Below, in pieces: positions 1 to 64,000 of a DNA stretch of 64,000 nucleotides (position 1 is the first letter of the stretch; each line of letters opens with the position of its first letter). Location of the stretch: assembly GCA_002412545.1 (NCBI GenBank), contig DHVG01000002.1:130095-194094 (forward strand), written 5' to 3'. The stretch is from Elusimicrobia bacterium UBA5214 (GTDB lineage Bacteria; Elusimicrobiota; UBA5214). The translations under genes and the position numbers were made by a program. The notes below the pieces were generated by a model, which had not been told where the DNA came from, did no database searches, and was given only the letters and a program-made list of their open reading frames with translations.

Positions 1-541
1 CCCTGCGGATGCTTGGGGAATCTGGTTTGAATACCGCCAGAAACTATGGAAAAATTTGGAATTGTATTTTCGTCAATGGAATGACCGTAGAGAACGGTAT
101 TTTTATGACTCCAAGACACAAACTGGGACACAGGTTGCTCAATACCGTTATCGTTCCCGGTATCAGTTAACCTGGCAGAGAAAAGAAAACTTGCGTTTTC
201 GTATGCGTTATGAAACAAAAAAAGAAAGATATCCGGACTTAAACCAGAAGGATTGCGGTGAACTTTATTATTTTGATGTCCTTTCTCGGATTGTCCCTGG
301 ATTTAATTTGAATGCAAGATTAATACTTTTTGATGCAAGAGATATTTATTTAAGTGAAACTGAACCTTACTGGAATGATGTTTATTTGTCCCAACTTTTA
401 CCGAAGAAAAAAGGAGAAAGGTTTTATTTTCTTATTGAAAAGAAATTAACTAAAAATATCGCCTTCTGGATAAAATTTGAGCATATTTTAACTGAATCCA
501 GAGAACAAAGGATTAAATTCCAGTTTGATTTTTACCATTAA
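1..541 (+). CDS. C-terminal fragment of a putative outer-membrane beta-barrel protein. The frame is open back to the window edge.
   Basis: The reading frame has no stop from position 2 to 541. The C-terminus ends ...FQFDFYH, an aromatic-terminal beta-signal-like motif. No recognisable catalytic motifs. Confidence 0.35.
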   Translation, partial: PADAWGIWFEYRQKLWKNLELYFRQWNDRRERYFYDSKTQTGTQVAQYRYRSRYQLTWQRKENLRFRMRYETKKERYPDLNQKDCGELYYFDVLSRIVPGFNLNARLILFDARDIYLSETEPYWNDVYLSQLLPKKKGERFYFLIEKKLTKNIAFWIKFEHILTESREQRIKFQFDFYH

Positions 542-626
542 ATTGAGTATACTCTCTGTTAAAATATCAAATATCCAAAACAAAGTTCAAAATTTTGGAT
601 TTTGGTTGTTTGAATCAAATAAAAAG

Positions 627-1484
627 ATGCGGAAAATAAGAGTTGAAGAAATAAGCAAAACCGTAAGGAATTTAGCCTTAAAGGCCAATTATCGTATCCG
701 TCCCGATGTAGAGAAAGCATTAAGAAAGATTTACAAAAGGGAATCATCACCCTTATGTAAATGGGCAGTTGCACAAGTTTTGGAGAACCTGCGGATTGCG
801 GAAAGAGAACAAATACCGGTCTGTCAGGATACCGGTTTTGTGGTTATCTTTGTAGAATTAGGTGAAGAGGTAAAAATTGAAGGTAATCTTTATCAGGCAA
901 TTGAAAAAGGAGTAAGGCAAGCATATAAAGAAGGATATTTTCGTGATTCAGTAGTAACTGACCCGCTTCGCCAAACCAACGGACGAACGGACAAACGGTC
1001 TAACGCCAAACGGTTTTCCGAAATCCATCTTGAACTTGTCCCGGGTGACAAATTGAAAATCAATTTAATGCCAAAGGGTGCCGGGAGTGAAAATAACAGT
1101 GCTTATATAAACCTTCTGCCGGGTATTGGGGAAGAAGGGGTAAAAAAATTTGTCCTGGAAACAGTTGAAAAAGGCGCATATACTTCCTGTCCCCCGATAA
1201 TTGTGGGAGTCGGTATTGGCGGTAATTTTGAAACTTGCACATTGTTAGCGAAGAAAGCATTACTCCGTCCTTTAGGTTTACGACATCAAGATTCTTATTA
1301 TGCACAATTGGAAAAGGAAATCTTGAAGGAAATAAATGCTCTTGGTATCGGTGCACAAGGTTTTGGAGGAGGAATAACTGCATTTGATGTTTTTATTGAA
1401 ACTTATCCTTGCCATATCGCTTCCTTGCCGGTAGCAGTAAATTTACAATGTAATGCCTGCCGACATGAAGTAGCCCGGTTCTGA
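627..1484 (+). CDS. Class I (Fe-S) fumarate hydratase / tartrate dehydratase alpha subunit
   Basis: A CQDTG motif and a VVIFVELG...GNLYQAI block are typical of the Fe-S hydro-lyase tartrate/fumarate alpha region. The start is placed at ATG 627 (MRKIRVEE); the longer ORF begins at 525. Confidence 0.8.
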   Translation: MRKIRVEEISKTVRNLALKANYRIRPDVEKALRKIYKRESSPLCKWAVAQVLENLRIAEREQIPVCQDTGFVVIFVELGEEVKIEGNLYQAIEKGVRQAYKEGYFRDSVVTDPLRQTNGRTDKRSNAKRFSEIHLELVPGDKLKINLMPKGAGSENNSAYINLLPGIGEEGVKKFVLETVEKGAYTSCPPIIVGVGIGGNFETCTLLAKKALLRPLGLRHQDSYYAQLEKEILKEINALGIGAQGFGGGITAFDVFIETYPCHIASLPVAVNLQCNACRHEVARF

Positions 1485-1485
1485 A

Positions 1486-2052
1486 ATGAAAAGATTCTTT
1501 ATGCCTTTGGATGAAAAAATACTCTCTGAATTGGAAATCGGAGATAAGATTTTGTTAAACGGAGTAATTTATACGGCGAGGGATGCCGCCCATAAGAAAA
1601 TAGTTGATAGTTTAAAGTTAAAAGTTAAAGGTTCAAAAATGAAACTACCTTTTGAACTTAGAGGTGCCGTAATTTATTATTGCGGACCGACACCGGCGAA
1701 ACCTGGACAAGCGATTGGTTCGGCTGGTCCGACTACTTCTCTAAGGATGGATATTTATACACCAACTTTGTTAAAATATGGTTTAAAAGGAACAATTGGT
1801 AAAGGGAAAAGGTCTAAAGAAGTAGTGGAAGCAATGAAAAAAAATAAAGCGGTATATTTCGTTGCCGTCGGTGGTGCCGGTGCGTTTCTTTCCAAACGGA
1901 TAAAAAAAGCCGAAATAATTGCTTACCCCGAACTTGGTCCGGAAGCAATTTATCGTTTAGAAATAAAAGATTTTCCGGTAATTGTAGCTAACGATATTTA
2001 TGGTAATGATTTATTCTTAGAAGGGAGAAGGGAATATGCTCTTAGCGATTGA
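1486..2052 (+). CDS. Class I fumarate hydratase / tartrate dehydratase beta subunit
   Basis: It follows the alpha subunit with a 1-nt gap. GPTPAKPG and AVGGAGA motifs match the Fe-S hydro-lyase beta-type catalytic domain. Confidence 0.75.
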   Translation: MKRFFMPLDEKILSELEIGDKILLNGVIYTARDAAHKKIVDSLKLKVKGSKMKLPFELRGAVIYYCGPTPAKPGQAIGSAGPTTSLRMDIYTPTLLKYGLKGTIGKGKRSKEVVEAMKKNKAVYFVAVGGAGAFLSKRIKKAEIIAYPELGPEAIYRLEIKDFPVIVANDIYGNDLFLEGRREYALSD

Positions 2053-2857
2053 TATTGGGAATACGAATATTTGTCTTGGCGTATTCAAGGGTAAGAAATT
2101 ATTATATTCCTGGCGTTTGGCAACTAATAAAGAAATTACCGGTGATGAATACGGATTAAAAATTTTGTCTTTATTGAATAAGGTTAATCTACGAACGGAA
2201 AAGATTAAAGATGTGATAATTTCCAATGTCGTTCCACCGCTTACTGGAGCATTTAATGAAATTAGTCAAGAATATTTTCATCGTCAGCCACTGACGGTTA
2301 CGGTAAAAATGAAGACCGGTTTAAAAATTTGTTACTCTAATCCGGAGGAAATCGGTGCGGATAGGATTGTGGACGCAGTTGCTGGCTACCATCTTTTTGG
2401 TGCCCCTTTAATTATTGTTGATTTTGGCACCGCAACAACTTTTGACTGTATTGGTAAGATGGGGACTCACCTCGGGGGAGTATATATTGGTGGAATGATT
2501 GCACCGGGAATAAATATCTCTGCGGAAGCATTATATACACATACAGCGAAATTACCCCGTGTAGAAATCATTAAACCAGAAAGAATTATCGGTAAAAATA
2601 CAGTAGAAAGTATGCAAGCAGGAATATTTTATGGATATATCGGATTAGTTGAATATCTTATTCAGTGTTGCAAGAAAGAACTTATTCATTTGCAATTAGC
2701 TAAATCAATTGATAAAATAAACGTTATTGCTACTGGTGGATTAGCAGAACTAATTGCTAACGAGACTAAAACAATTGAAAAGGTAGTTCCTGAACTTACT
2801 TTGGAAGGATTACGGATAATTTGGGAACTTAATAAAAACGCGAATAAAGGGAGGTAA
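2036..2857 (+). CDS. coaX: Type III pantothenate kinase
   Basis: N-terminal LLAIDIGNTNICLGVF, DRIVDAVAGY and IIVDFGTATTFD are acetate/sugar-kinase fold motifs typical of CoaX. Confidence 0.88.
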   Translation: MLLAIDIGNTNICLGVFKGKKLLYSWRLATNKEITGDEYGLKILSLLNKVNLRTEKIKDVIISNVVPPLTGAFNEISQEYFHRQPLTVTVKMKTGLKICYSNPEEIGADRIVDAVAGYHLFGAPLIIVDFGTATTFDCIGKMGTHLGGVYIGGMIAPGINISAEALYTHTAKLPRVEIIKPERIIGKNTVESMQAGIFYGYIGLVEYLIQCCKKELIHLQLAKSIDKINVIATGGLAELIANETKTIEKVVPELTLEGLRIIWELNKNANKGR

Positions 2858-2863
2858 AAAGCG

Positions 2864-3634
2864 GTGAAGAAAGAGAAATTGATATTAGGATTTGTTTGGT
2901 TTTTAATTTTTTTTGTTAGTTTATTTTCAGTAAGAATAGTTTATGCACAATTTGGTGATTTATGGGGAGAGCTGAAAACAGAAATTGAAGGTAAAAGTGA
3001 AGAAATTGTTAAAACCGAATACCTTGAACCTTTAGCGAAAGATGTCGGGAGTATTATTGGTGGGGGTTCTTTTCATACGGGTAAATCCTGTGGTTTTCCG
3101 GGATTTGACATTGGTGGACATTTACCAATGATTAGTAAACCAAGTAAAGAGAATAAAATCCTACCGGCAGAACAGATGTATGGTCTACCTTGGGTTCAAG
3201 CAGAAATTGCTCTTCCTGTACCTTCGTATGATTTAATTTTGAGAGGTTTTTATCTTGGTGAATCTGGAGGAGGGATTTTTGGTATCGGGGTTAGATATTC
3301 TTTACTTTCGGGTGTGGTTCCACTAACTCCAGCGGTCTCACTTTCAGTTTTAGCTAATCAGTTGAAACATGAAAAACTTAATGTTTATAATTTTACTCTC
3401 AACAGTGTAGTTTCTATCGGTTTACCGGCAATTACCCCTTATCTTGGGTTAGGTATTGATAGTACTACGGTACAGGAAAGAGTTTTACCGGAACATTTGG
3501 AAGCAACTGCTTCTGGTTGGCGTTTAATTGGAGGAGTAAATTTGAAACTTGTACCAACGACTTATCTCCACATTGGTATCGGTTCCTATAACGGTATTTT
3601 TGGTGGTGAGGTAGGCGTAGGAATAAACTTTTAG
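2864..3634 (+). CDS. Glycine-rich secreted or outer-membrane protein, hypothetical
   Basis: GTG start with a signal-peptide-like N-terminus (LILGFVWFLIFFVSLFSV), Gly-rich repeats and a C-terminal ...GVGINF aromatic end. Confidence 0.4.
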   Translation: MKKEKLILGFVWFLIFFVSLFSVRIVYAQFGDLWGELKTEIEGKSEEIVKTEYLEPLAKDVGSIIGGGSFHTGKSCGFPGFDIGGHLPMISKPSKENKILPAEQMYGLPWVQAEIALPVPSYDLILRGFYLGESGGGIFGIGVRYSLLSGVVPLTPAVSLSVLANQLKHEKLNVYNFTLNSVVSIGLPAITPYLGLGIDSTTVQERVLPEHLEATASGWRLIGGVNLKLVPTTYLHIGIGSYNGIFGGEVGVGINF

Positions 3635-3768
3635 TTGAGACGATTCAGACAGATAAGGGATTGATTCAAACAGATGTAAAAATGATTCAAATAGATTTTT
3701 ATCCGTTTGAATCCGAGTCGTTATCTTGTTTGAGTTGTCCCATTTATCTGTTTGCATCGTGAATCTAT

Positions 3769-6700
3769 ATGAGAATTGGTGTTGATATTGGCTCAATAAA
3801 TACAAAAATTGTTCTTCTTGACCAAGAAGATAAAATTATCTGGAAAAGTATCCTTAAACACGAAGGACAACCTTTAGAAATTGTAACTTCTTTTGTAGAA
3901 GAACTTTCTAACCAATTTGTTAGTCAAGATAATCAATTGTCTCTCAGCTTTACTGGTTCAGGAGGTGAATTTTTTGCTCGTCTTTTAGATACAGAATATG
4001 TAAACGAAATTATCGCTCAGACAAAGGCAAGGGAATTTTTATATCCGCAAGTGAAAACGATTATAGAAATCGGGGGAATGAGCACGAAAGTTATATTTTT
4101 TACCGGTGATGGTAAAAATGGGAACATAAATGATTTCGGTATGAATAGTATCTGTGCGGCAGGGACGGGTTCATTTCTTGACCAGCAAGCCAGACGGTTA
4201 GGTCTATCAATTGACGAATTTGGACAGAGAGCGGTGAAAGCAAAAAATATCTCTCGTCTTGCTGGTCGTTGCAGTGTTTTCGCAAAAACGGATATGATTC
4301 ATTTACAGCAAATGGCGACACCGGCAGAAGAAATTGTTGCTGGGTTATGTTTCGCTTTGGTGCGTAATTTCCAAGGAACAATTTTACGGGGGAGGAAAAT
4401 TGAAAAACCAATCCTTTTTCATGGTGGAGTAGCCGCAAATCCAGGGATAATCCGGGCTTTAAGAGAAATATTTGAATTAGATGATACCGCTTTAATTATT
4501 CCTGAATTATATTCTTATTTTAATGCTTTTGGGGCAACATTTTCTAAAAGTAAAGCAAAGAAAACTAATTTAACCGTGCTATTGGAAAAATTAAGGAATT
4601 CGCAAGTTGTCTTTAGACGGAAGACACTCCCACCTCTTAGCTCGGGTATTTTTGCGGACAATTTAAAAAAGACAGATAATAATCTTTTAAATTTTTCTAA
4701 TTTATCAGAAGAGATTAACGCTTACTTAGGTGTTGATGTCGGTTCAATCAGTACAAATTTAGTGGTAATTGATGAACAAAAGAACCTTTTAGCAAAACGG
4801 TATCTCTGGACTGCCGGTCGTCCCTTAGAAGCAATCCAAAAAGGTTTAAGTGAAATAGATAACGAAGTTGGGAAAAAAGTAAAAATTTGTGGTGTCTGCA
4901 CTACTGGTTCAGGTCGCTATCTTACGGCTGATTTTCTCGGTGCGGATATTGTAAGAAACGAGATTACTGCTCAGGCAACTGCAGCTAAAGAAATTGACCC
5001 GCAAGTTGATACAATATTTGAAATTGGTGGACAAGATTCAAAATTTATCACTCTTAAAAATGGTGTGATTACTGATTTCCAAATGAATAAAGTCTGTGCT
5101 GCCGGAACGGGTTCATTTCTTGAAGAACAAGCGGAACGGTTAGGGATGGAAATTGAGCAGGAATTTTCTCAATTAGCTTTAGCCGCGGATTCACCGGCAC
5201 GTCTCGGTGAGCGGTGTACAGTATTTATGGAAGAAGATTTAGTTAATCAGCAACAACAGGGAGTAAAAAAAGAAGATTTAGTTGCTGGACTTTGTTATTC
5301 CATAGTAGAGAACTATTTGAATCGTGTAGTTAGTGAAAAAAAGATTGGTAAAAATATATTTTTCCAGGGTGGTGTTGCTTTCAACCATGGTGTAGTGGAA
5401 GCATTTAAAAAAGTGCTTAAGGAAAGAGTTGGTGAGTGTAAATTTACTGTTCCTGAGCATCACGAAGTTACCGGTGCACTTGGTTGTGCCTTGATTGCTT
5501 TAGAAAATGCGTGTAGTTCAACTGCCGGGCATTGTTTTTCCACTAACTTTAAAGGTTTTGATTTAGCAAAAAGAAAATACGAACTGAAGAGTTTTGTCTG
5601 TCCGGACTGTGCTAATCATTGTGAAATAAAAGAAGTTGTTGTTGAAGGCGAGAAATCTTTATTTTATGGTTCAAGATGCGAAAAATATGAAATTAACCGT
5701 TTTAAAGTGAAAAGAAATATTCCTGACCTTTTTGCTGAACGAGAGAAACTTTTACTTAGCACTTACCATTCACCACTTACCACTTACCACTCACCAATTC
5801 GTATCGGTATTCCCCGCTTTTTTACTTTTTATGAATTTTACCCTTTTTTTAATTGTTTCTTTTCTGAATTAGGTCTGCAAGTAGTTCTTTCTGATTCAAC
5901 CAACCGCAAGATTATTAATCAAGGTTTAGAGAATGTACCGGTAGAATCATGTTTTCCCCATAAGGTAAGTCATGGACATATTTTGAATTTATTAGATAAA
6001 AATGTTGATTATTTATTTCTACCGAGTGTGATTAATTTTCCAGCAATTCAGAAAAGTATTAATAACAGTTTTACTTGTCCTTATGTGCAGACTTTACCTT
6101 ATGTGCTTAAAGTAAGTTTAGAAGAAAAAATAAAAGAAAAAAAGGTAAAAATTCTTCAGCCGATACTGTATTTCAGGGAAGAAAAGTTATTGTTTGAAGC
6201 AATGAAAAGGATAGCCCAACAATTGGGTTTTAAGGGAAAGAAAATAAAAAAAGCTTTCCTCCGGGGACTGGAAATACAAAATACTTTTTCTCAGCAATTG
6301 AAAGAACGCGGTAGAGAAATATTAGAACAATTGTCAGAAAATGAAAAAATTTTCGTTATTGTAGGTCGTTCATACAATAGTTATGATCGGGGGATGAATT
6401 TAGAAATAGTAAAAAAAATAAATAATCTCGGGATACTTACTTTACCGCTTGATTTTCTCCCTTTAGACAATGTGGATATTTCCGAAGAATTCCCGAATAT
6501 GTACTGGCTTTTTGGACAAAGGTTTTTAGCGGCAGCGGAAATAATTAAAAAAGATAGACGTCTCTATCCTCTTTATTTAACAAATTTTGCCTGCGGTCCG
6601 GATTCTTTTATTCTTAAATATTTTAGAGAAAAAATTTTACCTAAACCTTTCTTGGAAATTGAAATTGATGAACATAGTTCCGATGTAGGAATTATTACCC

Positions 6701-8064
6701 GTTTAGAAGCTTTTCTTGACAGTATTAGTGATTCCAAATTCCAAATTCTCCATCCTCCGTCCCCCCTGCTTCGCTTTGCGAAGCAAAGCGGGAGGGACTG
6801 CGGAGGACGGGCAAATTTCAAATCTCAGATTTCTATGGCTACCAGTTTTCACTTTACTCCTTCCACCTTACACCGTAATTGTACTCTTTACATTCCTAAT
6901 ATGTGTGACCATGCGCATATTTTAGCAGCGGCATTTCAGGCATTCGGAGTAGATGCAGATGTCCTTCCGGAATCCGACGAAGAAAGTATCTGCTGGGGTA
7001 AGAAATATACTCTCGGCAAAGAGTGCTATCCTTGTATTCTCACTACCGGAGATATGGTGAAAATTATCAAAAGTAAAGATTTTAATCCAAAAAAAATAGC
7101 ATTTTTTATGCCTTCCGGATGTGGTCCTTGTCGTTTTGGACAATACAATTATCGTCAACGATTAGTATTGAAAGAGTTGGGTTATCCGGAAATACCCATA
7201 TATGCTCCTAACCAAGATGAGAATATTTTTCGTGACTTAGGTATTGTTGGTGGCAACGGTTTTGTGCGTTTAGCTTGGCAGGGAATAGTCGCTGGAGATA
7301 TTCTCTTCAAAACTCTTTGTAAATTTCGTCCCTATGAGATAAACCGAGGAGAAAGCGATAAAATATATCAAGAATCTTTGCGGGGAATATATCAGGTAGT
7401 CAAAGAAAAAGGAGACCTCTTAGGGGTAATGAAAAAAATAAACAAACAATTTCAAAATATTCCCCTTGACCGTAAAAAGAAAAAACCTAAGATTGGTATT
7501 GTTGGAGAAATATATATCCGTTCAAATCGTTTTAGTAACTACAACTTAATCCGCACTTTGGAAGATTTGGGTGCGGAAGTTTATCTGACGCCAACTACTG
7601 AATGGTTATATTATGTCAATTATCTCAACCAGCGGCGTTCCTGGGGAAAGAAAAGTTATTTAGAATTTCTCTCTTTCTGGATTAAGGAAAAATATCAGAA
7701 GTCCGATGCCCATAGTTTGGAATGTTGTTTTGCTGATATTCTCTCTAATGGTAAGGAACCTTCAACTAAAGAAATACTGAATTATGCGAGTCCTTACCTT
7801 CATCCTTCTTATGAAGGGGAAGCAATCTTGAGTATTGGTAAAAGTATTGAATTTTTGAAAAACGGGCTTAAAGGAATAATCAATGTATTACCTTTTACTT
7901 GTATGCCTGGCACGATAGCTACGGCAATCTTGAAAAAAGTTAGACAGGATTATACTGGTTTTCCTTGTTTAAGTATTATTTACGATGCCCAGGACGACCC
8001 TTTTCTGAAGACCAAATTGGAAGCATTTATTTATCAAGCTCAAGGATACGGAAGTCGGGAATGA
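3769..8064 (+). CDS. Giant fusion of two BadF/BadG/BcrA/BcrD (HgdC-type) ATPase domains with a 2-hydroxyacyl-CoA dehydratase D-component-like domain (CoA-substrate-specific enzyme activase family)
   Basis: Two repeats of the VDIGS..T.. / CAAGTGSF / GGVA.N activase ATPase signature at about aa 1-260 and 320-570. A Cys cluster (CPDCANHC) is followed by an HgdB/DUF2229-like region. The gene carries two in-frame repeat insertions (5761-5800, 6757-6810). Confidence 0.8.
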   Translation: MRIGVDIGSINTKIVLLDQEDKIIWKSILKHEGQPLEIVTSFVEELSNQFVSQDNQLSLSFTGSGGEFFARLLDTEYVNEIIAQTKAREFLYPQVKTIIEIGGMSTKVIFFTGDGKNGNINDFGMNSICAAGTGSFLDQQARRLGLSIDEFGQRAVKAKNISRLAGRCSVFAKTDMIHLQQMATPAEEIVAGLCFALVRNFQGTILRGRKIEKPILFHGGVAANPGIIRALREIFELDDTALIIPELYSYFNAFGATFSKSKAKKTNLTVLLEKLRNSQVVFRRKTLPPLSSGIFADNLKKTDNNLLNFSNLSEEINAYLGVDVGSISTNLVVIDEQKNLLAKRYLWTAGRPLEAIQKGLSEIDNEVGKKVKICGVCTTGSGRYLTADFLGADIVRNEITAQATAAKEIDPQVDTIFEIGGQDSKFITLKNGVITDFQMNKVCAAGTGSFLEEQAERLGMEIEQEFSQLALAADSPARLGERCTVFMEEDLVNQQQQGVKKEDLVAGLCYSIVENYLNRVVSEKKIGKNIFFQGGVAFNHGVVEAFKKVLKERVGECKFTVPEHHEVTGALGCALIALENACSSTAGHCFSTNFKGFDLAKRKYELKSFVCPDCANHCEIKEVVVEGEKSLFYGSRCEKYEINRFKVKRNIPDLFAEREKLLLSTYHSPLTTYHSPIRIGIPRFFTFYEFYPFFNCFFSELGLQVVLSDSTNRKIINQGLENVPVESCFPHKVSHGHILNLLDKNVDYLFLPSVINFPAIQKSINNSFTCPYVQTLPYVLKVSLEEKIKEKKVKILQPILYFREEKLLFEAMKRIAQQLGFKGKKIKKAFLRGLEIQNTFSQQLKERGREILEQLSENEKIFVIVGRSYNSYDRGMNLEIVKKINNLGILTLPLDFLPLDNVDISEEFPNMYWLFGQRFLAAAEIIKKDRRLYPLYLTNFACGPDSFILKYFREKILPKPFLEIEIDEHSSDVGIITRLEAFLDSISDSKFQILHPPSPLLRFAKQSGRDCGGRANFKSQISMATSFHFTPSTLHRNCTLYIPNMCDHAHILAAAFQAFGVDADVLPESDEESICWGKKYTLGKECYPCILTTGDMVKIIKSKDFNPKKIAFFMPSGCGPCRFGQYNYRQRLVLKELGYPEIPIYAPNQDENIFRDLGIVGGNGFVRLAWQGIVAGDILFKTLCKFRPYEINRGESDKIYQESLRGIYQVVKEKGDLLGVMKKINKQFQNIPLDRKKKKPKIGIVGEIYIRSNRFSNYNLIRTLEDLGAEVYLTPTTEWLYYVNYLNQRRSWGKKSYLEFLSFWIKEKYQKSDAHSLECCFADILSNGKEPSTKEILNYASPYLHPSYEGEAILSIGKSIEFLKNGLKGIINVLPFTCMPGTIATAILKKVRQDYTGFPCLSIIYDAQDDPFLKTKLEAFIYQAQGYGSRE
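5761..5800. repeat. In-frame tandem repeat (CACTTACCA family) inside the BadF-fusion gene
   Basis: acttaccattcaccacttaccacttaccactcaccaattcg encodes STYHSPLTTYHSPI. Confidence 0.85.
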
Positions 8065-8147
8065 GTGCGGGATTATGAACCGACTTGCTCGGTAGCTCCT
8101 GCCTGTACCACTGACCTATAGGGAAGAAAAAATTTTTTTCTGCTGGT

Positions 8148-8176
8148 CTTGACAAAAAATTTTAATTATGCTAAAA
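8148..8176 (+). promoter_or_regulatory. Sigma70-type promoter of groES (TTGACA-17-TAAAAT)
   Basis: TTGACA at 8148-8153 and TAAAAT at 8171-8176, preceded by an A/T UP-like tract (aaaaaatttttttct). Confidence 0.6.
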
Positions 8177-8202
8177 TTAGCACTCTCAAATTAAGAGTGC
8201 TA
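8176..8202 (+). promoter_or_regulatory. CIRCE element (HrcA operator)
   Basis: TTAGCACTC-N9-GAGTGCTAA is a perfect match to the CIRCE consensus, overlapping the -10/+1 region upstream of groES. Confidence 0.9.
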
Positions 8203-8281
8203 ATTTTTAGCGAATCCTTTTCTATCTTTCGGCGTCTAAATAAATAAGTATAAAAAAATGAAGAAAGGAGAGTGATGAAAA

Positions 8282-8569
8282 ATGAAAATTAAACCATTAG
8301 GCGACCGGGTAATTGTTAAACCAAAAGAAGTAACCGAAGAAAAAAGAGGTGGAATAATTATTCCCGATACCGCAAAAGAAAAACCACAAGAAGGCGAAGT
8401 AATTGCCGTCGGTCCGGGTAAAGTTACTGAGGATGGTAAACCAATCAAAATGGAAGTAAAAGTTGGCGACCGGATTCTCTATGGGAAGTATTCAGGTACA
8501 GAAATAAAAATTGATGATGTTGAACACTTAATTATGCACCAAGATGATATTCTTGGTATAATAGAATGA
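8282..8569 (+). CDS. groES: Co-chaperonin GroES
   Basis: [13 protein letters not shown]...[24 protein letters not shown] is canonical GroES. Confidence 0.95.
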
Positions 8570-8689
8570 TTACGGTGATTATAGAGGGCGATTACAGAGA
8601 TTTTTCGGGTATAACGAATTGGTTTAATCACTGTAATCAGTCTTAAGAAATCGCTGTAATCAATAATTTAGAAGTAAATGGAGGTGTAA

Positions 8690-10318
<1,629 letters not shown>

Positions 10319-10372
10319 GAAATAGTTGATAGTTATTAGTGTATAGTTAATAGTTAAAACGGTTTAACACAG

Positions 10373-10402
10373 AAAGGCGACTTTTTTGAGTCGCCTTTTT
10401 TG
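10373..10402 (+). terminator. Rho-independent terminator after groEL
   Basis: aggcgac-tttttt-gagtcgcc stem-loop followed by a T-run. Confidence 0.7.
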
Positions 10403-10608
10403 TTTGCCCCGTTAGAAATTCTGATAAATTAAGCTCAGTGCGAAGAAGTCTCGGCAATATCAAAATGCTCACGAAATTTCTAACGGGGTTTGCAAGAAAC
10501 AACTTGTTCTATTACCTCCCACCGCTAAAGCGGGATCTCCGAGAAGTCAACAAAATTTTTTAGAAAGCCCCTTTGACCCGTAAAATAAAAAATTTTTTTC
10601 TACAGGTC

Positions 10609-10637
10609 TTGACAAAAAAAATATAATTTTGTAAAAT
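10609..10637 (+). promoter_or_regulatory. Sigma70-type promoter (TTGACA-17-TAAAAT) sharing an upstream element with the groES promoter
   Basis: TTGACA 10609-10614 and TAAAAT 10632-10637. The upstream aaaaaatttttttctacaggtc tract is nearly identical to 8124-8147. Confidence 0.55.
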
Positions 10638-10947
10638 CCAAAAAATTGACAGATGAGCAGTTTTTATTTTAATTTCTGGGCGTTTTGATGGATGATGAGA
10701 AACTCTCTTTCTCTCTCGTAGTATTTTGTCTTAATCAGCACGAATTTATACGAATTCAATCACGAATTTTTACGAATAATGTAGTTGCCGAGTTTGCTCG
10801 GCAGATGTTTTTAAACCGAACTTGTCCTGAATCGTATGGTTCAGGATTTGTTCTCCCCGATGGTCATCGGGAAGAATAGTTCGGTTTTTTTATTTTTCAA
10901 AGGAAGAAGTATTCCAAAAAAAAATTTTTTAAGGGGGTGTAAAAAAA

Positions 10948-12482
10948 TGAGCAGAAGAAACAAACGACTCATCATTGGAACAATTTTGGTAATTGTTCCT
11001 TTAGCCGTAGTGTTTCTATCTAAGTTTGTGCTTCAGGGAGCATCTTCAGTGCCTAAACTCAATGCGATTAAGGTTACTACTCCCCCTATGCTTGATGGTG
11101 ACGCCTCGGATGCAGTGTGGCAAACTGCCCCGGAATTAAAGGTAACTATAAATGGAAGCTGGGCAACAAGCCCCGTAACTGTGGCGGGGCAGGGAGGGGG
11201 AACAGCAACGGAGATAACTATCCCCTGGGTTAAACTTAAGGCACTCTATACCGATACCACCCTTTATGTCCTGGCTACCTGGCCAGATTCAGACTTAAGT
11301 ATCACCAGAGGGGGTGGATGGGATTGGACTGGAACTGCCTGGACTAAACACAGTGGTCAGGCGGAAGATAGGCTTGCCTTTTGGTGGCCAATCAATGTTC
11401 CCAAATTTGAGAGTATCGGTTGTAGAGCAAAATGTCATATGCCGGATGCTCATCCTGATTGTTATACGGCAGGATGTCATATGAAGGATAATCATCCTTC
11501 AACCACAGGATTGGAAGATGAATGTTATGTTCAAACTGGTGAAAGAGCAGATAAATGGCATATGAAAGCAGCACGTTTTCTTGGTGTAAAAAGTGCAGCA
11601 CAATCAGGAGTTGTGGTGGTAAATCCTACTACCCACGAGGTAACCGGCGGTAAAGTTACTTTAATTGGCTACTGTGATGATAAGCATACTACAGAGTATG
11701 TTGCTGACAAAGATGGCGGTAGAAGAGGAGATAGTGGTTCCGGTGCTACTACGGATAACCGAAATGCTATCAAAACCTCACCTAAGTATATGGAATCTAA
11801 TCCGGATAATTACATTGATGCGATGATTCTTACTCAAACAGAAATTAACAACGGTGAGACGATTATTGTTGATACCACCGGAGTAACCGGTGCGTATGCT
11901 GGTGATGACGCAGTTACCTCTGCTTGGAGTAAATACAGTAGTTTTAATGCCTGTGTACCGGAAAATATTCTAAAAGAGCCATCCGGTAGTCGAGGGAATA
12001 TAGAACAAGCGGCTACTTGGGAAAATGGAATCTGGACCTCTGAATTTAAAAGAGCACTGCTCACCAGTACTACTGACCAAGATGTTCAGTTTAGCGATTT
12101 AACCAAAGAATATTCTTTTGCGGTAGCGGTGATGGATAATAGTGGTGGGGAGGAACATTTTTGGCAGAAGGATTATCAGAACTTAGTTTTTGTGACACTG
12201 ACACCGGCGGCGAGGATAGTAGAAAATGTAGTTGCTTATCCCAGTCCATTTAATCCCAAGACAGGTTTACTTAAGTTCGCTAATGTACCGGCGGATGCGA
12301 CAATTGAGATATATACTTTAACCGGTGAACTGGTTTACACCTTAGAAAATCCTACGAGTTCCGCGATAGTAGAATGGGATGGTAAAAATGAAGATGGAAA
12401 AATTGTCGCTCGTGGTATTTACATCTATCGGGTTAAATCAGGTGGGGATGAAGTAAGAGGAAAATTTGCGGTAGTGAAATGA
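10948..12482 (+). CDS. Secreted cell-surface protein with a T9SS-type (Por/FlgD-Ig-like) C-terminal sorting domain. The N-terminal region has CX3CH/CX4CH motifs.
   Basis: Strong RBS (aaggggg) at ATG 10948 and a signal-anchor MSRRNKRLIIGTILVIVPLAVVFL. The last ~80 aa (AYPSPFNPKTG...IYTLTGELV...WDGKNEDGK..ARGIYIYRVKSG...KFAVVK) match the T9SS CTD pattern. CRAKCH and CYTAGCH motifs are present. Confidence 0.6.
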
Positions 12483-12519
12483 AACGAAGATTAACTCAAT
12501 GAATGGGGAGGTGGAGAAG

Positions 12520-13428
12520 ATGAATTTCTTAAAAAAATTTAGTATTTTATTTCTTACTCTGTTTTTAGTTATTCCGGATTTAGTTTTAGCCGGTGAAGCC
12601 GAGGTAGGCACAACTGCGGCTAATTTCTTAAAGATTACACCGAACACAAAAGGTAGTGCAATGGGTGAAGCGGAAGTTGCGGTCGCTGATGATGTCAACG
12701 CTATCTATGCTAACCCGGCGGGATTAAGCAAGGTCACTGCTAAAGAAGCAACTTTTACCCATTTAGTGTGGTTAGAAGAGATTAGTTACGAATCTATCGG
12801 TTACGCTCAGGTTTTGAAAAATATCGGCGTATTGGGAGTAAACCTTGCTTATCTTTACACGGATATTGATAAGTTTAGCGAAACTTACGATTATCCTTGC
12901 TACAAAAAAGAGGGAACCTATAAAGTAAGCGATATGGCGATTACTCTTGCCTATAGTCGTAAAATTTCGGAGATTATCTCTGCGGGAATAAGTATCAAAT
13001 CTATTTCTGATAACATTGATGGAGATACAGTCAGCGGAATAGCGGTAGATATCGGTGGGTTATACAATACACCGATAAAGAATTTAACTGCGGGCTTGAG
13101 TTTACGCAATCTCGGTGGTTCCTTAGGTGATGATAGTTTACCGGTTGCCTATATTCTCGGTGCAGGCTATAAACTTTATGAAGAAAGATTAACTTTGGTT
13201 TGTGATTTAGTTATCCCTGTAGATAATAAAATCGGTTTAAGTTTCGGTGCGGAGTATTGGTATGCAGGGAAACTTGCTCTTCGCTTAGGTGGAGAAATAG
13301 GGGGTGAGTTAGGCAATTTCGGTGCAGGAATAGGGTATAAGTTTAAAAATTATCAGATTGATTATGCGCTTATACCTTATGGCGGTCTTGGGCTTACTCA
13401 TCGTATTTCTTTCTCAGCAAAATTTTAA
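12520..13428 (+). CDS. Outer-membrane beta-barrel protein of the PorV/PorQ-like family (T9SS-associated)
   Basis: Signal peptide. GTTAANFLKI..GSAMGEA.VAVADD.NAIYANPAGL is an N-terminal motif typical of the PorV/UPF0164 family. The C-terminus ends with aromatic ...SAKF. Confidence 0.5.
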   Translation: MNFLKKFSILFLTLFLVIPDLVLAGEAEVGTTAANFLKITPNTKGSAMGEAEVAVADDVNAIYANPAGLSKVTAKEATFTHLVWLEEISYESIGYAQVLKNIGVLGVNLAYLYTDIDKFSETYDYPCYKKEGTYKVSDMAITLAYSRKISEIISAGISIKSISDNIDGDTVSGIAVDIGGLYNTPIKNLTAGLSLRNLGGSLGDDSLPVAYILGAGYKLYEERLTLVCDLVIPVDNKIGLSFGAEYWYAGKLALRLGGEIGGELGNFGAGIGYKFKNYQIDYALIPYGGLGLTHRISFSAKF

Positions 13429-13473
13429 AAACGCGGATTACGCAGATAAAAAACTGGATTACACAGAATTAGG

Positions 13474-13509
13474 AAAAGGCGACCCGATGTGATACGGGTC
13501 GCCTTTTTT
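13474..13509 (+). terminator. Rho-independent terminator
   Basis: aggcgacccg-atgtgata-cgggtcgcct followed by tttttta. Confidence 0.75.
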
Positions 13510-13576
13510 ATTTCCAAGAAGACAACTTATGTGACGAGTTTGCTTTTTTCCCAAAAAATTATATAATCAAATAAAA

Positions 13577-14275
13577 TTGCAAATGATTAGTGATAATCTA
13601 AAAAAAGTACAAGAAAAAATAAATTTTACTTGTCAGAAAATTGGACGTAATCCAGAGGGAATAATTTTAGTTGCGGTAACAAAAAATGTGCCGGTAGAAA
13701 AAATTAAAGAAGTAATTTTTTTAGATGTAATAAACATTGGTGAAAACCGTGTGCAGGAAGCGCTCAAGAAGTATAGCGAATTAGCCATTAGCCATCAGCC
13801 ATCAGCTATCAGCCAAGTTAAATGGCATCTGGTTGGACATTTGCAAAAGAATAAAGTAAAATATGCCTTGAAAATATTTGACCTGATTCACTCAGTTGAC
13901 GATTTTGAGTTAGCCGAAGAAATTGATAAACAGGCAAAAAAAATTGGTAAAATCCAGGATTGTCTAATTGAAATAAAAGTTTCACCGGAAGTGACTAAAT
14001 ACGGTTGTCCACCCGAACCGGAAGAAGTTAAAAAGTTAATTGAGCGAATTAGCGAATTAGCGAATATTCGTATTCGTGGTCTAATGGCAATGGCACCGTT
14101 TTTTGAAAAATCCGAAGAGACTCGTCCCTATTTCCGTCAAGCATTTGAATGCTACTCGTTACTTGCTACTCGCTACTCGCTTACTTACTTATCAATGGGT
14201 ATGTCTAATGATTTTACTATTGCTTTAGAAGAAGGTGCAAATATGTTGCGTATTGGCACAGCTATATTTAAGTAA
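13577..14275 (+). CDS. yggS: YggS-family PLP homeostasis protein (alanine racemase N-terminal fold)
   Basis: ILVAVTKNVPVEKI..., GENRVQE and MGMSNDF.IA..EGAN.LRIGTAIF match. It lies upstream of proC, as in many bacteria. Two in-frame tandem-repeat insertions (13781-13815, 14151-14192). Confidence 0.8.
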   Translation: MQMISDNLKKVQEKINFTCQKIGRNPEGIILVAVTKNVPVEKIKEVIFLDVINIGENRVQEALKKYSELAISHQPSAISQVKWHLVGHLQKNKVKYALKIFDLIHSVDDFELAEEIDKQAKKIGKIQDCLIEIKVSPEVTKYGCPPEPEEVKKLIERISELANIRIRGLMAMAPFFEKSEETRPYFRQAFECYSLLATRYSLTYLSMGMSNDFTIALEEGANMLRIGTAIFK

Positions 14276-14608
14276 TTTCACAAAAATAATTAAGCAATTT
14301 TTGTCTCGGGAACCCTCTCTTCACTTTATAATTTTTTGACCAGAGACAAGAGGTGTCAAAAACTTTTCGGTAGACCACCTGTGCCTGCGATACCTGTGCA
14401 GGCTTCACAGGTGCAGGCATGACCTATCGGGATGTCGTTCAGAGAGGAACCCCTCAACAAATTGCTTACTTAAAGAGTTGCGAACCTTTTTCAAACGACT
14501 TTGAATTTATTTCCGACTCTTCGCTTCTGGGAAATAAATTATAGAGTGAGAAAAATGGTTCGCAAGTCAGAAACGAAATTAGGATATTATTTTTGTGAAA
14601 TTACTTAA

Positions 14609-15991
14609 ATGAAAATAACTCTTATTGAACCTTCAGCACCAGATTATCATATTTTCAGTATGTTTCATTTGCCACGCTTAGGTTTACCAATTTTAGGGAC
14701 AATTCTTAAGGAGAAAGGACATAAAGTCAATATTTATGTTGAAGGTTTACATCCGATTGATTACGATGAGGTTTACCGGTCTGATTTAGTCGGTATTTCC
14801 AGTATCACTTCTACCGCGCCACGGGCATACTCAATTGCTGAACAAGTGAGAAAGAAAGGCATCCCGGTAGTAATTGGTGGCAGTCATGTAACCTTTTTAC
14901 CTGATGAGGCATTGAAATATGTTGACTATGTAGTTCGTGGTGAAGGTGAGGAGACGCTTTTAGAGTTAGTAGATAGTATTCAGGATGGCAAACACTTTGC
15001 AGATATTTTAGGTCTTTCCTACCGAAATAATGGTTCTTACTTGCATAATCCCCAGCGTCCTTTGATTCCAGATTTGGATATGTATCCTTATCCTGATTTC
15101 AGCCTTATTCAGGGGATAGAAAGGGTTTCCAGTATTCCTCTGCAAATTTCCCGCGGTTGTCCTTTTAACTGTAGTTTCTGTTCGGTAACAAAAATGTTTG
15201 GTAGAAAATATCGTTTTCGGAATATGGAGAATGTAATTGAAGAGATTATTTTCCGTCTAAAGAGTTTTAATTCACCACCTTGGTTTTTCTTCTATGATGA
15301 TAATTTTACGGCTAATCCGAACCAGACAAAAATATTCCTGGAAGAAATATTACGGAAAAAAATAAAATTTTCCTGGACTGCTCAGACCCGTTCCGATGTA
15401 GTGAGAGACCGCGAATTGATGAACTTAATGAAAAGGACAAATTGCCAGTGCCTCTATATTGGTTTTGAATCAGTTAACCCCGAAACCTTGAAACTCTATA
15501 ATAAACGGCAATTAGTTGACGAAATACGCCAAGCAATTAAAATAATTCATAATTATGGGATTAGAATCCATGGTATGTTTGTGCTCGGTTCTGATGAGGA
15601 TGATGTGAAAATTATTAAGAATACCACACGTTTTGTGAAGAAAAACAAAATTGATACGGTTCAATATTTAATTCTTACACCGATTCCGGGAACTGAAGTA
15701 TATAACCAGATGAAGAGAGAAAACCGTCTCTTAACCACGGAATGGAATCTCTACGATGGGCTCCATGTAGTTTTTCAACCAGTAAAGATGACTGCCTATC
15801 AGTTACAGAAAGAAGCAATCAAAGCGATGCGTAAGTTTTATTCCTTTTTCAAGTCTTTAACCTTTTTAATTAAGGGTAAATTTTATTTAGGAATGGTTCG
15901 TTTTAAAGGTAGTTTGATTATTCAAAAATGGCAAAAAAGAAAAAAAGAGTTTCTTGCCGGTTTAAAAAAATTACATAAAGAACACAAATAG
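14609..15991 (+). CDS. B12-binding domain radical SAM protein
   Basis: N-terminal cobalamin-binding-like Rossmann region. The CPFNCSFCS CxxxCxxC radical-SAM cluster motif is present. Confidence 0.8.
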   Translation: MKITLIEPSAPDYHIFSMFHLPRLGLPILGTILKEKGHKVNIYVEGLHPIDYDEVYRSDLVGISSITSTAPRAYSIAEQVRKKGIPVVIGGSHVTFLPDEALKYVDYVVRGEGEETLLELVDSIQDGKHFADILGLSYRNNGSYLHNPQRPLIPDLDMYPYPDFSLIQGIERVSSIPLQISRGCPFNCSFCSVTKMFGRKYRFRNMENVIEEIIFRLKSFNSPPWFFFYDDNFTANPNQTKIFLEEILRKKIKFSWTAQTRSDVVRDRELMNLMKRTNCQCLYIGFESVNPETLKLYNKRQLVDEIRQAIKIIHNYGIRIHGMFVLGSDEDDVKIIKNTTRFVKKNKIDTVQYLILTPIPGTEVYNQMKRENRLLTTEWNLYDGLHVVFQPVKMTAYQLQKEAIKAMRKFYSFFKSLTFLIKGKFYLGMVRFKGSLIIQKWQKRKKEFLAGLKKLHKEHK

Positions 15992-16001
15992 GAATTAAAG
16001 A

Positions 16002-16814
16002 ATGTTAAAACAAAAGATTGTCTTTCTTGGTGCTGGGAATATGGGGGAAGCGCTGATTAGCGGGTTAGTAAACAGCGGTTTAGCCGGTAAGGGACAGATT
16101 ATTGCTACCGATATTCGTACGGAAAGACTGGTTTATTTAAAGAAAAAATTCGGAATCCAGGTTAGTGAAAATAACAAAAAAGCAGTTCAACAAGGGGAGA
16201 TAATTGTTTTAGCCGTCAAACCACAACAGATAAAGGGGTTATTAGGTGAAATAGGTGATTGGGTGAGAAAAGAGCAGTTAGTAATTTCAATTGCGGCTGG
16301 TATTCCTACCAAATATATTGAAAAATTTTTCCAGCAGAGAGTACCGCTAATCCGAGTAATGCCAAATACACCAGCATTAGTTGGTGAAGGGGTTACTGTG
16401 CTTACACCGGGTAAATATACAAATGAAAAGCATTTAAAAATAGCGAAGAAAATTTTTTCTGCAGTTGGTTATGTATCTGTATTACCCGAAAAATTACTTA
16501 ATGCAGTTACTGCTCTTTCCGGTTCAGGTCCGGCGTATATTTTCTATCTTGCTGAAATTTTAGATGAAGCAGCAAAAAAAATGAATCTACCCGAAGAAAC
16601 TGCTTGTGAATTAGTCACCCGGACAATTCTTGGTGCAGGAAAAATGCTCAAAATTACTGGTGAATCAGGGCGAATGCTCCGACAGAAAGTTACTTCTCCT
16701 GGTGGCACTACTGAGGCAGCAACAAAGTATCTGCAAGCAAAGAAATTCAAAGAAATATTTATTCAAGCCCTCTTCAAAGCACGGAAACGTGCCCAAGAAC
16801 TTGCACCAAAATAA
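16002..16814 (+). CDS. proC: Pyrroline-5-carboxylate reductase
   Basis: IVFLGAGNMGEAL..., MPNTPALVGEG and LSGSGPAY.F...EAL are ProC signatures. Confidence 0.88.
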   Translation: MLKQKIVFLGAGNMGEALISGLVNSGLAGKGQIIATDIRTERLVYLKKKFGIQVSENNKKAVQQGEIIVLAVKPQQIKGLLGEIGDWVRKEQLVISIAAGIPTKYIEKFFQQRVPLIRVMPNTPALVGEGVTVLTPGKYTNEKHLKIAKKIFSAVGYVSVLPEKLLNAVTALSGSGPAYIFYLAEILDEAAKKMNLPEETACELVTRTILGAGKMLKITGESGRMLRQKVTSPGGTTEAATKYLQAKKFKEIFIQALFKARKRAQELAPK

Positions 16815-16930
16815 ATCAAATTATTCTAATAATTCTAATTAATATATAAGTAAAACGTGTTGTTTTGAAAATAGCCAACCGTATTTTTTACCCATTGACA
16901 AAATAGAAAAATAGATTATACTTATAATTA

Positions 16931-17060
16931 GGAAACGATAAGGGCAAACTCCTCCCCCGTTGTAACTTTGGGGGATCTCGATGGTTTACCTTCGGGAGAG
17001 AAATCGGAGGACGCAAAGCTACGGGGCTAAATCCACTGTCTGTGGATAAGTTGGCCGGGC
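16931..17060 (+). ncRNA. Putative cyclic-di-GMP-I (GEMM) riboswitch aptamer in the pilT leader
   Basis: AAGGGCAAAC...GGACGCAAAGCUACGGGGCUAAA matches the conserved GGGCAAAC / GGACGCAAAGCC...GGCCUAAA blocks of GEMM-I (Vc2-like). A candidate terminator/expression-platform hairpin sits at 17104-17170 (gccgagttacc...ggtaactcggc + tttt). Confidence 0.55.
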
Positions 17061-17197
17061 TGCCGAAAAGATTTAGGTATCATTCATTTGGCAGTGGATA
17101 TGCTCGCCGAGTTACCGAAAAAACGATAAAAAGTAAAACAAAATTTGAATAAGGTAACTCGGCTTTTATTTTGAGGGGAGAGGAGGAGTAATTAAGA

Positions 17198-18319
17198 ATG
17201 AAAATTGATGATTTATTGCGTTTGATGGTTTCAAACCGTGCTTCAGATTTGCATTTGAAAGCCGACACTCGTCCTTTATTGAGGATAGACGGAGAACTGA
17301 TTCCCGAGGATAAATTACCTGAATTTTCCAGTGCAGAAATCTGGGAACTGGTTTGCCAGATGATTGGCGAAGAGCAAAAAGATAAATTCACTCAGGAAAA
17401 AGAATTAGATTTTGCCTATAATCTATCCGGTTTAGCAAGATTTCGTGTAAACACCTATCTACAAAGAGGACAAATTGGTGTTTCAATAAGGGCGATTCCC
17501 TGGGATATTCCTACCTTAGATAAATTGGGATTTCCACCAGTGATTAAGGAGTTAGCTCTTAAACCGAGAGGTTTGGTCTTGGTCACCGGTCCGACGGGAA
17601 GCGGAAAATCAACAACTCTCGCGGCAATCATCAATTATATCAATGTTAATCGGCGTTGTCAGATAATTACTATTGAAGACCCGATTGAGTTTGTGCATAA
17701 AAATAAATTGAGTAATATTGACCAGCGCGAGTTAGGTAGTGACACTCTCTCCTTTGCTAATGCTTTGAAACATGTCCTCCGACAAGACCCGGATGTAATT
17801 TTAGTTGGTGAAATGCGCGACTTGGAAACAATCGCTTTAGCGATTACTGCTGCGGAAACCGGGCATCTAGTTTTTTCTACTTTGCATACTACGGGTGCGG
17901 CAGCAACCATTGACCGGATTATTGATGTTTTCCCACCAACTCAACAATCTCAGGTAAGGTTGCAAATTGCTACACTCTTGGAGGGGGTAATCTCTCAGAT
18001 TCTTTTACCCTGTGCGGATAGTAAAGGAAGAGTTGCTGCTTTAGAGATTATGATTTCTACTCCGGCGATTCGCAATCTTATCCGGGAGAATAAAGTTTTT
18101 CAGATTTCTTCGGTGATGCAAACCGGTGTTTCTTCAGGAATGCAGACACTTGACCTTGCTTTGAAGAAACTATGTGAAGAAAAACTGATTACTTACGAAG
18201 AAGCATTAACTAAGTGCAGCGAGCCGGAACAGTTTCAAAAAATGCACTCTGCGGGTAAATTCAGAGAGACCAAATTTAGTTCCCCAGCACCAATTTCTGG
18301 CAATGTCGTTCCTGCATAA
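17198..18319 (+). CDS. pilT: Type IV pilus retraction ATPase PilT
   Basis: Walker A GPTGSGKST, ITIEDPIEF, the Asp box and GMQT..L are PilT/PilU family motifs. Confidence 0.85.
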   Translation: MKIDDLLRLMVSNRASDLHLKADTRPLLRIDGELIPEDKLPEFSSAEIWELVCQMIGEEQKDKFTQEKELDFAYNLSGLARFRVNTYLQRGQIGVSIRAIPWDIPTLDKLGFPPVIKELALKPRGLVLVTGPTGSGKSTTLAAIINYINVNRRCQIITIEDPIEFVHKNKLSNIDQRELGSDTLSFANALKHVLRQDPDVILVGEMRDLETIALAITAAETGHLVFSTLHTTGAAATIDRIIDVFPPTQQSQVRLQIATLLEGVISQILLPCADSKGRVAALEIMISTPAIRNLIRENKVFQISSVMQTGVSSGMQTLDLALKKLCEEKLITYEEALTKCSEPEQFQKMHSAGKFRETKFSSPAPISGNVVPA

Positions 18320-18407
18320 TGATGGTCCAATCTTACCAATTTTCCCAAGTCGGAGATCCCGCTTTAGCGGTGATTTGTCTACAAAAAATTTTTTTTTCTT
18401 CAACCCC

Positions 18408-18436
18408 TTGACACCACCCCCCCGTCAAGATATAAT
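18408..18436 (+). promoter_or_regulatory. Consensus sigma70 promoter (TTGACA-17-TATAAT) with an A/T UP tract
   Basis: TTGACA 18408-18413 and TATAAT 18431-18436, with upstream acaaaaaattttttttt. Confidence 0.6.
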
Positions 18437-18508
18437 ATAACCTAATCAGTAAAATTCGTTGCTTTTGGTTTGTTTTCCTTGTCTTGTTTGAAAAAGGAGA
18501 GCAAAAAA

Positions 18509-18532
18509 ATGGCAGATGAATTTTTTACTTGA
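18509..18532 (+). CDS. Putative 7-aa leader peptide MADEFFT followed by a terminator hairpin (attenuator-like)
   Basis: RBS aaggaga 8 nt upstream; ATG GCA GAT GAA TTT TTT ACT TGA. It is followed at 18541-18582 by the hairpin accgctaattttcaga/tctgaaatagcggt plus a T-run. Confidence 0.3.
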   Translation: MADEFFT

Positions 18533-18643
18533 TTTTTTAAACCGCTAATTTTCAGAAAAATCTGAAATAGCGGTTTTTATATTTTTACGAAAAGAAAAAC
18601 ATTCATCCGAGTATAAGTTTAACATAACTAAAAGAGGAAGGAG

Positions 18644-19282
18644 GTGAGAGAAATGGGAACAAGAGCAAATTTTCTCAAAGTTGTATTGGTGACTACCATC
18701 GGTATTGGTATTGGGTTATTCATTCCGCGTATTGCTGGAACTCATTGTGATACGCTTGATGGTCCGGTAGTAACGACCGCAAAGACGGCTTTAGAGAAGG
18801 GTGATGTAACTCCGGTTCTCAAGTGGGTGAGTAAAGAATATGAAAATGAAATTCGTGACTTGTTTAAGAAGACACTGGCGGTAAGAGGTAAAAGTCCGGA
18901 AGCAAAAGAACTTGCCGATATGTATTTCTTTGAAACATTAGTACGGCTACATCGTGCTGGTGAAGGTGCACCTTACACTGGTCTTAAACCTGCTGGTGCC
19001 GTAGAACCTCCGGTAGCGGCAGCGGATAAAGCATTGGAGATGGGTAATGTTGATGGTTTAGTAAAAAATATAACCGACCATACTGCTGCGGCGATTCGTG
19101 AACGGTTTAATCGTGTCATTGAAACAAAAAAACATATGGACGAAAGTGTTGAAGCAGGACGAGAATATGTAGAAGCATATATTGAGTTCACTCATTATGT
19201 AGAACGACTCCATCTTACTGCCCACGGTGCCCCTGGACATCACGGTGAACCGGAAGGGAAAGAACCGGAACATAAACACTAA
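18644..19282 (+). CDS. Secreted His-rich hypothetical protein (HCDTLDGPVV motif), co-operonic with a multiheme cytochrome
   Basis: Signal-like N-terminus and a C-terminal HGAPGHHGEPEGKEPEHKH tail. It sits 41 nt upstream of the cytochrome gene. Confidence 0.5.
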   Translation: MREMGTRANFLKVVLVTTIGIGIGLFIPRIAGTHCDTLDGPVVTTAKTALEKGDVTPVLKWVSKEYENEIRDLFKKTLAVRGKSPEAKELADMYFFETLVRLHRAGEGAPYTGLKPAGAVEPPVAAADKALEMGNVDGLVKNITDHTAAAIRERFNRVIETKKHMDESVEAGREYVEAYIEFTHYVERLHLTAHGAPGHHGEPEGKEPEHKH

Positions 19283-19323
19283 CCGTCTATAATAAGTATA
19301 ACACTAATGGAGGTGAAGTTCAG

Positions 19324-20580
19324 ATGCGAAGGTTTAATTTATGTGCAATTTTTATTGTAATGGTTAGTTTTATCTTCGTTTCCGGCGCATCAACACAAGA
19401 ATGTGTTGATTGCCATAAAAAGGTCACCCCAAACATTGTCTCTGACTGGCAATTAAGCAAGCACGGTCAGATTGGGATTGGTTGTTCAATCTGTCACGGT
19501 AACGAACATAAATCTGCAGAAGATGTAGCGAAGGCGAAAATTCCTCTACCCGAGACCTGCGCCACCTGTCACAAAACACGTTTTGAACAGTTTAAGGGAG
19601 GGAAACATGCTTTCGCTTGGGCAGCAATGAAAGCGATGCCTACTGCTCATTGGCAACCAATGGCACTAATGGAAGGGATGAAAGGTTGTGGTGGATGTCA
19701 TAAGATTGGATTAAAAACCGAGGATGAAATTAAAGAGTTAAAAAAAACTGGTCCCGGGTTTGGTCTTGCTTCCTGTGATGCTTGTCATACTCGGCATACT
19801 TTCTCCATTGAAGAAGCTCGTCAGCCACAAGCCTGTGAAACCTGCCATATGGGTTTTGACCATCCACAATGGGAAATGTATTCCACTTCCAAACATGGTG
19901 TTCGCTACTTATTGAAACAAAATAAAGTACTTCCGGAGACAGTTGCTGCACCAACTTGTCAAACCTGTCATCTGCAGGAAGGTAATCATAAAGTCAAAAC
20001 CGCTTGGGGATTCCTTGCGGTGCGCCTGCCGATGCCTGAGGATAAAGAATGGGCTTCTGACCGTGCAACTGTTCTTCAAGGGCTTGGTGTGCTTGACCCG
20101 GAAGGTAAACCAACTGCCCGGTTGGATATTGTTAAAGCAGCCGATGTTGCCCGGTTGACTCAAGAGGATTGGCAAAAAGAACGGGATAAGATGCTGAAAA
20201 CCTGCAATCAATGTCATTCTCTCAACTTTGTGAAAGGGGAATTAGAAAAAGGTGACCGGATGATTAAAGAAGCGGACCGTTTGATGGCTGAGGCAATTCG
20301 CATCGTTGCGGATTTATACAATGATGGTATACTTGCCAAACCGAAGAATTATGCTTACACATTTCCCGACTTGCTTACCTTCCACGATGCACCGACAGTG
20401 ATTGAACAGAAACTTTTTGTGATGTATCTGGAACATCGGATGAGAACATTCCAGGGGACATTTCACGCTAATCCTGATTATGCATTATGGTATGGTTGGA
20501 GTGAAATGCAGCGTGACTTCACCGAGATTAAAACCATCGCTGAAGAACTGCGGACGAGAACAAAAGAAAAGAAAAAATGA
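19324..20580 (+). CDS. Octaheme c-type cytochrome (HAO/ONR-superfamily-like)
   Basis: Signal peptide plus eight canonical CxxCH motifs (CVDCH, CSICH, CATCH, CGGCH, CDACH, CETCH, CQTCH, CNQCH) in about 400 aa. Confidence 0.8.
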   Translation: MRRFNLCAIFIVMVSFIFVSGASTQECVDCHKKVTPNIVSDWQLSKHGQIGIGCSICHGNEHKSAEDVAKAKIPLPETCATCHKTRFEQFKGGKHAFAWAAMKAMPTAHWQPMALMEGMKGCGGCHKIGLKTEDEIKELKKTGPGFGLASCDACHTRHTFSIEEARQPQACETCHMGFDHPQWEMYSTSKHGVRYLLKQNKVLPETVAAPTCQTCHLQEGNHKVKTAWGFLAVRLPMPEDKEWASDRATVLQGLGVLDPEGKPTARLDIVKAADVARLTQEDWQKERDKMLKTCNQCHSLNFVKGELEKGDRMIKEADRLMAEAIRIVADLYNDGILAKPKNYAYTFPDLLTFHDAPTVIEQKLFVMYLEHRMRTFQGTFHANPDYALWYGWSEMQRDFTEIKTIAEELRTRTKEKKK

Positions 20581-20600
20581 AACAATGAGGAGGTGGAGAA

Positions 20601-21722
20601 ATGGTAAATCCGCGCTATCAGAAACGTTTAGAAAGATGTGGTCATTTGATGAAAGAAACCGGACTGGATGTTATTCTGCTCAGTAAACCGGCTAATCTGT
20701 TTTATCTTACCGGTGACGGTCGTCTCTGTGCCTACGCGATGGTTACGCAAGGAGGTAAAGTTGCTCTTGGTGTTCCGCAGACCGATGTGGAAGATGTCAA
20801 GCAGGTGGCACATTTTGACCATCTTGTTGGTTTTGAAGATGAGGTGGGGATGATACATTCTATTGCGCATTACTTTATGCATTTTAATATTAGTAAAGGT
20901 GTATTGGGGCTGGAATATACTTTTCTCACTCAAGTAATGATGGGAATGTTTACCCATCCCCATGCCAAGCCGAAAGGGGTAACGGTCAAGGACTGTACCC
21001 ATATTATGTCTGAACTGCGTATAGTCAAGGATGCCGAGGAAATTGAAAATATCCAGAGAGCAGCAAAAGTGGCTGATGTGGGAATGGATGCGGCAGTAAA
21101 AGCGGTGAAACCAGGTCTCAGCGAAAGCCAAATTGCTGCCGAATCCGAGTATGCAATGCGGCAGAACGGTGCTGAAGGTTTTTGGCGAACTTATGTCTCC
21201 TCGGGTCCGCGGACAAATATTGCTCACGGGTTACCTACATTACGCAAACTGCAAAACGGTGATTTGGTAATGATTGATGTTCATCCAATTGTTAATGGTT
21301 ACAGTGCGGATATGTGTCGGACAGTATGCGTGGGTAAACCAACGGTAGAGCAGCAAACCGCTTAAGATTTGTATTTAAAAGCACAACAGGCAACCATCAG
21401 CAAAATCAAAGCCGGGGTCAAGATAATGGAGCTTGAAGAGACATTGCACGGAGTGCTTAAAAACGCTGGACATAGTGAGCATATTTTCGGTCCACCGATT
21501 CACGGTGTCGGTATAGAGTTTGAAGAAGCACCTTTACCACCTGGACATGCTTTTTTCCACGGTGAAAAAGAACCACCACCTTTAGAAACTAATGTAGTCA
21601 TTTCGGTAGGTAATTGCGGCTTGTATACTGGTCCTTGGGGTGTGCGCGTGGAAGACACGGTAGTTGTTGGTGCCGAGGGACCGGTTGTTCTCACCGGTTA
21701 TCCACGAAAATTGGGGAAATAG
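20601..21722 (+). pseudogene. M24-family Xaa-Pro aminopeptidase/prolidase interrupted by a single in-frame TAA at 21363-21365
   Basis: ORFs 20601-21365 and 21369-21722 are in the same frame. The junction ...GKPTVEQQTA*DLYLKAQQATI reads continuously across the stop. Metal-ligand motifs (H..GHG..H, E..V) lie in the second part. Confidence 0.55.
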
Positions 21723-21775
21723 GTGTGACCATTTCTCAAAAAGATAAAGAACTGCAGGCAGGACAACACCGTCCC

Positions 21776-22895
21776 TCAGTAGAATTTGTTAACAACGAAT
21801 TTAGCAATTCGACAGGCAGCATCAGGGAGAGAAAACTTTTTTACACGATTTTGTAATTCCTTAATTTTTTCCGGTGAATTAACCAGTTTGACAATCAAAG
21901 AGACAATTTTATCCGGTTCGGTCTCCACATAACCAAGTTCATGTTTCTTAATTAGTTCCGCATTACCTTCTTCCTGCCCGGGAGTAATATGGGTAATGAT
22001 TATCGGTTTACCAGCAGCAAGACATTCGGTTACAATTGCTCCTCCAGCTTTAGTTACCACTAAATCCGCTGCCCGTAAGTAATTAGCCATATTATCTACC
22101 CAGGAGAAAATGCGTGTTGACGGGAAATATTTTCTTTTGCTTAATTCTTGGTAAACATTCTCATACTTGCCGCAGATTACCATAATCTGTCCAGGTAGAC
22201 CTACATAATTGCTTAACTTCTTAATTACTGCAAGCAATTTTTCTATTTTTCCTAAACCAAGGGTGAAAAGGATAGTCGGCACTTCCGAGTTTAATCCTAA
22301 ATCGTTAAGGAATTTGTTCCGATTGAAAGGTTCACCAAGTTCAGGATTTACTGGGAAACCAAAGACCTTGATTTTTTCCGGATTAACCCCTTGGTTTATA
22401 ATTACTTCGGCAGTATCTTGGTTCGGAACAAAATAGTAATTGACTAATTCACTTAGCCACGAATAGTGTATAGAAATTGAGTCAGTAATTACCATTAAAT
22501 ATTTTATTTTTTGGTTAAACTTTTCGTTATATACTTCAAGGATATAATTCCAGTAAGGATGAGTAGAAATAAGCAGGTCCGGTCTCTTTTCGTTGAAAAG
22601 TTGGTAAAATGGTTTATAAAAAGGTTCAGTAAAAATGTTCATAATCCGGAATATCTGTTTACAGTTGGTAAGACGGTAGGTTAAGTCCCAGAGGGAAGGA
22701 CAATATTCAACACTTTTTTCGTAGTAGTTACGGGCAAAATTGGTAATTAAAGGATTACCAATTTTTACTAAATCAAGCACCTCAGTTTCTACTTCTTCCG
22801 GGTATCCGCCGATTTGGCGGATTGCTTCATTGAGATAACGTGCGGCAGTTAGATGTCCTGAACCATAACTTGCGGTTAAAATGAGGATTTTTTTC
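21776..22895 (-). CDS. Monogalactosyldiacylglycerol-synthase-like glycosyltransferase (MGDG_synth N-domain plus GT1 C-domain)
   Basis: MKKILILTASYGSGHLTAARYL start with RBS agagga. The C-terminal GT-B block (VTKAGGAIVTECLAAGKPIII...PGQEEGNAE) is present. Confidence 0.7.
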
Positions 22896-22997
22896 ATTTT
22901 GAAGTAATTCCTCTTAGCACTGATTACTACAGATAAAGACCCTGATGACCACGGATAAATCTGCGTAATCTGGTCTCTAATCTGTGTAATCTGCGTT

Positions 22998-24710
22998 TTA
23001 CATTTTTTCCGGTGCAGAAACACCGATTAAGTCCAACCCGGTTCGGATAATTGTTCTTACTGCTTCTACTAAACTTAGCCGGGCTAAAGTCAAATTCCTA
23101 TCTTCGGAAATTACCCGATATTTTTCGTAATAACGGTGGAACAAATTAGCCAACTCCAAGAGATAGACCGCTAAATTGTGCGGACTTAAATTTTCTGCAC
23201 AAGTTACCAGAATATCCGGGAAAAAAGAAAGTTTTTTTATTAAGTCAAGTTCTGATTTTTCTTTCAATAGTTGATAGTTGATAGTTAATAGTTGATAGTT
23301 GATTCCTTCTTTTTCTGCCTGACGGAAGATACTTACTGCACGCGTATGTGCGTATTGGATATAGTAGACCGGATTTTCCGGGGATTGTTTCTTTGCCAAG
23401 TCAAGGTCAAATTGTAATTGTGCTTCCGGTGAACGGGTAAGAAAGAAATAACGACAGGCATCTTTTCCTACCTCATCCAGTAATTGTCGCAGAGTAACAA
23501 ATTCACCTGCCCGGGTAGACATTGCTACCGGTTGTCCTTCACGGATAAGACTTACCAACTGGTAAAGAATAATCTGTAACTGCTCCGGTTTGTAACCGAG
23601 GGCTTTTATTCCGGTTTTCATCCGGGCAATGTATCCGTGGTGGTCAGCTCCCCAGAGGTTGATTAGGCGGTCAAATTTTCGTTCCAATTTATCCCGGTGG
23701 TAGGCAAGGTCACCAGCTAAATAAGTTGGACGGCCGTCAGCACGAATCAGAACCCGGTCTTTCTCATCGTTCCCTAAGGTAGATTTGAACCATAAAGCAT
23801 TGTCTTTTTCGTAGGCATATCCCTTCTCTTTCAGTTGAGAAATTGTCTCTTCCACTTTTTTCTTTTGGTAAAGGTCGGACTCGGTGGACCAAATATCAAA
23901 TTTAATACTAAAATCTTCCAAATCTTTTTTGATGTCTTCAAGGTTTTCTTCCATAGCGATTTTGGAAAAATAACTTTCTGGTTTCTTTTCTATATCGGCT
24001 GGAGTAAGAACTCCTGCTCTTTCTTGACGGGCTATCTTTGTAGCCATTTCTATAATATCCTTTATATACTCCCCACGGTATGCAGCATTATTTAACCATT
24101 CTTCTTCTTCCGGTGTTAATTTCTTCTTAAATATGAATTCTTTTATTCTTAATTTTACCGTTTTACCTAAGTTTTCAATCTGGTTGCCGATATCATTGAT
24201 ATAATACTCCCTTTTTACTTCCCAACCGAGAAAAGAAAAAATTCTGGCTAAAGAATCACCGATTGCTGCACCTCTGCCGTGTCCGACATGGAGCGGACCG
24301 GTAGGATTTGCCGAGACAAATTCAAAAAGTATTTTTTCTCTTTTACCTAAGTTTGTTTTTCCATAATTTTTTCCTTGTCCTAAAATTGTTTTTAATTCTT
24401 GATAAACTCTTTCTGGAGCAAGAGAAAAATTGAGAAAAACCGGGGGCATAAATTCGACTTTAACGAACGGAGAAGAGGGAGTGATAAGTGAAGGGATAAT
24501 TTTATTGGTAATCTCCATAATCTCCACGGCTGGTTTATCTATCTCCTGACTAATAATTGAAACAATATTACATGACCCATCAGCAGAAATGTGTGCAGGT
24601 GGAATTTCTACCGTAGGTTTTGGTAGTTTTCTATTCTCAGGAATAATTTTTTCTTTTTTTAGTTGTTCAATCAGCTGGTCAATAAAAGTATAAATTTCTT
24701 CTTTAATCAT
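22998..24710 (-). CDS. argS: Arginine--tRNA ligase
   Basis: Class I HIGH motif (PTGPLHVGHGRG), the anticodon-binding DALK domain and a C-terminal ...VSAPEKM. It contains an in-frame TAGTTGA tandem repeat (23266-23303). Confidence 0.95.
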   Translation of the reverse strand: MIKEEIYTFIDQLIEQLKKEKIIPENRKLPKPTVEIPPAHISADGSCNIVSIISQEIDKPAVEIMEITNKIIPSLITPSSPFVKVEFMPPVFLNFSLAPERVYQELKTILGQGKNYGKTNLGKREKILFEFVSANPTGPLHVGHGRGAAIGDSLARIFSFLGWEVKREYYINDIGNQIENLGKTVKLRIKEFIFKKKLTPEEEEWLNNAAYRGEYIKDIIEMATKIARQERAGVLTPADIEKKPESYFSKIAMEENLEDIKKDLEDFSIKFDIWSTESDLYQKKKVEETISQLKEKGYAYEKDNALWFKSTLGNDEKDRVLIRADGRPTYLAGDLAYHRDKLERKFDRLINLWGADHHGYIARMKTGIKALGYKPEQLQIILYQLVSLIREGQPVAMSTRAGEFVTLRQLLDEVGKDACRYFFLTRSPEAQLQFDLDLAKKQSPENPVYYIQYAHTRAVSIFRQAEKEGINYQLLTINYQLLKEKSELDLIKKLSFFPDILVTCAENLSPHNLAVYLLELANLFHRYYEKYRVISEDRNLTLARLSLVEAVRTIIRTGLDLIGVSAPEKM

Positions 24711-24736
24711 TTCTTATACACGAATAAACACGAATT

Positions 24737-25150
24737 TTACTTTTCTCGCGAATATTTGCGAATTGTTTTCTTTTTTGCGATTTGGCGTTTCTTGATGCGT
24801 TTTTGCGTTGTTTCCCAAGAGACCATTTTCGCTCCCTTCCAGAATTTTTCTAAATTGTAGAAATTACGTATCTCGGGCAGGAAAAGATGAACAATCAATC
24901 CACCGTAATCTAAAACTTGCCAGGAAGAGGACGAAACGCCATCTTCACGGAGAGGAGAAATATTTTCTTTACTTAAATTTTCGTTTAAAGTTTCTCTTAA
25001 AGTCGTTAAATGCAAGGAAGAAGTAGCATTAGCGAGAAAAAAATAGTCAGTAAGGAAAGTCAACTTACGGACATCAAGGATAACTATTTTTTCTGCTTTT
25101 TCTGCCCGAAGCAATAAAGCAATTTTTTTTGCTAATTGACGGAAATTCAC
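24737..25150 (-). CDS. rsfS: Ribosomal silencing factor RsfS (Iojap)
   Basis: KIVILDV.....TDYFFLANATS..H......L.E.L......EG.....W.VLDYGGLIVHLF..E.R.FY.LEKFW. Confidence 0.75.
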   Translation of the reverse strand: MNFRQLAKKIALLLRAEKAEKIVILDVRKLTFLTDYFFLANATSSLHLTTLRETLNENLSKENISPLREDGVSSSSWQVLDYGGLIVHLFLPEIRNFYNLEKFWKGAKMVSWETTQKRIKKRQIAKKKTIRKYSREK

Positions 25151-25175
25151 GAGATATCAATCACCTCCCTGATGA

Positions 25176-26420
25176 CTACTTAAGAATTTTTTTATCTTTT
25201 AAACAATCTTCACCAAGAATAATAGTTACATCAACCATCCTTTCCGGTTCAATATTACTAATTAAATCGTTACCCGGAAAGATACTTTTTACCTTTTCGG
25301 TTTTTTTTAAATCACCAGTCCGGTCAATAATCAGGGTAGATTGCTTTTTCTCCCCATAATTACCCCATTTAATTACATCTACCCCCTGGCGCCGTAAAAA
25401 ACGGGTCATCCGGAGAGCTAATCCTTGTTGTTCAGTAGCATTCCATACTTCAGCAGTTACGGTAGGTAAAACTGTCTCTTCAGTTGAAATTTTTTCTTCC
25501 GGTTTTATTTCCTCTAATCTGCTCACTGAAAGCAATTCAGTTACCGGACCGATTTTTCCTTTATCGGGTATCCATAAATTAGAGTCGGGTCTTCCGGGAA
25601 GATAAAGAATACGTAAATTATCCGGAGAGAAATTTTTTACTTCCGAAGATAAATTTAGCAAATCCCAGAATGATAGATTCGTCTGAATTTTTGCGACGGC
25701 TTCTTTCAGGAGTAAAGGTAACCTAAAAAAAAGTAAAGGATTCTTTATTTTAGCAAAGATACTGCGTAAAAACCGTTGTTGGCGGACAGTCCTTTCCGTA
25801 TCACCGCTTTCATCACGGTAACGGACATATTCCAGTGCCTTTTTGCCGTTGAGAATATATTCACCGGGCTCAAAATGGATATCCAACTTTCCCCAACTAT
25901 CATGATAATCCATAACTTTATCTATTTTGATTGGTATGCCACCGAGTAAATTAACAATTTTGACAAATGATGAATAGTCTAACTGGCAATAATAAGGGAT
26001 AACAATTTGCTTTTCTTCCGAAGAAAGGAATTCTTCAATTACTTTTTTGAAAGAAGCGGGAGCTTGCGAGTTCCCTTCCTGACGACAATAATAAGCATAA
26101 ATTTCGTTAATTCTCTTATTTCTGAAGTAGTTACCTCTTGGTACCGTAGATTCAATTCTTGTATCCCGCGGGATGAAAAGTAAATTAAGAGATTTTTCTT
26201 TGGGTAAGTAACTAAAGACAATAATCGTATCCGCATGTTTAGCGTAAGCAACTTCGTCACAACCGAGGAGTAAACCGTAGATAGTTTCATTTTTACTGAT
26301 TGCTTTAGTAAGCGGACTGGTTAAGGAAAAATATAAAGAAAAAATAATCAGTAACAGGAAAATTGCAAAAATATAGTGTTCGGTCTGAAATTGGGAGAAA
26401 ATTGTTTTATTTTTTTCCAT
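25176..26420 (-). CDS. LytR-CpsA-Psr (LCP) family cell-envelope transferase
   Basis: N-terminal TM. DTIIVFS...L..IPRDT....P.....KINE.YAY is the LCP domain core. Confidence 0.7.
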   Translation of the reverse strand: MEKNKTIFSQFQTEHYIFAIFLLLIIFSLYFSLTSPLTKAISKNETIYGLLLGCDEVAYAKHADTIIVFSYLPKEKSLNLLFIPRDTRIESTVPRGNYFRNKRINEIYAYYCRQEGNSQAPASFKKVIEEFLSSEEKQIVIPYYCQLDYSSFVKIVNLLGGIPIKIDKVMDYHDSWGKLDIHFEPGEYILNGKKALEYVRYRDESGDTERTVRQQRFLRSIFAKIKNPLLFFRLPLLLKEAVAKIQTNLSFWDLLNLSSEVKNFSPDNLRILYLPGRPDSNLWIPDKGKIGPVTELLSVSRLEEIKPEEKISTEETVLPTVTAEVWNATEQQGLALRMTRFLRRQGVDVIKWGNYGEKKQSTLIIDRTGDLKKTEKVKSIFPGNDLISNIEPERMVDVTIILGEDCLKDKKILK

Positions 26421-26991
26421 AGAGCCGATTTTGGTAAATATATTCTTCTACATTCCCAGGGACAAAATATTTTATACTTTTCCCTTCACCGATATATTCT
26501 CTAAGTTCTTTACTGGAAATATCTAAACCAAGAAGGGGGAAAACAGTGACCTTTTTAAGGATTTCCTTTTTTACTTTCTCAGTTGGAACTCCCGGGCGCA
26601 TACCGACAATGAATGAACATAATTCTAATATTTTTGTTCCTTTTTCCCAAGTATCAATTTCAAGCAGTGTATCCGAACCAATAAGAAAAAAAAGTTCATC
26701 TTTTGGGTATTTTCGTTTAAAAAAGTTTATTGTTTTGTAAGTGTAAGATTTACCTTTACTCTTTAATTCAAATGGGGAAAGAGAAAAGTATTTATTGTTT
26801 TGAATCGCCAGTTTTACCATCTGGTAGCGGTCTTCTGCTGGAGCAAGGTCAGAAACTTTATGTGGCGGCTTACCCGCAGGAATAAAAATAACCTGGTCTA
26901 AATTGAGGTATTCTCTTGAGGTTTCGGCTAGAATCAAATGTCCGTAATGAATTGGGTTAAAACAACCACCGAATAATGCAATTTTCATCAT
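26407..26991 (-). CDS. nadD: Nicotinate-nucleotide adenylyltransferase
   Basis: IALFGGCFNPIHYGHL (H/T-x-G-H nucleotidyltransferase) and SDTLLE motifs. Confidence 0.85.
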   Translation of the reverse strand: MMKIALFGGCFNPIHYGHLILAETSREYLNLDQVIFIPAGKPPHKVSDLAPAEDRYQMVKLAIQNNKYFSLSPFELKSKGKSYTYKTINFFKRKYPKDELFFLIGSDTLLEIDTWEKGTKILELCSFIVGMRPGVPTEKVKKEILKKVTVFPLLGLDISSKELREYIGEGKSIKYFVPGNVEEYIYQNRLYGKK

Positions 26992-27092
26992 TCCGTTATT
27001 TCCGTTGAGTCCGTTTTGACCGTTTAGTCGGTTATTTCCGTTGAGACCGTTGAACGGGCTGAACGGACTAAACGGATTAAACGGACTTAACG
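26992..27092. repeat. Roughly 100-bp hairpin built from CCGTT/AACGG heptamer-like repeats. It fills the entire proA-nadD intercistronic gap.
   Basis: The left half is (tccgtt[atg]n)x6 and the right half is (aacgg[agt]n)x6, so the two halves are reverse complements. Confidence 0.85.
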
Positions 27093-27093
27093 C

Positions 27094-28377
27094 TTATTCT
27101 CTTATCTGTCCTTTTCCAAAAACAATATATTTGGTTGAAGTAAGTTCATTAAGACCCATCGTCCCCCGGGCATGTAATTTTTGGGTAGAGATACCAATTT
27201 CCGAGCCAAACCCGAAGACACCACCGTCATGCAGACGGGTAGAAGCATTGTGAAATACCGCACTCGAGTCAACTTCCTGCAAAAATTTTTTTGCGGTTTC
27301 TTTATTTTCGGTAACGATTGTTTCACTATGTCCGGAACCATACTTATTGATATGCTCAATTGCTTCCTCTACCGAATCAACAATTTTTATTGCTAAAATC
27401 AAAGTGAGATATTCTCGATACCAATCGTCCTCAGTGGCTGGTTTAACCTCAGGAATAATTTGTTGTGTCCTTGTGCAACCACGGAGTTCTACGCCGGCTT
27501 TTTTATATTCCTCAATCATTAAGGGTAAGAATTTTTTGGCAATTTCTTGATGCACAAGTAATTTCTCCATTGCATTGCATACACCCGGACGCTGAACCTT
27601 AGCATTATAACAGATTTTAATTGCCATCTCTATATTTGCTTCCTTATCTACATAAGTGTGACAGTTACCTTTACCATGAGCAAGAACCGGGACGGTCGCT
27701 TTCTCCCGAATTGCCCGAATCATTTCTTCACCACCACGGGGAATGACTAAATCAATATACTGGTCTAATTTAATTAACTCAGAAATTGCCTCCCGTTCAG
27801 TAGTTTCAATGAACTCAATACTTCCATCTGGAATACCATTTGCATAAGCAGTTTGTCCAATAATTTTTGCTAAGATTGTATTTGTCTTGATTGCTTCCGA
27901 ACCACCACGCAAAATTACCGCATTACCCGATTTCAAACATAGACCACTCGCTTCTATGGTAACATTGGGGCGGGATTCGTAAATCATTAAAATTACACCC
28001 AGCGGGACCGATACTTTCTGGATTTTTAATCCATTCGGTTCGGTTTTGTTTACCTTGAGCCCGCCGAAAGGTCTAGTCCATTCAGCAATAATTTTACCTA
28101 CCGGGTCAGACAAATCAACAATTTCTTTTAGCCCCTTTACCATTTCACTAATTCTTTTTTCATTTAAAGTAAGACGGTCAATCAGTGCTGAAGAAAGATT
28201 TACCTTTTTAGCATTATTCAAATCAACTTGGTTAGCAGAGAGAATTTTTGTTTTTTCTTTCTTTAAAGCATCCGCTATTGCTAAAAGTGCCTTGTTCTTT
28301 ATTTCAGTACTTAAATTTGCTAATTTCCGACAAGCACTTTTTGCCCTTTCTGCTTTTTTAATCAGTTCTTCTTTCAT
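27094..28377 (-). CDS. proA: Gamma-glutamyl phosphate reductase
   Basis: Aldehyde dehydrogenase fold with Cys in ...GQ.CNA.E..LVH motif; ...IPRGG...I and GHSE.I.T. Confidence 0.9.
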   Translation of the reverse strand: MKEELIKKAERAKSACRKLANLSTEIKNKALLAIADALKKEKTKILSANQVDLNNAKKVNLSSALIDRLTLNEKRISEMVKGLKEIVDLSDPVGKIIAEWTRPFGGLKVNKTEPNGLKIQKVSVPLGVILMIYESRPNVTIEASGLCLKSGNAVILRGGSEAIKTNTILAKIIGQTAYANGIPDGSIEFIETTEREAISELIKLDQYIDLVIPRGGEEMIRAIREKATVPVLAHGKGNCHTYVDKEANIEMAIKICYNAKVQRPGVCNAMEKLLVHQEIAKKFLPLMIEEYKKAGVELRGCTRTQQIIPEVKPATEDDWYREYLTLILAIKIVDSVEEAIEHINKYGSGHSETIVTENKETAKKFLQEVDSSAVFHNASTRLHDGGVFGFGSEIGISTQKLHARGTMGLNELTSTKYIVFGKGQIRE

Positions 28378-28508
28378 TTTTCTCCTCTATCCGAAAACCA
28401 ATTTGACGCTGAAATTGTTACTTCTTTTTCGTTTAAGGTCACAACTTATGACCTTATATCCAGGAATAAAAAATTGTTTTCTTTTTAATTATCTCTGTGC
28501 TGATTTTA

Positions 28509-29063
28509 TCAATCTACACGAAAACCTATTTTCTTTTCAGGTTGCTTCGGTGGTGCCAGTAATTTATTTATAAGTTCAAAGACGACTTTAAATTGACGGT
28601 CATATTTCTTTTCCATTTCTTCAATTTTTCTTTTCAAATCTTCGTGTGTTGATAATATCCGTCTCAATTTTGCAAAAGTTCTCATAATCTGGATGTTCAC
28701 ATAGATAGCTCTTTTGCTATTTAATACACTGGAAAGCATAGCCACACCCTGCTCAGTAAAGGCGTAAGGGAGATATCCTCCTAAACTCCTTTTTGATGGT
28801 ATCACATTTTGTGATACCAAGATTTCTGCTTCTTCCTTAGTAAGTTTTAACATAAAGTCTTCCGGAAAACGGTCTTTATTTCTTTTTACCTGTTGTCTTA
28901 GAGCGATAGGTTTTACTCCGTAGAGTTCTGCAATGTGCCGGTCTAAAATTACATTTAATCCTTTTATTAAAAAGATTTTATTTTCTATTCTTTCTTGTGG
29001 AACTATTTCTTGAATTGTGCTTTCATCTTTTTTCATTTTTTTCACCTGACAATGGTTCGGCAT
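28509..29063 (-). CDS. ORF6N-domain protein (KilA-N/Bro-N-related, antirepressor-like)
   Basis: IRGQ-like ...ILDRHIAELYGV...LRQQVKRNKDRFPEDFMLKLTKEE...GGY.PYAFTEQGVAMLSSVL.S.RAI.VNIQIMRTF matches the ORF6N consensus almost residue-for-residue. Confidence 0.75.
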   Translation of the reverse strand: MPNHCQVKKMKKDESTIQEIVPQERIENKIFLIKGLNVILDRHIAELYGVKPIALRQQVKRNKDRFPEDFMLKLTKEEAEILVSQNVIPSKRSLGGYLPYAFTEQGVAMLSSVLNSKRAIYVNIQIMRTFAKLRRILSTHEDLKRKIEEMEKKYDRQFKVVFELINKLLAPPKQPEKKIGFRVD

Positions 29064-29263
29064 TGCTCACCACGGTAAAGGGATTGAACCGTTTTTTAAT
29101 TCCTCCGTCCCAATTCTCCCTGTTCAATGTTTATTCCGTAAAGCGTAGAAGCGTAGCCGGCCCTTAAGGGTCGGCTACCTCTTTTCCGTCACAGTTGTCA
29201 AGTAGCGTCCCCTTTTCGTTAATTCCCTCTGTCCCAATTTCCTATTTTTTGATAGTCTAAAAG

Positions 29264-29791
29264 TCATTCCAATTGTTCATATTTATCTGTCCATTCCATG
29301 GGTACGGGCGGCATTTTTGCTTGTTTGTCTATAACATCAATAACTTTTTCCGTATCCTCCACAAAATTTCTAGCATTGTCTAGAGTACATAATTTTTCCC
29401 ATCTTGTTAAAGGTGAATTCTCAGAAGTGCTTTCTATTTCTTCAGTTCTCGAGTGTACTAATTTGTTTCTCAGTTTAAATATCAAATCGAATGATTGGAA
29501 TGGTCGCTTACTGTTGTCAACTTGAAAATGTAATTTTTCACAGATAATTTTAAGTTTTGCTTTTGGAGACAATGACCTCTCTAAGTCAGCCCAACATTTG
29601 AAATTTAGATTGCCTAAATGATTCAAATAACTTTCTAATGTAAAAGCACAAAAAAGACAAGTAGCCATAATTTTATATGTTTGCCCGGCCATATCATTTG
29701 ACAATTCCAAAAAATGTTTTGACGCTGTTAATAACCATTTGTATGTATAAATAATTCTGCTGGTTCTACAAGTTCTTTTCATTATCTCCAT
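29264..29791 (-). CDS. Hypothetical protein with a HEPN-like Rx4H motif (candidate Abi/toxin RNase)
   Basis: FKLRNKLVHSRTEE contains R-N-x3-H at about aa 105 of 175. The gene is AT-rich, sits in the island and is followed by a small TM gene. Confidence 0.3.
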   Translation of the reverse strand: MEIMKRTCRTSRIIYTYKWLLTASKHFLELSNDMAGQTYKIMATCLFCAFTLESYLNHLGNLNFKCWADLERSLSPKAKLKIICEKLHFQVDNSKRPFQSFDLIFKLRNKLVHSRTEEIESTSENSPLTRWEKLCTLDNARNFVEDTEKVIDVIDKQAKMPPVPMEWTDKYEQLE

Positions 29792-29841
29792 AGTTTTCCC
29801 CTAAAATCATTTTTTCTACTTCTTGTTTGCTTGACAATTTT

Positions 29842-30057
29842 TTAATTCCCTCTGATCTGTAATATTTGGATTATAATAAAAATAATTTGGATAATACCAA
29901 GAAAAATCATGGCTCCTGATAAATAACTGCTTTTACAATTGAATTTATCTATTGATTCTCGTAAGCGTATAATTAATTCTGCTAAAGATTTTTGACTTTG
30001 TTCTAAACTTCCCCATGTAGTTCCTTTAATTATTTTACTATCACTTTCATTGTTCAT
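29842..30057 (-). CDS. Small single-pass membrane protein, hypothetical
   Basis: RBS gggagggg upstream and a C-terminal hydrophobic helix AMIFLGIIQIIFIIIQILQI. It starts 51 nt downstream of the HEPN-like gene. Confidence 0.35.
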   Translation of the reverse strand: MNNESDSKIIKGTTWGSLEQSQKSLAELIIRLRESIDKFNCKSSYLSGAMIFLGIIQIIFIIIQILQIRGN

Positions 30058-30225
30058 AGTTTACCCCTCCCGAAATTATATTTTCAACTTTTTGTTTAGC
30101 TTCGGATAAAAGTTCTTTTGTTTTTATGCGTGCTTCGTGTGATTGGCGAAAACTGGCAACAGAGTCAACAAGTGTCCTTTTTCCCGAAAAACTTGCTTAT
30201 AAATAGATATATATAACAATCCCAT

Positions 30226-30564
30226 TTATGAGTATCTTTCTTCTTGTCCAGTATGCAATTCAGGAGAATAAAGCTCGTATGTTGATAAATGGTGTTCATA
30301 CCTCACTAATTTTTCTTTTTCCAGTTGATACAATATATAGTCAAGTTCGTCAGTCGGTATATCCGAGAATGCCTGGGCTATCTCCTCACGAGAAAACACT
30401 CTGGTTCCCGGTACTTTTTGTTGTTCTTTCCTCAGCCAATTGAGAACGCTTAGTTTTCTTTTTTCCTTTCTTCCTACAAACCATTTCCATAATAACTTGT
30501 AAAGTAGATTGATAATTTTTCCTTTCACTTTTCTATTTTTCCACTTTCGGATAAATGCCGTCAA
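30226..30564 (-). CDS. Small basic hypothetical protein (possible wHTH regulator) overlapping the R-M gene start
   Basis: Lys/Arg-rich N-terminus and C-terminal SREEIAQAFSDIPTDELDYILYQLEKEKLV. It overlaps the start of 30533-33658 by 32 nt. Confidence 0.3.
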   Translation of the reverse strand: MTAFIRKWKNRKVKGKIINLLYKLLWKWFVGRKEKRKLSVLNWLRKEQQKVPGTRVFSREEIAQAFSDIPTDELDYILYQLEKEKLVRYEHHLSTYELYSPELHTGQEERYS

Positions 30565-33500
30565 TTAGTTTCTGGACTTCAATTGTCTTTTGAAGAGCGG
30601 TGACAATCTTGCAATAAGGTTTTATGTCGTTAAGTGTAGTTCCTATCTTGTCCTTCAGCCATTTATCACAAACTTGATAACCTCCGATTTGGTATTTCCA
30701 GATTTCTGGTTTTATGCCTTCAAAATATTGTTCATTATTTATATAAACTCGTCCTTTTTCATATTTTACTTTTTCAATTTTGTAATTTCCTTTACCTTGA
30801 AATTTAGCAACCGGTGGGTCGAGTTCCGCTGATTTAAGTAAATGTAAGTCAACCAGCCTTTTTCCATATTCAGCCATTTTACTGAAAAGTTTGTAATCTT
30901 TCGTTAAAGGAATTCTCGGGAAATCCATCTTTAGAAACTCGGCGTATCTTGTTCGGTAGATATTTGAGTAAAGAATAGCATAAACATAAAAGAAGATTTG
31001 TTCCGGAGACGGTATTTTTTTAAACTCTTTGGTTAATTGTTCGACTATTTCCGGAGAGAGGTTCGGTTTTTTTGCTCCGTAATCTGCTTGTGGTTCAAAG
31101 AGCATTATAACACTGCCTAAAGACCGTTTTTTAGGATTATCCTTTTTTTCTTGATATAGGTAAAGAGGGAAAAGGTAATTTATATCAAGGGCAGTAATAG
31201 ATGTTGCACCTGCAACAACTTTATCTGTAACAAAGGCATATCTCCAATCTTCTACACTTCTTGACCGTCTAATGGTAATTAAACCTAAATTTTCTCCTGC
31301 CAGCATATGGTACATAATTTCTGGACGGGGCATACAATGAAAACCACGGGATTTGCCGGTGTAATAGGTATATCTTATATCAAAAGGTCGGTATAAAATT
31401 GGTACTATTTTCTTTTTGTCTAATCCACTTTCTTCTAAATCCTTCTGAGCCAGTTCAACTTTCCAATCTCTTGCGTCTTTACCAAGGCTGTAAGCCTGCC
31501 TTGCCAATTCCGGATCAAGTTTTGAAAAGTTTAAAATAGTTTGCCAAACTTCTTCCGGTTTCCATTTGATAGTCAAATTGTCCCTCGCCGTAACTATCCC
31601 TACACTGTTAGCAAGAAAGATGTCAGTTATCTTTGGATATGAGTAGTATAACTTGAAAAGTTTTCTTTCCGTTGGAATAAAACGATAAAAAAACTCCGAT
31701 TTTAGTGATATTTTTTGCCATTTAGTTGTTTTTATATCATTTTTCAAAAGCCAATCATACTTTTTTTCCTGCAATCCCCAAAGGTCTGAATGATGAACTT
31801 CGCACTCTCTCTTTTCATCTTTCTTTTTTATGAAAAGGGCAATCGCTACTCCCTGTCGAATATCAAAGACATTTCCATCTTTAGACCCGTCAGGACATTT
31901 CCCTTTTTCTTTCGTAATATTGCCATGCAAATCTAAAATATAAATTTCATTGAAACTATTCATCAGGGATTGTCGCATTCCTCTAAAAGTTGGATTATCC
32001 AGATAACTATGATTGGTAATAAATCCTAAAATTCCTTCACCTGCTTGGTCAATTTTCCACTGGGCAAAACGAATGAATTTTACATAATCATCTTGTAGCC
32101 ATTTAGGATTTTTTTCGCCAAGCGGTTTACCATCCACCTGATAGTAAACTTTAATTTCTTTTGAAATCCATTCACCTACATTATAGGAATGTCCCGAATA
32201 AGGCGGATTGCCAAAAATAACTAAAATTGGTGTTTCCTTTTTTACCTTGCCTGCCAAATGAGATTCCTCAGAAAGGGAAACCATACCCGGAAGTTCGGTC
32301 TGGGCGAGTTCTTCCATTTCCAAAGTATTGGTTAGATAGAGTTTAAACCGGTCGTCATCCTTGAGTTCGTAGCCGAGTTCTTCTAAGAGAAAAGACATTT
32401 TGAGGTGTCCTACTGCGTAAGGTGCCATCATCAATTCAAAAGCATAAAAATTTTTGAGGATATGTTCTCTGATAAGATTTTCTTTTCCACCTTCTCCATA
32501 TTTGTGAACAAATTCATTTACTACTAATTTAGATGCTTCTGCTAAAAAAGTAAGTGTTCCTGCCGCAGGGTCCAAAACGGTAACTAATTCGCTTGCAAAT
32601 CCATCCTTTCTATTAAAATGTTCCTTCAAAATACGATGCAAAGAACGAACGATATAAGATACGACGGGTTCTGGTGTGTAATATACGCCCCTCTTTTCTC
32701 TTGTTTGTGGGTCATATTCAGCCAAGAAGGTTTCATAAAAGTGGACAATTGGGTCTTTACCTTTGCCTTCATGAAAATATTTGTGAAGGATATTTTTTAC
32801 ATCAGTAACTGCTAATACTTCTGAAATATCATCAATAATCCATTCCATTTGTTGGGAAGGTTTACCCAGTGAAATAAAATGAAAAACATCCCTTAGAATA
32901 CCTATAGTTGGTGGAATCTTATCGTAGGCAAGTTTTCTATTAAACTCGTTTTCTGAACGAGTTCGGGCAGCAAAAAGTCCGTAGGTAATGGTTTGGGAAT
33001 AAAGGTCAGCAAAATCCTCTTTTGTAAGACCACTTATTAGATATTTTCTGAATGCTTCATAAAATCCTAAAATAAATCCTTTTCCTATTTCTTCTTCTTC
33101 TTTTAGTTCTTGGGCAACGACTTCGTCTCTAAGGAAACGTGTCCTATTTGCTAATTCAATTGCTAGTGTTTTAGCATCATAAACCTTTGGCAAAGAAAAA
33201 GAAAAGAATTTCTCAAGCAGTTTAACAAAATCCTGTTCTTTTTCAACAGGTGGCACTGTTTTAAGTTTATGAACAATAAAGGGTCTACCAATAAGAACTT
33301 TATCTATTAAAGTACCGTTGTGATAACGTCTGAATTCAAAAAAGTTAGTTAATATAAGATTGGGGAAGGTATGCCGATAGCGTTTTAACTGTTCCGTTTC
33401 TTCTGTCTGGTCTAAATCCTCGTTCTTTGGTTCCTTGGCTTCAATATACCCAACGATATGCTGACTTCCATCCCAGACCCTGAAGTCAGGATTACCGGCT

Positions 33501-33658
33501 TCAGTTTTCTTTGGTAGAGTGGTAATATGGATATTTTTTTTGCCGACCGATTCTATATATTCCTGTAGTAATCCTTCAAGGATTGAGTAGTAACTCTCTT
33601 CCCTTGCGTCTCCATGTTGGGCAACTCCAAAGATTTTTTCTAAATATGCTTTCAACAT
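30533..33658 (-). CDS. MmeI-like Type IIL/IIG restriction-modification enzyme: N-terminal PD-(D/E)xK nuclease, N6-adenine MTase and a C-terminal TRD
   Basis: DFRVWDGSQHIVGYIEAKEP is a D-x13-EAK nuclease motif at the N-terminus. MTase motif I is VLDPAAGTLTFL and motif IV is IFGNPPYSG (NPPY). Total length is 1041 aa. Confidence 0.75.
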   Translation of the reverse strand: MLKAYLEKIFGVAQHGDAREESYYSILEGLLQEYIESVGKKNIHITTLPKKTEAGNPDFRVWDGSQHIVGYIEAKEPKNEDLDQTEETEQLKRYRHTFPNLILTNFFEFRRYHNGTLIDKVLIGRPFIVHKLKTVPPVEKEQDFVKLLEKFFSFSLPKVYDAKTLAIELANRTRFLRDEVVAQELKEEEEIGKGFILGFYEAFRKYLISGLTKEDFADLYSQTITYGLFAARTRSENEFNRKLAYDKIPPTIGILRDVFHFISLGKPSQQMEWIIDDISEVLAVTDVKNILHKYFHEGKGKDPIVHFYETFLAEYDPQTREKRGVYYTPEPVVSYIVRSLHRILKEHFNRKDGFASELVTVLDPAAGTLTFLAEASKLVVNEFVHKYGEGGKENLIREHILKNFYAFELMMAPYAVGHLKMSFLLEELGYELKDDDRFKLYLTNTLEMEELAQTELPGMVSLSEESHLAGKVKKETPILVIFGNPPYSGHSYNVGEWISKEIKVYYQVDGKPLGEKNPKWLQDDYVKFIRFAQWKIDQAGEGILGFITNHSYLDNPTFRGMRQSLMNSFNEIYILDLHGNITKEKGKCPDGSKDGNVFDIRQGVAIALFIKKKDEKRECEVHHSDLWGLQEKKYDWLLKNDIKTTKWQKISLKSEFFYRFIPTERKLFKLYYSYPKITDIFLANSVGIVTARDNLTIKWKPEEVWQTILNFSKLDPELARQAYSLGKDARDWKVELAQKDLEESGLDKKKIVPILYRPFDIRYTYYTGKSRGFHCMPRPEIMYHMLAGENLGLITIRRSRSVEDWRYAFVTDKVVAGATSITALDINYLFPLYLYQEKKDNPKKRSLGSVIMLFEPQADYGAKKPNLSPEIVEQLTKEFKKIPSPEQIFFYVYAILYSNIYRTRYAEFLKMDFPRIPLTKDYKLFSKMAEYGKRLVDLHLLKSAELDPPVAKFQGKGNYKIEKVKYEKGRVYINNEQYFEGIKPEIWKYQIGGYQVCDKWLKDKIGTTLNDIKPYCKIVTALQKTIEVQKLIDGIYPKVEK

Positions 33659-33668
33659 TTTATTCTTT

Positions 33669-34664
33669 TCAATGTTTAGTTTTCTTTTTTTCCCTCTCTC
33701 TTAAACACATCTCAGCAGCGAGTTTAACTGCGGAGAACATCGGGCGTGCGTCAGCGAGATTTTTACCGGCAATGTCAAAAGCAGTGCCGTGTCCGGGTGA
33801 AGTGCGAATGAAGGGCAAACCAAGGGTAACATTGACTAAAGAATAAGGGTCAAGCAGTTTTAGAGGTATCATTGCCTGGTCGTGATACATTACAATAATT
33901 AAATCATATTTTTTCCACCACTGGAAAACCGTATCTGCCGGTAAAGGACCTGTAACTTGCAACTTGTAACCTGTAACTTGTTTGATTGCCGGGATGATTA
34001 TCTCTTTTTCTTCCTTACCGAGAACTCCGCCTTCGCCGCGGTGCGGATTTAAGGCACAAACCGCAATTCTTAGTTTAGCAATAGAGAAATATTTTTCTAA
34101 TGCTTTGGCTCCAAGTTTAATTGCCAAAATAATTTTTTCTTTAGTTAAACTATTAGCGACATCTTTTAAAGGTAAATGCCGGGTAACCATTGCTACTTTA
34201 AGTTTTTTGTTCACCATCAGCATAAGCAAATTCTTTTTCCCGGTTAATTCAGCAAGGATTTCGGTATGTCCGGAATAATTCAATCCGGCACGGTTTAATG
34301 CTTCTTTAGATATCGGTGCAGTAACCAAACCGTCCACCTGTCCATTCTGCACCAATTCTACTGCTTTTTTGATATATTCATAACTTAATTGTCCATACTC
34401 AGAGTTAGTCATACCGAAGTTTAGTTTCCTAATCTTGCCGATATTGATTAATTCAAATTCTCTATTGGAAACGACTGGAGGGTATTTTTTAAGATAAAAG
34501 TCTAAAACTGATTTTGTACCGATAACTACCGGTTGGCAAATTTGGTAAACTTCTTTCTTGGCAAGTGTTTTGATGACTATTTCCGGACCGATACCTGCAG
34601 GGTCACCGATTGTGATTGCAAGAGACGGCTTTTTACTCAATTTCGCTAATTTTGATTGTAGCAT
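33669..34664 (-). CDS. pdxA: 4-hydroxythreonine-4-phosphate dehydrogenase
   Basis: ITIGDPAGIGPEIV, HTE, NPHRGEGG and SPGHGTAFDIAGK are PdxA signatures. It contains an in-frame repeat (33949-33980). Confidence 0.85.
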   Translation of the reverse strand: MLQSKLAKLSKKPSLAITIGDPAGIGPEIVIKTLAKKEVYQICQPVVIGTKSVLDFYLKKYPPVVSNREFELINIGKIRKLNFGMTNSEYGQLSYEYIKKAVELVQNGQVDGLVTAPISKEALNRAGLNYSGHTEILAELTGKKNLLMLMVNKKLKVAMVTRHLPLKDVANSLTKEKIILAIKLGAKALEKYFSIAKLRIAVCALNPHRGEGGVLGKEEKEIIIPAIKQVTGYKLQVTGPLPADTVFQWWKKYDLIIVMYHDQAMIPLKLLDPYSLVNVTLGLPFIRTSPGHGTAFDIAGKNLADARPMFSAVKLAAEMCLREREKKKTKH

Positions 34665-35703
34665 TACTCCTTAATTGTTTTAAGAAATCCTGATATATTT
34701 TTTCTGCTTTACTCCGATAGAGATACTCTTGTAACTCTTCCTTCACTTCGCTATAAGTGAGTTTACTTTTTGCTTTTTTCTCTTCACATTTGATTAAATG
34801 ATAACCAAAATCAGTCTCCACAATATCGCTTACTTCGCCCACCGGTAAGGAAAAGGCAACTTTTTCAAATTCGGGAACCATATCGCCGTGGACAAAAAAA
34901 CCGAGGTCGCCGCCTTGTTCTTTACTTCCCGGGTCTTCAGAATATTTTCGTGCTAATTCACTGAAATCTTCACCGTTTTTAATCTTTTGTTGGATTTCTT
35001 TGATTTTGTTCAGTGCAGTTGTCTTATCCTGCATACTGGCATTTTTTTCTACCCGAATAAGAATATGTCTCACTCGGACACGTTCAGCAGTGCGCCGCTG
35101 AAAGAATTTGGCTAAACTGGCAATTTCATTTTCTTCTTCAGCGGATAGATTTGGGTCTTGTTTCCCGTCAATTTGGTCAACAATTTTATCGTACAATTTT
35201 GTAGTTTCTTCTTCTTTGGGTACCCCCACTTTCGCTTTTATTTCTAAATCAATAAGTTTAATCACCATCAATTGGTCCTGGATTCTTTTTTCAAAATCAG
35301 TTTCAGTTAAAGATTGTTTTTTTAATTCGGTTTGGAAATCTTCCGGGTTAGGGAAACGTTTTTTTACTTCGTTGACCCCATCCTCAATCTCTCTTTTGGC
35401 AACCACAATTTTGCGTTTCTTTGTCTCCTGAAGTAAGATTTTTTCGTCAATCATCTGATTGAGGACATCTTTTTTTAACTGACGGATTTTTTCCGTAGTT
35501 TGTTCACTTGCCGGGGTTAAAAGTTTATATTGTTCAACTAATGGCTGGACATTTTTTTCTAACTCGGAGAGAAGGATTGCCTCACCATTAACCATAGCGA
35601 TAGTTTTATTTACCACCGTTTTCTCTTGAGCAAGGACTGACTGAGTCAGTAACCAATAACCGATAACCAGTAACCAATAACCGAATTTCAAGGATTTCTT
35701 CAT
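34633..35703 (-). CDS. SurA/PrsA-like periplasmic chaperone with a parvulin PPIase domain
   Basis: Signal peptide and a parvulin block VRHILI...GGDLGFF..G.M...F...AF.L..GEVS..V.T.FGYHLIK. The signal peptide itself is encoded by the tandem repeat LVIGYWLLVIGYWLL. Confidence 0.7.
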   Translation of the reverse strand: MKKSLKFGYWLLVIGYWLLTQSVLAQEKTVVNKTIAMVNGEAILLSELEKNVQPLVEQYKLLTPASEQTTEKIRQLKKDVLNQMIDEKILLQETKKRKIVVAKREIEDGVNEVKKRFPNPEDFQTELKKQSLTETDFEKRIQDQLMVIKLIDLEIKAKVGVPKEEETTKLYDKIVDQIDGKQDPNLSAEEENEIASLAKFFQRRTAERVRVRHILIRVEKNASMQDKTTALNKIKEIQQKIKNGEDFSELARKYSEDPGSKEQGGDLGFFVHGDMVPEFEKVAFSLPVGEVSDIVETDFGYHLIKCEEKKAKSKLTYSEVKEELQEYLYRSKAEKIYQDFLKQLRSNATIKISEIE

Positions 35704-35729
35704 ATTTCCTTTCCTCTTTTCATAATTAT

Positions 35730-38700
35730 TTAAATTTTACTATTTTCAAGAAGATTTAGCAAGTATTTTGTTAAAAAAAATATTGTTCTTTCCTGGGGGA
35801 AATTATGCAGGTTTAAATGTAGGAATTTTTCTTGGAGGAAAAAAACTTTCCCGCGATAATTTTCGGTAAATCTTTTTATTTTCTCTCGGTCAATATTCGC
35901 TTCAGGAAAGAAACTTATTTCCAATCCGCCACGGAGGGATTTTTTACTTTTGATTTCTTTAATCATCAGTTTCTTTGCTAAAATGCGTAACTCGGCTAAA
36001 GAGAAAAGGTTTTCGGTTGGTTCGGGTATTTTACCGAAACGGTCAAGGAGTTCATCTTTCATCTCTTTTAATTCTTTCGTTGAAGACACCGAAAGAATGC
36101 GTTTATAAAAGATAATTCTTATTGAAGAAACCGGGATATAGTTTTCCGGTAAATGCGCTTCCAGAGGAAAATCAAATAGCGGTTCTTTTTCTTTCGATAC
36201 AGTTTCGCCTCTAAGTTTTTTGACTTCTTCTTCTAAGAGGCGGCAGTAAAGGTCATAACCGAGTTCACCAATGAAACCGTGCTGTTGCGGACCGAGGACA
36301 TTCCCAGCACCACGGATTTCTAAATCTCTTAAAGCAAGACGCATTCCCGAACCTAAAGAAGTAAATTCGGTTAACGCCTGCAGCCGTTTTAACGCACTTT
36401 CGGTAAGTTGCGTGTCACGATTATAAAAAAGGTAACAATATGCCTTCTGGTCGCCTCTACCGATGCGTCCGCGTAGTTGATAAAGTTGAGCTAAACCAAA
36501 TTCTTCCGCATTTTCTACAATTAAAGTATTAACCCGGGGCAAGTCCAAACCGGACTCAATGATACTTGTAGAAACAAGTACCGCATATTCACCGGTCAAA
36601 AATTTATGCATTGTTTTTTCCAGTTCCCGGGCGGACATTTGCCCATGGGCTAAACCAAATTTTATCTCCGGGAGAAAATTCTTCAGCCGGTTGATTACGG
36701 TTAGAATCGTCTCAATCCGGTTATGGACATAAAATACCTGTCCCCCACGGTTAAGTTCCGAAAGAACCGCCTTCTTAATTATTCCATCATTGTGAATAGA
36801 GATGCAGGTTTCAATTGGTAACCGTCCTTCCGGTGGTGTTTCAATTACCGAAACTTCACGGAGTCCACTTAAAGTCATAGATAATGTCCGGGGTATCGGT
36901 GTTGCGGAAAGAGTAAGTGTATCTACAGAAAAACGCAATTTTTTTAATTTTTCTTTTGCACCTACACCAAAACGATGTTCTTCGTCAATCACTACTAAAC
37001 CTAAATCCTTAAATCCAATATCTTTCTGCAAGAGACGATGTGTGCCGATAATGATATCAATTAACCCATTTTTTAAATCGGAAAGAATTTTTTCTTGTTC
37101 TCTTTTTGTCCGGAAACGGGAAAGCATTTCAATATTTACCGGGTATTCTTTGAACCGTTCAGTAAAAGTGCGGTAATGTTGTTCAGCAAGAATTGTTGTC
37201 GGGACGAGCAGGGCTACCTGTTTACCAGCAAGAGCAACTTTTAATCCTGCACGCATCGCTACTTCAGTTTTACCATAACCGACATCACCAATCACTACCC
37301 GGTCCATCGGTTTGGAAGAGATTAAATCAGTTTTCACTTCTTCAATTGCTTTTGCCTGGTCAGGTGTTTCTTCGTAAGGGAAACTGGCCGCAAATTCTTT
37401 TTCAATATAGGAGTCGGGAGGGAAAGAATAAGCGGGTAAAATTTGACGCTGGGCATAAACCTGGAGAAGTTCACGAGCAAAATTATAGAGTGATTCTTTT
37501 ATTTTTTGTTTAAGTCGTTCCCAGGAAATACCATCAAGGGAATAAATTCTTGGACGATGTCCTTGCGGACCGATATATTTCTGGACTAAACGGAAATCAG
37601 TAATTGGCACATAAAGTTTGTCACCGCCTTTATATTCAAGAGAAAGGAAGTCAGCATATTTATTCTCAATGAGGAGATGTCTTAATCCACGGTAGATACC
37701 GATACCATACTGCTCATGAACGATGTAGTCACTGGGTTGGATTTCACTCAGATGTTCAAGGATGCCTCCACTGCGGAATTTTGGTAAACGGTAATGAATT
37801 TTATAGCGGGCAAAAATATCGTTACCGGTAATAATAACTAATTTCATTTCGGGCAAAAGAAAACCATTTACTAAAGGACCAATAAAAATGGGTAAACTTA
37901 TTTCCGGTTTTTTTTCTTCTAAAAGGGCAGACAACCTTTCTTCTTCCTGTCGGTTTTGTGCATAAAGATAAATTTTATATTTTTCTTTAATCCAAGTTTC
38001 CAGTTCTTCTAAAAAAAGAGTAAATTTACCGTTAAAACTTGGTAAATCTTGTGCGCCAAAATTAAACGTTTCGTGAGCAGGCAAAAGAACATTTTCTACT
38101 TGCTTAAAATCGGAAAATTCATTTGACTTCACTGTTTCTTTTACATCAATATCCCAGAAAATTAAGGTATTTTTGGGAAAATACTCGGCAAACCCTGAAC
38201 CATTACGGTTCAGGGCAAGTGGAGTTTGTTTTTCTATGGAAGCAGGAATAATTTTTGCTTCTTGAATATTTTCTTTTGAACGCTGGGTAGTGACATCAAA
38301 AAGACGTATTTCTTCAATTTTATTTTCAAAAAAAATAATCCGCAAGGGTAAAACAAAATTTGCTGCCCAGAGGTCAACAATTTCGCCGCGGACACTATAT
38401 TCACCGCTTTGTTCAACGAAATCTATCCGTTCATATCCGGCAGAAGTTAAATAATTGACGAATTCATCACGACTGATTTCTTCTTCAAGTTTAATTTCCC
38501 GACAAAATTTGATGAATTTATCTTTTTTCGGGATAGTTTTTCCCAGAATTTGAGCAGAAGTAACCAGAATTGAGACCTTATTTTCTAAAATTTCATTCAG
38601 ACCGGCAATCTGTGCCTGATGGACTTTTTCGGGATATAAATATATCTTTTTAGTTAACTTAAAAAATATTTTTAATGCTTCCAAATCGTCAGTAAGTTCT

Positions 38701-38873
38701 TCACTTTCTTCCTCAGTTTTTGTTACGGCAACTATCGGACAATCAAGTCTTTCGGCTAAACCAAGCAGAAAAAATGCTTTACTCCCACCGGCAAGTCCGC
38801 TTACCTGCAGATGTCGCCGGGTAGTGATTTTTCTAATTAGAACCTCAAAAATAGGTAATTCCATTTTTATCAT
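35730..38873 (-). CDS. mfd: Transcription-repair coupling factor
   Basis: UvrB-homology N-domain, helicase motifs (GDVGYGKTEVA, DEEHRFGV, TLSATPIPRTL, QLRGRIGR) and a C-terminal TRCF domain. Length 1047 aa. Confidence 0.92.
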   Translation of the reverse strand: MIKMELPIFEVLIRKITTRRHLQVSGLAGGSKAFFLLGLAERLDCPIVAVTKTEEESEELTDDLEALKIFFKLTKKIYLYPEKVHQAQIAGLNEILENKVSILVTSAQILGKTIPKKDKFIKFCREIKLEEEISRDEFVNYLTSAGYERIDFVEQSGEYSVRGEIVDLWAANFVLPLRIIFFENKIEEIRLFDVTTQRSKENIQEAKIIPASIEKQTPLALNRNGSGFAEYFPKNTLIFWDIDVKETVKSNEFSDFKQVENVLLPAHETFNFGAQDLPSFNGKFTLFLEELETWIKEKYKIYLYAQNRQEEERLSALLEEKKPEISLPIFIGPLVNGFLLPEMKLVIITGNDIFARYKIHYRLPKFRSGGILEHLSEIQPSDYIVHEQYGIGIYRGLRHLLIENKYADFLSLEYKGGDKLYVPITDFRLVQKYIGPQGHRPRIYSLDGISWERLKQKIKESLYNFARELLQVYAQRQILPAYSFPPDSYIEKEFAASFPYEETPDQAKAIEEVKTDLISSKPMDRVVIGDVGYGKTEVAMRAGLKVALAGKQVALLVPTTILAEQHYRTFTERFKEYPVNIEMLSRFRTKREQEKILSDLKNGLIDIIIGTHRLLQKDIGFKDLGLVVIDEEHRFGVGAKEKLKKLRFSVDTLTLSATPIPRTLSMTLSGLREVSVIETPPEGRLPIETCISIHNDGIIKKAVLSELNRGGQVFYVHNRIETILTVINRLKNFLPEIKFGLAHGQMSARELEKTMHKFLTGEYAVLVSTSIIESGLDLPRVNTLIVENAEEFGLAQLYQLRGRIGRGDQKAYCYLFYNRDTQLTESALKRLQALTEFTSLGSGMRLALRDLEIRGAGNVLGPQQHGFIGELGYDLYCRLLEEEVKKLRGETVSKEKEPLFDFPLEAHLPENYIPVSSIRIIFYKRILSVSSTKELKEMKDELLDRFGKIPEPTENLFSLAELRILAKKLMIKEIKSKKSLRGGLEISFFPEANIDREKIKRFTENYRGKVFFLQEKFLHLNLHNFPQERTIFFLTKYLLNLLENSKI

Positions 38874-39036
38874 TGTTTCCTATAAAAACAAGTATAGTAA
38901 AACAATGACTATTTTAGCAAATTTTATTCTCCTTCGCCCCGATAGGTCATGGTCTACCGAGAATACCCCCCCGATGTAACATTGGGACAGAAATGAAGGC
39001 GAGGAGAAGGAGAATTCCGCTCTGATACCCCGCCCC

Positions 39037-39068
39037 TTAGGGCGGGGAGCTTCATTTTTTGGAGTTGT
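39037..39068 (+). terminator. Plus-oriented intrinsic-terminator-like hairpin in the mfd-pilB intergenic region
   Basis: ccccgccc-ctta-gggcgggg followed by agcttcatttttt. The flanking genes are on the minus strand. Confidence 0.4.
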
Positions 39069-39108
39069 TGTCTGATTTTTTAAAGGGGGAAACAAGAAGC
39101 AAGAAGGG

Positions 39109-40662
39109 TTAACTTTCAGTTACCCGGAGGATTTCTTCCGGCGTAGTGATACCTTGAACAACTTTTTCCCAGCCGTCTTCCCGAAGGGTCTTCATTCCTT
39201 TTTTTCTTGCAGTTTCTTTTAGTATTGTCGGGGTTGCTTTTTTTATAATCAGTTCGCGCAAATCGTTATCTATGAGTATCAGTTCAAATATACCGGTCCG
39301 ACCACGATATCCAGTTTGATGACATATTTTGCATCCTTTGCCTCGGTAAAAAACGATATCCTTATTCAATTGTTGCATTTCCAGGGTAGTAATTAATTCT
39401 TCTGAAAGTTTATATTGTTCCCTGCAGTTTGTGCAGATAGTCCGGACCAAACGCTGAGCAAGGACACCGATGAGTGCCGAAGAAATGAGAAATGGCTCAA
39501 CATGCATATCAATAAGCCGAGTAACCGCACCGATTGCATCATTAGTGTGGAGAGTAGTAAGAACCAGGTGACCGGTCAATGCTGCTCGCATAGCAATTTC
39601 TACGGTTTCTAAATCGCGCACTTCTCCAACCATAATCACATCCGGGTCCTGACGCAGGACTGCCCGTAACCCGTCAGCAAAAGTGAAACCAGCTTCCGGA
39701 TTCATTTCCGCTTGATTAATACCTCTTAGGAAATACTCACGCGGGTCTTCTAAAGTAATAATGTTTTTTCCTGGTGAGTTAATTTTCTGCAAGGCAGCAT
39801 ACAAGGTGCTTGTCTTTCCGCTTCCGGTCGGACCGGTAACAAGAATAATACCGTAGGGTTTTTTAATCAGCATTTTAAATTTTTCTAAGGTGTCGGTTGG
39901 GAATCCCAGTTTTTCTAAGTTAACATTTGTCTCCTTTTGGTCAAGAATACGGAGGACTACTTTTTCGCCAAAAGCCACCGGAAAAGTGGAAACTCGCACA
40001 TCAACTTCACGGTCTTCTATGCGCACACGGAAACGTCCATCCTGCGGACGACGGCGTTCAACGATATCCAAACCAGCGACGATTTTTATCCGGGGGATAA
40101 TCGGCAACTGCAATTGTTGAGGGAAAGAAATAGACTCATGTAAGATACCGTCAATACGGAACCGTATTTTTACTGTATTTTCTTCCGGTTCAATATGAAT
40201 ATCGCTTGCTTTTTCTTTGATTGCTTGGGAAAGGAGCAGGTTTACAAATTTGATTACTGGCGGTTCCTCGCTTATCCGCTGTAACCTAAGAAGGTCAAGG
40301 TGTTCTTCTTTAGCGAATGTAATGCCCATTTTCCCGATATTCTTGATAATTTCGTCCATTGAATCGCTTACTCCATAAAACTGTTCAATTGTCTTAAAGA
40401 TATCGGTTTCATTACTTGTCACTGGCTGGATATTACATCCGGTTATCAGTCGTGCTTCATCAATAGCAATGATATTCATCGGGTCAGACATCGCTACGGT
40501 TAATGTATCTTTAATTTTGAAGAGAGGCACCATTTTATATTTCTTTGCCAATTTTTCCGGCATAATATTTACCACCTCGGGGTCAATAAGATAACTGTTT
40601 AATTCAATAAAAGGAATATTACTGGTAATTTTATCCGGGTTAGCCATTTTGGGTTTCACCAA
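39109..40662 (-). CDS. pilB: Type IV pilus assembly / type II secretion ATPase (PilB/GspE family)
   Basis: GSPII_E N-terminal domain, Walker A GPTGSGKT, Asp/His boxes and a C-terminal tetracysteine motif (CTNC...CKIC). Confidence 0.85.
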   Translation of the reverse strand: MVKPKMANPDKITSNIPFIELNSYLIDPEVVNIMPEKLAKKYKMVPLFKIKDTLTVAMSDPMNIIAIDEARLITGCNIQPVTSNETDIFKTIEQFYGVSDSMDEIIKNIGKMGITFAKEEHLDLLRLQRISEEPPVIKFVNLLLSQAIKEKASDIHIEPEENTVKIRFRIDGILHESISFPQQLQLPIIPRIKIVAGLDIVERRRPQDGRFRVRIEDREVDVRVSTFPVAFGEKVVLRILDQKETNVNLEKLGFPTDTLEKFKMLIKKPYGIILVTGPTGSGKTSTLYAALQKINSPGKNIITLEDPREYFLRGINQAEMNPEAGFTFADGLRAVLRQDPDVIMVGEVRDLETVEIAMRAALTGHLVLTTLHTNDAIGAVTRLIDMHVEPFLISSALIGVLAQRLVRTICTNCREQYKLSEELITTLEMQQLNKDIVFYRGKGCKICHQTGYRGRTGIFELILIDNDLRELIIKKATPTILKETARKKGMKTLREDGWEKVVQGITTPEEILRVTES

Positions 40663-41020
40663 GTAATTCTTTTACTTTTTGTAACAATTCGTTAGGTCTA
40701 AACGGTTTAGTCAGATAATAATTTGCACCAGCTTTTTCACCCCACATTTTATCCTCTTCTTGACTTTTTGCGGTGAGCATAATGATTGGGGTATGCCGGT
40801 AATTTTCATCAAATTTAAGTAATCGGCAGACCTGATACCCGTCTAATCCCGGGAGCATTAAATCTAAGATGATTAAATCGGGCAATTCAGTTTTTGCTTT
40901 TTTGTAGCCCTCGTTTCCATCGGTTGCGGTAAGGACATTGTAGCCGTTAGCTTCCAGTCGCATTTTTATGGTTTCTAAGATATCCGGTTCATCATCAACA
41001 ACTAAAATTTTTTTCGGCAT
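40640..41020 (-). CDS. Single-domain response regulator (CheY-like receiver)
   Basis: KILVVDDEPDILE...DLIILDLMLPGLDG...TAK...KPF. Confidence 0.85.
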   Translation of the reverse strand: MPKKILVVDDEPDILETIKMRLEANGYNVLTATDGNEGYKKAKTELPDLIILDLMLPGLDGYQVCRLLKFDENYRHTPIIMLTAKSQEEDKMWGEKAGANYYLTKPFRPNELLQKVKELLGETQNG

Positions 41021-41023
41021 TTT

Positions 41024-42655
41024 TTATTCCCGAGGGAGAAGAAAACTAAATTTGCTACCTTTCCCGAGTTCACTCTCTGCCCAGATTCTACCGTGATGTT
41101 TTTCAATAATTCCTTTACAAATAGCCAAGCCCAATCCCGTCCCTTTTATTTTTGTTTTGGCGGAAGAACGTACTTGATAAAATTTATCAAATATTTTTTC
41201 CAAGTCCTGGGACGGTATACCTATTCCGTTATCAACAATCTCAACTTGCACACCTTCTTCAGATATTCTTGCAATAACCTTGATTGTTCCATTTTCCGGG
41301 GTGAATTTTATTGCATTACCAATAAGATTAGTAATTACCTGATTAATTCTATCCGAGTCAATATTTATCTCGGGTAAGTTCGCATCGGCATCAATGAATA
41401 AGGAGATATTTTTTTTACTTGCCGATTCATTCAAAAAGAGGACAATATCTTTGATTAACTGGTTAAGATTAGTTTTTTCTTTTTTCAATTCCAATCTATT
41501 TGCTTCAATTCGTGAAATATCCAGAAGGTCATCAATGAGTCGGCCTAAACGGTCAATATTACGATTGATGATGAGTAATGAACTCTTCTGGTATTCGCTT
41601 ACTTCACCGGCAATACCATCAAGTAAGTTGTCCATTGCTCCTCTGATTGCGGTTAAAGGTGTGCGTAACTCGTGTGAGACCATAGAAACGAAATCCGACT
41701 TCATCTGGTCAATTTTTCGTTCTTCAGTAACATCACGCAAAATTAGCAGTGTGCCAATCTTTTTATCTTCTCTATCTTTTACGGTAGTCATTTCAAACCG
41801 GACAATTCTTGGATACGGTTGGAACAAATCTATTTCCTTAATTGTAGGTTTATCCATTTCTTCTTTAAGCGTTTCCCAGGAAGTTGAAATATTCAATTCT
41901 CTAAATCGCTGGTTCACTTTCGTTATATCTAATTTTTCATTCTTGTTGAAGCCAAGCATTTCTCTTGCGGTTGGATTGTGAATAATCAATTCATCCTTTT
42001 CGTCAGTCATAATTACTCCTTCGGACATATTTTCTACCATTATTCTCATCTTGCTTTTTTCTGCCGAAATTACTGCCTGTAATCGTTCAATCGCACCCGA
42101 TGCCTGGCTAGCAATAGTGTAAAGAAGTTTTATTGTCTCTTCCGGATATTCTATTTCCCTAATACTACCAATATTTAAAATACCGACGATTTCATCCCGC
42201 ACAAAGAGAGGTACATCAAATGAAGATTTAACTTTTTGTTCTTTTACAATCAAATTTCCTGCTACTTTAGTTTTCAATTCCCAATCTTTTTGTTCTAAAT
42301 TGATATTCCGGAGAGCAAGAGTGTTAAACTTTATGATTAGATTATTTCTAATTTCTTCTAAGAAGGATTGTTCCGGATTAAAGGTAGTTCGGATTGATAT
42401 TTGCGGTTTCTCATCCTTACCAGCAATAAGTAAAGAAGCACAGAAATCGTAATTCACGACCCGATGGAGGGAATCCACCAAAAGATGAATAAGTTCATCG
42501 TAGTCAAGAGTATAACTTATGGCATTACTCAGTTCGTAGAGGATGGATAACTCAAAAATTCTTTGTTTTAATTCTTCTTTCAGGTGTCTATTTTCGGCAA
42601 TAATTTCTTCTTGGTTGGTAATCGGAATTATATCCGAAGAAGTATTTAACATCAC
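41024..42655 (-). CDS. Sensor histidine kinase (GAF/PAS sensor, HisKA, HATPase)
   Basis: H-box SHELRTPL; N/G boxes NLIGNAIKFT, DNGIGI and GTGLGLAI. Confidence 0.85.
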   Translation of the reverse strand: MMLNTSSDIIPITNQEEIIAENRHLKEELKQRIFELSILYELSNAISYTLDYDELIHLLVDSLHRVVNYDFCASLLIAGKDEKPQISIRTTFNPEQSFLEEIRNNLIIKFNTLALRNINLEQKDWELKTKVAGNLIVKEQKVKSSFDVPLFVRDEIVGILNIGSIREIEYPEETIKLLYTIASQASGAIERLQAVISAEKSKMRIMVENMSEGVIMTDEKDELIIHNPTAREMLGFNKNEKLDITKVNQRFRELNISTSWETLKEEMDKPTIKEIDLFQPYPRIVRFEMTTVKDREDKKIGTLLILRDVTEERKIDQMKSDFVSMVSHELRTPLTAIRGAMDNLLDGIAGEVSEYQKSSLLIINRNIDRLGRLIDDLLDISRIEANRLELKKEKTNLNQLIKDIVLFLNESASKKNISLFIDADANLPEINIDSDRINQVITNLIGNAIKFTPENGTIKVIARISEEGVQVEIVDNGIGIPSQDLEKIFDKFYQVRSSAKTKIKGTGLGLAICKGIIEKHHGRIWAESELGKGSKFSFLLPRE

Positions 42656-42656
42656 C

Positions 42657-43415
42657 TTATTCTATTTTTTGTTCTACACTTTTAAGGAAACCGAATATTT
42701 TTTCAATGTCCAAAGGTTTAGAAAGACAACCCCGAATACCGGATAATTGTTTTGCCTCCTCTAATTTTTCCGGATAACTGGTCATAAAGATAACTTGCGG
42801 TTTATTAGATACCTCTCTAAATTTTTGATATAATTTTATACCGCTGGTATCTTTGAGAACGATATCCAGAAAGATAAGGTCAAATTCCTTTTCTTTAATT
42901 AACTTTTCCGCCTGCTCACTGTTGTTTGCTACTTCAAAGGAGTAATTTTTTCTCCCTAAAAAATTGGAAAAGAAATCAAGCATATTCTCATCGTCATCAA
43001 CAACCAGGATGCGTGGTTTGGTCGTAAATTTACTCAACTGGATATCGCTGAGTATTGTATTAACTTGGGTGATATCAAAAGGCTTGTAGATTGAATCACG
43101 CACTCCTTCCTTTTTCGCTTGTTCCAGTGTTTCTTCTACGGCATAACCGGTCATCATTACTACCGGTATTTCGGGATTGATTTTCCGTATTTGCCGGTAT
43201 GTTTCTAAACCATCCATCCCCGGCATTTTTACATCCAAAAAACAAATATCAAAACTTTTTTCTTTCACTAATTCTACCCCACGGTAACCGTTTTCTGCCT
43301 CGGTTACTTCAACCCCTTGTGCCGATAAAAGACGACCAAAAAAAACACGGATAATTTTTTCATCGTCAATAACTAAAACTTTAAGTCCCGTTTTTGCCGT
43401 AGTCATGAAATTCAA
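42657..43415 (-). CDS. Tandem double-receiver response regulator (REC-REC)
   Basis: Two consecutive receiver domains: KVLVIDDEK...D..FLDVKMPGMDG and RILVVDDDENM...DLIFLDIVL. Confidence 0.8.
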   Translation of the reverse strand: MNFMTTAKTGLKVLVIDDEKIIRVFFGRLLSAQGVEVTEAENGYRGVELVKEKSFDICFLDVKMPGMDGLETYRQIRKINPEIPVVMMTGYAVEETLEQAKKEGVRDSIYKPFDITQVNTILSDIQLSKFTTKPRILVVDDDENMLDFFSNFLGRKNYSFEVANNSEQAEKLIKEKEFDLIFLDIVLKDTSGIKLYQKFREVSNKPQVIFMTSYPEKLEEAKQLSGIRGCLSKPLDIEKIFGFLKSVEQKIE

Positions 43416-43430
43416 CCCCCGTTTAAATAT

Positions 43431-43823
43431 TTATTTGCTTGTAGTGGAAGACTTTGCTTTGGCAATTTCTTCAATAACTTCAGCCAGTTCTTTAATCTCA
43501 AATGGTTTAAGAAAAAACCGATATGGATTTAACTTTTTTGCTTCTTCTTCTAATGTCTGTTTTGCACTGCTGGACATAATTACCACCGGTAATTCGGGCT
43601 TAATTTGTTTAATAATTTTTAAAGTTTCTACCCCGTCCATCTTGGGCATAACCGTATCCAGAAAGACAAGGTCATAAGTTTCTTGCTTTACTTTTTCAAT
43701 ACCATTCAATCCATTTTCTGCAATTTCGTATTTATACCCGTACTTCTGAATTAAACGGGATAATACCGCCTGGATTAATTCATCATCATCAATGATTAAG
43801 AGTAATAATGTTTTGCTATCCAT
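43431..43823 (-). CDS. Single-domain response regulator
   Basis: LLLIIDDDELIQ...DLVFLDTVMPKMDG. Confidence 0.85.
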   Translation of the reverse strand: MDSKTLLLLIIDDDELIQAVLSRLIQKYGYKYEIAENGLNGIEKVKQETYDLVFLDTVMPKMDGVETLKIIKQIKPELPVVIMSSSAKQTLEEEAKKLNPYRFFLKPFEIKELAEVIEEIAKAKSSTTSK

Positions 43824-43842
43824 TAATTTAATTGCAAAGTAA

Positions 43843-45453
43843 TCATCCTTTCAAAATTGGTAAAGTAATTACAAATTTTGCACCTTTATCTTTACCTTCA
43901 CTTTCTACTCTAATGTTTCCTTGGTGTTTCTGAATGATTCCGTGGCTTACCGAAAGTCCTAATCCAGTTCCCTTGCCTACTTCTTTGGTAGTAAAAAACG
44001 GTTCAAAGATGTGTTTCAAATTCTCTTTTTCAATTCCTATACCGGTGTCAATAAAAGAAATTTCTATTGAATCCGGTTCTCTGAAGTATGTATTTATGGT
44101 TAAGGTGCCACCTTTAGGCATCGCTTGTTGTGCATTTACAATGATGTTCAAAAATACCTGTTGTAAATGACTTGTACTTGCATTTATAAAAGGTGAATTC
44201 TGAGCGTAATTCCTGACTATTTTTACATTAGCAAGTGTAATTTGATGTTCACATAACTTCAATGTTTCTTCAATTACTTCATTAACATTAGCCGGTTTAA
44301 AATCAAATTGGGATTGCCTGGAGAAACTTAACAAACTGGCAATAATCTTTTTACAGCGCTGAGCAGATTTCTCAATTTCTTTGAGGTCATTTTTCCAAGG
44401 AATATCGTTGGGTATTTCGTTAATAAGTATTTGGGCAAAACCCAGTATCCCGCTTAAAGGATTATTCAATTCATGAGCCGCTCCTCCGGCTAACTGCCCA
44501 AGAGCGGCTAATTTCTCCGATTGGATAAGTTTTGCTTGTGATATTTCAAGATTACGGCATACCTCTTTTAATTCGGTGATTTTCTCCTCTAATTTTTTAT
44601 AAAGATGTGCGTTTTCTATTGCCTGACTGATTTGAGCGACAAAAACCGAAACCATCTGAAGGTCAGTTTGACTAAAATTTTCTTTAGTTTGGGTCCTCGT
44701 CAGGTTGATTAACCCGAGGAGATTGTCCCCTCGTATTATTGGAAAAAGAATTGCCGAATTTGTTCCATTGTAATCTACAAATTTGTTAAATTCCGGATAG
44801 TTGCCGAATCCTTCAACTAAAAGTAAAGGTGCTCTTGTCTGTTTGGTCTTCTCAGCAATAATCTGACCGAGGGTTAACCTTTTTTCTTTCTCAATTTCTC
44901 CATCAAATCCAGAAGAAGCAGCAAGATAAAGTTTTTCTTGTTCGTCATAAAGCATAATTGATACCTCGTCAGCACGGAAAGTCCTAATACTTAAATCAAC
45001 GATTATATTCAGCAGGTCGTCTAACTTTAGCGAAGAGAATACTGCCCTACTTGTTTCGTAAAGGGCAAGGGTAAATTTTAATTCTTTCTTTTCTAAAACT
45101 TTTTCAATGAGAGTAGTTAATTCATCAATATTGAACGGTTTGGCGATGTAATCATAAGCACCCATTTTCATACATTCTACTGCCGTTTCTACCGTGCCGT
45201 AACCGGTAGCAACAATTGCTTCTATTGTCGGGTCAATTTTTTTTATTTCTTTCAAGGTTTCCGTGCCACTTAATTTTGGCATTTTTAAGTCAAGAATAAC
45301 CAAGTCAAACTTTCCTTGTTTAACTTTTTCTATTCCCTCAAGACCGTCAGCAGTGGTAACGATACTATACCCTCGTGAACCCAATTCAAAAGTAAGTAAA
45401 TCCCGCAACCCCCTTTCATCATCAATGACTAAAATTTTTTGTTTACTTCCCAT
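43843..45453 (-). CDS. Hybrid REC-GAF-HisKA-HATPase histidine kinase
   Basis: N-terminal receiver (ILVIDDERGLRDLL...DLVILDLKMPKLSG), a GAF-like middle, H-box AAHELNNPL and HATPase G-boxes. Confidence 0.8.
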   Translation of the reverse strand: MGSKQKILVIDDERGLRDLLTFELGSRGYSIVTTADGLEGIEKVKQGKFDLVILDLKMPKLSGTETLKEIKKIDPTIEAIVATGYGTVETAVECMKMGAYDYIAKPFNIDELTTLIEKVLEKKELKFTLALYETSRAVFSSLKLDDLLNIIVDLSIRTFRADEVSIMLYDEQEKLYLAASSGFDGEIEKEKRLTLGQIIAEKTKQTRAPLLLVEGFGNYPEFNKFVDYNGTNSAILFPIIRGDNLLGLINLTRTQTKENFSQTDLQMVSVFVAQISQAIENAHLYKKLEEKITELKEVCRNLEISQAKLIQSEKLAALGQLAGGAAHELNNPLSGILGFAQILINEIPNDIPWKNDLKEIEKSAQRCKKIIASLLSFSRQSQFDFKPANVNEVIEETLKLCEHQITLANVKIVRNYAQNSPFINASTSHLQQVFLNIIVNAQQAMPKGGTLTINTYFREPDSIEISFIDTGIGIEKENLKHIFEPFFTTKEVGKGTGLGLSVSHGIIQKHQGNIRVESEGKDKGAKFVITLPILKG

Positions 45454-45833
45454 TAGTCCTTACCTCTTTGATAGACAGTAGATTTTTCGATTATAGTGAA
45501 TATCTCATTTATGTCAACCGGTTTATAAAGGCAGGTATAAGCACCGAGTTCTTTTGCCTTGTTTTCAAAAGTAAAGGCAGGGTCTGAACTGCTGCTGAAG
45601 ATCACTACAACCTGGGTCGGTCGTAATTGTTTGATAATTTTCAGTGCTTCCGGTCCTCGCATTCTCGGCATATGCACATCTAAAAAAATAATATCAAAAG
45701 TATCTTTTTTTACCATTTCTATACCTTCTAACCCATCGTTAGCGGTAAATACTTCAAAACCGTTTGGTTCTAAGAGAAATTTAAACAAATCCCGTATTCC
45801 TTGTTCGTCATCAACAACTAATATTTTTTTCAT
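45453..45833 (-). CDS. Single-domain response regulator
   Basis: KILVVDDEQGIRDLF...DIIFLDVHMPRMRG. Confidence 0.85.
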   Translation of the reverse strand: MKKILVVDDEQGIRDLFKFLLEPNGFEVFTANDGLEGIEMVKKDTFDIIFLDVHMPRMRGPEALKIIKQLRPTQVVVIFSSSSDPAFTFENKAKELGAYTCLYKPVDINEIFTIIEKSTVYQRGKD

Positions 45834-45932
45834 TTCCGATTTCCGATTTTAGATTTACGATGTCAATCGTCAATCAACAATCATCAATCACTAAATCGGT
45901 AGTTTTCTCGTAAAAGTTGTTCCTTTCTTTGA

Positions 45933-47507
45933 CTACTCCGCTAAGAGTTTACTGATTCTCTTGCCTAATTCTTCAATCTCAAACGGCTTGGAAAGATAAT
46001 CGTTGGCGCCAGCAGTGAATATCTTTTCCCGATTTTCCGGTGAATCATAACCGGTAATGGCTAAAATTTTTATTCCTTTAGTTTTTTCGTTACTGCGGAT
46101 ATTCCGGCAGACTTGAAAACCGTCAATTCCCGGAAGCAATAGGTCAAGAATCATTAGGTCTGGGTTAAACTCAAGAACTGCCTGCCCAGCACGGAAGCCA
46201 TCAGTAGCCGAGGTAAACTGGTATTTTTCCGGGAATTTTTTCAAAAAAGCAATTGCCAGGTTAATAATTGCCCGGTCATCATCCACAACGAGTACTTTTT
46301 TCTTTTCCTTTTCAGTGAATTCTTCAATAATAGGGAGTTTAATGGTGAAAGTTGTTCCTTTACCTTTTTCACTCTCAAAATCAATTGTTCCATTATGTTT
46401 CTGCATTATTTCATAACATAAACTTAGACCTAAACCAGTTCCTTTACCCGGTTCTTTGGTTGTGAAAAATGGTTCAAAAATTTTATGTTTGACTTCTTCC
46501 GGGATACCTGCCCCGGTATCTTCTACACGAATTTCCACGAATTTCCCCTCACCTTCCACCTTTGCTAAAGCTACGGTGGACAGGTTTTCCTCTCCCTCAA
46601 GGGGAGAGGGGATGGTGAGGGTGGTGGTTATGGTTATTGTTCCACCATCGGGCATTACATCAAGAGCATTGTTCGCCAAATTCATAATTACCTGTTGGAT
46701 TTGGTTACGGTTGGCAAAAATCATTGGTAAATCAGGGGCATATTTTTTGGTTATTACAACATTGCGCATTTTTGCTTGATGTTCAACCAGTAACAAGGTT
46801 TCTTCAACTGCTTGGTTTATTTCCATTGATGTTTTCCCGGTTCCGCTTGAACGCGAGAAAACCAAAAGATTTTGCACTAAGGTCTTACAGCGCAGCGCTT
46901 CTCTTTCAATTGAGGACAAAGGCAGATAAAGAGGATTATTCTGGTCAATTCGTTTCATTACACTCTGGGCAAAACCTAAGATTACACCCATCGGATTATT
47001 TATTTCGTGAGCGATACCACCAGCTAATTGACCGATTGCCGCCATCTTGTCCGATTGAATAAGTTTAGCTTGCGTTTCTTTCAACTGTTTATTTGCTTCC
47101 TCAACATCTTCTAAGATATTGAGTATTGCTTTTCGGTCGTTGCTTAATTCAGCGATTTCTTTTTCTCTTTCTTCAATCATTGTCCAGATTAGTTTTGCCG
47201 AGGCACCTTTTAAAAGTTCTACACCGGGAGGTAACATTTTACTTAACGATTTTTCAACTTCGGGGTTACCGGTTACCTCAATAACTGTATTGAGACCACT
47301 AATTTTTAAGAAGGGGGAGAAATCTTTCCCGGTCGGTAGTCCCAATTCTTTTGCTAATTTGATTCCCGGTGCGTCATCATTAGTGTCCACAATGCCGCAA
47401 ATATTTAACCACGGTTCTTTATGAAATAACTCAATTAATGCCTTTCCACCTTTCCCGGCGCCGATAATTAAAACATTTATTTTTTTGTCCATTTGCATTA
47501 TTCTCAC
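45933..47507 (-). CDS. Soluble hybrid histidine kinase: Rex-like NAD(H)/CoA-binding Rossmann domain, HisKA, HATPase, REC
   Basis: N-terminal [19 protein letters not shown]...ICGIVDTN...[11 protein letters not shown] is a Rex C-domain-like GxGxxG fold. H-box [10 protein letters not shown]-terminal receiver. The HATPase loop carries a GC-rich palindromic insertion (46546-46628). Confidence 0.7.
46546..46628. repeat. GC-rich compound palindromic element inserted in frame in the HATPase loop of a histidine kinase
   Basis: cccctcaccttccacc ... cctctccctcaaggggagagg ... ggggatggtgagggtggtgg. The core is the exact reverse complement of 54944-54964. Confidence 0.85.
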
Positions 47508-47508
47508 C

Positions 47509-48534
47509 TCAGCTTCCTATTCTTGCTTTAAGTTGAGCAATTTCATTTTTCAGTTCAACCATTTTCAGTTCCCGTCCAACGACCGTCTTTTTCCAGCGCT
47601 GTAATTCATCAAATTCTTTTTTCAATTCATCTCTTGATGCTTCTAATTCCTTTGTCCGTTCTTTGACTCTTTGTTCTAAGAAAAGATTAGCCGCTTTTAA
47701 TTCTTCGGTAGTTATCTGCAGTTTTTCTGCCATTGAATTGAAAGAATTAGCAAGTTTACCGATTTCGTCTTTTGATTTTATTTTGGCTCTTACTGCGAGA
47801 TTACCCCCGGCGATTATTTCGGTAACCACGGCTAACTGGTCAAGAGGACGAGTTATTCCTGAAGAGAGAAGGAAAGAAATAACCGCACTAATAACTATAA
47901 ATAAGAAAATAAAACCTATACTGGAAATAAAAATCTTGTTTCTTTCTATTCCAATCCCTTTAAGGGAGAAACCAATTTTTACTAATCCAAGAGCATTTAT
48001 TTTGCCTTCTCCTTGCTCCGATTCTAATGCTTTTTCTACGACCGTCCCCGCAGAAGGGATAATTAAACTACAGACCTCAAGGAATTTACCTTCTTTTTTA
48101 CTCCGCTGATGATAATGAATACTTGGTTTTGCTGTAGAAATGGTCTCTCGGTCAAGTTCATCTTGATATACTTTCCCAATTTCTTGAGGGTTACTATGGG
48201 CTAAGACATTACCGGTGTTGTCCATAATTGATATATAAGCCACATTAGGGTCAAGAGCAAAAGATTGGACTAAAGAATTGAGTCGGTCCGCATTTCCCAG
48301 ATATAAATCTACCGCACTTGATGAACTTAATATCTCAATTAAATGCATTCCATGCTCGTGCATATTTTTTATTAAAACATTTCTTATTTGAAGAAGAAAA
48401 AAAATGCTTAAAGTAAGTCCAATCATTCCGGTTAGAAATGATGAAAAAAGGAATAATTTTGTCTTTAGACTGTTTAGAAGATGATAACCCTTTTTTTCTG
48501 AAGATTGCTGACTAATTTGTTCTTCTTTATTCAT
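47509..48534 (-). CDS. Membrane sensor module without a kinase domain: TM, extracytoplasmic domain, TM, HAMP, coiled coil
   Basis: Two hydrophobic segments flank a ~150 aa domain. The HAMP-like segment is RPLDQLAVVTEIIAGGNLAVRAKIKSKDEIGKLANSFNSMAEKL. The C-terminal coiled coil has no H-box or HATPase. Confidence 0.6.
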   Translation of the reverse strand: MNKEEQISQQSSEKKGYHLLNSLKTKLFLFSSFLTGMIGLTLSIFFLLQIRNVLIKNMHEHGMHLIEILSSSSAVDLYLGNADRLNSLVQSFALDPNVAYISIMDNTGNVLAHSNPQEIGKVYQDELDRETISTAKPSIHYHQRSKKEGKFLEVCSLIIPSAGTVVEKALESEQGEGKINALGLVKIGFSLKGIGIERNKIFISSIGFIFLFIVISAVISFLLSSGITRPLDQLAVVTEIIAGGNLAVRAKIKSKDEIGKLANSFNSMAEKLQITTEELKAANLFLEQRVKERTKELEASRDELKKEFDELQRWKKTVVGRELKMVELKNEIAQLKARIGS

Positions 48535-48537
48535 CTT

Positions 48538-49110
48538 TTATTCCTCCAGTAATTTGGCGATTCTCTCGCTTAATTCTTCGGTACCAAACGGTTTAGGAAG
48601 ATAATCGTCAGCACCGGCAGCAAATATCTTTTCCCGATTTTCCGGCGAATCATAGCCGGTGATTGCTAAAATTTTCATTTCTTTTGTCTTTTCATTACTG
48701 CGGATATTCCGACAGACCTGGAAACCATCAATTCCGGGAAGCATTAAATCAAGAATGATTAAATCCGGTTCAAATTCAGAAAGTTTTTGCCCGGCTTGGA
48801 AACCATCCATAGCCGAAGCAAACTGATATTTTTCCGGTAATTTTTTCAAAAAACGAGTGATAAGATTAATAATCGCTTGGTCGTCATCAACAACTAAAAT
48901 TTTTTTTCTACCATCCTCAAGTAATTCTTTGGGAATAGGCATAGCGTATTTTTTCAAGAATTCAAGTAAGTCATCTTTTCTTACCCGGCGATGTCCTCCG
49001 GGTGTGTAGAAAGCTTTGAGTTCACCGGCATCAATCCAATCAGCTACGGTGGTAGGAGAAGCACCACAAATTTCACTGATATCAAAAGTGCTGTATGTTT
49101 TTTCCGCCAT
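48538..49110 (-). CDS. MerR/excisionase-type HTH fused to a receiver domain (DNA-binding response regulator)
   Basis: N-terminal FDISEICGASPTTVADWIDAGELKAF..GGHRRVRKDDL HTH. The receiver is ~80% identical to the C-terminal receiver of 45933-47507. Confidence 0.75.
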   Translation of the reverse strand: MAEKTYSTFDISEICGASPTTVADWIDAGELKAFYTPGGHRRVRKDDLLEFLKKYAMPIPKELLEDGRKKILVVDDDQAIINLITRFLKKLPEKYQFASAMDGFQAGQKLSEFEPDLIILDLMLPGIDGFQVCRNIRSNEKTKEMKILAITGYDSPENREKIFAAGADDYLPKPFGTEELSERIAKLLEE

Positions 49111-49229
49111 TTATTTACCGCTTTTGCTGTTTTTACCGCTTAATCAGATTATACCGCTTTTACTGTTTTTGTCAAGGGTTTTTTGGAAAGATTTTTTTGC
49201 TGCAGAGGAACCCTAAAGTGTGGGTAAGT

Positions 49230-50066
49230 TTAGATGGTTAACCGGGTAGGTTTTTTCTGGTTAAGTTTTATTTTTCCGTTAGCAAGATTTTTTATGGTAG
49301 AAATGATTAAAGGGAACTCTCTTTTTAAACCTTCAGCACGGATTTTTTTGAAAAGTGGCTCATTTTCACCTTCCTCTTCAATAATCCGCTCTAAAGTTTT
49401 AGGAGTAAACATCTTCACAATTTCTTTCCCCTTCCTTTTATCCTTCCCCACTTGTGGGGGAGGGAGAGGATGGGGGGGTGTTTTCAGTTTCGCCTCCAAC
49501 TGTCTCCGCAAACGGTCAAATTCTTTACCCACAATTGGATAGGTGCAATAACTGATTGGAGGACCAGCGTCAAGTTCGGGAGTGACTAAATGCATCATTA
49601 CCCCCGATTCTTTTTCTTTATTTCTAATCAGTTGCCAGATTACTTCCTGCCAGGTGCCTTTCGGTCCACCCGGTTTTGCTGGGTGTAAGTTTATCATTTT
49701 ATACCTTCGGCAAATTTCAGCATTGACAATTAACATATATCCAGCAAGAACAATCAGGTCAACTGGATATTTTTCAATGAGTTTGATTACTTGATGATGA
49801 TATTCGGTACGCCATTTTCCCAGGTTTTCTTTCCGTAAATCCGGTTTAAATTTTAATGCAGAAAAAGTTACCAAAGGAAATTCGTATTTCTTTACTAAAG
49901 CAAAAAATTTATCGCTTTCCGGATTTTCACCTTCTTCACGGTTAGAAAAAACGAAACTAATTTCCGTATTTAGTATTTCGTTTTTTGTAATTTGTTTAAC
50001 CACCGTATTTAATAAATCCCTTGCTGCTTTATCTCTTCCGGTTGAAAACCAACCAATTTTATACAT
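49230..50066 (-). CDS. purN: Phosphoribosylglycinamide formyltransferase-like (PurN family) with a C-terminal extension
   Basis: The formyl-transferase N-domain has IGWFSTGRDKAARDLL and VDLIVLAGYMLIV. The gene ends the pur/pyr operon and contains a GC-rich in-frame palindrome (49441-49490). Confidence 0.6.
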   Translation of the reverse strand: MYKIGWFSTGRDKAARDLLNTVVKQITKNEILNTEISFVFSNREEGENPESDKFFALVKKYEFPLVTFSALKFKPDLRKENLGKWRTEYHHQVIKLIEKYPVDLIVLAGYMLIVNAEICRRYKMINLHPAKPGGPKGTWQEVIWQLIRNKEKESGVMMHLVTPELDAGPPISYCTYPIVGKEFDRLRRQLEAKLKTPPHPLPPPQVGKDKRKGKEIVKMFTPKTLERIIEEEGENEPLFKKIRAEGLKREFPLIISTIKNLANGKIKLNQKKPTRLTI

Positions 50067-50152
50067 ATCTAATCCTTACTGTCTCGGTACAACTCTCAAA
50101 AATTCAGTCAACGCTTTTGCACTTTGCTTTTGTTCACTACGTTTCAGAAAAA

Positions 50153-50240
50153 AGGTGGTTAGGTGGCTAAGTGGTCAGGTAGTTAGTTTAAACCTAATAA
50201 CTTCCTTACTTCACTTACTCACTTAACCACTTAACCACTT
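50153..50240. repeat. Inverted pair of heptamer tandem arrays (GGTGGTTA... / ...TTAACCAC). One arm encodes the C-terminus and stop codon of the PfkB kinase gene.
   Basis: ggtggttaggtggctaagtggtcaggtagttagtt - taaacctaataa - cttccttacttcacttactcacttaaccacttaaccac. Confidence 0.8.
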
Positions 50241-51183
50241 TTTGTAGCGCTTCTCTCGTTGGATACCTATTCCTACCGTAACCAGTAATACTTACTTCAG
50301 CTAATTTTGTTCCTAATTGACCACATTTCTTGAGCGCTAAATTCAAGAGTAACCCGGCTAAGAAACCGGCAGCGTAAACATCACCGGCACCGGTTGGGTC
50401 AGCAACTTTAACTTTTTTGTCCGTAGGGATTTCATACTCCTCATTTTTATTTAAGATATATGACCCTTTAGCCCCGAGCGTGCAAACAACTATTTTCGCC
50501 CCATGGTTTAAGAGAATTTTTGCTCCTTGTTTATAGTTTTCTCCAGTTAATAATCTCACTTCTTCTTCACTGGGGAAAATTATATAACTCTTTTCAATTA
50601 TTGGTAAAAGTGCTTTTAAACCTTTTTGGGCATAACATCTTCCCGGGTCAAAACTTAGGCGGCAAGTGCCGCCAGACATTTTCTTAACTAATCTTTTTTG
50701 TGCCTGGAAAGGTAAATCACCAGTAAAAGAAGTTAAATGCAGAAATTTTGTTTTCCGTGCATAAGTAAGGTCAATTTCTTCGTAAGTCAAGGTATTATTA
50801 CTGTTCGGCAAAATATGAATAATTCGTTCTTTACCATCTACCAGGACAAGACAAATACCGCTTTTTTTACCGAAACAAATTCTACTTGTATCTACAGGTG
50901 AAAGGTTTTTAATGAGGAATTTTCCTTCCTCATTTTTGCCCACTTTACCCAGATAGCCGGTCTTAAATCCCATTCTTGCTAAAGCATAGACCGTATTTGC
51001 TGCTGAACCACCACCACTTTTTAGTTTCAATTCTGCTTTTTCACGCAAGAGTTTTTTTAGTTCCTCAAACCTATCTCCGCTAATTGCAGTTTCACTAATT
51101 TTAAGTTCCTTGAGTAAATTTTCGTCTTTAACTTTGTAGATTAAATCTAAATTTATTGCCCCAAAACCAATTACATCTTTCAT
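50215..51183 (-). CDS. PfkB-family carbohydrate/nucleoside kinase (ribokinase superfamily)
   Basis: Gly-Gly dipeptide region and DPTGAGDVYAAGFLAGLL anion-hole motif. Confidence 0.75.
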   Translation of the reverse strand: MKDVIGFGAINLDLIYKVKDENLLKELKISETAISGDRFEELKKLLREKAELKLKSGGGSAANTVYALARMGFKTGYLGKVGKNEEGKFLIKNLSPVDTSRICFGKKSGICLVLVDGKERIIHILPNSNNTLTYEEIDLTYARKTKFLHLTSFTGDLPFQAQKRLVKKMSGGTCRLSFDPGRCYAQKGLKALLPIIEKSYIIFPSEEEVRLLTGENYKQGAKILLNHGAKIVVCTLGAKGSYILNKNEEYEIPTDKKVKVADPTGAGDVYAAGFLAGLLLNLALKKCGQLGTKLAEVSITGYGRNRYPTREALQKVVKWLSE

Positions 51184-51240
51184 TTTTATAAATTGATTAC
51201 AAAGATTCTAAGGTTAGTACTGATAATTCGTATCGCTATC

Positions 51241-51882
51241 TCAATGCAAAATGTTTTGTTTTATAAAATACAACTTTGATAATAAAGGATAGAAAATAAA
51301 CCGCCCGATACCAAGCATTGAATAGACAAACAATATCCCACATCTCAACATTTGATATTCTATTACTACTGGTTCTCTTGCTCGGAAATACCTTTCCCAT
51401 AAGACACCTAAACCAAAAATTGCTACTGCTGTTCCAAGCCAAAGTAACGAAATCGTTATGGCAAGGTTAAGGAATCCCCATAATTCATTATAACGCAGAT
51501 TCAAAAGGTTGAGATTATTATTCTTCAATGTATCAAGATTATAATTCTTGTCCAAACGGAAAGAAAGCAAAATAATCAGCCAAAAAAGTGATTCAAATCC
51601 AAGTTTTATAAGACTTCTACTAAATATTTGAGAAATTAGTAACGAAATTATTGCTACGGTCAAGAAAAACGGCAACTTGTCAAATATTGCGCGTCTACCA
51701 ATCTTCAAAATCAAAAAGACCACAACTCCAATAGTTAAAGAGAAAATAAATGTATAACGCAAAGGGAGTGCGAATTGAGGAAAAGCAATCACCGTTGCCC
51801 ATTTTACTTGGTAGAATGCTAAAGTATGAAAAAGTTGTGACAAGGAAAAACCAACTGCCAGATAGAGAGAATACTTTGTCAC
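51241..51882 (-). CDS. Polytopic membrane protein, hypothetical
   Basis: About 6 hydrophobic helices, AT-rich, no recognisable motifs. Confidence 0.4.
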   Translation of the reverse strand: MTKYSLYLAVGFSLSQLFHTLAFYQVKWATVIAFPQFALPLRYTFIFSLTIGVVVFLILKIGRRAIFDKLPFFLTVAIISLLISQIFSRSLIKLGFESLFWLIILLSFRLDKNYNLDTLKNNNLNLLNLRYNELWGFLNLAITISLLWLGTAVAIFGLGVLWERYFRAREPVVIEYQMLRCGILFVYSMLGIGRFIFYPLLSKLYFIKQNILH

Positions 51883-51908
51883 ATTTTTAGATTAAGATTG
51901 ATTCCATT

Positions 51909-52883
51909 TTAAATAAGTTTTACTTCTTGTTTACCGGAAACGATTTTACCAATAATAACCGAGTTTTTCAGTAACTTATGAACTCGTGAACTTATCAACC
52001 CTGAACCAAAACGGTTCAGGGTAAACTTATCAACTATTATCACCATGCCAACTCCCATATTAAATATACGGAACATTTCTTTTTCCGGAATTTTACCTTT
52101 ATCCTGAATGATGCGGAAAATTTCCGGTACTTGCCAACTTTTTTTATCAATTACCGCTTGACAATTCTTGGGTAAAATACGAGGTATATTGTCGTAGAAT
52201 CCACCACCGGTGATGTTGACGATTCCGCTGATGGCTGATGGCTGACGGCGGATGGCGGATAATATCTCTTTGACATAAATCTTGGTAGGGGTGAGGAGTT
52301 CTTCACCGTATTTAATTAGTTCTTTTTTGGAGAAAATTTTGCGCACTAAGGAGAAACCGTTTGAATGTAAGCCACTTGAAGGTAGACCGATAATTAAATC
52401 ACCGGGTTTAATTTTTCTACCATCAATAACTTTATTTTTTTCTACCAAACCGACGGTAAAACCAGCTAAATCGTATTCACCTTCATGATAAAATCCGGGC
52501 ATTTCAGCAGTTTCACCACCAAGAAGGATACAATCTGCCTGACAGCATCCTTCGTTTATACCTTTGATAATTTGTTCGGCAACTTTTAAATCCAATTTAC
52601 TACAAGCGAAATAATCAAGAAAAAATAAAGGTTTTGCTCCACAACAGATTACATCGTTGACATTCATTGCTACTAAATCAACCCCGACGGTATTGTGTTT
52701 ATTTAAGAGAAAAGCGAGTTTAAGTTTTGTGCCGACACCGTCACTGGAAGCAGAAAGATAATGTTTCTTATCTAATGGATATAAACCGCTAAATCCGCCG
52801 ATTACCGGAGCAATTTTTTTAATCCTTTTTACGAAAAGGTTACCTTTGTCAATGTCTACACCCGCTTGTTTGTAAGTTACCAT
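51909..52883 (-). CDS. purM: Phosphoribosylformylglycinamidine cyclo-ligase (AIR synthetase)
   Basis: VTYKQAGVDIDKGN, DGVGTKL and LVAMNVNDV are PurM signatures. In-frame AGCCATC repeat at 52226-52262. Confidence 0.9.
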   Translation of the reverse strand: MVTYKQAGVDIDKGNLFVKRIKKIAPVIGGFSGLYPLDKKHYLSASSDGVGTKLKLAFLLNKHNTVGVDLVAMNVNDVICCGAKPLFFLDYFACSKLDLKVAEQIIKGINEGCCQADCILLGGETAEMPGFYHEGEYDLAGFTVGLVEKNKVIDGRKIKPGDLIIGLPSSGLHSNGFSLVRKIFSKKELIKYGEELLTPTKIYVKEILSAIRRQPSAISGIVNITGGGFYDNIPRILPKNCQAVIDKKSWQVPEIFRIIQDKGKIPEKEMFRIFNMGVGMVIIVDKFTLNRFGSGLISSRVHKLLKNSVIIGKIVSGKQEVKLI

Positions 52884-52985
52884 TATTAAGCTCCTTTTGG
52901 CTATTGGCCTTTAGCCATTAGCTTTCAGCCAGATGCCCGGGCTAAGAGCCGATGGCTAACGGCTATTCGTTAAAGGCTAATAGCC

Positions 52986-54257
52986 TCATTTCACTATTGG
53001 TAAGATTGCCGCACCGTTAGGGATAATATATGTCTTAAAATTATTCCCGTGTTTTTTTCTCAGATAACTCAATATTTCATTTATATCTTTCTTGTAGGAA
53101 AAATGCATTTCTTCAACCAATTCTTTTGCCAAAGAAGAAACCACGATTACTTCACATTTTTTTAGTATTTTAGCAGTTAAATATGCACGATGTCCCTCTA
53201 CTTCAATATCTTCTTCTTTTTTGTGTAATATTTCTTCAAGATGATGTTTTCTTAACCATTTCTCAAAGACAGGTTGCCCGACACCGTCACGACATTCAGC
53301 AAGGAGAACAATAGTTCCTCCCTCTTTGGTTATTTCTGCGCTTGCAGTTATGGTTTTCTGTGACTGGTATAAATTTATATCTTTAGGATAACCGCCACAA
53401 CTGCTGATTACTACTTCTGCCTTTTCAGGAACAGTAACTGAATAAAGTGATTGAGCAATTTTAATTCCAGCAAAGAATGCTTTTTCAAAATCACCAGCAA
53501 CTATACCAATAATTTCCTTCGTACTATTACGAATAACATTAAGAATAAAAAAAGGTTTAGTGCTTGCTACCCGATGTGCAGCTTCTAACATTTCTTCGTG
53601 GATAGGATTATTTTCCAGTTTACCGATTTCGGTTCCTCGCCGGCATACTTTACTATGGTTTTTGGTAATCGTTTTTCTACCACTTACTCCGGGAAGAATT
53701 GCTTTCCGACCGCCACCGTAACCAGCAAAAGCGTGAGGTTCAATATTACCGGTAGCAATCAAGAAGTCAGCTTGAGCAACATACTTATTTATCCATAGTT
53801 CATTGCCAGTAGATAATTTACCCAAAGAGATAAGGTCATCAGCATCAGGATTATGGTCAATAAATTGGAACCTGTTGATTAACGCTTCTCCGTAAATTTT
53901 TTTATTTTCTTCTGCACGATGTTGCCGGTGTGTGCCGTAAGCAATGATGAATCTTATTTTTTCGTCAGAAATACCAGCAATTTTAAGTTCTTCAATCAAG
54001 GAATCAAGAATTTCCCGGTAATCCGGATTAGGACGAGTAATATCTTCTACAATAATTACGAGATTATTTGGTTTTATCTTTTCTGCAATTTCTTTCAATG
54101 GTTCGCTACCGATAGGATTTTTTAAAACTTTTTTTATCTCTTCCCGAGGATTAGTAATTTTTTCTCGTTGAGTAGATAGTTCTAAAACTCGGAGCAGATT
54201 TTTTTCTTCTAATTTCAAAATTTGTGTAGATTCACCGTATTTAAGTTTTATTTCCAT
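52986..54257 (-). CDS. LarA-like (lactate racemase / DUF2088) family protein
   Basis: The size and overall pattern (N-terminal DUF2088-like region, central His/Lys-rich region KNHSKVCRRG...) are compatible with the LarA family. I could not verify catalytic residues. Confidence 0.4.
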   Translation of the reverse strand: MEIKLKYGESTQILKLEEKNLLRVLELSTQREKITNPREEIKKVLKNPIGSEPLKEIAEKIKPNNLVIIVEDITRPNPDYREILDSLIEELKIAGISDEKIRFIIAYGTHRQHRAEENKKIYGEALINRFQFIDHNPDADDLISLGKLSTGNELWINKYVAQADFLIATGNIEPHAFAGYGGGRKAILPGVSGRKTITKNHSKVCRRGTEIGKLENNPIHEEMLEAAHRVASTKPFFILNVIRNSTKEIIGIVAGDFEKAFFAGIKIAQSLYSVTVPEKAEVVISSCGGYPKDINLYQSQKTITASAEITKEGGTIVLLAECRDGVGQPVFEKWLRKHHLEEILHKKEEDIEVEGHRAYLTAKILKKCEVIVVSSLAKELVEEMHFSYKKDINEILSYLRKKHGNNFKTYIIPNGAAILPIVK

Positions 54258-54288
54258 CTTTTTTCTCGCAGAGAGCGCAAAAAGGTCA

Positions 54289-54900
54289 TTAAATTTTCTG
54301 CGTTCTTTGCGATAACTCTGCGTTCTTTGCGGCTATTCTACTACCGGGTTTAACTAAAGGTATATTTTTTTTACATAAAAGACACCTCTGGGATTGATAA
54401 TTTTTAATTTTTAATTTAAGTAAAGAAATCAATGAATAGTCAAATTTTACTTGTCCGCCGCTACGGTCAACTAAACATCCCACGGCTACAATTTTTCCAC
54501 CAGCATTTTTGACCACGTTGATTACTTCTTGTGTAGAACCACCAGTAGTGATTACATCTTCCACAACTAAGACTTTTTCTTCTTTCTTAATTTGGAATCC
54601 TCGTCGGAGAGTCATTTTTCCTTCTTCTCTTTCAGTAAAAATTGCCCGACAACCCAAAACCCGTGCTACTTCTTGTCCAATCACTATTCCTCCTAATGCT
54701 GGAGAAACAACAGTATCAATCTTTGAGCGGGTGAGTTTATGGACAATGAGGCGGGCAAGTTTTCCGGCTAAATCGGGATATTGTAAAACCAAAGCAGATT
54801 GTAAATATGTATCCGAATGTAATCCACTGGAAAGCAAAAAATGTCCTTTAAGTAACGCTTTTTTTTCTTCAAATAATTTTAGTATTTTTTCTTTTTTCAT
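54289..54900 (-). CDS. pyrE: Orotate phosphoribosyltransferase
   Basis: PRPP-binding motif VLVVEDVITTGGS. Confidence 0.85.
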   Translation of the reverse strand: MKKEKILKLFEEKKALLKGHFLLSSGLHSDTYLQSALVLQYPDLAGKLARLIVHKLTRSKIDTVVSPALGGIVIGQEVARVLGCRAIFTEREEGKMTLRRGFQIKKEEKVLVVEDVITTGGSTQEVINVVKNAGGKIVAVGCLVDRSGGQVKFDYSLISLLKLKIKNYQSQRCLLCKKNIPLVKPGSRIAAKNAELSQRTQKI

Positions 54901-54928
54901 ATCTGTTTGATAAGATTTATGATATTTT

Positions 54929-54980
54929 CACCCTCTCCTTAATCCTCTCCCCTTGAGGGAGAGGGACGGGGTGAGGGGGA
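54929..54980. repeat. GC-rich compound palindromic element with core cctctccccttgagggagagg
   Basis: The 21-bp core is the exact reverse complement of the core at 46589-46609. Flanking C-run/G-run arms are also inverted. Confidence 0.85.
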
Positions 54981-54981
54981 A

Positions 54982-55668
54982 TTAAATTTCTTGTTTAATC
55001 TTCTTAACTATTGTCAGTGGTTCTTCAGATTCAGTGATTGGTCTACCAACAACAATATAATTTGCCCCTTTGGCTGATGCAAGTGCCGGAGTAATCGTTC
55101 TTCTCTGGTCGTAGATTTCTTCACCGGCTAATCTTATTCCAGGAACGACAAGAAGGAAATCTTCCCCACAAGCTTTACGGATTAAATCAATTTCTCTACC
55201 CGAAGCGACAATACCGTTCAGTCCAACATTTTTTGCTAATAAAGCAAAACGGACTACCTGATTACTCAATTTTCTTTTAAAGCCCAGAACTTCTATATCT
55301 TCTTCTTCTAAACTGGTTAAAACCGTAACTCCAAACAATAGTGGTCGCATAACTACCGGCTGATGTCTCACGGTATCTACTGCTTCTTTAAGCATTTTTT
55401 CACCACCGGAAATATGTAAAGTAAAAGCGAAAGGTTTATATTTCATCAGGGCAAGCACTGCTCTACTCACGGTTGCTGGAATATCATGAAATTTGAAATC
55501 AAAAAATATTTTTTTCTTTTTTTCCTGAAGTTTCTTAATAAATTCTGGACTACAGGTAGAAAAAAGGGGGAAACCAATTTTAAAAATTTCCACCTCTTCA
55601 CTAAGAAGATTTACTAACTCGGTTGCCTTTTTCTCCTCGACATCTAAAGCAACAATCAATTCCGTCAT
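54982..55668 (-). CDS. pyrF: Orotidine-5'-phosphate decarboxylase
   Basis: LIVALDV.... (Asp-x-Lys region), FFDFKFHDIP and VVGRPI. Confidence 0.85.
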   Translation of the reverse strand: MTELIVALDVEEKKATELVNLLSEEVEIFKIGFPLFSTCSPEFIKKLQEKKKKIFFDFKFHDIPATVSRAVLALMKYKPFAFTLHISGGEKMLKEAVDTVRHQPVVMRPLLFGVTVLTSLEEEDIEVLGFKRKLSNQVVRFALLAKNVGLNGIVASGREIDLIRKACGEDFLLVVPGIRLAGEEIYDQRRTITPALASAKGANYIVVGRPITESEEPLTIVKKIKQEI

Positions 55669-55785
55669 TTAATAAACCATCCTTCTCGTTACAAAAATAC
55701 TTTGATTAACGAGTGTAATAAGTATTTTCTGAATTTAATAGGACTGTTAAAATGAACATAAAGTAGATAATTCATTTTTCAGTAT

Positions 55786-56001
55786 TTATTTCTGTTTAAG
55801 TTCTTTTTTTGTAGTCGCATTCTCTTCGTTGGGGAATAAATATTTTACTATTTCCCAAACAAGTAATCCGAGAGCAACCAAGATACCAATGATGCTACCG
55901 GTTTTGCCTATCCGGGGTATTAGCCCGAGAAATAAATTCAGAGTTAAAACTATAATTGCCATCCATAAGATTATTCCGATAAAAATATTCTTCAATCTCA
56001 T
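55786..56001 (-). CDS. Small two-helix membrane protein, hypothetical
   Basis: Hydrophobic segments only. Confidence 0.25.
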   Translation of the reverse strand: MRLKNIFIGIILWMAIIVLTLNLFLGLIPRIGKTGSIIGILVALGLLVWEIVKYLFPNEENATTKKELKQK

Positions 56002-56375
56002 AGTTTCGTAAAACAGACTTTCCTCCAGTCACAGGAAAAGCAGGCAAATTCTTGCCATTTAGGTAATATCTTTGATATCTTACTTTTTATTTTTCTCCAG
56101 AGAAGAGCATCTCCTTTTTTTAAATTTAACAATTTTAATGCCATTTTATCAAGTGCTTCTATTTCTTTTTCATAACCGGGTTTATAAATACAGATATTTG
56201 TTTTCAGATGTGGACAATACGCACATACTGCATCTGCACCGTCAACAATTTTTGTTTTTGTATCGTTTTCTAAATTTTTGATGATACCTTTAAGATTAGA
56301 TATAAACTTTTTACTATATCCTTCACCTTCAAAGAAATGTAAACAGATGAGATGGTGTCCACGCAGTTTAATCAT
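55998..56375 (-). CDS. Cys-rich DUF1284-like protein
   Basis: MIKLRGHHLICLHFF... with CAYCPH and CFSCDW Cys pairs. Confidence 0.45.
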   Translation of the reverse strand: MIKLRGHHLICLHFFEGEGYSKKFISNLKGIIKNLENDTKTKIVDGADAVCAYCPHLKTNICIYKPGYEKEIEALDKMALKLLNLKKGDALLWRKIKSKISKILPKWQEFACFSCDWRKVCFTKL

Positions 56376-56380
56376 TTACT

Positions 56381-56462
56381 CAGTTAATTCGGTTTAGTCG
56401 GTTAATTCTGTTTGGTCCGTTCAACGGTCATAACGGACATAACCGACAAAACGGACAAAACA
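56381..56462. repeat. CCGTT/AACGG heptamer-array hairpin between DUF1284 and pyrD (same family as 26992-27092)
   Basis: ttaattcggtttagtcggttaattctgtttggtccgtt | caacggtcataacggacataaccgacaaaacggacaaaac. Confidence 0.85.
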
Positions 56463-56472
56463 TTTTTTGCGA

Positions 56473-57501
56473 TCATTCGTGTATCATACTGCCGGTTAGT
56501 TTACTCAAGGTAATTTTTTGTATTTTAAGATATTGTTTTAGACCGATAAGTATTTTCTGTGGTAAAAATGGGTCACGGAAAAGAGCGCTACCTAAAGCAA
56601 TTGCTTTTGCACCGACAAGAAAAAATTCTATTGCATCTTGAGGACTATTTATTCCACCCATACCGATAATTGGTATTTTAACCTTTTGGTAAGTTTCGTA
56701 AATCATCCGTAAAACAATTGGTTTAATTGCTGGACCAGATAAACCACCAAAGACTGGTGAGTGGGAAGTGGTGAGTGGTGAGTGGGGAAAGGCAAGGGCG
56801 GAGAAAGTGTTGACTAAAGAGAGAGCATCGGCACCGGCAGATTCGGCAGTTTTGGCAATTACAGTTATATCCGTAACATTAGGGGTAAGTTTAGCAATTA
56901 CCGGTAATTTGGTTACCTTTTTTACTCTCTTTACCACCTCGTAAGTCAGTTCTGCATCCTGCGAGATAAGCGAAATTACTCCTTGCTCGGAGTTTATCCC
57001 CCCATTCTTGCTTTCGCCTGCCCCCGCGTCTCCCGACGCAAGTCGGGGCGGCGGGCAAGAAAGCAGGGGGGGACTCTTTGCTCTTGGCTCTTTGCTACGA
57101 ACATTCGGACAAGAAAGATTTAATTCCAGAGCAGATATACCTTTTTCTTTGTCTAATCTACGAGAAATCTCAGCGAATTCTTCTGCGTTCTCCGCAGCAA
57201 TACTTACGACTATTGGTATTTTAAGTTTTCTTTTTAAAAAAGGTAATTTTTCTTTTAGAAAAATTTCCAAACCCGGATTTTCCAGACCAATTGAATTAAT
57301 CATTCCTTCCATTGTTTCTACAATTCTCGGCGACGGATTACCCGCACGCGGTTTAAGAGTAACTGTCTTTGTAGTTATCGCCCCGAAAACATTCAGGTTA
57401 ATTAACTTACTGTATTCTTCACCAAAACCAATAATTCCACTGGCAACAAGGAGTGGATTTTTTAGTTTTATTCTGGCAATTTCAGTTGATAAATTAACCA
57501 T
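56473..57501 (-). CDS. pyrD: Dihydroorotate dehydrogenase catalytic subunit (class 1B)
   Basis: NPLL.ASG, ...ELN.SCPN..., GG and other TIM-barrel FMN motifs. It carries a ~35-aa low-complexity insertion (AKSPPLLSCPPPRLASGDAGAGESKNGGINSEQG) encoded by a GC-rich palindrome at 56997-57098, plus a heptamer repeat at 56745-56790. Confidence 0.85.
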   Translation of the reverse strand: MVNLSTEIARIKLKNPLLVASGIIGFGEEYSKLINLNVFGAITTKTVTLKPRAGNPSPRIVETMEGMINSIGLENPGLEIFLKEKLPFLKRKLKIPIVVSIAAENAEEFAEISRRLDKEKGISALELNLSCPNVRSKEPRAKSPPLLSCPPPRLASGDAGAGESKNGGINSEQGVISLISQDAELTYEVVKRVKKVTKLPVIAKLTPNVTDITVIAKTAESAGADALSLVNTFSALAFPHSPLTTSHSPVFGGLSGPAIKPIVLRMIYETYQKVKIPIIGMGGINSPQDAIEFFLVGAKAIALGSALFRDPFLPQKILIGLKQYLKIQKITLSKLTGSMIHE

Positions 57502-57547
57502 TCTTGTTCCTCTTCACAAACCGAATCTTTCAGTATGTCTATGTATA

Positions 57548-59254
57548 TCATTTCAAAATCGTGATTCCATATTTATCTATTAATATTTTTGTAGTTTTGT
57601 CTATTAATAAATCTTTTTCTACGCTTTTGGCGGAAATCAATTGCTCAGGTAGTTTATCTATTTTCACCCAGTTTCCTTCTACAAATTTAGCAATTTGTTC
57701 AATTTTATGCGGATAAAGTATACCCTGATGCCAAGGTTCCCAATTTGTTTTGTAACCTTGCGCATAGAGTATACCATCACTCAAATAAATATTTTCTACA
57801 TAAAAATTAGGCGAAATCGTTCGTAGAGCCAAAGTTGAAACATTTATTTCATCAATTTCGGAATACTTCTCACCTTCCATTTCAGGGTAGATTCTCAAAA
57901 TATAAATTAAATTTTCTGTTCCAAGTACATAGTTCCTGTCAGGTGCGGAGTAGAGTCTGTAGTTATTTGAACCACTTATATGTTTGATAGTTAAGCTATC
58001 TAAGTCTAATATATCCAACCCACGATTCGTTTGCATAAGCACTTTTTTTCCAAGAGAAGTAATTAGTATTTCATACCTCATGGGTTCTTGTACAAATTGG
58101 GCAATTTCCATTATCCATCTCTGTTCATCAAGGGAAAATATTTTATTTCTAAGCACAAAATTCTTATGCATACCGAAATAAGGAATTTTCTCCATCATAT
58201 CTAATTGTGGAATTTTACTTAATTTATTTACAATTTTTTCCATTTTTTCTTCAGAGTAATCTTCAAAATATTTTTTTAGGTCTGAATCTTGATGGTATCG
58301 TTTGTAGCCATCTTGGTATCCTCTTAGAAATCTTGCTAAGTCAAATCTTGGGTAAGATTTAATCATAGAAATATCGTTGAGCAACCTGTCAATCGTTTCT
58401 TCTGTCTGAATTAGTCGGAATATCTTCCATTTTCCGTTATTCTTGTCGTATTCCGCTATTCTCGTATCATAATAATTTTGGAAACCAACAAGAACCCAAG
58501 CATATTTAGGAGATACAACAAAACAGTCTATAGTGGCATATGGACTTTGATCCCCCATTAATTCGTCATGATGATAAGTCTTCCATTCCCCAGAGATTTT
58601 ATTGTAGCAAAGCAATACACCCTTTGACCTCCTCTCAGCAAATGGTACAATCCATACGAAAGTAGTTTCAATAACTGCATAATTATTACCCGGTGGTTCA
58701 TCTATTCCTAATTTAGTATATATATGATTCAAGTTCTCCCACAGACCGATTTTAGTGTCATAAATATCGATACGATGGAAACTTGATATCCAGATGGTTT
58801 CTGTTTTCTGGTCATATACAAACTTTAAATTTTCATTTGCTCCGAATTCCGTGCTTTGACTTACCTTAAAATCATCTACAAATTGTTTGCTGGTTAAATC
58901 AAAAATCTTAATTCCATCGCGCCAAGTTCCCACCCATAATTTGTTTTCTATTTTGGCAAGTGAGGAAATTCCACTCTCTGATTTTGGCAGTCGGTATACC
59001 AAAAGGCCGTTGTCCGAAGGATTAAACTCACCTAAACCGCTTGTAAGAGGTAGGTACCATCTTCCTTCGAATTCTACTGCCGCGGCACCATTAATTGCGG
59101 TAGTATTAGGCAACCAAATTGTTTTTCCATCGGTTTGGTAAAGAGGAACAAATTGAGGCGGGAAATCTTCACCAAAACAAATACTACAACAAATAAATAA
59201 CATATTTAACCAGAATACTATTTTTGTTAGTTTTAACATTTTTTCAAATTTCAT
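57548..59254 (-). CDS. Secreted 568-aa hypothetical protein (possible beta-propeller repeats) embedded between pyrK and pyrD
   Basis: Signal peptide MKFEKMLKLTKIVFWLNMLFICCSICFG. Repeated W.GTW.DGI.IFD / IWISSFHRIDIYD-like blades. Its start overlaps the pyrK stop (ATGA). Confidence 0.5.
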   Translation of the reverse strand: MKFEKMLKLTKIVFWLNMLFICCSICFGEDFPPQFVPLYQTDGKTIWLPNTTAINGAAAVEFEGRWYLPLTSGLGEFNPSDNGLLVYRLPKSESGISSLAKIENKLWVGTWRDGIKIFDLTSKQFVDDFKVSQSTEFGANENLKFVYDQKTETIWISSFHRIDIYDTKIGLWENLNHIYTKLGIDEPPGNNYAVIETTFVWIVPFAERRSKGVLLCYNKISGEWKTYHHDELMGDQSPYATIDCFVVSPKYAWVLVGFQNYYDTRIAEYDKNNGKWKIFRLIQTEETIDRLLNDISMIKSYPRFDLARFLRGYQDGYKRYHQDSDLKKYFEDYSEEKMEKIVNKLSKIPQLDMMEKIPYFGMHKNFVLRNKIFSLDEQRWIMEIAQFVQEPMRYEILITSLGKKVLMQTNRGLDILDLDSLTIKHISGSNNYRLYSAPDRNYVLGTENLIYILRIYPEMEGEKYSEIDEINVSTLALRTISPNFYVENIYLSDGILYAQGYKTNWEPWHQGILYPHKIEQIAKFVEGNWVKIDKLPEQLISAKSVEKDLLIDKTTKILIDKYGITILK

Positions 59255-60105
59255 TCCCAGATTATTTGATTTGCTTCAAAAACTGGTCCATCTTTACAGA
59301 CGGTCTTGTAGACGAAATGCTGGTGGCTAGTGGTTAGTGATTGATGGCTGGTTTTCACAACACATCCTCGGCAAGCACCAAGACCACAAGCCATCATTGC
59401 TTCTAAAGATACCTGATAGGGAATTTTGTATTTTTGTGTAATTTTAGCAATTTCTTTTAGCATTGCATAGGGACCACAAGCATATATATTAGTTATGAGT
59501 GATGAGTTATGAGTTATGAGTGAATTTCTGAACAGGTCAGTGACAAGACCTTTATAACCAAGGGAACCGTCTTCAGTAGCGAGTTTAACCTGGCAACCAA
59601 GTTTTTTGAAATTATCAATGCAGAGGAGGTCGTTTTTTGTTTTTGCACCAAGGAAAACAGTTAAAGGTGTAAGGTGTGAAGTGTAAAGTGTAATTAACTT
59701 CTGAGCAAGGAAGAGAAGTGAGGCGACACCGGTGCCACCGGCGATGAGGATGGGTGATTGGGTGATTGGGTGATTGAGTGATTGAGTAAAACCGTTACCG
59801 AGGGGACCAAGCACATCTAAAGTATTACCTTTTTTCTTTCGGGATAAGAGTTCAGTTCCTTTACCGACAACTTTGTAGATTATTTCAACCTGATTTTTTT
59901 TGACTTTCGCGATACTGAAAGGACGACGAAGGTAAGTACCTTCTCCACAATAAATATGGACAAATTGTCCCGGTTGAGCAATTTGGGCAATCTGTGGGGC
60001 AGAAAAAATTAAACGAAAATAGCCGGATGAGATTTCTTTCTGGTCAGTGATTAAGGATTGTAAATGATAAACTTTATTCTGAATAGACAATTTTGCCGTT
60101 AACAA
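59251..60105 (-). CDS. pyrK: Dihydroorotate dehydrogenase electron-transfer subunit
   Basis: FAD/NAD-binding FNR-like fold (RPFSIA, GGTGVA) and a C-terminal 2Fe-2S Cys cluster (CGLGACRGC). It holds four separate in-frame tandem-repeat insertions. Confidence 0.8.
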   Translation of the reverse strand: MLTAKLSIQNKVYHLQSLITDQKEISSGYFRLIFSAPQIAQIAQPGQFVHIYCGEGTYLRRPFSIAKVKKNQVEIIYKVVGKGTELLSRKKKGNTLDVLGPLGNGFTQSLNHPITQSPILIAGGTGVASLLFLAQKLITLYTSHLTPLTVFLGAKTKNDLLCIDNFKKLGCQVKLATEDGSLGYKGLVTDLFRNSLITHNSSLITNIYACGPYAMLKEIAKITQKYKIPYQVSLEAMMACGLGACRGCVVKTSHQSLTTSHQHFVYKTVCKDGPVFEANQIIWE

Positions 60106-61354
60106 TAGTATTGACTACCTTACCCGTTACCTGCCAGCCAAGAAAAGGTGAATTTTTACTTTTGGAAACAAAATTTTCTACTTTCCATTTCTTGTTCAAG
60201 TCAACAATGGTAATATCGGCTGGAGAACCAGGTTTCAGTTGTCCGGAGTTGAGTTTCAAAACTTGTGCCGGATTAATCGTGACTTTGGCGATTGCTTCCA
60301 TTAACGAGATAATTTTCTTATTTACTAATTCAGTAACCACCAAGGAAAGTAAAGTTTCCAAACCGATAATCCCAAACGGTGCTAAATCGTATTCTTTATT
60401 TTTTTCTTCTTCAGTATGTGGTGCATGGTCAGTAGCGATACAGTCAATTGTTCCGTCTGTTAATCCCTTTTTGATTGCTTCCACATCTTCTTTCGTTCTT
60501 AAAGGAGGATTAACTTTTGTATTTGTGTCAAATTGAGAAACTTTCTCTTCAGTAAGAGTGAAATATTGTGGTGCAGTTTCACAGGTAACCCGGATACCTC
60601 GTTTTTTTGCTTGCCGGATTAGTTCTACCGAGCCAGCAGTAGAAATATGAGCAATATGCAAATGCCCACTGGTAAGTTCAGCTAAGATTATATCCCTTGC
60701 TACCATTGCTTCTTCGGCTTCTTTTGGTATCCCGTGGAGACCTAAAATTGTAGAATAGTATCCTTCATTCATTGCTCCATCTTTAGATAAATTTTTGTCT
60801 TCACAATGGGAAATTACTGGCAAGTCAAACATTTTTGCATATTCTAATGCCCGACGCATAATCAGACTATTCATTACTGTTTCACCGTCATCAGAAATTG
60901 CTACGATGCCGGCTTTTTTCAATTCACCAATTTCGGATAATTCTTCACCTAACGAACCTTTAGTGATTGCACCAATTGGTAAAACATTGACCACACCTTC
61001 ATTTTTTGCTTTGAGCAGAATAAATTCAACCGTGGTTTGGTCGTCAATTACTGGATGAGTATTTGGCATACAACAGACGGTAGTAATACCACCTTTTGCT
61101 GCTGCCCGTGTCCCAGTAGCAATCGTCTCTTCTTCTTCATGTCCGGGTTCACGCAAATGGGTATGCATATCAATAAGTCCGGGAATAACAATTTTACCTT
61201 TAGCATCAATGACTTTTATGGCTGATGGCTGTTGGCTGATGGCTGATGGCTTACCGATAGAAACAATTTTGCTATCTTCAACTAAAATATCGGTGATTCT
61301 GTTCGTTTTACTTGCCGGGTCAATTACTCTACCACTTTTAACGAGCAACTTCAT
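60074..61354 (-). CDS. pyrC: Dihydroorotase
   Basis: Amidohydrolase metal ligands DMHTHLREPG, ...HxH and D...H. In-frame AGCCATC repeat at 61213-61245. Confidence 0.85.
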   Translation of the reverse strand: MKLLVKSGRVIDPASKTNRITDILVEDSKIVSIGKPSAISQQPSAIKVIDAKGKIVIPGLIDMHTHLREPGHEEEETIATGTRAAAKGGITTVCCMPNTHPVIDDQTTVEFILLKAKNEGVVNVLPIGAITKGSLGEELSEIGELKKAGIVAISDDGETVMNSLIMRRALEYAKMFDLPVISHCEDKNLSKDGAMNEGYYSTILGLHGIPKEAEEAMVARDIILAELTSGHLHIAHISTAGSVELIRQAKKRGIRVTCETAPQYFTLTEEKVSQFDTNTKVNPPLRTKEDVEAIKKGLTDGTIDCIATDHAPHTEEEKNKEYDLAPFGIIGLETLLSLVVTELVNKKIISLMEAIAKVTINPAQVLKLNSGQLKPGSPADITIVDLNKKWKVENFVSKSKNSPFLGWQVTGKVVNTIVNGKIVYSE

Positions 61355-62292
61355 TAACCACCTCCGCCTAAAAGATACAGCACTGCCATCCGAATCGCAA
61401 TACCGTTAGTTACCTGTTCTTGAATTACTGAAGATGGACCGTCAGCAACTTCCGATGAAATTTCTATTCCTCGGTTCAATGGTCCGGGATGCATTACTAA
61501 GACATCCTCTTTTGCCGCAGCCAGCCGTTCTTTAGTTATTCCGTAGAGTAAAGTATATTCGTGCAAGGAAGGGAAAAAGTAACTCTGTTGTTGTCGTTCA
61601 AGTTGCACCCGTAAGATATTAATTACATCCGCTCCGGGTAAAGCATCTTCAAGACGGTAATATATCTTTACACCTATTTTTTCTATTCCTTGTGGGATTA
61701 AGGTTGCTGGACCGACCACACATACTTCGGCACCGAGTTTAGTTAAACCCCAGATATTAGATTTTGCTACCCGACTGTGTAAAATATCACCAACAATTAC
61801 TACTTTTAAACCTTTGAGGTGATTACCTCTAATCCTTTTCTTCTTTTCTCTAATCGTGAAAATATCCAGTAATCCTTGGGTTGGGTGTTCATGTAAACCG
61901 TCACCCGCATTGATTACCGAAGCAGTAATATTCCTTGCCAAGACATTTGGTGCGCCGGACATCCCGTGACGGATAATCACAAAATCTGATTTCATCGCTT
62001 CTAAGGTTTTGCCGGTATCAATTAGACCTTCGCCTTTGACTACACTGCTTGCCGAAACGGTAATATTGATTACATCCGCACTCAACCTTTTTGCGGCAAG
62101 TTCAAAAGAAGTACGGGTGCGGGTAGAAGCTTCATAGAAGAGTAAAACCACAGTCTTACCCCGTAAGGTAGGAACTTTTTTTACTGAACGAGTAAATAAA
62201 TCTTTAAACGGGCTTGCCGTGTCTAAAATATGTTCAATTTCTTCTTTGGTAAGATATTCTAAACCTAAGAGGTCTTTGCTTTTAAGTGGCAA
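61354..62292 (-). CDS. pyrB: Aspartate carbamoyltransferase catalytic subunit
   Basis: STRTR, HPTQ and HPGP motifs. Confidence 0.9.
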
Positions 62293-62295
62293 CTT

Positions 62296-62835
62296 TTATT
62301 TCTCCCAAAGACTTACCTCATCTTTACTATCAACTTCTTTAAGTTCAACTTTGACCATTTCTTTTAAACTGGTAGAAATTTTTTTACCAATATAGTCCGC
62401 CTGAATTGGTAATTCACGATTTCCCCGGTCAATCAAGACCGCTAATTTTATTCCTTGCGGACGACCAAAATCAATTAAAGCATCTAAAGCCGAACGAATT
62501 GTCCGCCCGGTAAAAAGGACATCATCAATCAGAATAATTACTTTCTCATCTATACCGAAAGGCAATTTTGTCTCCTTCACAATCGGTTGACTGGCAACCA
62601 GACTTAAATCATCACGGTAAAGAGTAATATCAAGTATTCCCAAGGACAGATTTTTTGCACCGAGTTTTTCTAACTCTTTGGCTAAACGTTCGGCTAAAGG
62701 CACCCCACGGCAACGTATTCCGATTAAAGCAACTTTTTCTAAATTTTCTTTTTTCGCAATTTCCTGGGCAAGAGTGTTCAAAGTTTTACCAATTTCTTTA
62801 GCGGTCATTAAAACTTTCTTTTTCTTAAATTCCAT
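62296..62835 (-). CDS. pyrR: Bifunctional pyr operon regulator / uracil phosphoribosyltransferase
   Basis: PRTase motif ILIDDVLFTGRT and ~180 aa size. It is positioned at the head of the pyr genes. Confidence 0.85.
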   Translation of the reverse strand: MEFKKKKVLMTAKEIGKTLNTLAQEIAKKENLEKVALIGIRCRGVPLAERLAKELEKLGAKNLSLGILDITLYRDDLSLVASQPIVKETKLPFGIDEKVIILIDDVLFTGRTIRSALDALIDFGRPQGIKLAVLIDRGNRELPIQADYIGKKISTSLKEMVKVELKEVDSKDEVSLWEK

Positions 62836-62843
62836 TTCTACTC

Positions 62844-63350
62844 CTACTTTCGCAGCGATTCTTTAACCTTTTTTGCTTTTGCGATTACTTCAACAGTCAA
62901 CTTTTCCCGATATTTTAGCAAATTTTTTCTTATTTGTGGATACTTTAAAGAAAGAATTTCTGCCGCATAAATTGCGGCATTTTTTGCTCCCGCTTCACCA
63001 ATTGCCATTGTTCCGACCGGTATACCCGAAGGCATTTGCACAATTGAATAGAGTGAATCTTTCCCTTGAAGATATTTTGTTTCCATGGGAACACCAATTA
63101 CTGGCAACACGGTTTCTGCCGCAATTACTCCCGGTAAATGGGCAGCACCACCAGCACAGGCAATAATCACTTCAATTCCTTTCTTTTCTGCCTGGTGGAT
63201 ATAATTCCGGGTGCGTTTCGGTGTTCGATGTGCGGAAGAGATAGTCAACTCGTAAGGAATATTTAACTCTTCCAAAATTTTACATCCTGATTTTACAGTT
63301 GGTAAGTCCGAATCACTACCAAGAACAATCCCCACTAATACTTTTTTCAC
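62844..63350 (-). CDS. purE: N5-carboxyaminoimidazole ribonucleotide mutase
   Basis: VGIVLGSDSD, SAHRTP and IIACAGGAAHLPGV. Confidence 0.9.
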   Translation of the reverse strand: MKKVLVGIVLGSDSDLPTVKSGCKILEELNIPYELTISSAHRTPKRTRNYIHQAEKKGIEVIIACAGGAAHLPGVIAAETVLPVIGVPMETKYLQGKDSLYSIVQMPSGIPVGTMAIGEAGAKNAAIYAAEILSLKYPQIRKNLLKYREKLTVEVIAKAKKVKESLRK

Positions 63351-63395
63351 TCTCCATCTCTCCTTACTTTCCTAACTTTCTAACTCTTTAACTAT

Positions 63396-64000
63396 CTAAC
63401 TCCCTAACTTCCTAACTGCTTTTATCCCGATATCTCTTCGGTAATGCATCTTCTCAAATTTTATTTTTTCTACCGCGCTATATGTATTCTTTATCGCTTT
63501 TTCTATATTTTCACCTAAACCAGTTACACCGAGCACTCTCCCGCCATTGGTCACTAAAGTTGACCGTTCACCGTTCACCGTTAACCGTTTAGTGCCAGCA
63601 TGGAAAACAGTTATATTTTGCATTTTTTTCGTTTCTTCAAGACCAAATATTTCTTTACCTTTTTCGTAATCACCCGGATAGCCACCAGAAGCGAGGACGA
63701 CACAAACTGACGAACAAGCAGACTGGTGATTAGTGGTTAGTGATTGGTAATCGGACAAATTTTTGTCAATTGTGGCTAAACAGAGGTCAACTAAATCTTC
63801 ATTAAGCAAAGGTAAAGTTACCTGTGCTTCCGGGTCACCGAAACGACAATTGAACTCTAAAACTTTTGGTCCTTCTTCAGTAATCATTAAACCAAAATAG
63901 ATTATCCCCCGATAGTCCAGTTTTTCTGCATTTATCCCTTTTATAAAGTTAGCAAATATTTCTTTATCTATTTTTTTTCTAATTTTTTCGTTAATAATCG
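63396..64000 (-). CDS. purD: Phosphoribosylamine--glycine ligase (partial; the N-terminus lies beyond the window end)
   Basis: GIIYFGLMITEEGPKVLEFNCRFGDPE ATP-grasp block. The frame is open past 63887 to the window edge. Two in-frame heptamer repeats (63545-63575, 63715-63745). Confidence 0.85.
   Translation of the reverse strand, partial: IINEKIRKKIDKEIFANFIKGINAEKLDYRGIIYFGLMITEEGPKVLEFNCRFGDPEAQVTLPLLNEDLVDLCLATIDKNLSDYQSLTTNHQSACSSVCVVLASGGYPGDYEKGKEIFGLEETKKMQNITVFHAGTKRLTVNGERSTLVTNGGRVLGVTGLGENIEKAIKNTYSAVEKIKFEKMHYRRDIGIKAVRKLGS

Follow-up and report, generated by a model that had tools for sequence, protein, structure and literature searches.

Why does one heptamer, AGCCATC, recur as tandem arrays within functionally unrelated genes of an Elusimicrobia bacterium, and was it carried from site to site or made anew at each? 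The window examined here, meaning the whole 64-kb stretch of DNA analysed out of a 325-kb contig, was searched for arrays with TRF and our own period scans. The AGCCATC arrays most likely grew locally by replication slippage rather than through the spread of a mobile element, and we place a probability of about 0.6 on their being members of a genome-wide Elusimicrobia population of heptanucleotide SSRs that were born and are maintained in place.

AGCCATC arrays and the larA-purM spacer

Tandem AGCCATC arrays were confirmed by TRF and the period scans in yggS, purM and pyrC (Table 1), and the gene names given in the preliminary description were upheld by Pfam and PDB matches, as was the identity of larA. 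The units were, in order, ATTAGCC ATTAGCC ATCAGCC ATCAGCT ATCAGCC in yggS, ATCCGCC ATCCGCC GTCAGCC ATCAGCC ATCAGCG on the coding strand of purM, and AGCCATC AGCCATC AGCCAAC AGCCATC AGCCATA in pyrC. Private variants characterise each array (ATTAGCC twice in yggS; ATCCGCC twice and GTCAGCC in purM; AGCCAAC in pyrC) and are duplicated in adjacent units, while a comparison of the three arrays found no common flanks, boundary phase or variant units, the boundary unit phase of the pyrC array being different from that of the other two. What had been reported as a partial occurrence in pyrK is a period-7 tract that has degenerated (19 of 28 lag-7 matches), located at a C-terminal insertion hot spot where homologues without an array are about 10 amino acids shorter. 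Exact AGCCATC is more frequent in the window than base composition predicts, with 14 copies against 4.4 expected and none of 100 shuffles reaching that count. Nine of the 14 lie within arrays or degenerate tracts and the remaining five are singletons at expectation, making three AGCCATC loci in 64 kb plus two degenerate ones.

The region 52897-52990 had been described as a further tandem AGCCATC array; TRF found none there and a single exact AGCCATC was present. It is an imperfect hairpin of 87 nt, each arm of which is a degenerate AGCCATT-type period-7 tract with the two arms in opposite orientation, and the small GGCTAATAGCC / GGCTAAGAGCC palindromes noted in this spacer are present. The hairpin follows the larA stop, precedes the purM ribosome-binding site and has an RNA folding dG of -42.4 kcal/mol (z -3.9); nothing resembling a terminator was found on the transcribed strand. 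It was absent from the same spacer of four relatives (L008, L010, L012 and L013). Only one AGCCATT-type hairpin occurs in the window, although two others of like architecture are built from a 9-mer unit, that at 26992-27093 having the same architecture.

Table 1. Heptamer arrays, related tracts and hairpins in the 64-kb window
Feature	Position	Strand	Unit	Peptide	Remarks
Fumarase C-terminal-domain gene, heptamer array	1600..1633	+	ATAGTTG/AAAGTTA		
BcrAD/BadFG-type ORF, heptamer array	5754..5796	+	ACTTACC/ACTCACC x6		1431-aa ORF
yggS array	13780..13814	+	AGCCATC, five units	ELAISHQPSAISQ	in frame, aa 66-78 of ORF
yggS second heptamer array	14151..14181	+	GCTACTC-type	CYSLLATRYSL	
argS heptamer array	23264..23303	-	ATCAACT x5.5	INYQLLTINYQLLK	
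Intergenic hairpin	26992..27093	.	inverted 9-mer arrays GTCCGTTYA / AACGGNNNN		dG -40
pdxA heptamer array	33948..33981	-	ACAAGTT-type	KQVTGYKLQVTG	
surA heptamer array	35644..35682	-	GGTTATT x5	GYWLLVIGYWLLT	signal-peptide core
Adjacent intergenic arrays	45832..45890	.	ATTTCCG x3.5 + TCAATCR x4		most of 99-nt spacer
purM array	52226..52260	-	AGCCATC, five units	LSAIRRQPSAISG	in frame
larA-purM spacer hairpin	52899..52985	.	AGCCATT-type		arms 52899-52931 + 52953-52985, 33 nt each, 79% complementary
Intergenic hairpin	56376..56472	.	inverted 9-mer arrays, AACGGAC family (as 26992-27093)		dG -26
pyrD heptamer array	56752..56785	-	CCACTCA x5	PHSPLTTSHSPV	
pyrD short heptamer array	57074..57096	-	AGCAAAG-type	SKEPRAKS	
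pyrK C-terminus tract	59316..59354	-	decayed period-7, one exact AGCCATC	KTSHQSLTTSHQHF	
pyrK heptamer array	59483..59521	-	ACTCATA x5	SLITHNSSLITNIY	
pyrK heptamer array	59660..59693	-	TTACACT-type	ITLYTSHLTPLT	
pyrK octamer array	59746..59787	-	CCAATCAC type (coding strand)	TQSLNHPITQSPIL	
pyrC array	61216..61251	-	AGCCATC, five units	KPSAISQQPSAIK	in frame near N-terminus
purD heptamer array	63556..63589	-	AACGGTG x5	KRLTVNGERSTL	
purD degenerate period-7 tract	63716..63760	-	CAATCAC-type		lag-7 scan

Period-7 tracts across the window

Between 14 and 17 period-7 arrays were found in the window against 0.05 expected from composition-matched shuffles, and a looser scan returned 20-23 tracts against 0-1.5. 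Tracts with at least 20 of 28 lag-7 matches numbered 20 (0.0 expected) and exact period-7 tracts of 17-20 nt numbered 12 (0.15 expected), with no exact tract longer than 20 nt in the window. Period-8 and period-9 arrays were also enriched, and periods 5, 6 and 10-12 were at or near background. The density of approximately one period-7 tract per 3 kb was similar in eight relatives (L008, L010, L012, L013, L134, L135, L136 and L137). At least 13 different units were represented among 17 arrays, whose modal length was 34 nt (exactly so in seven).

Period-7 repeats covered 822 bases, 704 of them within ORFs, which corresponds to 1.2% of coding and 2.4% of spacer bases. The host genes have housekeeping roles including purine and pyrimidine synthesis, ArgRS, SurA and PdxA. 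The sense strand of the arrays contained 14 G against 37 C compared to a G/(G+C) of 0.55 for the coding strand of the genome (P = 1e-4), and the encoded peptides were rich in Ser, Thr, Pro, His, Gln, Leu and Ile. In three of the 17 coding arrays the unit holds a cyclic stop codon, and the copies that carry mutations are precisely those read in frame. The consensus of the pyrK ACTCATA array includes TAA and its sole in-frame copy is TCA, the AACGGTG unit of purD includes TGA with both in-frame copies mutated, to TTA and TCA, and the TAA within the consensus unit of the fumarase-gene array is avoided in frame. This pattern fits a blind origin at the DNA level followed by selection.

Array sites in related Elusimicrobia

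The same protein sites carry arrays in related Elusimicrobia contigs, and the unit at orthologous sites was the same, changed in every copy or unrelated. Net length relative to homologues without an array was 0, +2, +3, +4, +5 or up to +13 amino acids; it differed from site to site and in no case equalled that of a clean cassette. The arrays adjoin conserved anchor codons that already hold the unit, such as Pro-Ser-Ala-Ile (CCATCAGCCATC) and Asn-Gly-Glu (AACGGTGAA). In PurM the array takes up the variable segment that separates the conserved motifs KEIL and GIxHITGGG, where homologues without an array read S[AI]IKKYPSAIKG with PSAI encoded by CCA TCA GCC ATC, and forms with and without the array have the same modal segment length of 19 amino acids. 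A homologue alignment placed the conserved Leu-Ala codons (TTA GCC) at the start of the yggS AGCCATC array, the site of the lowest AlphaFold confidence in YggS (pLDDT 70-87; a helix end and loop).

The purM and yggS AGCCATC arrays are limited to the lineage of the window, the purM array being present also in L013, and orthologous pyrC arrays of five units each were found in L010, L136 and L137. At the purM site the window and L013 both have ATCAGCC units and L012 has ATCACCC/ATTACCC, one base off in every unit as evolution in place predicts. The GTCAGCC marker occupies the third unit of the window array and the fourth of the L013 array, with no change in length. Relatives with 75-77% identity have unrelated units at the first yggS site. 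A 66-nt purM patch contains different arrays in L136 and L008, which are otherwise 98.75% identical, and could be due to strain recombination, as other mismatch clusters exist, or to template replacement.

Other arrays were followed in the same way. The CCACTCA array of pyrD is identical at 35 of 36 nt in L010, although the proteins are just 78% identical, and its segment equals in length the array-less segment of Lactococcus lactis PyrD and of L003. The AACGGTG array of purD is identical at 36 of 36 nt in L137 at 77% protein identity, and purD of L136 lacks the array and has a single AATGGTA (Asn-Gly codons) at the site. The surA orthologue in L008 has GGCTRTT in every unit, a fixed difference at one position that indicates concerted evolution. 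The AGCAAAG-type array of pyrD is common to the window and L010, absent in L136, L137 and L001, and adjoined by a 93-nt GC-rich palindromic in-frame insert. Inserts of this kind were also seen in the orthologous purD CAATCAC-type tracts of L136 and L137, as small GC-rich hairpins, and at the middle of the pdxA array in L008, as a GC-rich insert of 21 amino acids. A further in-frame insert, the purM C-terminal hairpin of 30 nt, lies inside an 8-mer array; TTGATAAGTT direct repeats stand on either side of it, and neither L013 nor L008 has it.

Four assemblies of one population were identical over 7-21 kb save for one short N run in L005. Copy number was the same in all four, a comparison that rests on assembly consensus sequences; whole-unit length variation was absent among these assemblies and orthologous arrays keep five units. 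Indirect signs of such length change were a displacement of the marker unit by one position, variant units duplicated next to each other and a fixed difference across the whole array.

Unit sharing between unrelated sites

The recurrence of AGCCATC at unrelated loci had been taken to imply a mobile minisatellite rather than local slippage, of which the excess over chance stood (P = 0.001-0.03) and the preference for mobility did not. Three identical-unit pairs among 17 arrays gave P = 0.005 when units were drawn from local heptamers, and one unit in at least three of 14 coding arrays gave P = 0.001-0.003 under a local-seed null. When only stop-free, G-poor units were allowed, a selection filter that is a crude model, the value for the AGCCATC triple was 0.015-0.03. 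The triple is mildly unusual, more than chance. Non-orthologous arrays shared a unit in 3 of 169 pairs within genomes (1.8%) and in 10 of 329 pairs between genomes (3.0%; these pairs are non-independent, most involving the same AGCCATC arrays), which is about ten times the local-seed expectation of 0.0019 per pair. Sharing extended to the ATCAACT unit of argS, also found at the purM site of L136, and to the heptapeptide of the yggS GCTACTC-type array, which recurs at the purM site of P0003.

Array counts in viral contigs were 50 for AGCCATC and 42, 41 and 11 for control heptamers of the same composition, which form arrays about as often, so AGCCATC is no special travelling unit. The flanks of 129 metagenomic AGCCATC arrays contained no enriched k-mer besides the repeat itself, and the suggested association with a neighbouring motif found no conserved flanks either at these arrays or in the window.

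Origin of the arrays

An array made in place would start in a weakly constrained stretch between protein anchors through partial duplication of 7 nt from the anchor codons, as the sites in purM, purD and yggS illustrate. Slipped-strand mispairing would then gain or lose 7-nt units, and as a lone step of seven within a gene is a frameshift, only frame-restoring outcomes would survive, which is the pattern observed. Gain and loss inside the array would leave it homogenised with shifted marker units and constant length, while a gain combined with a small compensating indel would give a net +2, +3 or +4 amino acids. Since a heptamer is read in three frames, every base of the unit is codon position 1, 2 and 3 somewhere, and homogenisation together with protein selection would thereby freeze the array DNA, as is seen. 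Stop-containing units would persist only with their in-frame copies mutated, as mentioned above. Selection would keep stop-free, G-poor sense units, in line with the observed composition, for linkers at helix ends, loops and signal peptides, and a repertoire narrowed in this way would lead the same unit to recur at unrelated sites. In spacers, arrays in both orientations form long hairpins such as those in Table 1. Array length peaks at about five units with no decay from 2-3, which simple birth-death slippage does not obviously predict, and length-neutral conversion of about 35 nt requires paired events.

Templated copying is a possible, if tentative, alternative in which donor arrays overwrite partly similar stretches by template switching or ectopic gene conversion; donors would be mostly nearby and possibly on the opposite strand, giving rise to inverted pairs and hairpins, and slippage would merely maintain the arrays. 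This alternative retains the central mechanism of the preliminary description but needs no mobile element. Such copying would account for the probabilities of 0.001-0.005 obtained for the AGCCATC triple under local-seed nulls, for replacement that is near length-neutral and for the differing purM array patch of L136, which has CTATCAA, and L008, and the old pyrC array could have been the donor for purM and yggS. A second AGCCATC array in L014 lies 114 nt from the first, where the homologue L061 has unrelated sequence, many metagenome loci have at least two same-unit arrays 50-100 nt apart, and 18 of the 129 metagenomic arrays have an inverted partner within 150 nt. There are also CTTATCAA-type tracts in pyrK of L136 and L137 and a CATCGCT-like tract at the second pyrD site of both, which may be linked to the purM units on a reading of the comparison table. 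However, the three AGCCATC arrays of the window have no variant units or boundaries in common, unit sharing within genomes is not above that between genomes, clustering of AGCCATC-type tracts in the window was not significant (P = 0.06), the restricted repertoire weakens the triple as given above, and the L136/L008 patch runs beyond the array amid other recombination-like mismatch clusters. Copying between nearby arrays may be a minor contributor. The insertion of a ready-made AGCCATC array, about 35 nt long, by an enzyme of the host or one encoded by the element, as a mobile minisatellite or MITE-like cassette, is highly improbable, and this reading, favoured in the preliminary description, is largely refuted. 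It would fit the uniform array length, the presence of the purD array in L137 and its absence from the close relative L136, and the absence of the AGCCATT spacer hairpin from all four relatives. On the other hand, 34-35 nt is no multiple of 3 but all genes are in frame, the net length change depends on the site, the unit phase at the boundaries differs between pyrC and the other two arrays, and dozens of unrelated units act alike. Neither the window nor the 129 metagenomic arrays showed conserved flanks, target duplications or terminal motifs, and Pfam searches found no transposase or reverse transcriptase among 10 larger ORFs. The arrays are stable orthologous features whose unit already lies within conserved anchor codons, copies have no common derived variants, and even the empty purD site of L136 keeps a proto-unit.

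The hairpins could themselves be the cause if GC-rich hairpin elements inserted and excised repeatedly and left tandem footprints of 7-10 nt that became arrays. Hairpins do lie in or against arrays at 6750-6812, approximately 56979-57072 and 52000-52020, as well as in relatives, the purM C-terminal hairpin is an insert in an 8-mer array between direct repeats, and the enriched periods are 7, 8 and 9. Most arrays nevertheless have no hairpin, single-unit footprints would frameshift essential genes, and the sole clear flanking duplication is 10 nt rather than 7; where L136 and L137 differ in a hairpin the array is in both, indicating that the hairpin came second, and an origin of arrays from hairpins is accordingly improbable. 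A selected function, in the form of phase-variable loci, a PSAISHQ heptapeptide motif or RNA/DNA binding sites, is scarcely credible, even though array DNA is conserved beyond the flanking protein identity and the hairpins of the spacers have great stability. Housekeeping enzymes are the hosts, with no surface genes among them, the arrays are interrupted with exact tracts of at most 20 nt and no polymorphism in the four assemblies, unlike phase-variable contingency loci, and unrelated units at the same protein site in relatives imply that no specific peptide or nucleic-acid motif is conserved. The only Rfam match in the window was a c-di-GMP-I riboswitch. It is also conceivable, although unlikely, that a drive particular to a sizeable Elusimicrobia clade turns unconstrained stretches of about 35 nt, in spacers and essential genes alike, into interrupted heptamer arrays taken from a limited repertoire of units, and that these then serve as preferred landing sites of tiny GC-rich hairpins, the two forming one DNA-level system. 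If true, the arrays and in-frame hairpins would be products of, for example, a template-switching polymerase or single-strand transposase-like activity, in parallel to the pair of heptamer repeats and small dispersed repeats of Nostoc, and the system could be studied through the many presence/absence differences among genomes that are 94-99% identical.

The preference of bacterial genomes for tandem repeats of 7 nt has been a puzzle ever since the STRR of cyanobacteria (1990) and the 2007 survey of prokaryotic SSRs, and this lineage is an unusually informative case. Arrays inside well-aligned housekeeping proteins allow birth sites, length change, unit turnover and decay to be read against hundreds of homologues, and three-frame translation provides a built-in record of selection through stop mutations confined to in-frame copies and array DNA that is frozen while the protein diverges. 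Whole arrays and small hairpin inserts distinguish closely related genomes of 94-99% identity. Enzymes gain 0-13 amino acids of lineage-specific low-complexity sequence from the arrays, and such segments can be mistaken for insertions or for errors of gene calling and alignment, a concern when MAGs are annotated.

Comparison with known repeat systems

REP/BIME extragenic palindromes fill intra-operon gaps and Rickettsia palindromic elements (RPEs) insert in frame in proteins. The larA-purM hairpin is likewise an imperfect, stable palindrome in an intra-operon spacer, and the spacer hairpins of the window are REP-like in filling gaps while the in-frame GC-rich palindromes recall RPEs. The spacer hairpins differ from REP in that each arm is built as a short tandem array, no RAYT-type transposase was found among the ORFs scanned, and the window showed no high-copy consensus. 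Small dispersed repeats (SDR) of Nostoc punctiforme, reportedly described by Elhai et al. in 2008, are said to be 21-27 nt, hairpin-forming and nested in tandem heptamers. The window hairpins, compared by description, are similarly at least 21 nt, lie in or against arrays and vary in presence between close relatives, but are in frame in essential genes.

The STRR heptamers of heterocystous cyanobacteria, with units CCCCAGT, TTGGTCA and CAACAGT, are mostly intergenic and occur in the order of 100 copies per family per genome. They are like the window arrays in having 7-nt units, several families and no known spreading mechanism, and possibly in the dispersal of one unit over many loci; the window arrays differ in having many low-copy units, located mostly in frame in genes (704 of 822 bases in ORFs), in another phylum. 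Calothrix PCC 7601 is named as a host of STRR (PMC4692102). TAACTGA direct repeats of Beggiatoaceae, cyanobacteria and some Bacteroidetes form arrays of 2-6 heptamer copies in which stop codons dictate gene orientation, as in the window, and the reverse orientation is translated as the 7-amino-acid repeat LSVISYQ, comparable to AISHQPS here; a dispersal mechanism was not found by the authors (PMC4679880). In contrast to the window arrays, a single unit dominates and lies overwhelmingly between genes, often a short way before a start codon, with few coding examples in hypothetical proteins rather than conserved enzymes (PMC4679880). The GGGAATC repeats of Xanthomonas and GGGGAYT of Nostoc are also heptameric SSRs found in the same gene gaps of relatives with varying length and sequence, and some form inverted pairs that can fold into stem-loops (PMC4692102) like that at 52899-52985. 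They are G-rich, quadruplex-forming and intergenic (PMC4692102), whereas the window units are non-G-tract and G-poor on the sense strand of genes.

The closest description is that of the tandem LSSRs with 5-11-nt units, as the window arrays have at least three head-to-tail copies and exceed composition-matched random sequence. Most prokaryotic genomes have heptanucleotide repeats as their most abundant class of long SSR (Mrazek et al. 2007 as summarised in PMC4679880; PMC4692102), polymerase slippage is proposed as their cause (Mrazek, Guo & Shah 2007 as summarised in PMC4679880) and genes disfavour units whose length is not a multiple of three (PMC4679880; PMC4692102). Both sets have tandem 7-nt units with a heptamer-specific excess at many loci of a free-living environmental organism, slippage in a preferred 7-nt register as the proposed origin, and no demonstrated function. 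Compared to the survey, the window arrays reach almost the same density in coding DNA as in spacers, all are short (about five units) and interrupted, and Elusimicrobia lie outside the host groups listed. If they are products of slippage only, they would extend a known phenomenon to a new group of hosts, with a denser distribution in coding DNA. From sequence, these heptanucleotide SSRs would appear to be of a known kind, with their unusual density in coding DNA as the probable novelty.

Heptamer arrays in the window

The window is DNA from an uncultured Elusimicrobia bacterium. Its GC content is about 37% and its coding density is high, open reading frames (ORFs) covering 92% of the bases. 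A preliminary description had reported tandem arrays of the heptamer AGCCATC at several loci and attributed them to a mobile minisatellite, an observation that was partly confirmed. The arrays in yggS, purM and pyrC are genuine, each with five heptamer units in frame, while the spacer between purM and larA contained an 87-nt hairpin in place of the tandem array described there. An assembly artefact was ruled out as the arrays were identical in three other assemblies and had orthologues in relatives. Exact copies of AGCCATC numbered 14 against 4.4 expected, with the excess confined to arrays and the five singletons equal to expectation. The unit was invariably on the sense strand, since an array of GATGGCT would bring its TGA into frame once per 21 nt. 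A literature search gave no paper on repeats of either heptamer.

AGCCATC is one among many units in the window. Seventeen period-7 arrays were identified versus 0.05 in shuffled sequence, and a looser scan gave 20 tracts versus 0.0 expected. Enrichment was also found at periods 8 and 9, with a slight excess only at period 6 and with periods 5 and 10-12 at or near background. The units were diverse and the modal array length was 34 nt (7 of 17 arrays). There was no exact period-7 tract longer than 20 nt in the window and all arrays are therefore interrupted. Most of the period-7-covered bases (704 of 822) were in ORFs, the host genes being those for fumarase, yggS, argS, pdxA, surA, purM, pyrD, pyrK, pyrC, purD and a BcrAD/BadFG-type ORF. 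Clustering of the AGCCATC-type tracts within the window was not significant (P = 0.06), and an Rfam search gave no family over arrays or hairpins.

Coordinates of arrays, hairpins and other features in the window and, where a contig is named, in related Elusimicrobia
Feature	Position	Strand	Details
AGCCATC-type array, yggS	13780-13814	+	ATTAGCC ATTAGCC ATCAGCC ATCAGCT ATCAGCC; peptide ELAISHQPSAISQ
AGCCATC-type array, purM	52226-52260	-	ATCCGCC ATCCGCC GTCAGCC ATCAGCC ATCAGCG; peptide LSAIRRQPSAISG
AGCCATC-type array, pyrC	61216-61251	-	AGCCATC AGCCATC AGCCAAC AGCCATC AGCCATA; peptide KPSAISQQPSAIK
Decayed period-7 tract, pyrK	59316-59354		
purM/larA spacer hairpin	52899-52985		arms 33 nt; dG -42.4 kcal/mol (z -3.9)
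AACGGAC-type 9-mer, inverted arrays	26992-27093		dG -40
AACGGAC-type 9-mer, inverted arrays	56376-56472		dG -26
AACGGAC-type 9-mer, direct copy	978-1014		inside ORF
GC-rich palindrome	6750-6812	+	in frame in ORF
GC-rich palindrome, pyrD	~56979-57072	-	in frame; 31-aa insert
Small hairpin, purM C-terminus	52000-52020		CCTGAACC-N5-GGTTCAGG
Small hairpin, mfd	38194-38214		CCTGAACC-N5-GGTTCAGG
Small hairpin, L008	12397-12417		CCTGAACC-N5-GGTTCAGG
GC-rich hairpin in pdxA array, L008	16670-16735		in frame
Spacer motif, L008	7136-7220		GATTACAGCGAT / ATCACTGTAATCG
Spacer motif, L010	9134-9252; 5871-5958		GATTACAGCGAT / ATCACTGTAATCG
Spacer motif, L012	1747-1818		GATTACAGCGAT / ATCACTGTAATCG
Spacer motif, L013	229-275		GATTACAGCGAT / ATCACTGTAATCG
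c-di-GMP-I riboswitch	16933-17067	+	Rfam RF01051, 59.8 bits
Type II/IV secretion ATPase gene	17198-18319		downstream of riboswitch
Type ISP restriction-modification enzyme gene	30533-33658	-	N6_Mtase and Type_ISP_C domains
568-aa ORF between pyrK and pyrD	57548-59254	-	no Pfam match; no heptamer array detected

Array sites in related genomes and host proteins

Syntenic contigs of relatives with 73-92% protein identity (L013, L012, L010, L008, L136 and L137) had arrays at the same protein sites; these close relatives were found by protein searches, a contig search with PyrD having given distant relatives only. The pyrC AGCCATC array had five units in L010, L136 and L137 and was absent in homologues of 72% identity or less. 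At the purM site the unit was ATCAGCC in the window and L013, ATCACCC/ATTACCC in L012 with one base changed in each copy, ATCGCTC in L008, ACGTTAC in L010 and CTATCAA in L136. Within the purM array the variant GTCAGCC occupied position 3 in the window and position 4 in L013 at equal total length, and the surA arrays of the window and L008 were distinguished by a single unit position, changed in every copy. The shift of this variant and the whole-array unit differences in purM and surA are signs that the arrays evolve in concert without changing length. The arrays are also better conserved as DNA than the sequence around them, with 36/36 positions matching L137 in purD (protein identity 77%) and 35/36 matching L010 in pyrD (78%). 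Such conservation is expected if homogenisation removes single-copy changes and spreading changes are non-synonymous in the other two frames.

Several arrays adjoin sequence that could be read as a local seed. PurM homologues without an array read S[AI]IKKYPSAIKG, and Pro-Ser-Ala-Ile encoded as CCA TCA GCC ATC already amounts to 1.7 heptamer units. At its 3' end the purM array runs, in all lineages, up to the conserved codons for x-Ile-[His/Lys/Ser/Thr]-Gly, with a unit that changes as these codons change, and the yggS array has its start at the conserved TTA GCC (Leu-Ala). The purD array (AACGGTG)5 is missing in L136, where there is a single AATGGTA (Asn-Gly) instead. A frameshift suspected in purD near 63890 was not real, the frame being open to the window end.

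Host proteins were aligned to solved structures and relatives, and the arrays were found in variable segments with a net gain of 0 to 13 residues. The PurM site was +2 relative to E. coli and 0 relative to many Elusimicrobia homologues, PyrD site 2 was 0 relative to L. lactis and the homologue L003, and gains were +3 to +4 at the PyrC site, +5 to +6 at YggS site 1 and about +10 at the PyrK C-terminus. Among 120 homologues the modal length of the PurM segment was 19 aa with and without arrays, and longer segments differed by +2, +3 or +4 aa, not 7 aa. YggS site 1 was the lowest-confidence region of the AlphaFold model (mean pLDDT 94.5), at a helix end and loop.

Coding constraints were apparent in the units themselves. 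The consensus unit contained a stop codon in three coding arrays (AAAGTTA, ACTCATA and AACGGTG), and in all three a substitution was present in exactly those copies where the stop would otherwise be read in frame. The sense strand of the arrays had 14 G versus 37 C against a genome coding strand G/(G+C) of 0.55 (P = 1e-4), a G-poor and C-rich composition giving peptides rich in Ser/Thr/Pro/His/Gln/Leu/Ile. The arrays are the likely product of a DNA-level process filtered by selection.

Shared units and the origin of the arrays

The recurrence of AGCCATC at unrelated loci in the preliminary description proved non-random. With units drawn from local heptamers as the null, three identical-unit pairs among the 17 arrays had P = 0.005 and one unit in at least 3 of 14 coding arrays had P = 0.001-0.003; limiting the null to stop-free units gave P = 0.015 (at most one G) and 0.03 (no G). 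Other units also recurred at non-orthologous sites of different genomes, including ATCAACT (window argS and L136 purM), CCACTCA (window pyrD and L136 pyrK), GCTACTC (window yggS and purM of P0003, a further homologue) and CTCATAA, which encodes the same 13-aa peptide in window pyrK and in yggS of the related contigs L134 and L135. Sharing among non-orthologous sites was about tenfold over a simple null, yet extra sharing within genomes was not seen (1.8% of non-orthologous pairs within versus 3.0% between genomes), which points to a restricted repertoire of units and not to units having spread recently inside one genome. AGCCATC arrays were common in metagenomes, on contigs of 38-75% GC among the matches listed. 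Viral contigs had 50 such arrays versus 42, 41 and 11 for control heptamers of the same composition; these similar counts rule out AGCCATC as a universally favoured unit, and its ubiquity reflects heptamer arrays in general.

We infer that slippage in place is the likeliest mechanism (confidence 0.6), with turnover that restores the reading frame and a coding filter that acts in all three frames. Gain of a unit offset by loss of a unit or by a small compensating indel would fit the observed lengths. A mobile minisatellite was not supported and a cassette-type element was rejected, since net gains of 0-13 aa, with PurM segments that do not differ by 7 aa, are incompatible with a 34-35-nt cassette and the flanks of 129 metagenomic AGCCATC arrays had no shared motif. 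Template switching or ectopic conversion, by which a unit would be copied from one locus to another, is a less probable, minority explanation. A second AGCCATC array lies 114 nt from the first in L014, at a place where the sequence of the homologue L061 is unrelated, same-unit arrays in metagenomes were frequently paired (14% with an inverted partner), and the AGCCATT hairpin between larA and purM is missing in four relatives. L136 and L008 are also 98.75% identical over 5.3 kb with a 66-nt patch of different purM arrays, although this alignment also has clusters of non-array mismatches, which suggest that strains have recombined. More generally, L136 differed from L008 and L137 (94-99% identical) mainly by dense mismatch clusters of 40-230 nt, often but not always at arrays, a pattern resembling the mosaic left when homologous recombination brings in divergent alleles.

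Hairpins and palindromic elements

Each arm of the purM/larA hairpin is a degenerate AGCCATT-type period-7 tract, the two in opposite orientations. The hairpin was ruled out as a terminator, the transcribed strand being without a T-run. Period-9 arrays were intergenic and together with the AGCCATT element give three hairpins from inverted tandem arrays, each filling an intra-operon spacer of 97-102 nt; the AACGGAC-type 9-mer family has a third, direct copy in an ORF. The four relatives without the larA-purM hairpin have a different dispersed motif, GATTACAGCGAT..., in that spacer. This motif (GATTACAGCGAT / ATCACTGTAATCG), often paired, occupies in relatives the same spacers as the array hairpins of the window and represents either REP-like repeats or a pur/pyr operator sequence.

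Both in-frame GC-rich palindromes adjoin a heptamer array, start GTCCCCCC(C)TGCTT and have DNA folds of -22.5 and -30.6 kcal/mol (z -4.5, -4.7). The L010 orthologue of pyrD is without the insert, and the motif TCCCCCCTGCTT common to both had no match in any other locus retrieved. They recall the Rickettsia palindromic elements, which are palindromes inserted in frame in proteins. A strict hairpin scan placed 0 of 11 hairpins adjacent to arrays, a count that carries no information on adjacency because the scan overlooks imperfect GC-rich palindromes and hairpin insertion itself splits flanking repeats.

A small hairpin family had two copies in the window, with 0 expected. In purM the copy is an in-frame insert of 30 nt in an 8-mer array, with TTGATAAGTT direct repeats at its flanks, and neither L013 nor L008 has it; the mfd copy is common to the window and L008. 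The family resembles the cyanobacterial SDR elements, very small hairpins nested in tandem heptameric repeats, in its size and in lying within short tandem repeats. More small GC-rich hairpins (e.g. CCCCGCACCAAATTTGGTGCGGGG) were in frame inside heptamer arrays of pyrK and purD in L136/L137 and of pdxA in L008. These varied in presence between 94-99% identical genomes, with one insert exactly 21 nt over the empty site.

Other features of the window

Between pyrK and pyrD, where the window has the 568-aa ORF, there is nothing in L136 and L137 and a P-type ATPase in L010, so that this slot inside the pyr operon is variable. Near 21.7 kb the coding strand changes from + to - (convergent transcription) and the cumulative GC skew has its maximum at about 24 kb; the region at about 21700-24000 may be a replication terminus or plain gene-strand-driven skew. 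A riboswitch and a restriction-modification enzyme gene were also annotated (table).

Comparison with known heptanucleotide repeats

The cyanobacterial STRR are a mainly intergenic heptamer family. The closest known kind for the window arrays is the heptanucleotide long simple-sequence repeat (SSR). Heptanucleotide repeats are reported to outnumber the other long SSR classes in most prokaryotic genomes, with polymerase slippage given as their cause (Mrazek et al. 2007, summarised in PMC4679880; PMC4692102). The TAACTGA repeats of Beggiatoaceae and cyanobacteria are mainly intergenic, with described coding examples in hypothetical proteins (PMC4679880), and the GGGAATC repeats of Xanthomonas are also mainly intergenic (PMC4692102). 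We file the window arrays under this known kind with an unusual distribution. They differ from the known families in host phylum, in the multiplicity of units, in a density in essential genes near that of spacers, and in their uniformly short, interrupted form.

Follow-up and report, generated by a model that had tools for sequence, protein, structure and literature searches.

The Rickettsia palindromic elements (RPEs), reportedly described by Ogata and colleagues in 2000, are about 100-150 bp long, AT-rich like their host and confined to Rickettsia. They are palindromic selfish repeats which sit in frame in many unrelated genes and are kept there as extra peptide, and in this they are like the element described here, which we found in the pyrD gene of Elusimicrobia bacterium UBA5214 within a stretch of 64,000 nucleotides of contig DHVG01000002.1 (the window). 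The element is set apart from the RPEs by description, as it is 39 nt long (75 nt as a composite), GC-rich and nested, and its hosts carry labels from diverse phyla. It works like an RPE in being retained in frame in unrelated ORFs, but we do not file it as one. RPEs are summarised in PMC10969869 and PMC3733652.

REPs, among them the CGTC-tagged ones (Di Nocera et al. 2013, PMC3733652), have a GTAG or CGTC tag unpaired at one end of a stem-loop, and REPIN/RAYT systems are covered in PMC3116915. REPs resemble the element in being 20-40-nt imperfect GC-rich palindromes with a 4-nt loop, present in many copies and without a target duplication. They have likewise been reported inside coding regions, and the CGTC REPs likewise have no identified dedicated transposase. 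However, the CGTC of our element lies within a further stem instead of at the end, and the A/T first stem pairs of the CGTC families are absent. About half of the copies are intragenic, whereas REPs are predominantly extragenic. In contrast to REPINs, whose mobile hairpin is built from two REPs in inverted orientation, the element occurs mostly as singletons, or as direct doublets and not inverted ones, and its composite is made of two different palindromes, one inside the other.

The small dispersed repeats (SDRs) of cyanobacteria, reportedly described by Elhai and colleagues in 2008, are very small mobile palindromes that nest within each other and also enter genes; a transposase for them is not known, and the genomes of their hosts are rich in heptanucleotide tandem repeats. 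Small size, nesting, insertion in genes and a heptanucleotide-repeat setting are shared by our element. Compared with the SDRs as described, the sequence is different, and the hosts are Elusimicrobiota and Planctomycetota-type metagenome contigs. The GC clusters, double-hairpin elements and 'byps' of fungal mitochondria are organellar, and some of them are bypassed by the ribosome and not translated; they are like the element in being GC-rich mobile hairpins in AT-rich genomes, coding regions included. MITEs by the usual definition are 50-500 bp long, with terminal inverted repeats matching those of a parental IS and with target duplications. The element is, like them, non-autonomous and multicopy, has inverted repeats and adds residues to proteins, and its C6/G6-tipped outer arms correspond to terminal inverted repeats, but target duplications of at least 3 nt are absent. 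MITEs that lie in frame are known, for example, from Coxiella burnetii (PMC5896051; reviewed in PMC10969869).

Two other candidates fit the element poorly. A self-splicing intron or intein does not agree with an insert of only 75 nt, for which an Rfam search gave sub-threshold miRNA-like matches and no intron match, nor with a peptide that has no intein motifs. As for a CRISPR repeat, the matches listed have 1-2 copies of the element per locus at irregular distances, without regular CRISPR-like arrays. A literature search on the sequence of the element found no paper describing the family, which is apparently undescribed, with REP-, RPE- and SDR-like selfish palindromes as its kind.

Host gene and insertion site

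The features of the locus and of other palindrome sites in the window are collected in Table 1. The gene order around the insertion is pyrC-pyrK-(ORF)-pyrD-pyrF-pyrE. In the domain search PyrD matches PF01180 with E = 2.4e-76, and it matches L. lactis PyrDB (1EP1) with E = 5e-75, C131 of the query pairing with chain residue 135 in the SCPNV motif. The PyrK-like subunit gene (ORF 59251-60105) has PF10418. At the level of sequence, the features of a class 1B DHODH (PF01180 fold, SCPN catalytic Cys motif and PyrK-like neighbour gene) are all present.

Table 1. Coordinates, in the numbering of the window, of the pyrD insertion and of other palindromes
Feature	Position	Strand	Basis and remarks
pyrD, catalytic subunit of class 1B dihydroorotate dehydrogenase, 342 aa	56473..57501	-	ORF; PF01180; 1EP1; carries the insertion
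Composite palindrome, 75 nt, codes PyrD P144-G168 (PPLLSCPPPRLASGDAGAGESKNGG)	56998..57072	- (consensus orientation)	Family comparison
Inner 39-nt element CCCGCCGCCCCGACTTGCGTCGGGAGACGCGGGGGCAGG	57017..57055	-	38/39 identical to consensus
Perfect inner hairpin CCCGAC-GCAA-GTCGGG	57032..57047	.	Repeat search, fold
Outer palindrome arm, plus CCCCCCATTCTTGCTTTCG, minus CGAAAGCAAGAATGGGGGG	56998..57016	.	18/19 to empty outer element L160:3200
Outer palindrome arm, minus CCCCCCCTGCTTTCTTG	57056..57072	.	17/17 to empty outer element
Heptanucleotide tandem array, minus strand AGCAAAG AGCCAAG AGCAAAG AGT, codes SKEPRAKS	57073..57096	-	TRF
One more heptamer unit, minus strand GAGCAAGGAGT	56978-56988	-	Repeat search
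9-nt spacer ATAAACTCC between heptamer unit and element	56989-56997	-	Repeat search
Outer-type palindrome without inner element, in frame in BadF/DUF2229 fusion gene	6761..6787	+	26/28 to CCCCCGCTGCTTCGGCTTTGCGAAGCAAA... of L228, L135
Clear copy of CCTCTCCC..GGGAGAGG+GGGGTGAGGG family, in histidine-kinase gene	46589-46628		
Clear copy of CCTCTCCC..GGGAGAGG+GGGGTGAGGG family	54928-54979		

Residues 136-180 of PyrD stand in place of 7 residues of 1EP1 in the alignment, and the palindrome-coded segment begins five residues past the catalytic Cys loop. The nearest orthologue is 77% identical over the full length and 83% over aligned columns, and the columns of the catalytic motif are invariant. 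The loop at the insertion site is 12-47 aa long within the clade, where some extension is always retained, and 7-28 aa outside it. In the AF2 model residues 134-174 have pLDDT < 50 while the barrel is otherwise confident (pTM 0.84). The loop that holds the element is hypervariable and insertion-tolerant, and it is predicted to be disordered.

An earlier note on this DNA had stated that class 1B enzymes normally lack the segment, and the orthologues P0002-P0011 are indeed without the element. They have other content at the same loop, including heptamer arrays and, in P0004 and P0008, another palindrome that itself sits inside a smaller one. The screen of relatives for an empty site that had been suggested there found one in P0006/L005, where nothing lies between the flanks and ...GAGCGAAGAGTAATTTCG... 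is uninterrupted. P0006 is the shortest close orthologue, with 35 aa less than the window PyrD at this place, and P0002 is also without the palindrome. The precise empty site at the pyrD insertion would read ...AGCAAAGAGT up to the point of insertion. A profile search of the genome contigs with the PyrD clade alignment found no close relative, the best match being about 50% identical and from Omnitrophota.

The ctctttg array next to the palindrome (period 7, 3.3 copies by TRF) recurs in the relatives L005, L002 and L089 with 2 to about 9 units. Common to the relatives P0002 and P0003 and lying outside the element, it is, as far as sequence comparison goes, an older substrate on the side of the host. 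The single heptamer unit beyond the spacer (56978-56988) and 57073-57083, on either side of the element, are the two copies of an imperfect direct repeat of 11 nt. A target site duplication was rejected as the main explanation of this repeat: because the family shows no target duplications, we infer that it consists of units of the heptamer array. The spacing between the flanking direct repeats is 95 nt, which is not a multiple of three, and therefore further changes in the heptamer array were needed to keep the frame.

The palindrome and its dispersed family

The earlier note had described a nested GC-rich imperfect palindrome around a perfect hairpin, with a GC content far above its surroundings and tandem units following it. 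All of this holds. The repeat search found an inverted repeat with 30-nt arms (56997-57026 and 57044-57073, 70% complementarity), the fold as single-strand DNA reaches -28.9 kcal/mol (z = -3.96 against dinucleotide shuffles), the composite has 72% GC compared to 37.6% for the window, and the tandem units are the period-7 array. The position was right for the palindrome itself, although this starts one base inside the start given there (at 56998) and the end given takes in the heptamer array. Similarly, the roughly 35 aa thought to be added to pyrD are in frame, but the palindrome contributes 25 aa, with SKEPRAKS and INSEQG being due to the heptamer array and the 9-nt spacer.

Three differences separate the pyrD composite from the metagenome consensus (loop TTGC instead of TCGC, AAT instead of AAG, and one extra C), and none of the six frames contains a stop triplet. 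The loop of the hairpin is of GNRA type on the plus strand (GCAA, with GCGA in most other copies); among the listed copies it is TCGC in 118 and TTGC in 6. On the plus strand an unpaired CGTC immediately precedes the inner stem on its 5' side (GCGTCTCCCGAC...); it lies within the 39-nt unit, where a second stem encloses it.

The 64-kb window has no second copy of the pyrD element, and only chance matches came from searching it for more copies with 16-mers (up to 3 mismatches allowed) and from searching 86 loci, from relatives and from Omnitrophota, with 11-mers. The six-frame peptides of the palindrome retrieved eight unrelated proteins (P0122-P0129) with the same 24-26-aa segment in three frames. 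These include the rubrerythrins P0122 and P0126, a PFOR fragment (P0125), a GT9 protein (P0123) and a Phycisphaerae glucosamine-6-P deaminase, NagB (P0128). At the DNA level, a 16-mer of the inner hairpin had 19 matches in viral contigs, all with unrelated flanks; 16 nt thus proved too short and a pattern of the core 24-mer was used, which matched at least 120 metagenome contigs. The matches listed represent 118 distinct flanking contexts with a host-locus GC of 0.40-0.60, and they contradict the idea of a single duplicated locus with extended homology around every copy. Across these contexts the inner-element columns beyond the searched 24-mer are mostly 94-100% conserved, the exception being a variable W position, although searching for an exact 24-mer in part dictates how conserved the inner element looks. 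Purifying selection was considered by comparing orthologous copies in diverged flanks and we make no claim for it, given too few pairs and a search that conditions on identity.

Slightly over half of the copies (58/112, 52%) are inside ORFs open for at least 50 codons on both sides, compared to 66% of random positions, and the intragenic copies occur in both orientations (31:27). Copies are mostly singletons, and the rare close pairs (L202, L230) are direct and not inverted. Heptamer arrays were found near 3 of 124 elements against a background of 14 in 2061, so the association is not convincing. The claim that the hosts belong to different phyla rests on MAG labels, with Elusimicrobia assigned via the GroEL of the window and Phycisphaerae via P0128.

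The nesting becomes apparent when contexts are compared. Among the matches listed, about 70% of contexts have the 39-nt inner palindrome (CCCGCCGCCCCGACTCGCGTCGGGAGACGCGGGGGCWGG) alone, and in about 22-25% an outer palindrome surrounds it, with the G^C step as the point of insertion. The outer palindrome has 34-36 bases and exists empty too (CCCCCCTGCTTTCTTG^CGAAAGCAAGAAGGGGGG), as in the example L160:3200 (CCCCCCTGCTTTCTTGCGAAAGCAAGAAGGGGGG), and subtracting the empty outer element from the filled one leaves exactly the 39-nt inner element. The inner element is found in either orientation relative to the outer, as L202 illustrates, and L139, L217 and L222 have three levels of nesting. Among the matches listed there are about 25 unrelated contexts in which the composite of 73-75 nt is found with the same characteristic imperfections in its arms. 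The distribution of flank repeats across copies equals that of the shuffled control, with no sign of target duplications of at least 3 nt, and at the ambiguous junction TT^G^C^G there may, from the sequence, be a 1-2-nt (GC) duplication or a shared core. The flank preference is symmetric, with c-y-k-G before and C-a-a after the insertion point. In alignment A4, 92% of the cells are paired, with compensatory change in 5 pairs (15 cells), and the covariation score was reached by 0/500 shuffles and was lower in slid controls. The outer arms covary, and the terminal pair 12-74 of A4 includes CG, GC, AU and UA types.

The earlier note had listed other GC-rich palindromes of the window as possible members of one family; they do not form a single family. 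The palindrome in the BadF fusion gene has a further stem, CCTCCG...CGGAGG (6751-6810), around it and lies in a variable linker, homologues being up to about 21 aa shorter. It is also matched in L200, L222 and L129, and outer-type palindromes matching it co-occur with the element in metagenomes. The purN-like site (49442-49480) has just 10-11-nt exact segments in common with the CCTCTCCC..GGGAGAGG+GGGGTGAGGG family, and the palindrome at 38927-39008 gave no match to the other palindromes compared.

Origin of the insert

The insert in pyrD is, in our assessment, very probably one composite copy of a non-autonomous, hairpin-forming family of mobile DNA that integrated into the array in the loop. 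The basic unit is the 39-nt GC-rich imperfect palindrome, for which the G^C step of a roughly palindromic target (T-K-G^C-M-A) is the point of integration, in either orientation and leaving no target duplication of at least 3 nt. A favoured landing site is the centre of the second small palindrome (CCCCCCTGCTTTCTTG^CGAAAGCAAGAAGGGGGG), giving the 73-75-nt composite. The recurrent composites could have spread as a unit or could reflect repeated insertion of inner into outer, and both fit the data. In this genome the composite would have integrated into the heptanucleotide array already present in the PyrD loop just past SCPNV. The gene would have stayed open because the composite is 75 nt long and has no stop in any frame, and because the loop is predicted to be disordered, with PyrD gaining 25 Pro/Gly/Ala/Ser-rich residues. 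PyrD with the insert is presumably still active. We also infer that mobility is due to a trans-acting enzyme working on the DNA hairpin or cruciform, and that the element came to this AT-rich genome from GC-richer hosts. A tblastn search for the mobilising enzyme with IS608 TnpA and E. coli RAYT (approximate queries) found none in 818 kb, which is a weak test covering copy flanks only.

It is unlikely that the insert is a selected functional module, going beyond tolerated selfish DNA and acting, for example, as structure in the pyr operon mRNA or as a loop extension that alters PyrD/PyrK. Such a role could account for the covarying hairpin arms, for the placement next to the catalytic loop, for the inner loop, whose two variants (GCAA and GCGA) are both of GNRA type on one strand, and for the fact that some extension is always kept in the clade. 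However, covariation is equally expected if a hairpin is required for mobility, the closest orthologues are without the element, and the insert peptide is predicted to be disordered. Additionally, the same DNA is found in unrelated genes, in three frames and in both orientations, with about half of the copies outside long ORFs, so that neither one peptide nor one transcript sense is kept throughout.

We give still less credence to a de novo origin at the locus, in which template switching or fold-back replication together with slippage in the repeat-rich loop would have used local sequence as the source. The insert contains CTTTCTTGCCCG, which resembles CTTTCTTGTCCG in the host 54 nt upstream, and a 12-nt direct repeat with one mismatch ties it to the host LSCP codons. 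The site also has a slippage-prone heptamer array, and the same loop holds different palindromes in other lineages. Despite this, all 75 nt have near-identical counterparts in dozens of genomes and contexts that are unrelated, and by a rough estimate about 0.1-0.3 such matches are expected by chance in the neighbourhood. Because the segment belongs to the consensus arm of the family, we take the likeness of CTTTCTTGCCCG to the host as coincidental and reject a local origin. Least credible is an assembly or binning artefact with a GC-rich repeat misjoined into an AT-rich gene, since, although repeats are a classic source of chimeric joins and the element is compositionally foreign (72% against 37.6% GC), pyrD is contiguous on both sides in one frame with unbroken homology to its orthologues, a second JGI scaffold (L001, with its N-gap elsewhere) agrees base for base over 17.5 kb including the palindrome, and many independent assemblies have the same element in frame in other genes.

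Returning to the reading of the insert as a mobile hairpin element, the mechanism behind it could be of a new kind. We suggest only tentatively, as something possible but doubtful, that the 39-nt unit is ultra-small mobile DNA of a separate class with a mechanism of its own, mobilised by neither RAYT nor a classical DDE transposase. Examples of a mobiliser would then be a site-specific recombinase supplied in trans, whether IS110-like or of another type, and a host pathway of repair or replication that processes cruciforms. The features to be considered with this suggestion are the near-invariant sequence, a palindromic TTG^CAA-like target that includes the centres of other hairpins, and the missing target duplication. 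Coding sequence is little avoided, and the hosts are labelled Elusimicrobiota and Planctomycetota.

Consequences for enzymes and genomes that carry the element

Odd, compositionally foreign, low-complexity protein segments in MAGs can be explained by these results as mobile DNA rather than as features of the enzyme or errors of assembly. This class of segment matters for annotation, alignment and structure prediction, and in the present case its neighbour is the active site of an enzyme essential for pyrimidine synthesis. The widespread 39-nt element now has a precise definition by which it can be searched for, together with its outer partner and the site of insertion. The means by which palindromes with no room for a gene are mobilised is the same puzzle for the CGTC REPs and the SDRs, and co-occurrence across MAGs offers an approach to it. 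For the host protein, a single enzyme loop can be a recurrent sink for both the expansion of heptamer repeats and the insertion of palindromes.

Palindrome and loop in PyrD

The earlier note described a GC-rich nested palindrome in frame in pyrD, and this is confirmed. While the window as a whole is 37.6% GC, the 75 nt at 56998-57072 are 72% GC and form an imperfect palindrome with 30-nt arms (70% ungapped complementarity), folding as single-stranded DNA at -28.9 kcal/mol (z = -3.96 against dinucleotide shuffles). The 342-aa host ORF encodes a class 1B dihydroorotate dehydrogenase catalytic subunit (PF01180, E = 2.4e-76; L. lactis PyrDB 1EP1, E = 5e-75). Its HMMER alignment to 1EP1 is interrupted at the palindrome (query 4-135 with chain 7-139, query 181-326 with chain 147-292), leaving 45 query residues against 7 in the solved enzyme. 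The break starts 4 residues past the SCPN motif, whose cysteine (query C131, chain residue 135) we take to be the catalytic base, as in class 1 DHODHs. An assembly comparison bears the insert out, as a second scaffold, L001 (JGI, same population), is identical over 17.5 kb, palindrome included, with an N-gap at 49907 as the sole exception. Relatives differ in what lies between pyrK and pyrD: in the window (57548-59254) a 568-aa ORF for which Pfam records no family, in the related locus L002 (L002:2427-4796) a P-type ATPase, and in another, L005, nothing, the two genes being adjacent.

Among the 11 closest PyrD proteins (full-length identity 68-78%) most of the difference lies in the palindrome-bearing loop; in the DNA of relatives this loop rests on an array of tandem heptanucleotides, (AGCMAAG)n. 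There are 2 units in L005/P0006 (AGGCAAG AGCGAAG AGTAATTTCG), 4 in L002/P0002 and about 9 in L089/P0003, whose peptide shows the expected 7-aa period (EPRAKSK EQRAKSN ERG). The window has 3 units, the 75-nt palindrome, a 9-nt spacer, 1 unit and then AGTAATTTCG as in L005. A screen of relatives for the empty site, proposed earlier, led to L005 and L002, whose loops carry the array without the palindrome and are thus empty sites. The tandem ctctttgct units noted earlier are real (TRF period 7), as part of an older array common to the relatives. In L087/P0004 and L088/P0008 a different GC palindrome, CTGCCCGACGACTGGCAGGCGGG, lies in the same loop (L087:346-1296, L088:331-1296), nested within a small palindrome, TCCCGATTTATCGGGA, which L091/P0010 (L091:131-1093) has uninterrupted; this is a case of nested insertion occurring independently at a single site.

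Counted from CPN to the Q[DNSE] motif, the loop has 12-47 residues in the clade of the window's PyrD and 7-28 in 66 more distant homologues. Many distant homologues (P0012-P0112, 47-57% identical; the few named members are Omnitrophota) have 7-aa-periodic peptides at this loop, such as KSHKSQVTSHK and RGQKTEDRGQRTE. These are the signature of in-frame heptamer arrays, and the loop is a long-standing repeat sink and a recurrent hotspot across lineages. AlphaFold2 with a 120-sequence alignment gave a confident barrel (pTM 0.84) and pLDDT < 50 for residues 134-174, so the extra residues are predicted to be a disordered excursion. A second variable PyrD segment, FPHSPLTTSHSPVF (residues ~238-251, window 56755-56790), is coded by TGGTGAG heptamers and stands in, at equal length, for the conserved VDxxTRxPKLxxxT of outgroup DHODHs; it differs among clade members, and pLDDT dips there.

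Anatomy and dispersal of the 39-nt element

No second copy of the palindrome was found in the window or in 86 loci of relatives and Omnitrophota. Its six-frame translations, concatenated and searched against 5.8 billion proteins, returned the same 24-26-residue segment in 8 unrelated proteins: rubrerythrins P0122 and P0126 (..LSCPPPRLASGDAGAGESKNGG..), a GT9 glycosyltransferase fragment (P0123), a PFOR fragment (P0125), P0129, P0124 and P0127 in a second frame (PPSCFRLPPRLPTRVGAAGKKAGG), and P0128 (MFB0524322.1), a glucosamine-6-phosphate deaminase of a Phycisphaerae MAG, in a third. Since one segment occurs in three frames of unrelated proteins, the conserved entity is DNA and not a protein module. 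Scanning JGI metagenome contigs with the 24-mer CCCGACTYGCGTCGGGAGACGCGG gave at least 120 contigs, and the matches listed hold 124 copies in 118 distinct contexts, with host-locus GC of 0.40-0.60 (mean 0.50). The element is thus multicopy and dispersed in unrelated contexts. No Rfam family matched it, and a literature search with its sequence found no occurrence.

Beyond the searched 24 bases, conservation extends 8 nt left and 7 nt right and then drops sharply (118 contexts listed; flanking conserved columns mostly 94-100%, one W position excepted), limits that define an inner element of 39 nt, CCCGCCGCCCCGACTCGCGTCGGGAGACGCGGGGGCWGG. It stands alone in unrelated flanks in ~70% of the contexts listed and between CCCCCCTGCTTTCTTG and CGAAAGCAAGAAGGGGGG in ~22-25%. 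The outer palindrome is also found empty (L160:3200, CCCCCCTGCTTTCTTGCGAAAGCAAGAAGGGGGG; variants in L168, L170, L193, L224 and L226); the filled form has exactly the 39 nt more, placed at TTG^CGAAAG. Insertion is precise, at a G^C step, and no target sequence of 3 nt or longer is duplicated. It is also independent of orientation: in L202 the inner element occupies the same step, reversed relative to the outer. Three levels occur in L139 (second copy), L217 and L222, with the inner 39-mer in the outer palindrome in CCCCCGCCGTTTTGCTTG...CTTCGCAAAAGCGAAGCAGCGGGGG. Inner-only copies have no flanking direct repeats above the shuffled control, and their flank preference is symmetric (c-y-k-G before, C-a-a after), in effect a palindromic target resembling TTG^CAA. 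With G and C as the junction bases, there may be a 1-2-nt duplication or shared core.

The outer arms covary. Across 24 composite copies (inner plus outer) 92% of cells are paired, with double changes in 5 pairs (15 cells); the terminal pair 12-74 is CG in 11 copies, GC in 4, AU in 2 and UA in 1. The observed score was reached by 0 of 500 shuffles, and slid controls were lower. Together with paired one-base deletions in the raw alignment (TTTC to TTC with GAAAG to GAAG), this shows maintenance of the hairpin as such. Neither strand of the composite has a stop triplet, which is only mildly notable because 11% of composition-matched shuffles (70% for the inner element) are stop-free too. Residence in frame within genes is frequent: among the matches listed, 58 of 112 assessable copies lie in ORFs open for at least 50 codons on each side (orientations 31:27), against 66% of random positions in the same loci, so gene interiors are only mildly avoided.

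The outer arms of the window copy match the empty outer element at 17/17 and 18/19 positions. Its loop, TTGC, is a rare variant (6 of 124 listed copies) shared with L156 and L179, the two host loci of lowest GC. GroEL places the window genome, a MAG, in the Elusimicrobiota: it matches an NCBI 'Elusimicrobia bacterium' protein at 100% identity, and the next matches (~80%) are from Elusimicrobiota and Endomicrobiales. The compositional contrast of the copy arises because the window is more AT-rich than all host loci recovered among the matches listed, which suggests that the element reached this genome from GC-richer hosts. An 11-nt imperfect direct repeat around the copy (GAGCAAAGAGT / GAGCAAGGAGT) is best read as two host heptamer-array units; its copies are 95 nt apart, not a multiple of three, so the present frame depends also on heptamer unit number.

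Other palindromes and repeats of the window

Features of the window
Position	Feature	Remarks
56473-57501 (-)	pyrD ORF, 342 aa	palindrome in frame
56998-57072 (-)	composite
57017-57055	inner element	38/39 to consensus; single difference, loop TTGC, not TCGC
57032-57047	perfect hairpin	CCCGAC-GCAA-GTCGGG
59251-60105	PyrK-like gene
6761-6787	outer-type palindrome, BadF/DUF2229 fusion	26/28 to L228; also L135, L200, L222, L129
49442-49480	purN-like site	only 10-11-nt exact segments shared with family CCTCTCCC(C)TYRAGGGRAGAGG then GGGGTGAGGG
46589-46628	same family, clear copy	HATPase domain region, histidine-kinase gene
54928-54979	same family, clear copy	intergenic
38191-38215	third family, AACCCTGAACCnnnnnGGTTCAGGG	inside ORF 35730-38873
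51997-52022	third family, AACCCTGAACCnnnnnGGTTCAGGG	inside purM
38927-39008	inverted repeat TTCTCCTTCGCC ... GGCGAGGAGAA	intergenic, ~58 nt apart
39028-39047	perfect GC hairpin CCCCGCCCCTTAGGGCGGGG + T-run	after that repeat
16933-17067 (+)	c-di-GMP-I riboswitch, RF01051	59.8 bits, E = 3.6e-9
5763-5799, 13778-13815, 23264-23304, 52227-52260, 56760-56788, 59487-59524, 59664-59693, 61216-61254, 63558-63592	period-7 arrays	examples

The palindromes listed earlier are not one family: the BadF site matches the outer type, the purN-like site shares only short segments with a different family, and 38927-39008 is unmatched, with no Rfam family and no match among the loci examined. Outer-type palindromes like that in BadF co-occur with the element in metagenomes; the BadF one lies within a variable inter-domain linker (homologues up to ~21 aa shorter) and is enclosed by a further stem, CCTCCG...CGGAGG. 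At its site the purN-like protein carries a 26-aa insert that the L002 orthologue lacks, and the second family also occurs in relatives (L005:8945-8980, L091:11-31). At the purM position of the third family, the L002 orthologue has a different GC palindrome. Most indels between window and L002 orthologues are GC-rich palindrome-like in-frame inserts, and pyrE (L002:7523-7563) and purM (L002:10098-10172) have their own, absent from the window orthologues.

The window also has 13 strict period-7 arrays, 12 of them inside ORFs, in genes including ArgRS, purM, pyrD, pyrK (two), pyrC and the BadF fusion. Codon-shuffled controls gave 0, and other periods 0-3 arrays; period 7 likewise dominates in 818 kb of element-bearing metagenome loci. 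The riboswitch lies upstream of a T2SSE/PilT-like ATPase gene (17198-18319).

Known elements and a possible mode of movement

In-frame palindromes were reportedly first described as Rickettsia palindromic elements. Functionally these are the same phenomenon as the pyrD element (summarised in PMC10969869). GTAG- and CGTC-tagged REPs have been noted inside coding regions (PMC3733652), and our inner element is of REP size, with an unpaired CGTC directly 5' of the stem on the plus strand. However, we do not class it with REP/RAYT because the tag is internal, the copies do not form inverted doublets as REPINs do (PMC3116915), half lie inside genes, and a search of the 818 kb, a weak test, showed no RAYT. 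A MITE would be expected to show a target duplication, which the element lacks. Its nesting habit and co-occurrence with heptamer arrays are reminiscent of the small dispersed repeats of cyanobacteria, for which Elhai et al. reportedly described both in 2008, in a study that PMC3116915 cites. Heptamer repeats are reported also in Beggiatoaceae (PMC4853749). We regard the element as a new family of an already known kind.

The element is probably non-autonomous and moved in trans by an enzyme recognising the DNA hairpin or cruciform; an RNA-level role is disfavoured because there is no orientation bias relative to genes. No Y1 transposase was found in 818 kb around the listed copies, which is a weak test. 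The pyrD copy probably persists by having entered an already disordered, repeat-expanded loop with a length and frame that leave the ORF open.

The repeat-prone PyrD loop contains, in frame, one copy of a mobile palindrome that is nested and GC-rich and belongs to an apparently undescribed family. Although the kind of element is known, the exact 39-nt definition, the palindromic G^C target within other hairpins and the occurrence in hosts labelled as two different phyla make the family a good handle on the movement of sub-100-nt palindromes.

Follow-up and report, generated by a model that had tools for sequence, protein, structure and literature searches.

The gene pyrK, which encodes the electron-transfer subunit of dihydroorotate dehydrogenase B, occupies positions 59251-60105 on the minus strand of a 64-kb (64,000-nt) stretch of DNA, the whole of which was analysed and is referred to here as the window. 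A genome bin of the organism was submitted under the label Elusimicrobia (HCJ66149.1, GCA_003530275.1). The 284-residue reading frame begins with TTG, gives Pfam matches to FAD_binding_6, NAD_binding_1 and DHODB_Fe-S_bind, and matches Lactococcus lactis PyrK (1EP3_B) with E=4e-34. The product has the FAD barrel, the NAD domain and the C-terminal 2Fe-2S domain with four cysteines that define PyrK, and the gene is linked to pyrD within the operon context pyrB-pyrC-pyrK...pyrD. Between pyrK and pyrD lies an open reading frame of 568 residues for which Pfam gave no hit; L204 has an unrelated gene in this place.

We compared pyrK with its counterparts in 15 related genomes (16 genes with that of the window), calling repeat arrays with Tandem Repeats Finder (TRF). 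Invariant columns of the PyrK alignment include RRPFS, GGTG and the cluster cysteines C240, C245, C248 and C270. As the original prediction had it, the FNR and 2Fe-2S catalytic motifs are untouched, with the FAD, NAD and 2Fe-2S motifs all intact and invariant. It was also right that the gene is not decaying: outside the repeat arrays described below, dN/dS is 0.16-0.18 (∼0.17), similar to that of pyrC and pyrD. These values and the intact motifs rule out a pseudogene, and we conclude that pyrK is intact, functional and under purifying selection.

Four arrays of 7-8-nt units lie within this reading frame, three of them called by TRF and the fourth below its threshold. Array 1 (59751-59784, minus strand, loop site 1) contains 4.2 copies of the 8-nt unit CAATCACC with 96% matches (TRF score 61), and encodes TQSLNHPITQSP at residues 107-118, the linker from the FAD barrel to the NAD domain. 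Array 2 (59662-59693, minus strand, loop site 2) repeats the 7-nt unit TTACACT 4.4 times (80% matches, TRF score 41), encoding LITLYTSHLTPL at residues 137-148. Array 3 (59487-59521, minus strand, loop site 3) holds 5.0 copies of the 7-nt unit ACTCATA (89% matches, TRF score 56) and encodes NSLITHNSSLIT at residues 194-205; a TAA codon is expected in a perfect ACTCATA array, and a single unit variant (TCATCA) removes this stop. Array 4 (59320-59352, minus strand, loop site 4) is a degenerate heptamer with 18 of 26 period-7 matches, encoding TSHQSLTTSHQ at residues 252-262, in the stretch that separates the third 2Fe-2S cysteine from the fourth. Its period-7 score is reached by 0.46% of all 33-nt segments and by 1 in 10,000 shuffles, and it is a real array, though a degenerate one. 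All four arrays are in frame within the intact reading frame, and the peptides quoted in the original prediction are correct; one example of a peptide predicted from the array regions of pyrK is GFTQSLNHPITQSPILIAGG.

The original prediction had called for a check of whether the inserts are exact multiples of 3 bp. The arrays, as measured, are 34, 32, 35 and 33 nt long, which are neither multiples of three nor whole numbers of units; the frame is preserved by each array and its residual flanks jointly. In an AlphaFold model of PyrK (pLDDT 76.8), array 1 forms coil, with residues 110-113 below a pLDDT of 50, arrays 2 and 3 each cover the end of a helix and the adjoining coil, and array 4 forms the tip of a beta-hairpin. 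All four coincide with gaps in the alignment to 1EP3_B. The arrays thus occupy tolerant loop positions, as had been anticipated: coil or the ends of helices and strands, modelled with low pLDDT. The net gain relative to 1EP3_B is +1, +4, +5 and +7 residues for arrays 1 to 4, respectively, which means that the arrays mostly substitute for loop sequence and add little length.

When folded as single strands, all four arrays have a minimum free energy of 0 and are neither palindromic nor hairpin-forming, and none contains four G-tracts on either strand. G-quadruplexes and other secondary structures are therefore ruled out for the pyrK arrays.

Heptamer arrays in the window and beyond it

The original prediction dealt with pyrK alone; the arrays are not special to that gene. 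Approximately 24 arrays of 7-9-nt units are spread over it, 18 of them inside open reading frames, and their many housekeeping hosts include the genes for ArgRS, PdxA, PurM, a YggS-like protein, fumarase, PyrC, PyrD and PurD. Several arrays may share one gene, with four in pyrK and three in the YggS-like gene. A strict detector applied to the window reports seven arrays with a 7-nt period, three with 8 nt and two with 9 nt; shorter (4-6) and longer (10-12) periods are not represented, and the same detector returns no array from 20 Markov-3 simulations. Being head-to-tail repeats of 5-11-nt units in excess over chance, the arrays belong with the heptanucleotide long simple sequence repeats (SSRs) of prokaryotes.

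Across 243 kb of DNA from this and related genomes, 47 arrays of period 7 or 8 have a median length of 31 nt (interquartile range 29-33 nt) and a median of 4.4 copies (2.9-5.3, never above), and arrays of period 4-6 are absent; coding and non-coding members of this set were separated by a crude ORF test. The six intergenic arrays of the window measure 28-52 nt.

The units themselves are diverse. At least 12 different ones occur in the 64 kb, only AGCCATC (three loci) and CACTCAC (two loci) recur, and within the window there is no single consensus unit of the genome-wide kind. AGCCATC forms the pyrC array (61218-61251, minus strand), where it encodes KPSAISQQPSAI, and is found again in two unlinked genes, the YggS-like gene (13783-13815) and the PurM gene (52227-52260). 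The pyrD gene carries an array of CCACTCA (56755-56785, minus strand) that encodes HSPLTTSHSP. It also carries an in-frame insert (57010-57096, minus strand; 105 nt relative to L003), in which a short GCAAAGA array is accompanied by a nested GC-rich palindrome, with a fold energy of -60.6 kcal/mol. In purD there is an array of AACGGTG (63559-63589, minus strand), which amounts to eight extra codons relative to L003, and one of AATCACT/AACCACT (63726-63745, minus strand). The array region of pyrK has no Rfam match at gathering score, the only such match in the window being a c-di-GMP-I riboswitch at 16933-17067.

Of 84 sequences that we scanned (the window and 83 further loci), 60 are without such arrays, and most of the loci densest in them carry an Omnitrophota or Elusimicrobia label. 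Metagenome contigs scanned for AGCCATCAGCCATCAGC yielded at least 120 stretches, with GC contents of 0.38-0.75 and many of them within long same-strand ORFs, from which it follows that intragenic heptamer arrays are widespread. The pyrK arrays are members of a genome-wide and lineage-wide set of ∼31-nt arrays of 7-8-nt units.

Could such arrays be an artefact, a product of chance or a sign of decay, whether through assembly errors, ordinary low-complexity loops or loss of gene function? The degeneracy of array 4, which falls under the TRF threshold, speaks for this reading. However, the sequence is identical in three assemblies, the simulations yield no arrays at all, and the reading frame is intact, with invariant motifs and the low dN/dS given above. 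We therefore regard an explanation of this kind as extremely improbable.

Each of the three frames is used when a 7-nt array is translated. Of the 17 intragenic units, 13 are free of stop codons in all three frames of the coding strand, while stops occur on the antisense strand in 12; the other four are stop-prone on the coding strand, among them ACTCATA of pyrK, and escape via a variant unit at the critical position. Five of the six intergenic arrays are untranslatable in the direction of transcription. Judged by their codon content, the intragenic arrays are filtered for translatability and, going by the open reading frame alone, they are most likely translated. A stop-codon filter is sufficient to explain why the coding strand of the arrays is poor in G. 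We also considered a replication-strand bias, which is inseparable from such a filter here because all genes of the window are co-oriented with the GC skew; intergenic arrays in the opposite orientation do occur.

Shared sites and changing units in related genes

Relatives of this PyrK are mostly labelled Candidatus Omnitrophota, and none of the GTDB species representatives scanned exceeds 50% PyrK identity. The related pyrK genes carry 7-8-nt arrays, with ∼4.4 copies, at three main loop sites that are also used in the window; sites 1, 2 and 3 are occupied in 10, 7 and 9 of the 16 genes, and all except one of the period-7/8 arrays in these genes fall within four common loops. The proposal of four independent insertions into one gene is thus not borne out, since three or four shared loop sites hold arrays in most of the 15 relatives. 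Nor can the arrays be regarded simply as added length: loops without a detectable array are as long as loops with one across the 16 genes. All 16 orthologues are in frame.

What is conserved is the position of the arrays, while neither the units nor the encoded peptides are conserved across related pyrK genes. At site 1 the units found in relatives (TACCGAT, CGAAAGA, CGCTAAA, AAACTGGC and ACCCAAA) are unrelated or only distantly related; site 2 holds other arrays and hairpin elements; and site 3 of L010, a protein of 45% identity, has the similar unit CTCACAA.

The closest comparisons are with L002 and L003, in which PyrB, PyrC, PyrD, PyrR and PurE are 82-93% identical and PyrK is 69% and 60% identical to that of the window, respectively. 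Array 3 (ACTCATA) is shared with L002 residue for residue. The original prediction had stated that orthologues with the same residues would mark a segment as native, and by this standard array 3 is native in L002. Within it, L002 carries a 30-nt GC-rich hairpin, placed precisely between two ACTCATA units without duplication. Sites 1 and 2 are occupied by different units in L002 and L003. At site 4, both have a conserved, non-repeat segment, TRMTTDKRQARITADK, which in the codon alignment is replaced by array 4 in the lineage of the window.

A similar turnover is seen at other sites and in other genes. At pyrK site 1 the orthologous units are CAATCACC, ATTACCG and CACCAGT, and in pyrC they are AGCCATC and CCAGCCAA. 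The pyrD site (56755-56785) has a different 8-nt unit in L003. In purD, the site at 63726-63745 reads AATCACY, AATCACC and AATCTGS across three genomes and also holds a hairpin in L003, while that at 63559-63589 has no array in L003 and a different array in L002. The compared genomes are separated by a dS of 0.66-0.84, and at this distance orthologous arrays differ by changes that are found in every unit, the pattern of concerted evolution. Arrays that were merely inherited would lose their periodicity at a dS of ∼0.7; the unit of each lineage is nevertheless homogeneous, which points to ongoing turnover. The homogeneous, lineage-specific units are our best evidence for such turnover. The active repeat-generating process of the original prediction is thus upheld as far as turnover goes; that slippage drives it, we infer.

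The arrays are not hypervariable. Over 6.4 kb, three assemblies of the organism show 5 substitutions and no difference at any array; the copy-number variation envisaged for the pyrK locus is absent among them, and with it any strain-to-strain change of copy number through slippage. Near-identical strains of the relatives differ at array sites by recombination tracts, by replacement of whole cassettes and by hairpin indels, together with one 63-nt deletion. For example, L003 and L208 are separated by a 21-nt hairpin indel and are otherwise nearly identical around it. A change by a single unit was not seen anywhere among the compared strains.

These observations bear on the possibility that the arrays are adaptive, serving as flexible linkers, as regulatory sites at the mRNA level or as phase-variable frameshift switches. 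There is a precedent in neuO of the E. coli K1 phage CUS-3, in which the heptanucleotide repeat AAGACTC is coding, functional and translated when in frame; it ranges from 3 to 53 copies, with frequent out-of-frame alleles, and makes an accessory function phase-variable (PMC13001214). Conservation of array position across deep lineages would fit a function, as would the lack of structure in the single-stranded arrays. Unlike neuO, however, the arrays of the pyrK type have 3-5 copies (never above 5.3) and no length variants, and their hosts are housekeeping enzymes. Moreover, units and peptides are not conserved, and loops are equally long in lineages that lack arrays. The identity of the three assemblies and the preserved frame of all 16 orthologues rule out phase variation, and we saw no sign of a contingency locus of the neuO type. 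An adaptive role in general is, in our view, very unlikely.

Unit sharing between loci, hairpins and the proposed origin of the arrays

Units are shared between loci more often than expected. Four pairs of identical units at unlinked genes are found, against 0.2 expected (P=0.0005). Array 4 of pyrK and the purD array at 63731-63745 have an exact 15-mer in common; by eye, the identity runs to 18 nt, with both copies read in the same frame. In L208, 23 of 26 positions agree between the array at pyrK site 2 and that in pyrD, at a distance of 1.2 kb; L003, the sister of L208, has a different cassette at this pyrK site. The identical units at unlinked genes argue for copying between loci.

Nested in some arrays are GC-rich hairpins of 24-75 nt, which we find in the window (6762-6800, and 57010-57072 in pyrD) and in the relatives L002, L003, L206 and L208. 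One hairpin with TCAACC flanks is found in L206 at pyrK site 2 and, in both L003 and L208, at site 3. We considered whether the arrays could be target-site duplications of such elements. This was rejected, given that the hairpin of L002 is a precise 30-nt insertion without duplication and that there is no common flank. The arrays themselves have no terminal motif, target-site duplication or common flanking motif. Pfam scans of the presumed genes of at least 120 codons in the 64-kb window revealed no transposase, RAYT-like enzyme or reverse transcriptase.

There are two explanations to weigh for the origin of the arrays. The first is a process acting on the DNA that would create 7-nt periodicity and keep re-homogenising the units, most likely through slipped-strand mispairing or conversion between units, with arrays copied now and then between loci. 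Of these, purifying selection would leave only those that do not break the frame, have no stop in any of the three frames and fall in loops whose length is tolerated. On this view the arrays would be translated passengers with no functional part in the enzyme; their neutrality, like their translation, is our inference. It is important to note that slippage by a single unit would shift the frame of an essential gene, and homogenisation therefore needs either length-neutral conversion or compensated events. In addition, the narrow size of the arrays (29-33 nt), to which the six intergenic arrays of the window also conform (28-52 nt), is not predicted by simple slippage.

The second explanation is that the arrays are ∼30-nt mobile cassettes, written or copied by a mechanism tied to the GC-rich hairpins, and that local slippage is not their source. 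Such cassettes would account for a size fixed at around four units, which the intergenic arrays of the window approach and which recurs in other phyla (PMC4692102, PMC2700814). They would also fit the identical units at unlinked loci, the matching pyrK and pyrD arrays of L208, the 15-18 nt shared in the same frame by the pyrK and purD arrays of the window, the hairpins embedded between units, the TCAACC-flanked hairpin found at two sites, and the conserved segment overwritten by array 4. Against them stand the lack of a terminal motif or target-site duplication, the precise insertion of the L002 hairpin without duplication, the lack of a transposase or reverse transcriptase in the 64-kb window and the number of different units (at least 12 in 64 kb). 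Furthermore, the homogenised, lineage-specific changes at orthologous sites fit turnover in place better. We consider this second explanation unlikely.

We therefore favour the first, namely genome-wide 7-8-nt arrays that turn over at the DNA level, pass a purifying filter and persist as translated passengers. With some reserve, we hold it to be probable.

Relation to known bacterial repeats

Heptamer repeats of several kinds are already known from bacteria. In Nostoc, Elhai and colleagues are said to have described, in 2008, dispersed families of heptamer repeats (STRR) as well as hairpin-forming mobile elements of 21-30 nt (SDR) embedded in the arrays. The arrays described here share these features, in that a heptamer unit is dispersed over several loci and small hairpins are embedded in arrays. 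They differ in phylum (here labelled Elusimicrobia or Omnitrophota) and probably in their units, and array positions conserved in the loops of essential enzymes are not known to have been described for cyanobacterial STRR.

Among prokaryotic long SSRs, heptanucleotide repeats are strongly over-represented relative to other unit lengths and polymerase slippage has been proposed as their source, according to the account of Mrazek et al. (2007) given in PMC4679880 and PMC4692102. The same account has them mostly intergenic, with coding regions favouring unit lengths divisible by three. We see the same tandem 7-nt excess, whereas our arrays are mostly intragenic, in frame and at conserved loop positions.

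Geobacter metallireducens has an element of four heptamers that is found at 49 sites of its genome, in intergenic as well as intragenic positions, and one gene may hold more than one of them. The element has the GC-rich consensus GGGACCG and was read as a regulatory RNA (Aklujkar et al. 2009, PMC2700814). The arrays of the window are similar: they consist of around four tandem heptamers, are numerous both in genes and between them, and in some cases share one gene. They are unlike the element, which has one consensus, in using many units, mostly G-poor on the coding strand. The Geobacter work included no cross-species comparison.

The heptamers GGGNATC and GGGGAYT of Xanthomonas and Nostoc occur preferentially as four units and also as inverted array pairs, and the four-unit preference was explained by G-quadruplexes (Rehm et al. 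2015, PMC4692102). Inverted array pairs occur in the window as well, at 50153-50240. Since the pyrK arrays are unfolded and lack four G-tracts, G-quadruplexes cannot explain the four-unit preference here, and the arrays show that this preference does not need them.

Finally, the palindromic elements of Rickettsia are the classic case of in-frame selfish DNA, which has entered unrelated metabolic genes where the fold of the protein permits it; they are palindromes of ∼150 bp that encode a conserved peptide (PMC10969869). The pyrK arrays, in contrast, are non-palindromic tandem repeats of ∼31 nt, and only the accompanying GC-rich hairpins resemble the Rickettsia elements. A literature search found no paper linking Omnitrophota with such repeats.

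Against this background, three features appear to be new: dense in-frame arrays in the loops of essential enzymes, arrays that keep their positions throughout a deep lineage even as their units change, and nested hairpins with heptamer arrays outside the cyanobacteria. Among the long simple repeats of bacteria, those with 7-nt units show the strongest over-representation. Their origin and four-unit preference lend themselves to clean comparison in this lineage, with its shared sites, lineage-specific units, translatability filter and nested mobile hairpins. There is also a practical side. The arrays lower the apparent identity of a protein, as with the 60-69% of PyrK against 82-93% for neighbouring genes, and they may explain why a Pfam NAD_binding_1 match is missing in relatives; lowered identity and missed domain matches matter for the annotation of metagenome-assembled genomes.

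We raise, as a tentative and rather doubtful idea, that the arrays are cassettes of fixed size (around four units, 30 nt) from a largely sequence-independent DNA-writing or copying process coupled to the GC-rich hairpins. Such a process would explain the four-unit preference of heptamers in Geobacter, Xanthomonas, Nostoc and this lineage alike, and it would continually supply essential proteins with new loop variants.

PyrK and its gene in relatives

In the closest relatives of the window's PyrK (proteins P0002, P0003 and P0005-P0008), no precomputed match to the Pfam domain NAD_binding_1 is recorded, although the alignment clearly shows the domain. The arrays of short tandem repeats in these proteins' genes, together with hairpin inserts, probably disrupt the match to the profile. 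The pyrK-carrying loci L204, L205, L206 and L207 are independent assemblies of one relative, and all four end 28 nt upstream of pyrK; this shared break suggests either a repeat or strain variation at that relative's pyrC-pyrK junction. L207 also has a 63-nt deletion that takes out the GGTG NAD-binding motif.

Between pyrK and pyrD, the window carries a 568-aa ORF (57548-59254, minus strand), for which no Pfam match was found. In two other relatives (L003 and L208) pyrK is directly followed by pyrD, while in L204 the same position holds unrelated genes, one for a YHS/HMA protein and one for a protein of 669 aa. Because the content differs in this way, we regard the pyrK-pyrD junction as a variable insertion point.

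Inverted and intergenic arrays

Two intergenic blocks (26992-27092 and 56375-56461) are composed of 9-nt-unit arrays in inverted orientation, whose core is AACGGAC (GTCCGTT...AACGGAC); both blocks would be predicted to form long hairpins. The same core recurs in two intragenic arrays, one of period 8 nt in the fumarase gene (978-1014) and one of period 7 nt in purD (63559-63589). Immediately downstream of a pfkB-family kinase gene, two arrays of 8-nt units form an inverted pair, AGGTGGTT at 50153-50186 and AACCACTT at 50200-50240. The gap from the purD stop codon to the purE ribosome-binding site is filled by 6.4 copies of AGTTAGRN (63366-63417).

GC-rich palindromes

GC-rich palindromes are conspicuous in this genome of 37% GC. 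Four are intragenic and in frame (6762-6800, 11170-11207, 49454-49480 and 57010-57072), their respective hosts being the genes for a BadF/BcrA-type activase, an EB_dh-domain protein and a formyltransferase, and pyrD; others are intergenic (39024-39053 and 54955-54980). The pyrD palindrome is part of a 105-nt insert that L003 lacks. The palindromes at 6762 and 57010 both start with the motif CCCCCTGCTT.

Other features and gene orientation

A type II/IV secretion ATPase gene (17192-18319) is preceded by a c-di-GMP-I riboswitch at 16933-17067 on the plus strand (RF01051, 59.8 bits). The gene for a type ISP restriction-modification enzyme of 1055 aa, with N6_Mtase and Type_ISP_C domains (30533-33700, minus strand), adjoins pdxA and mfd. 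The match of an M24 peptidase ORF, which ends at 21365, to its Pfam model extends over just half of the model. At about 21400-24000 gene orientation converges, from plus-strand genes on the left to minus-strand genes on the right, and the peak of the cumulative GC skew coincides with this switch, as would be expected of a replication terminus.
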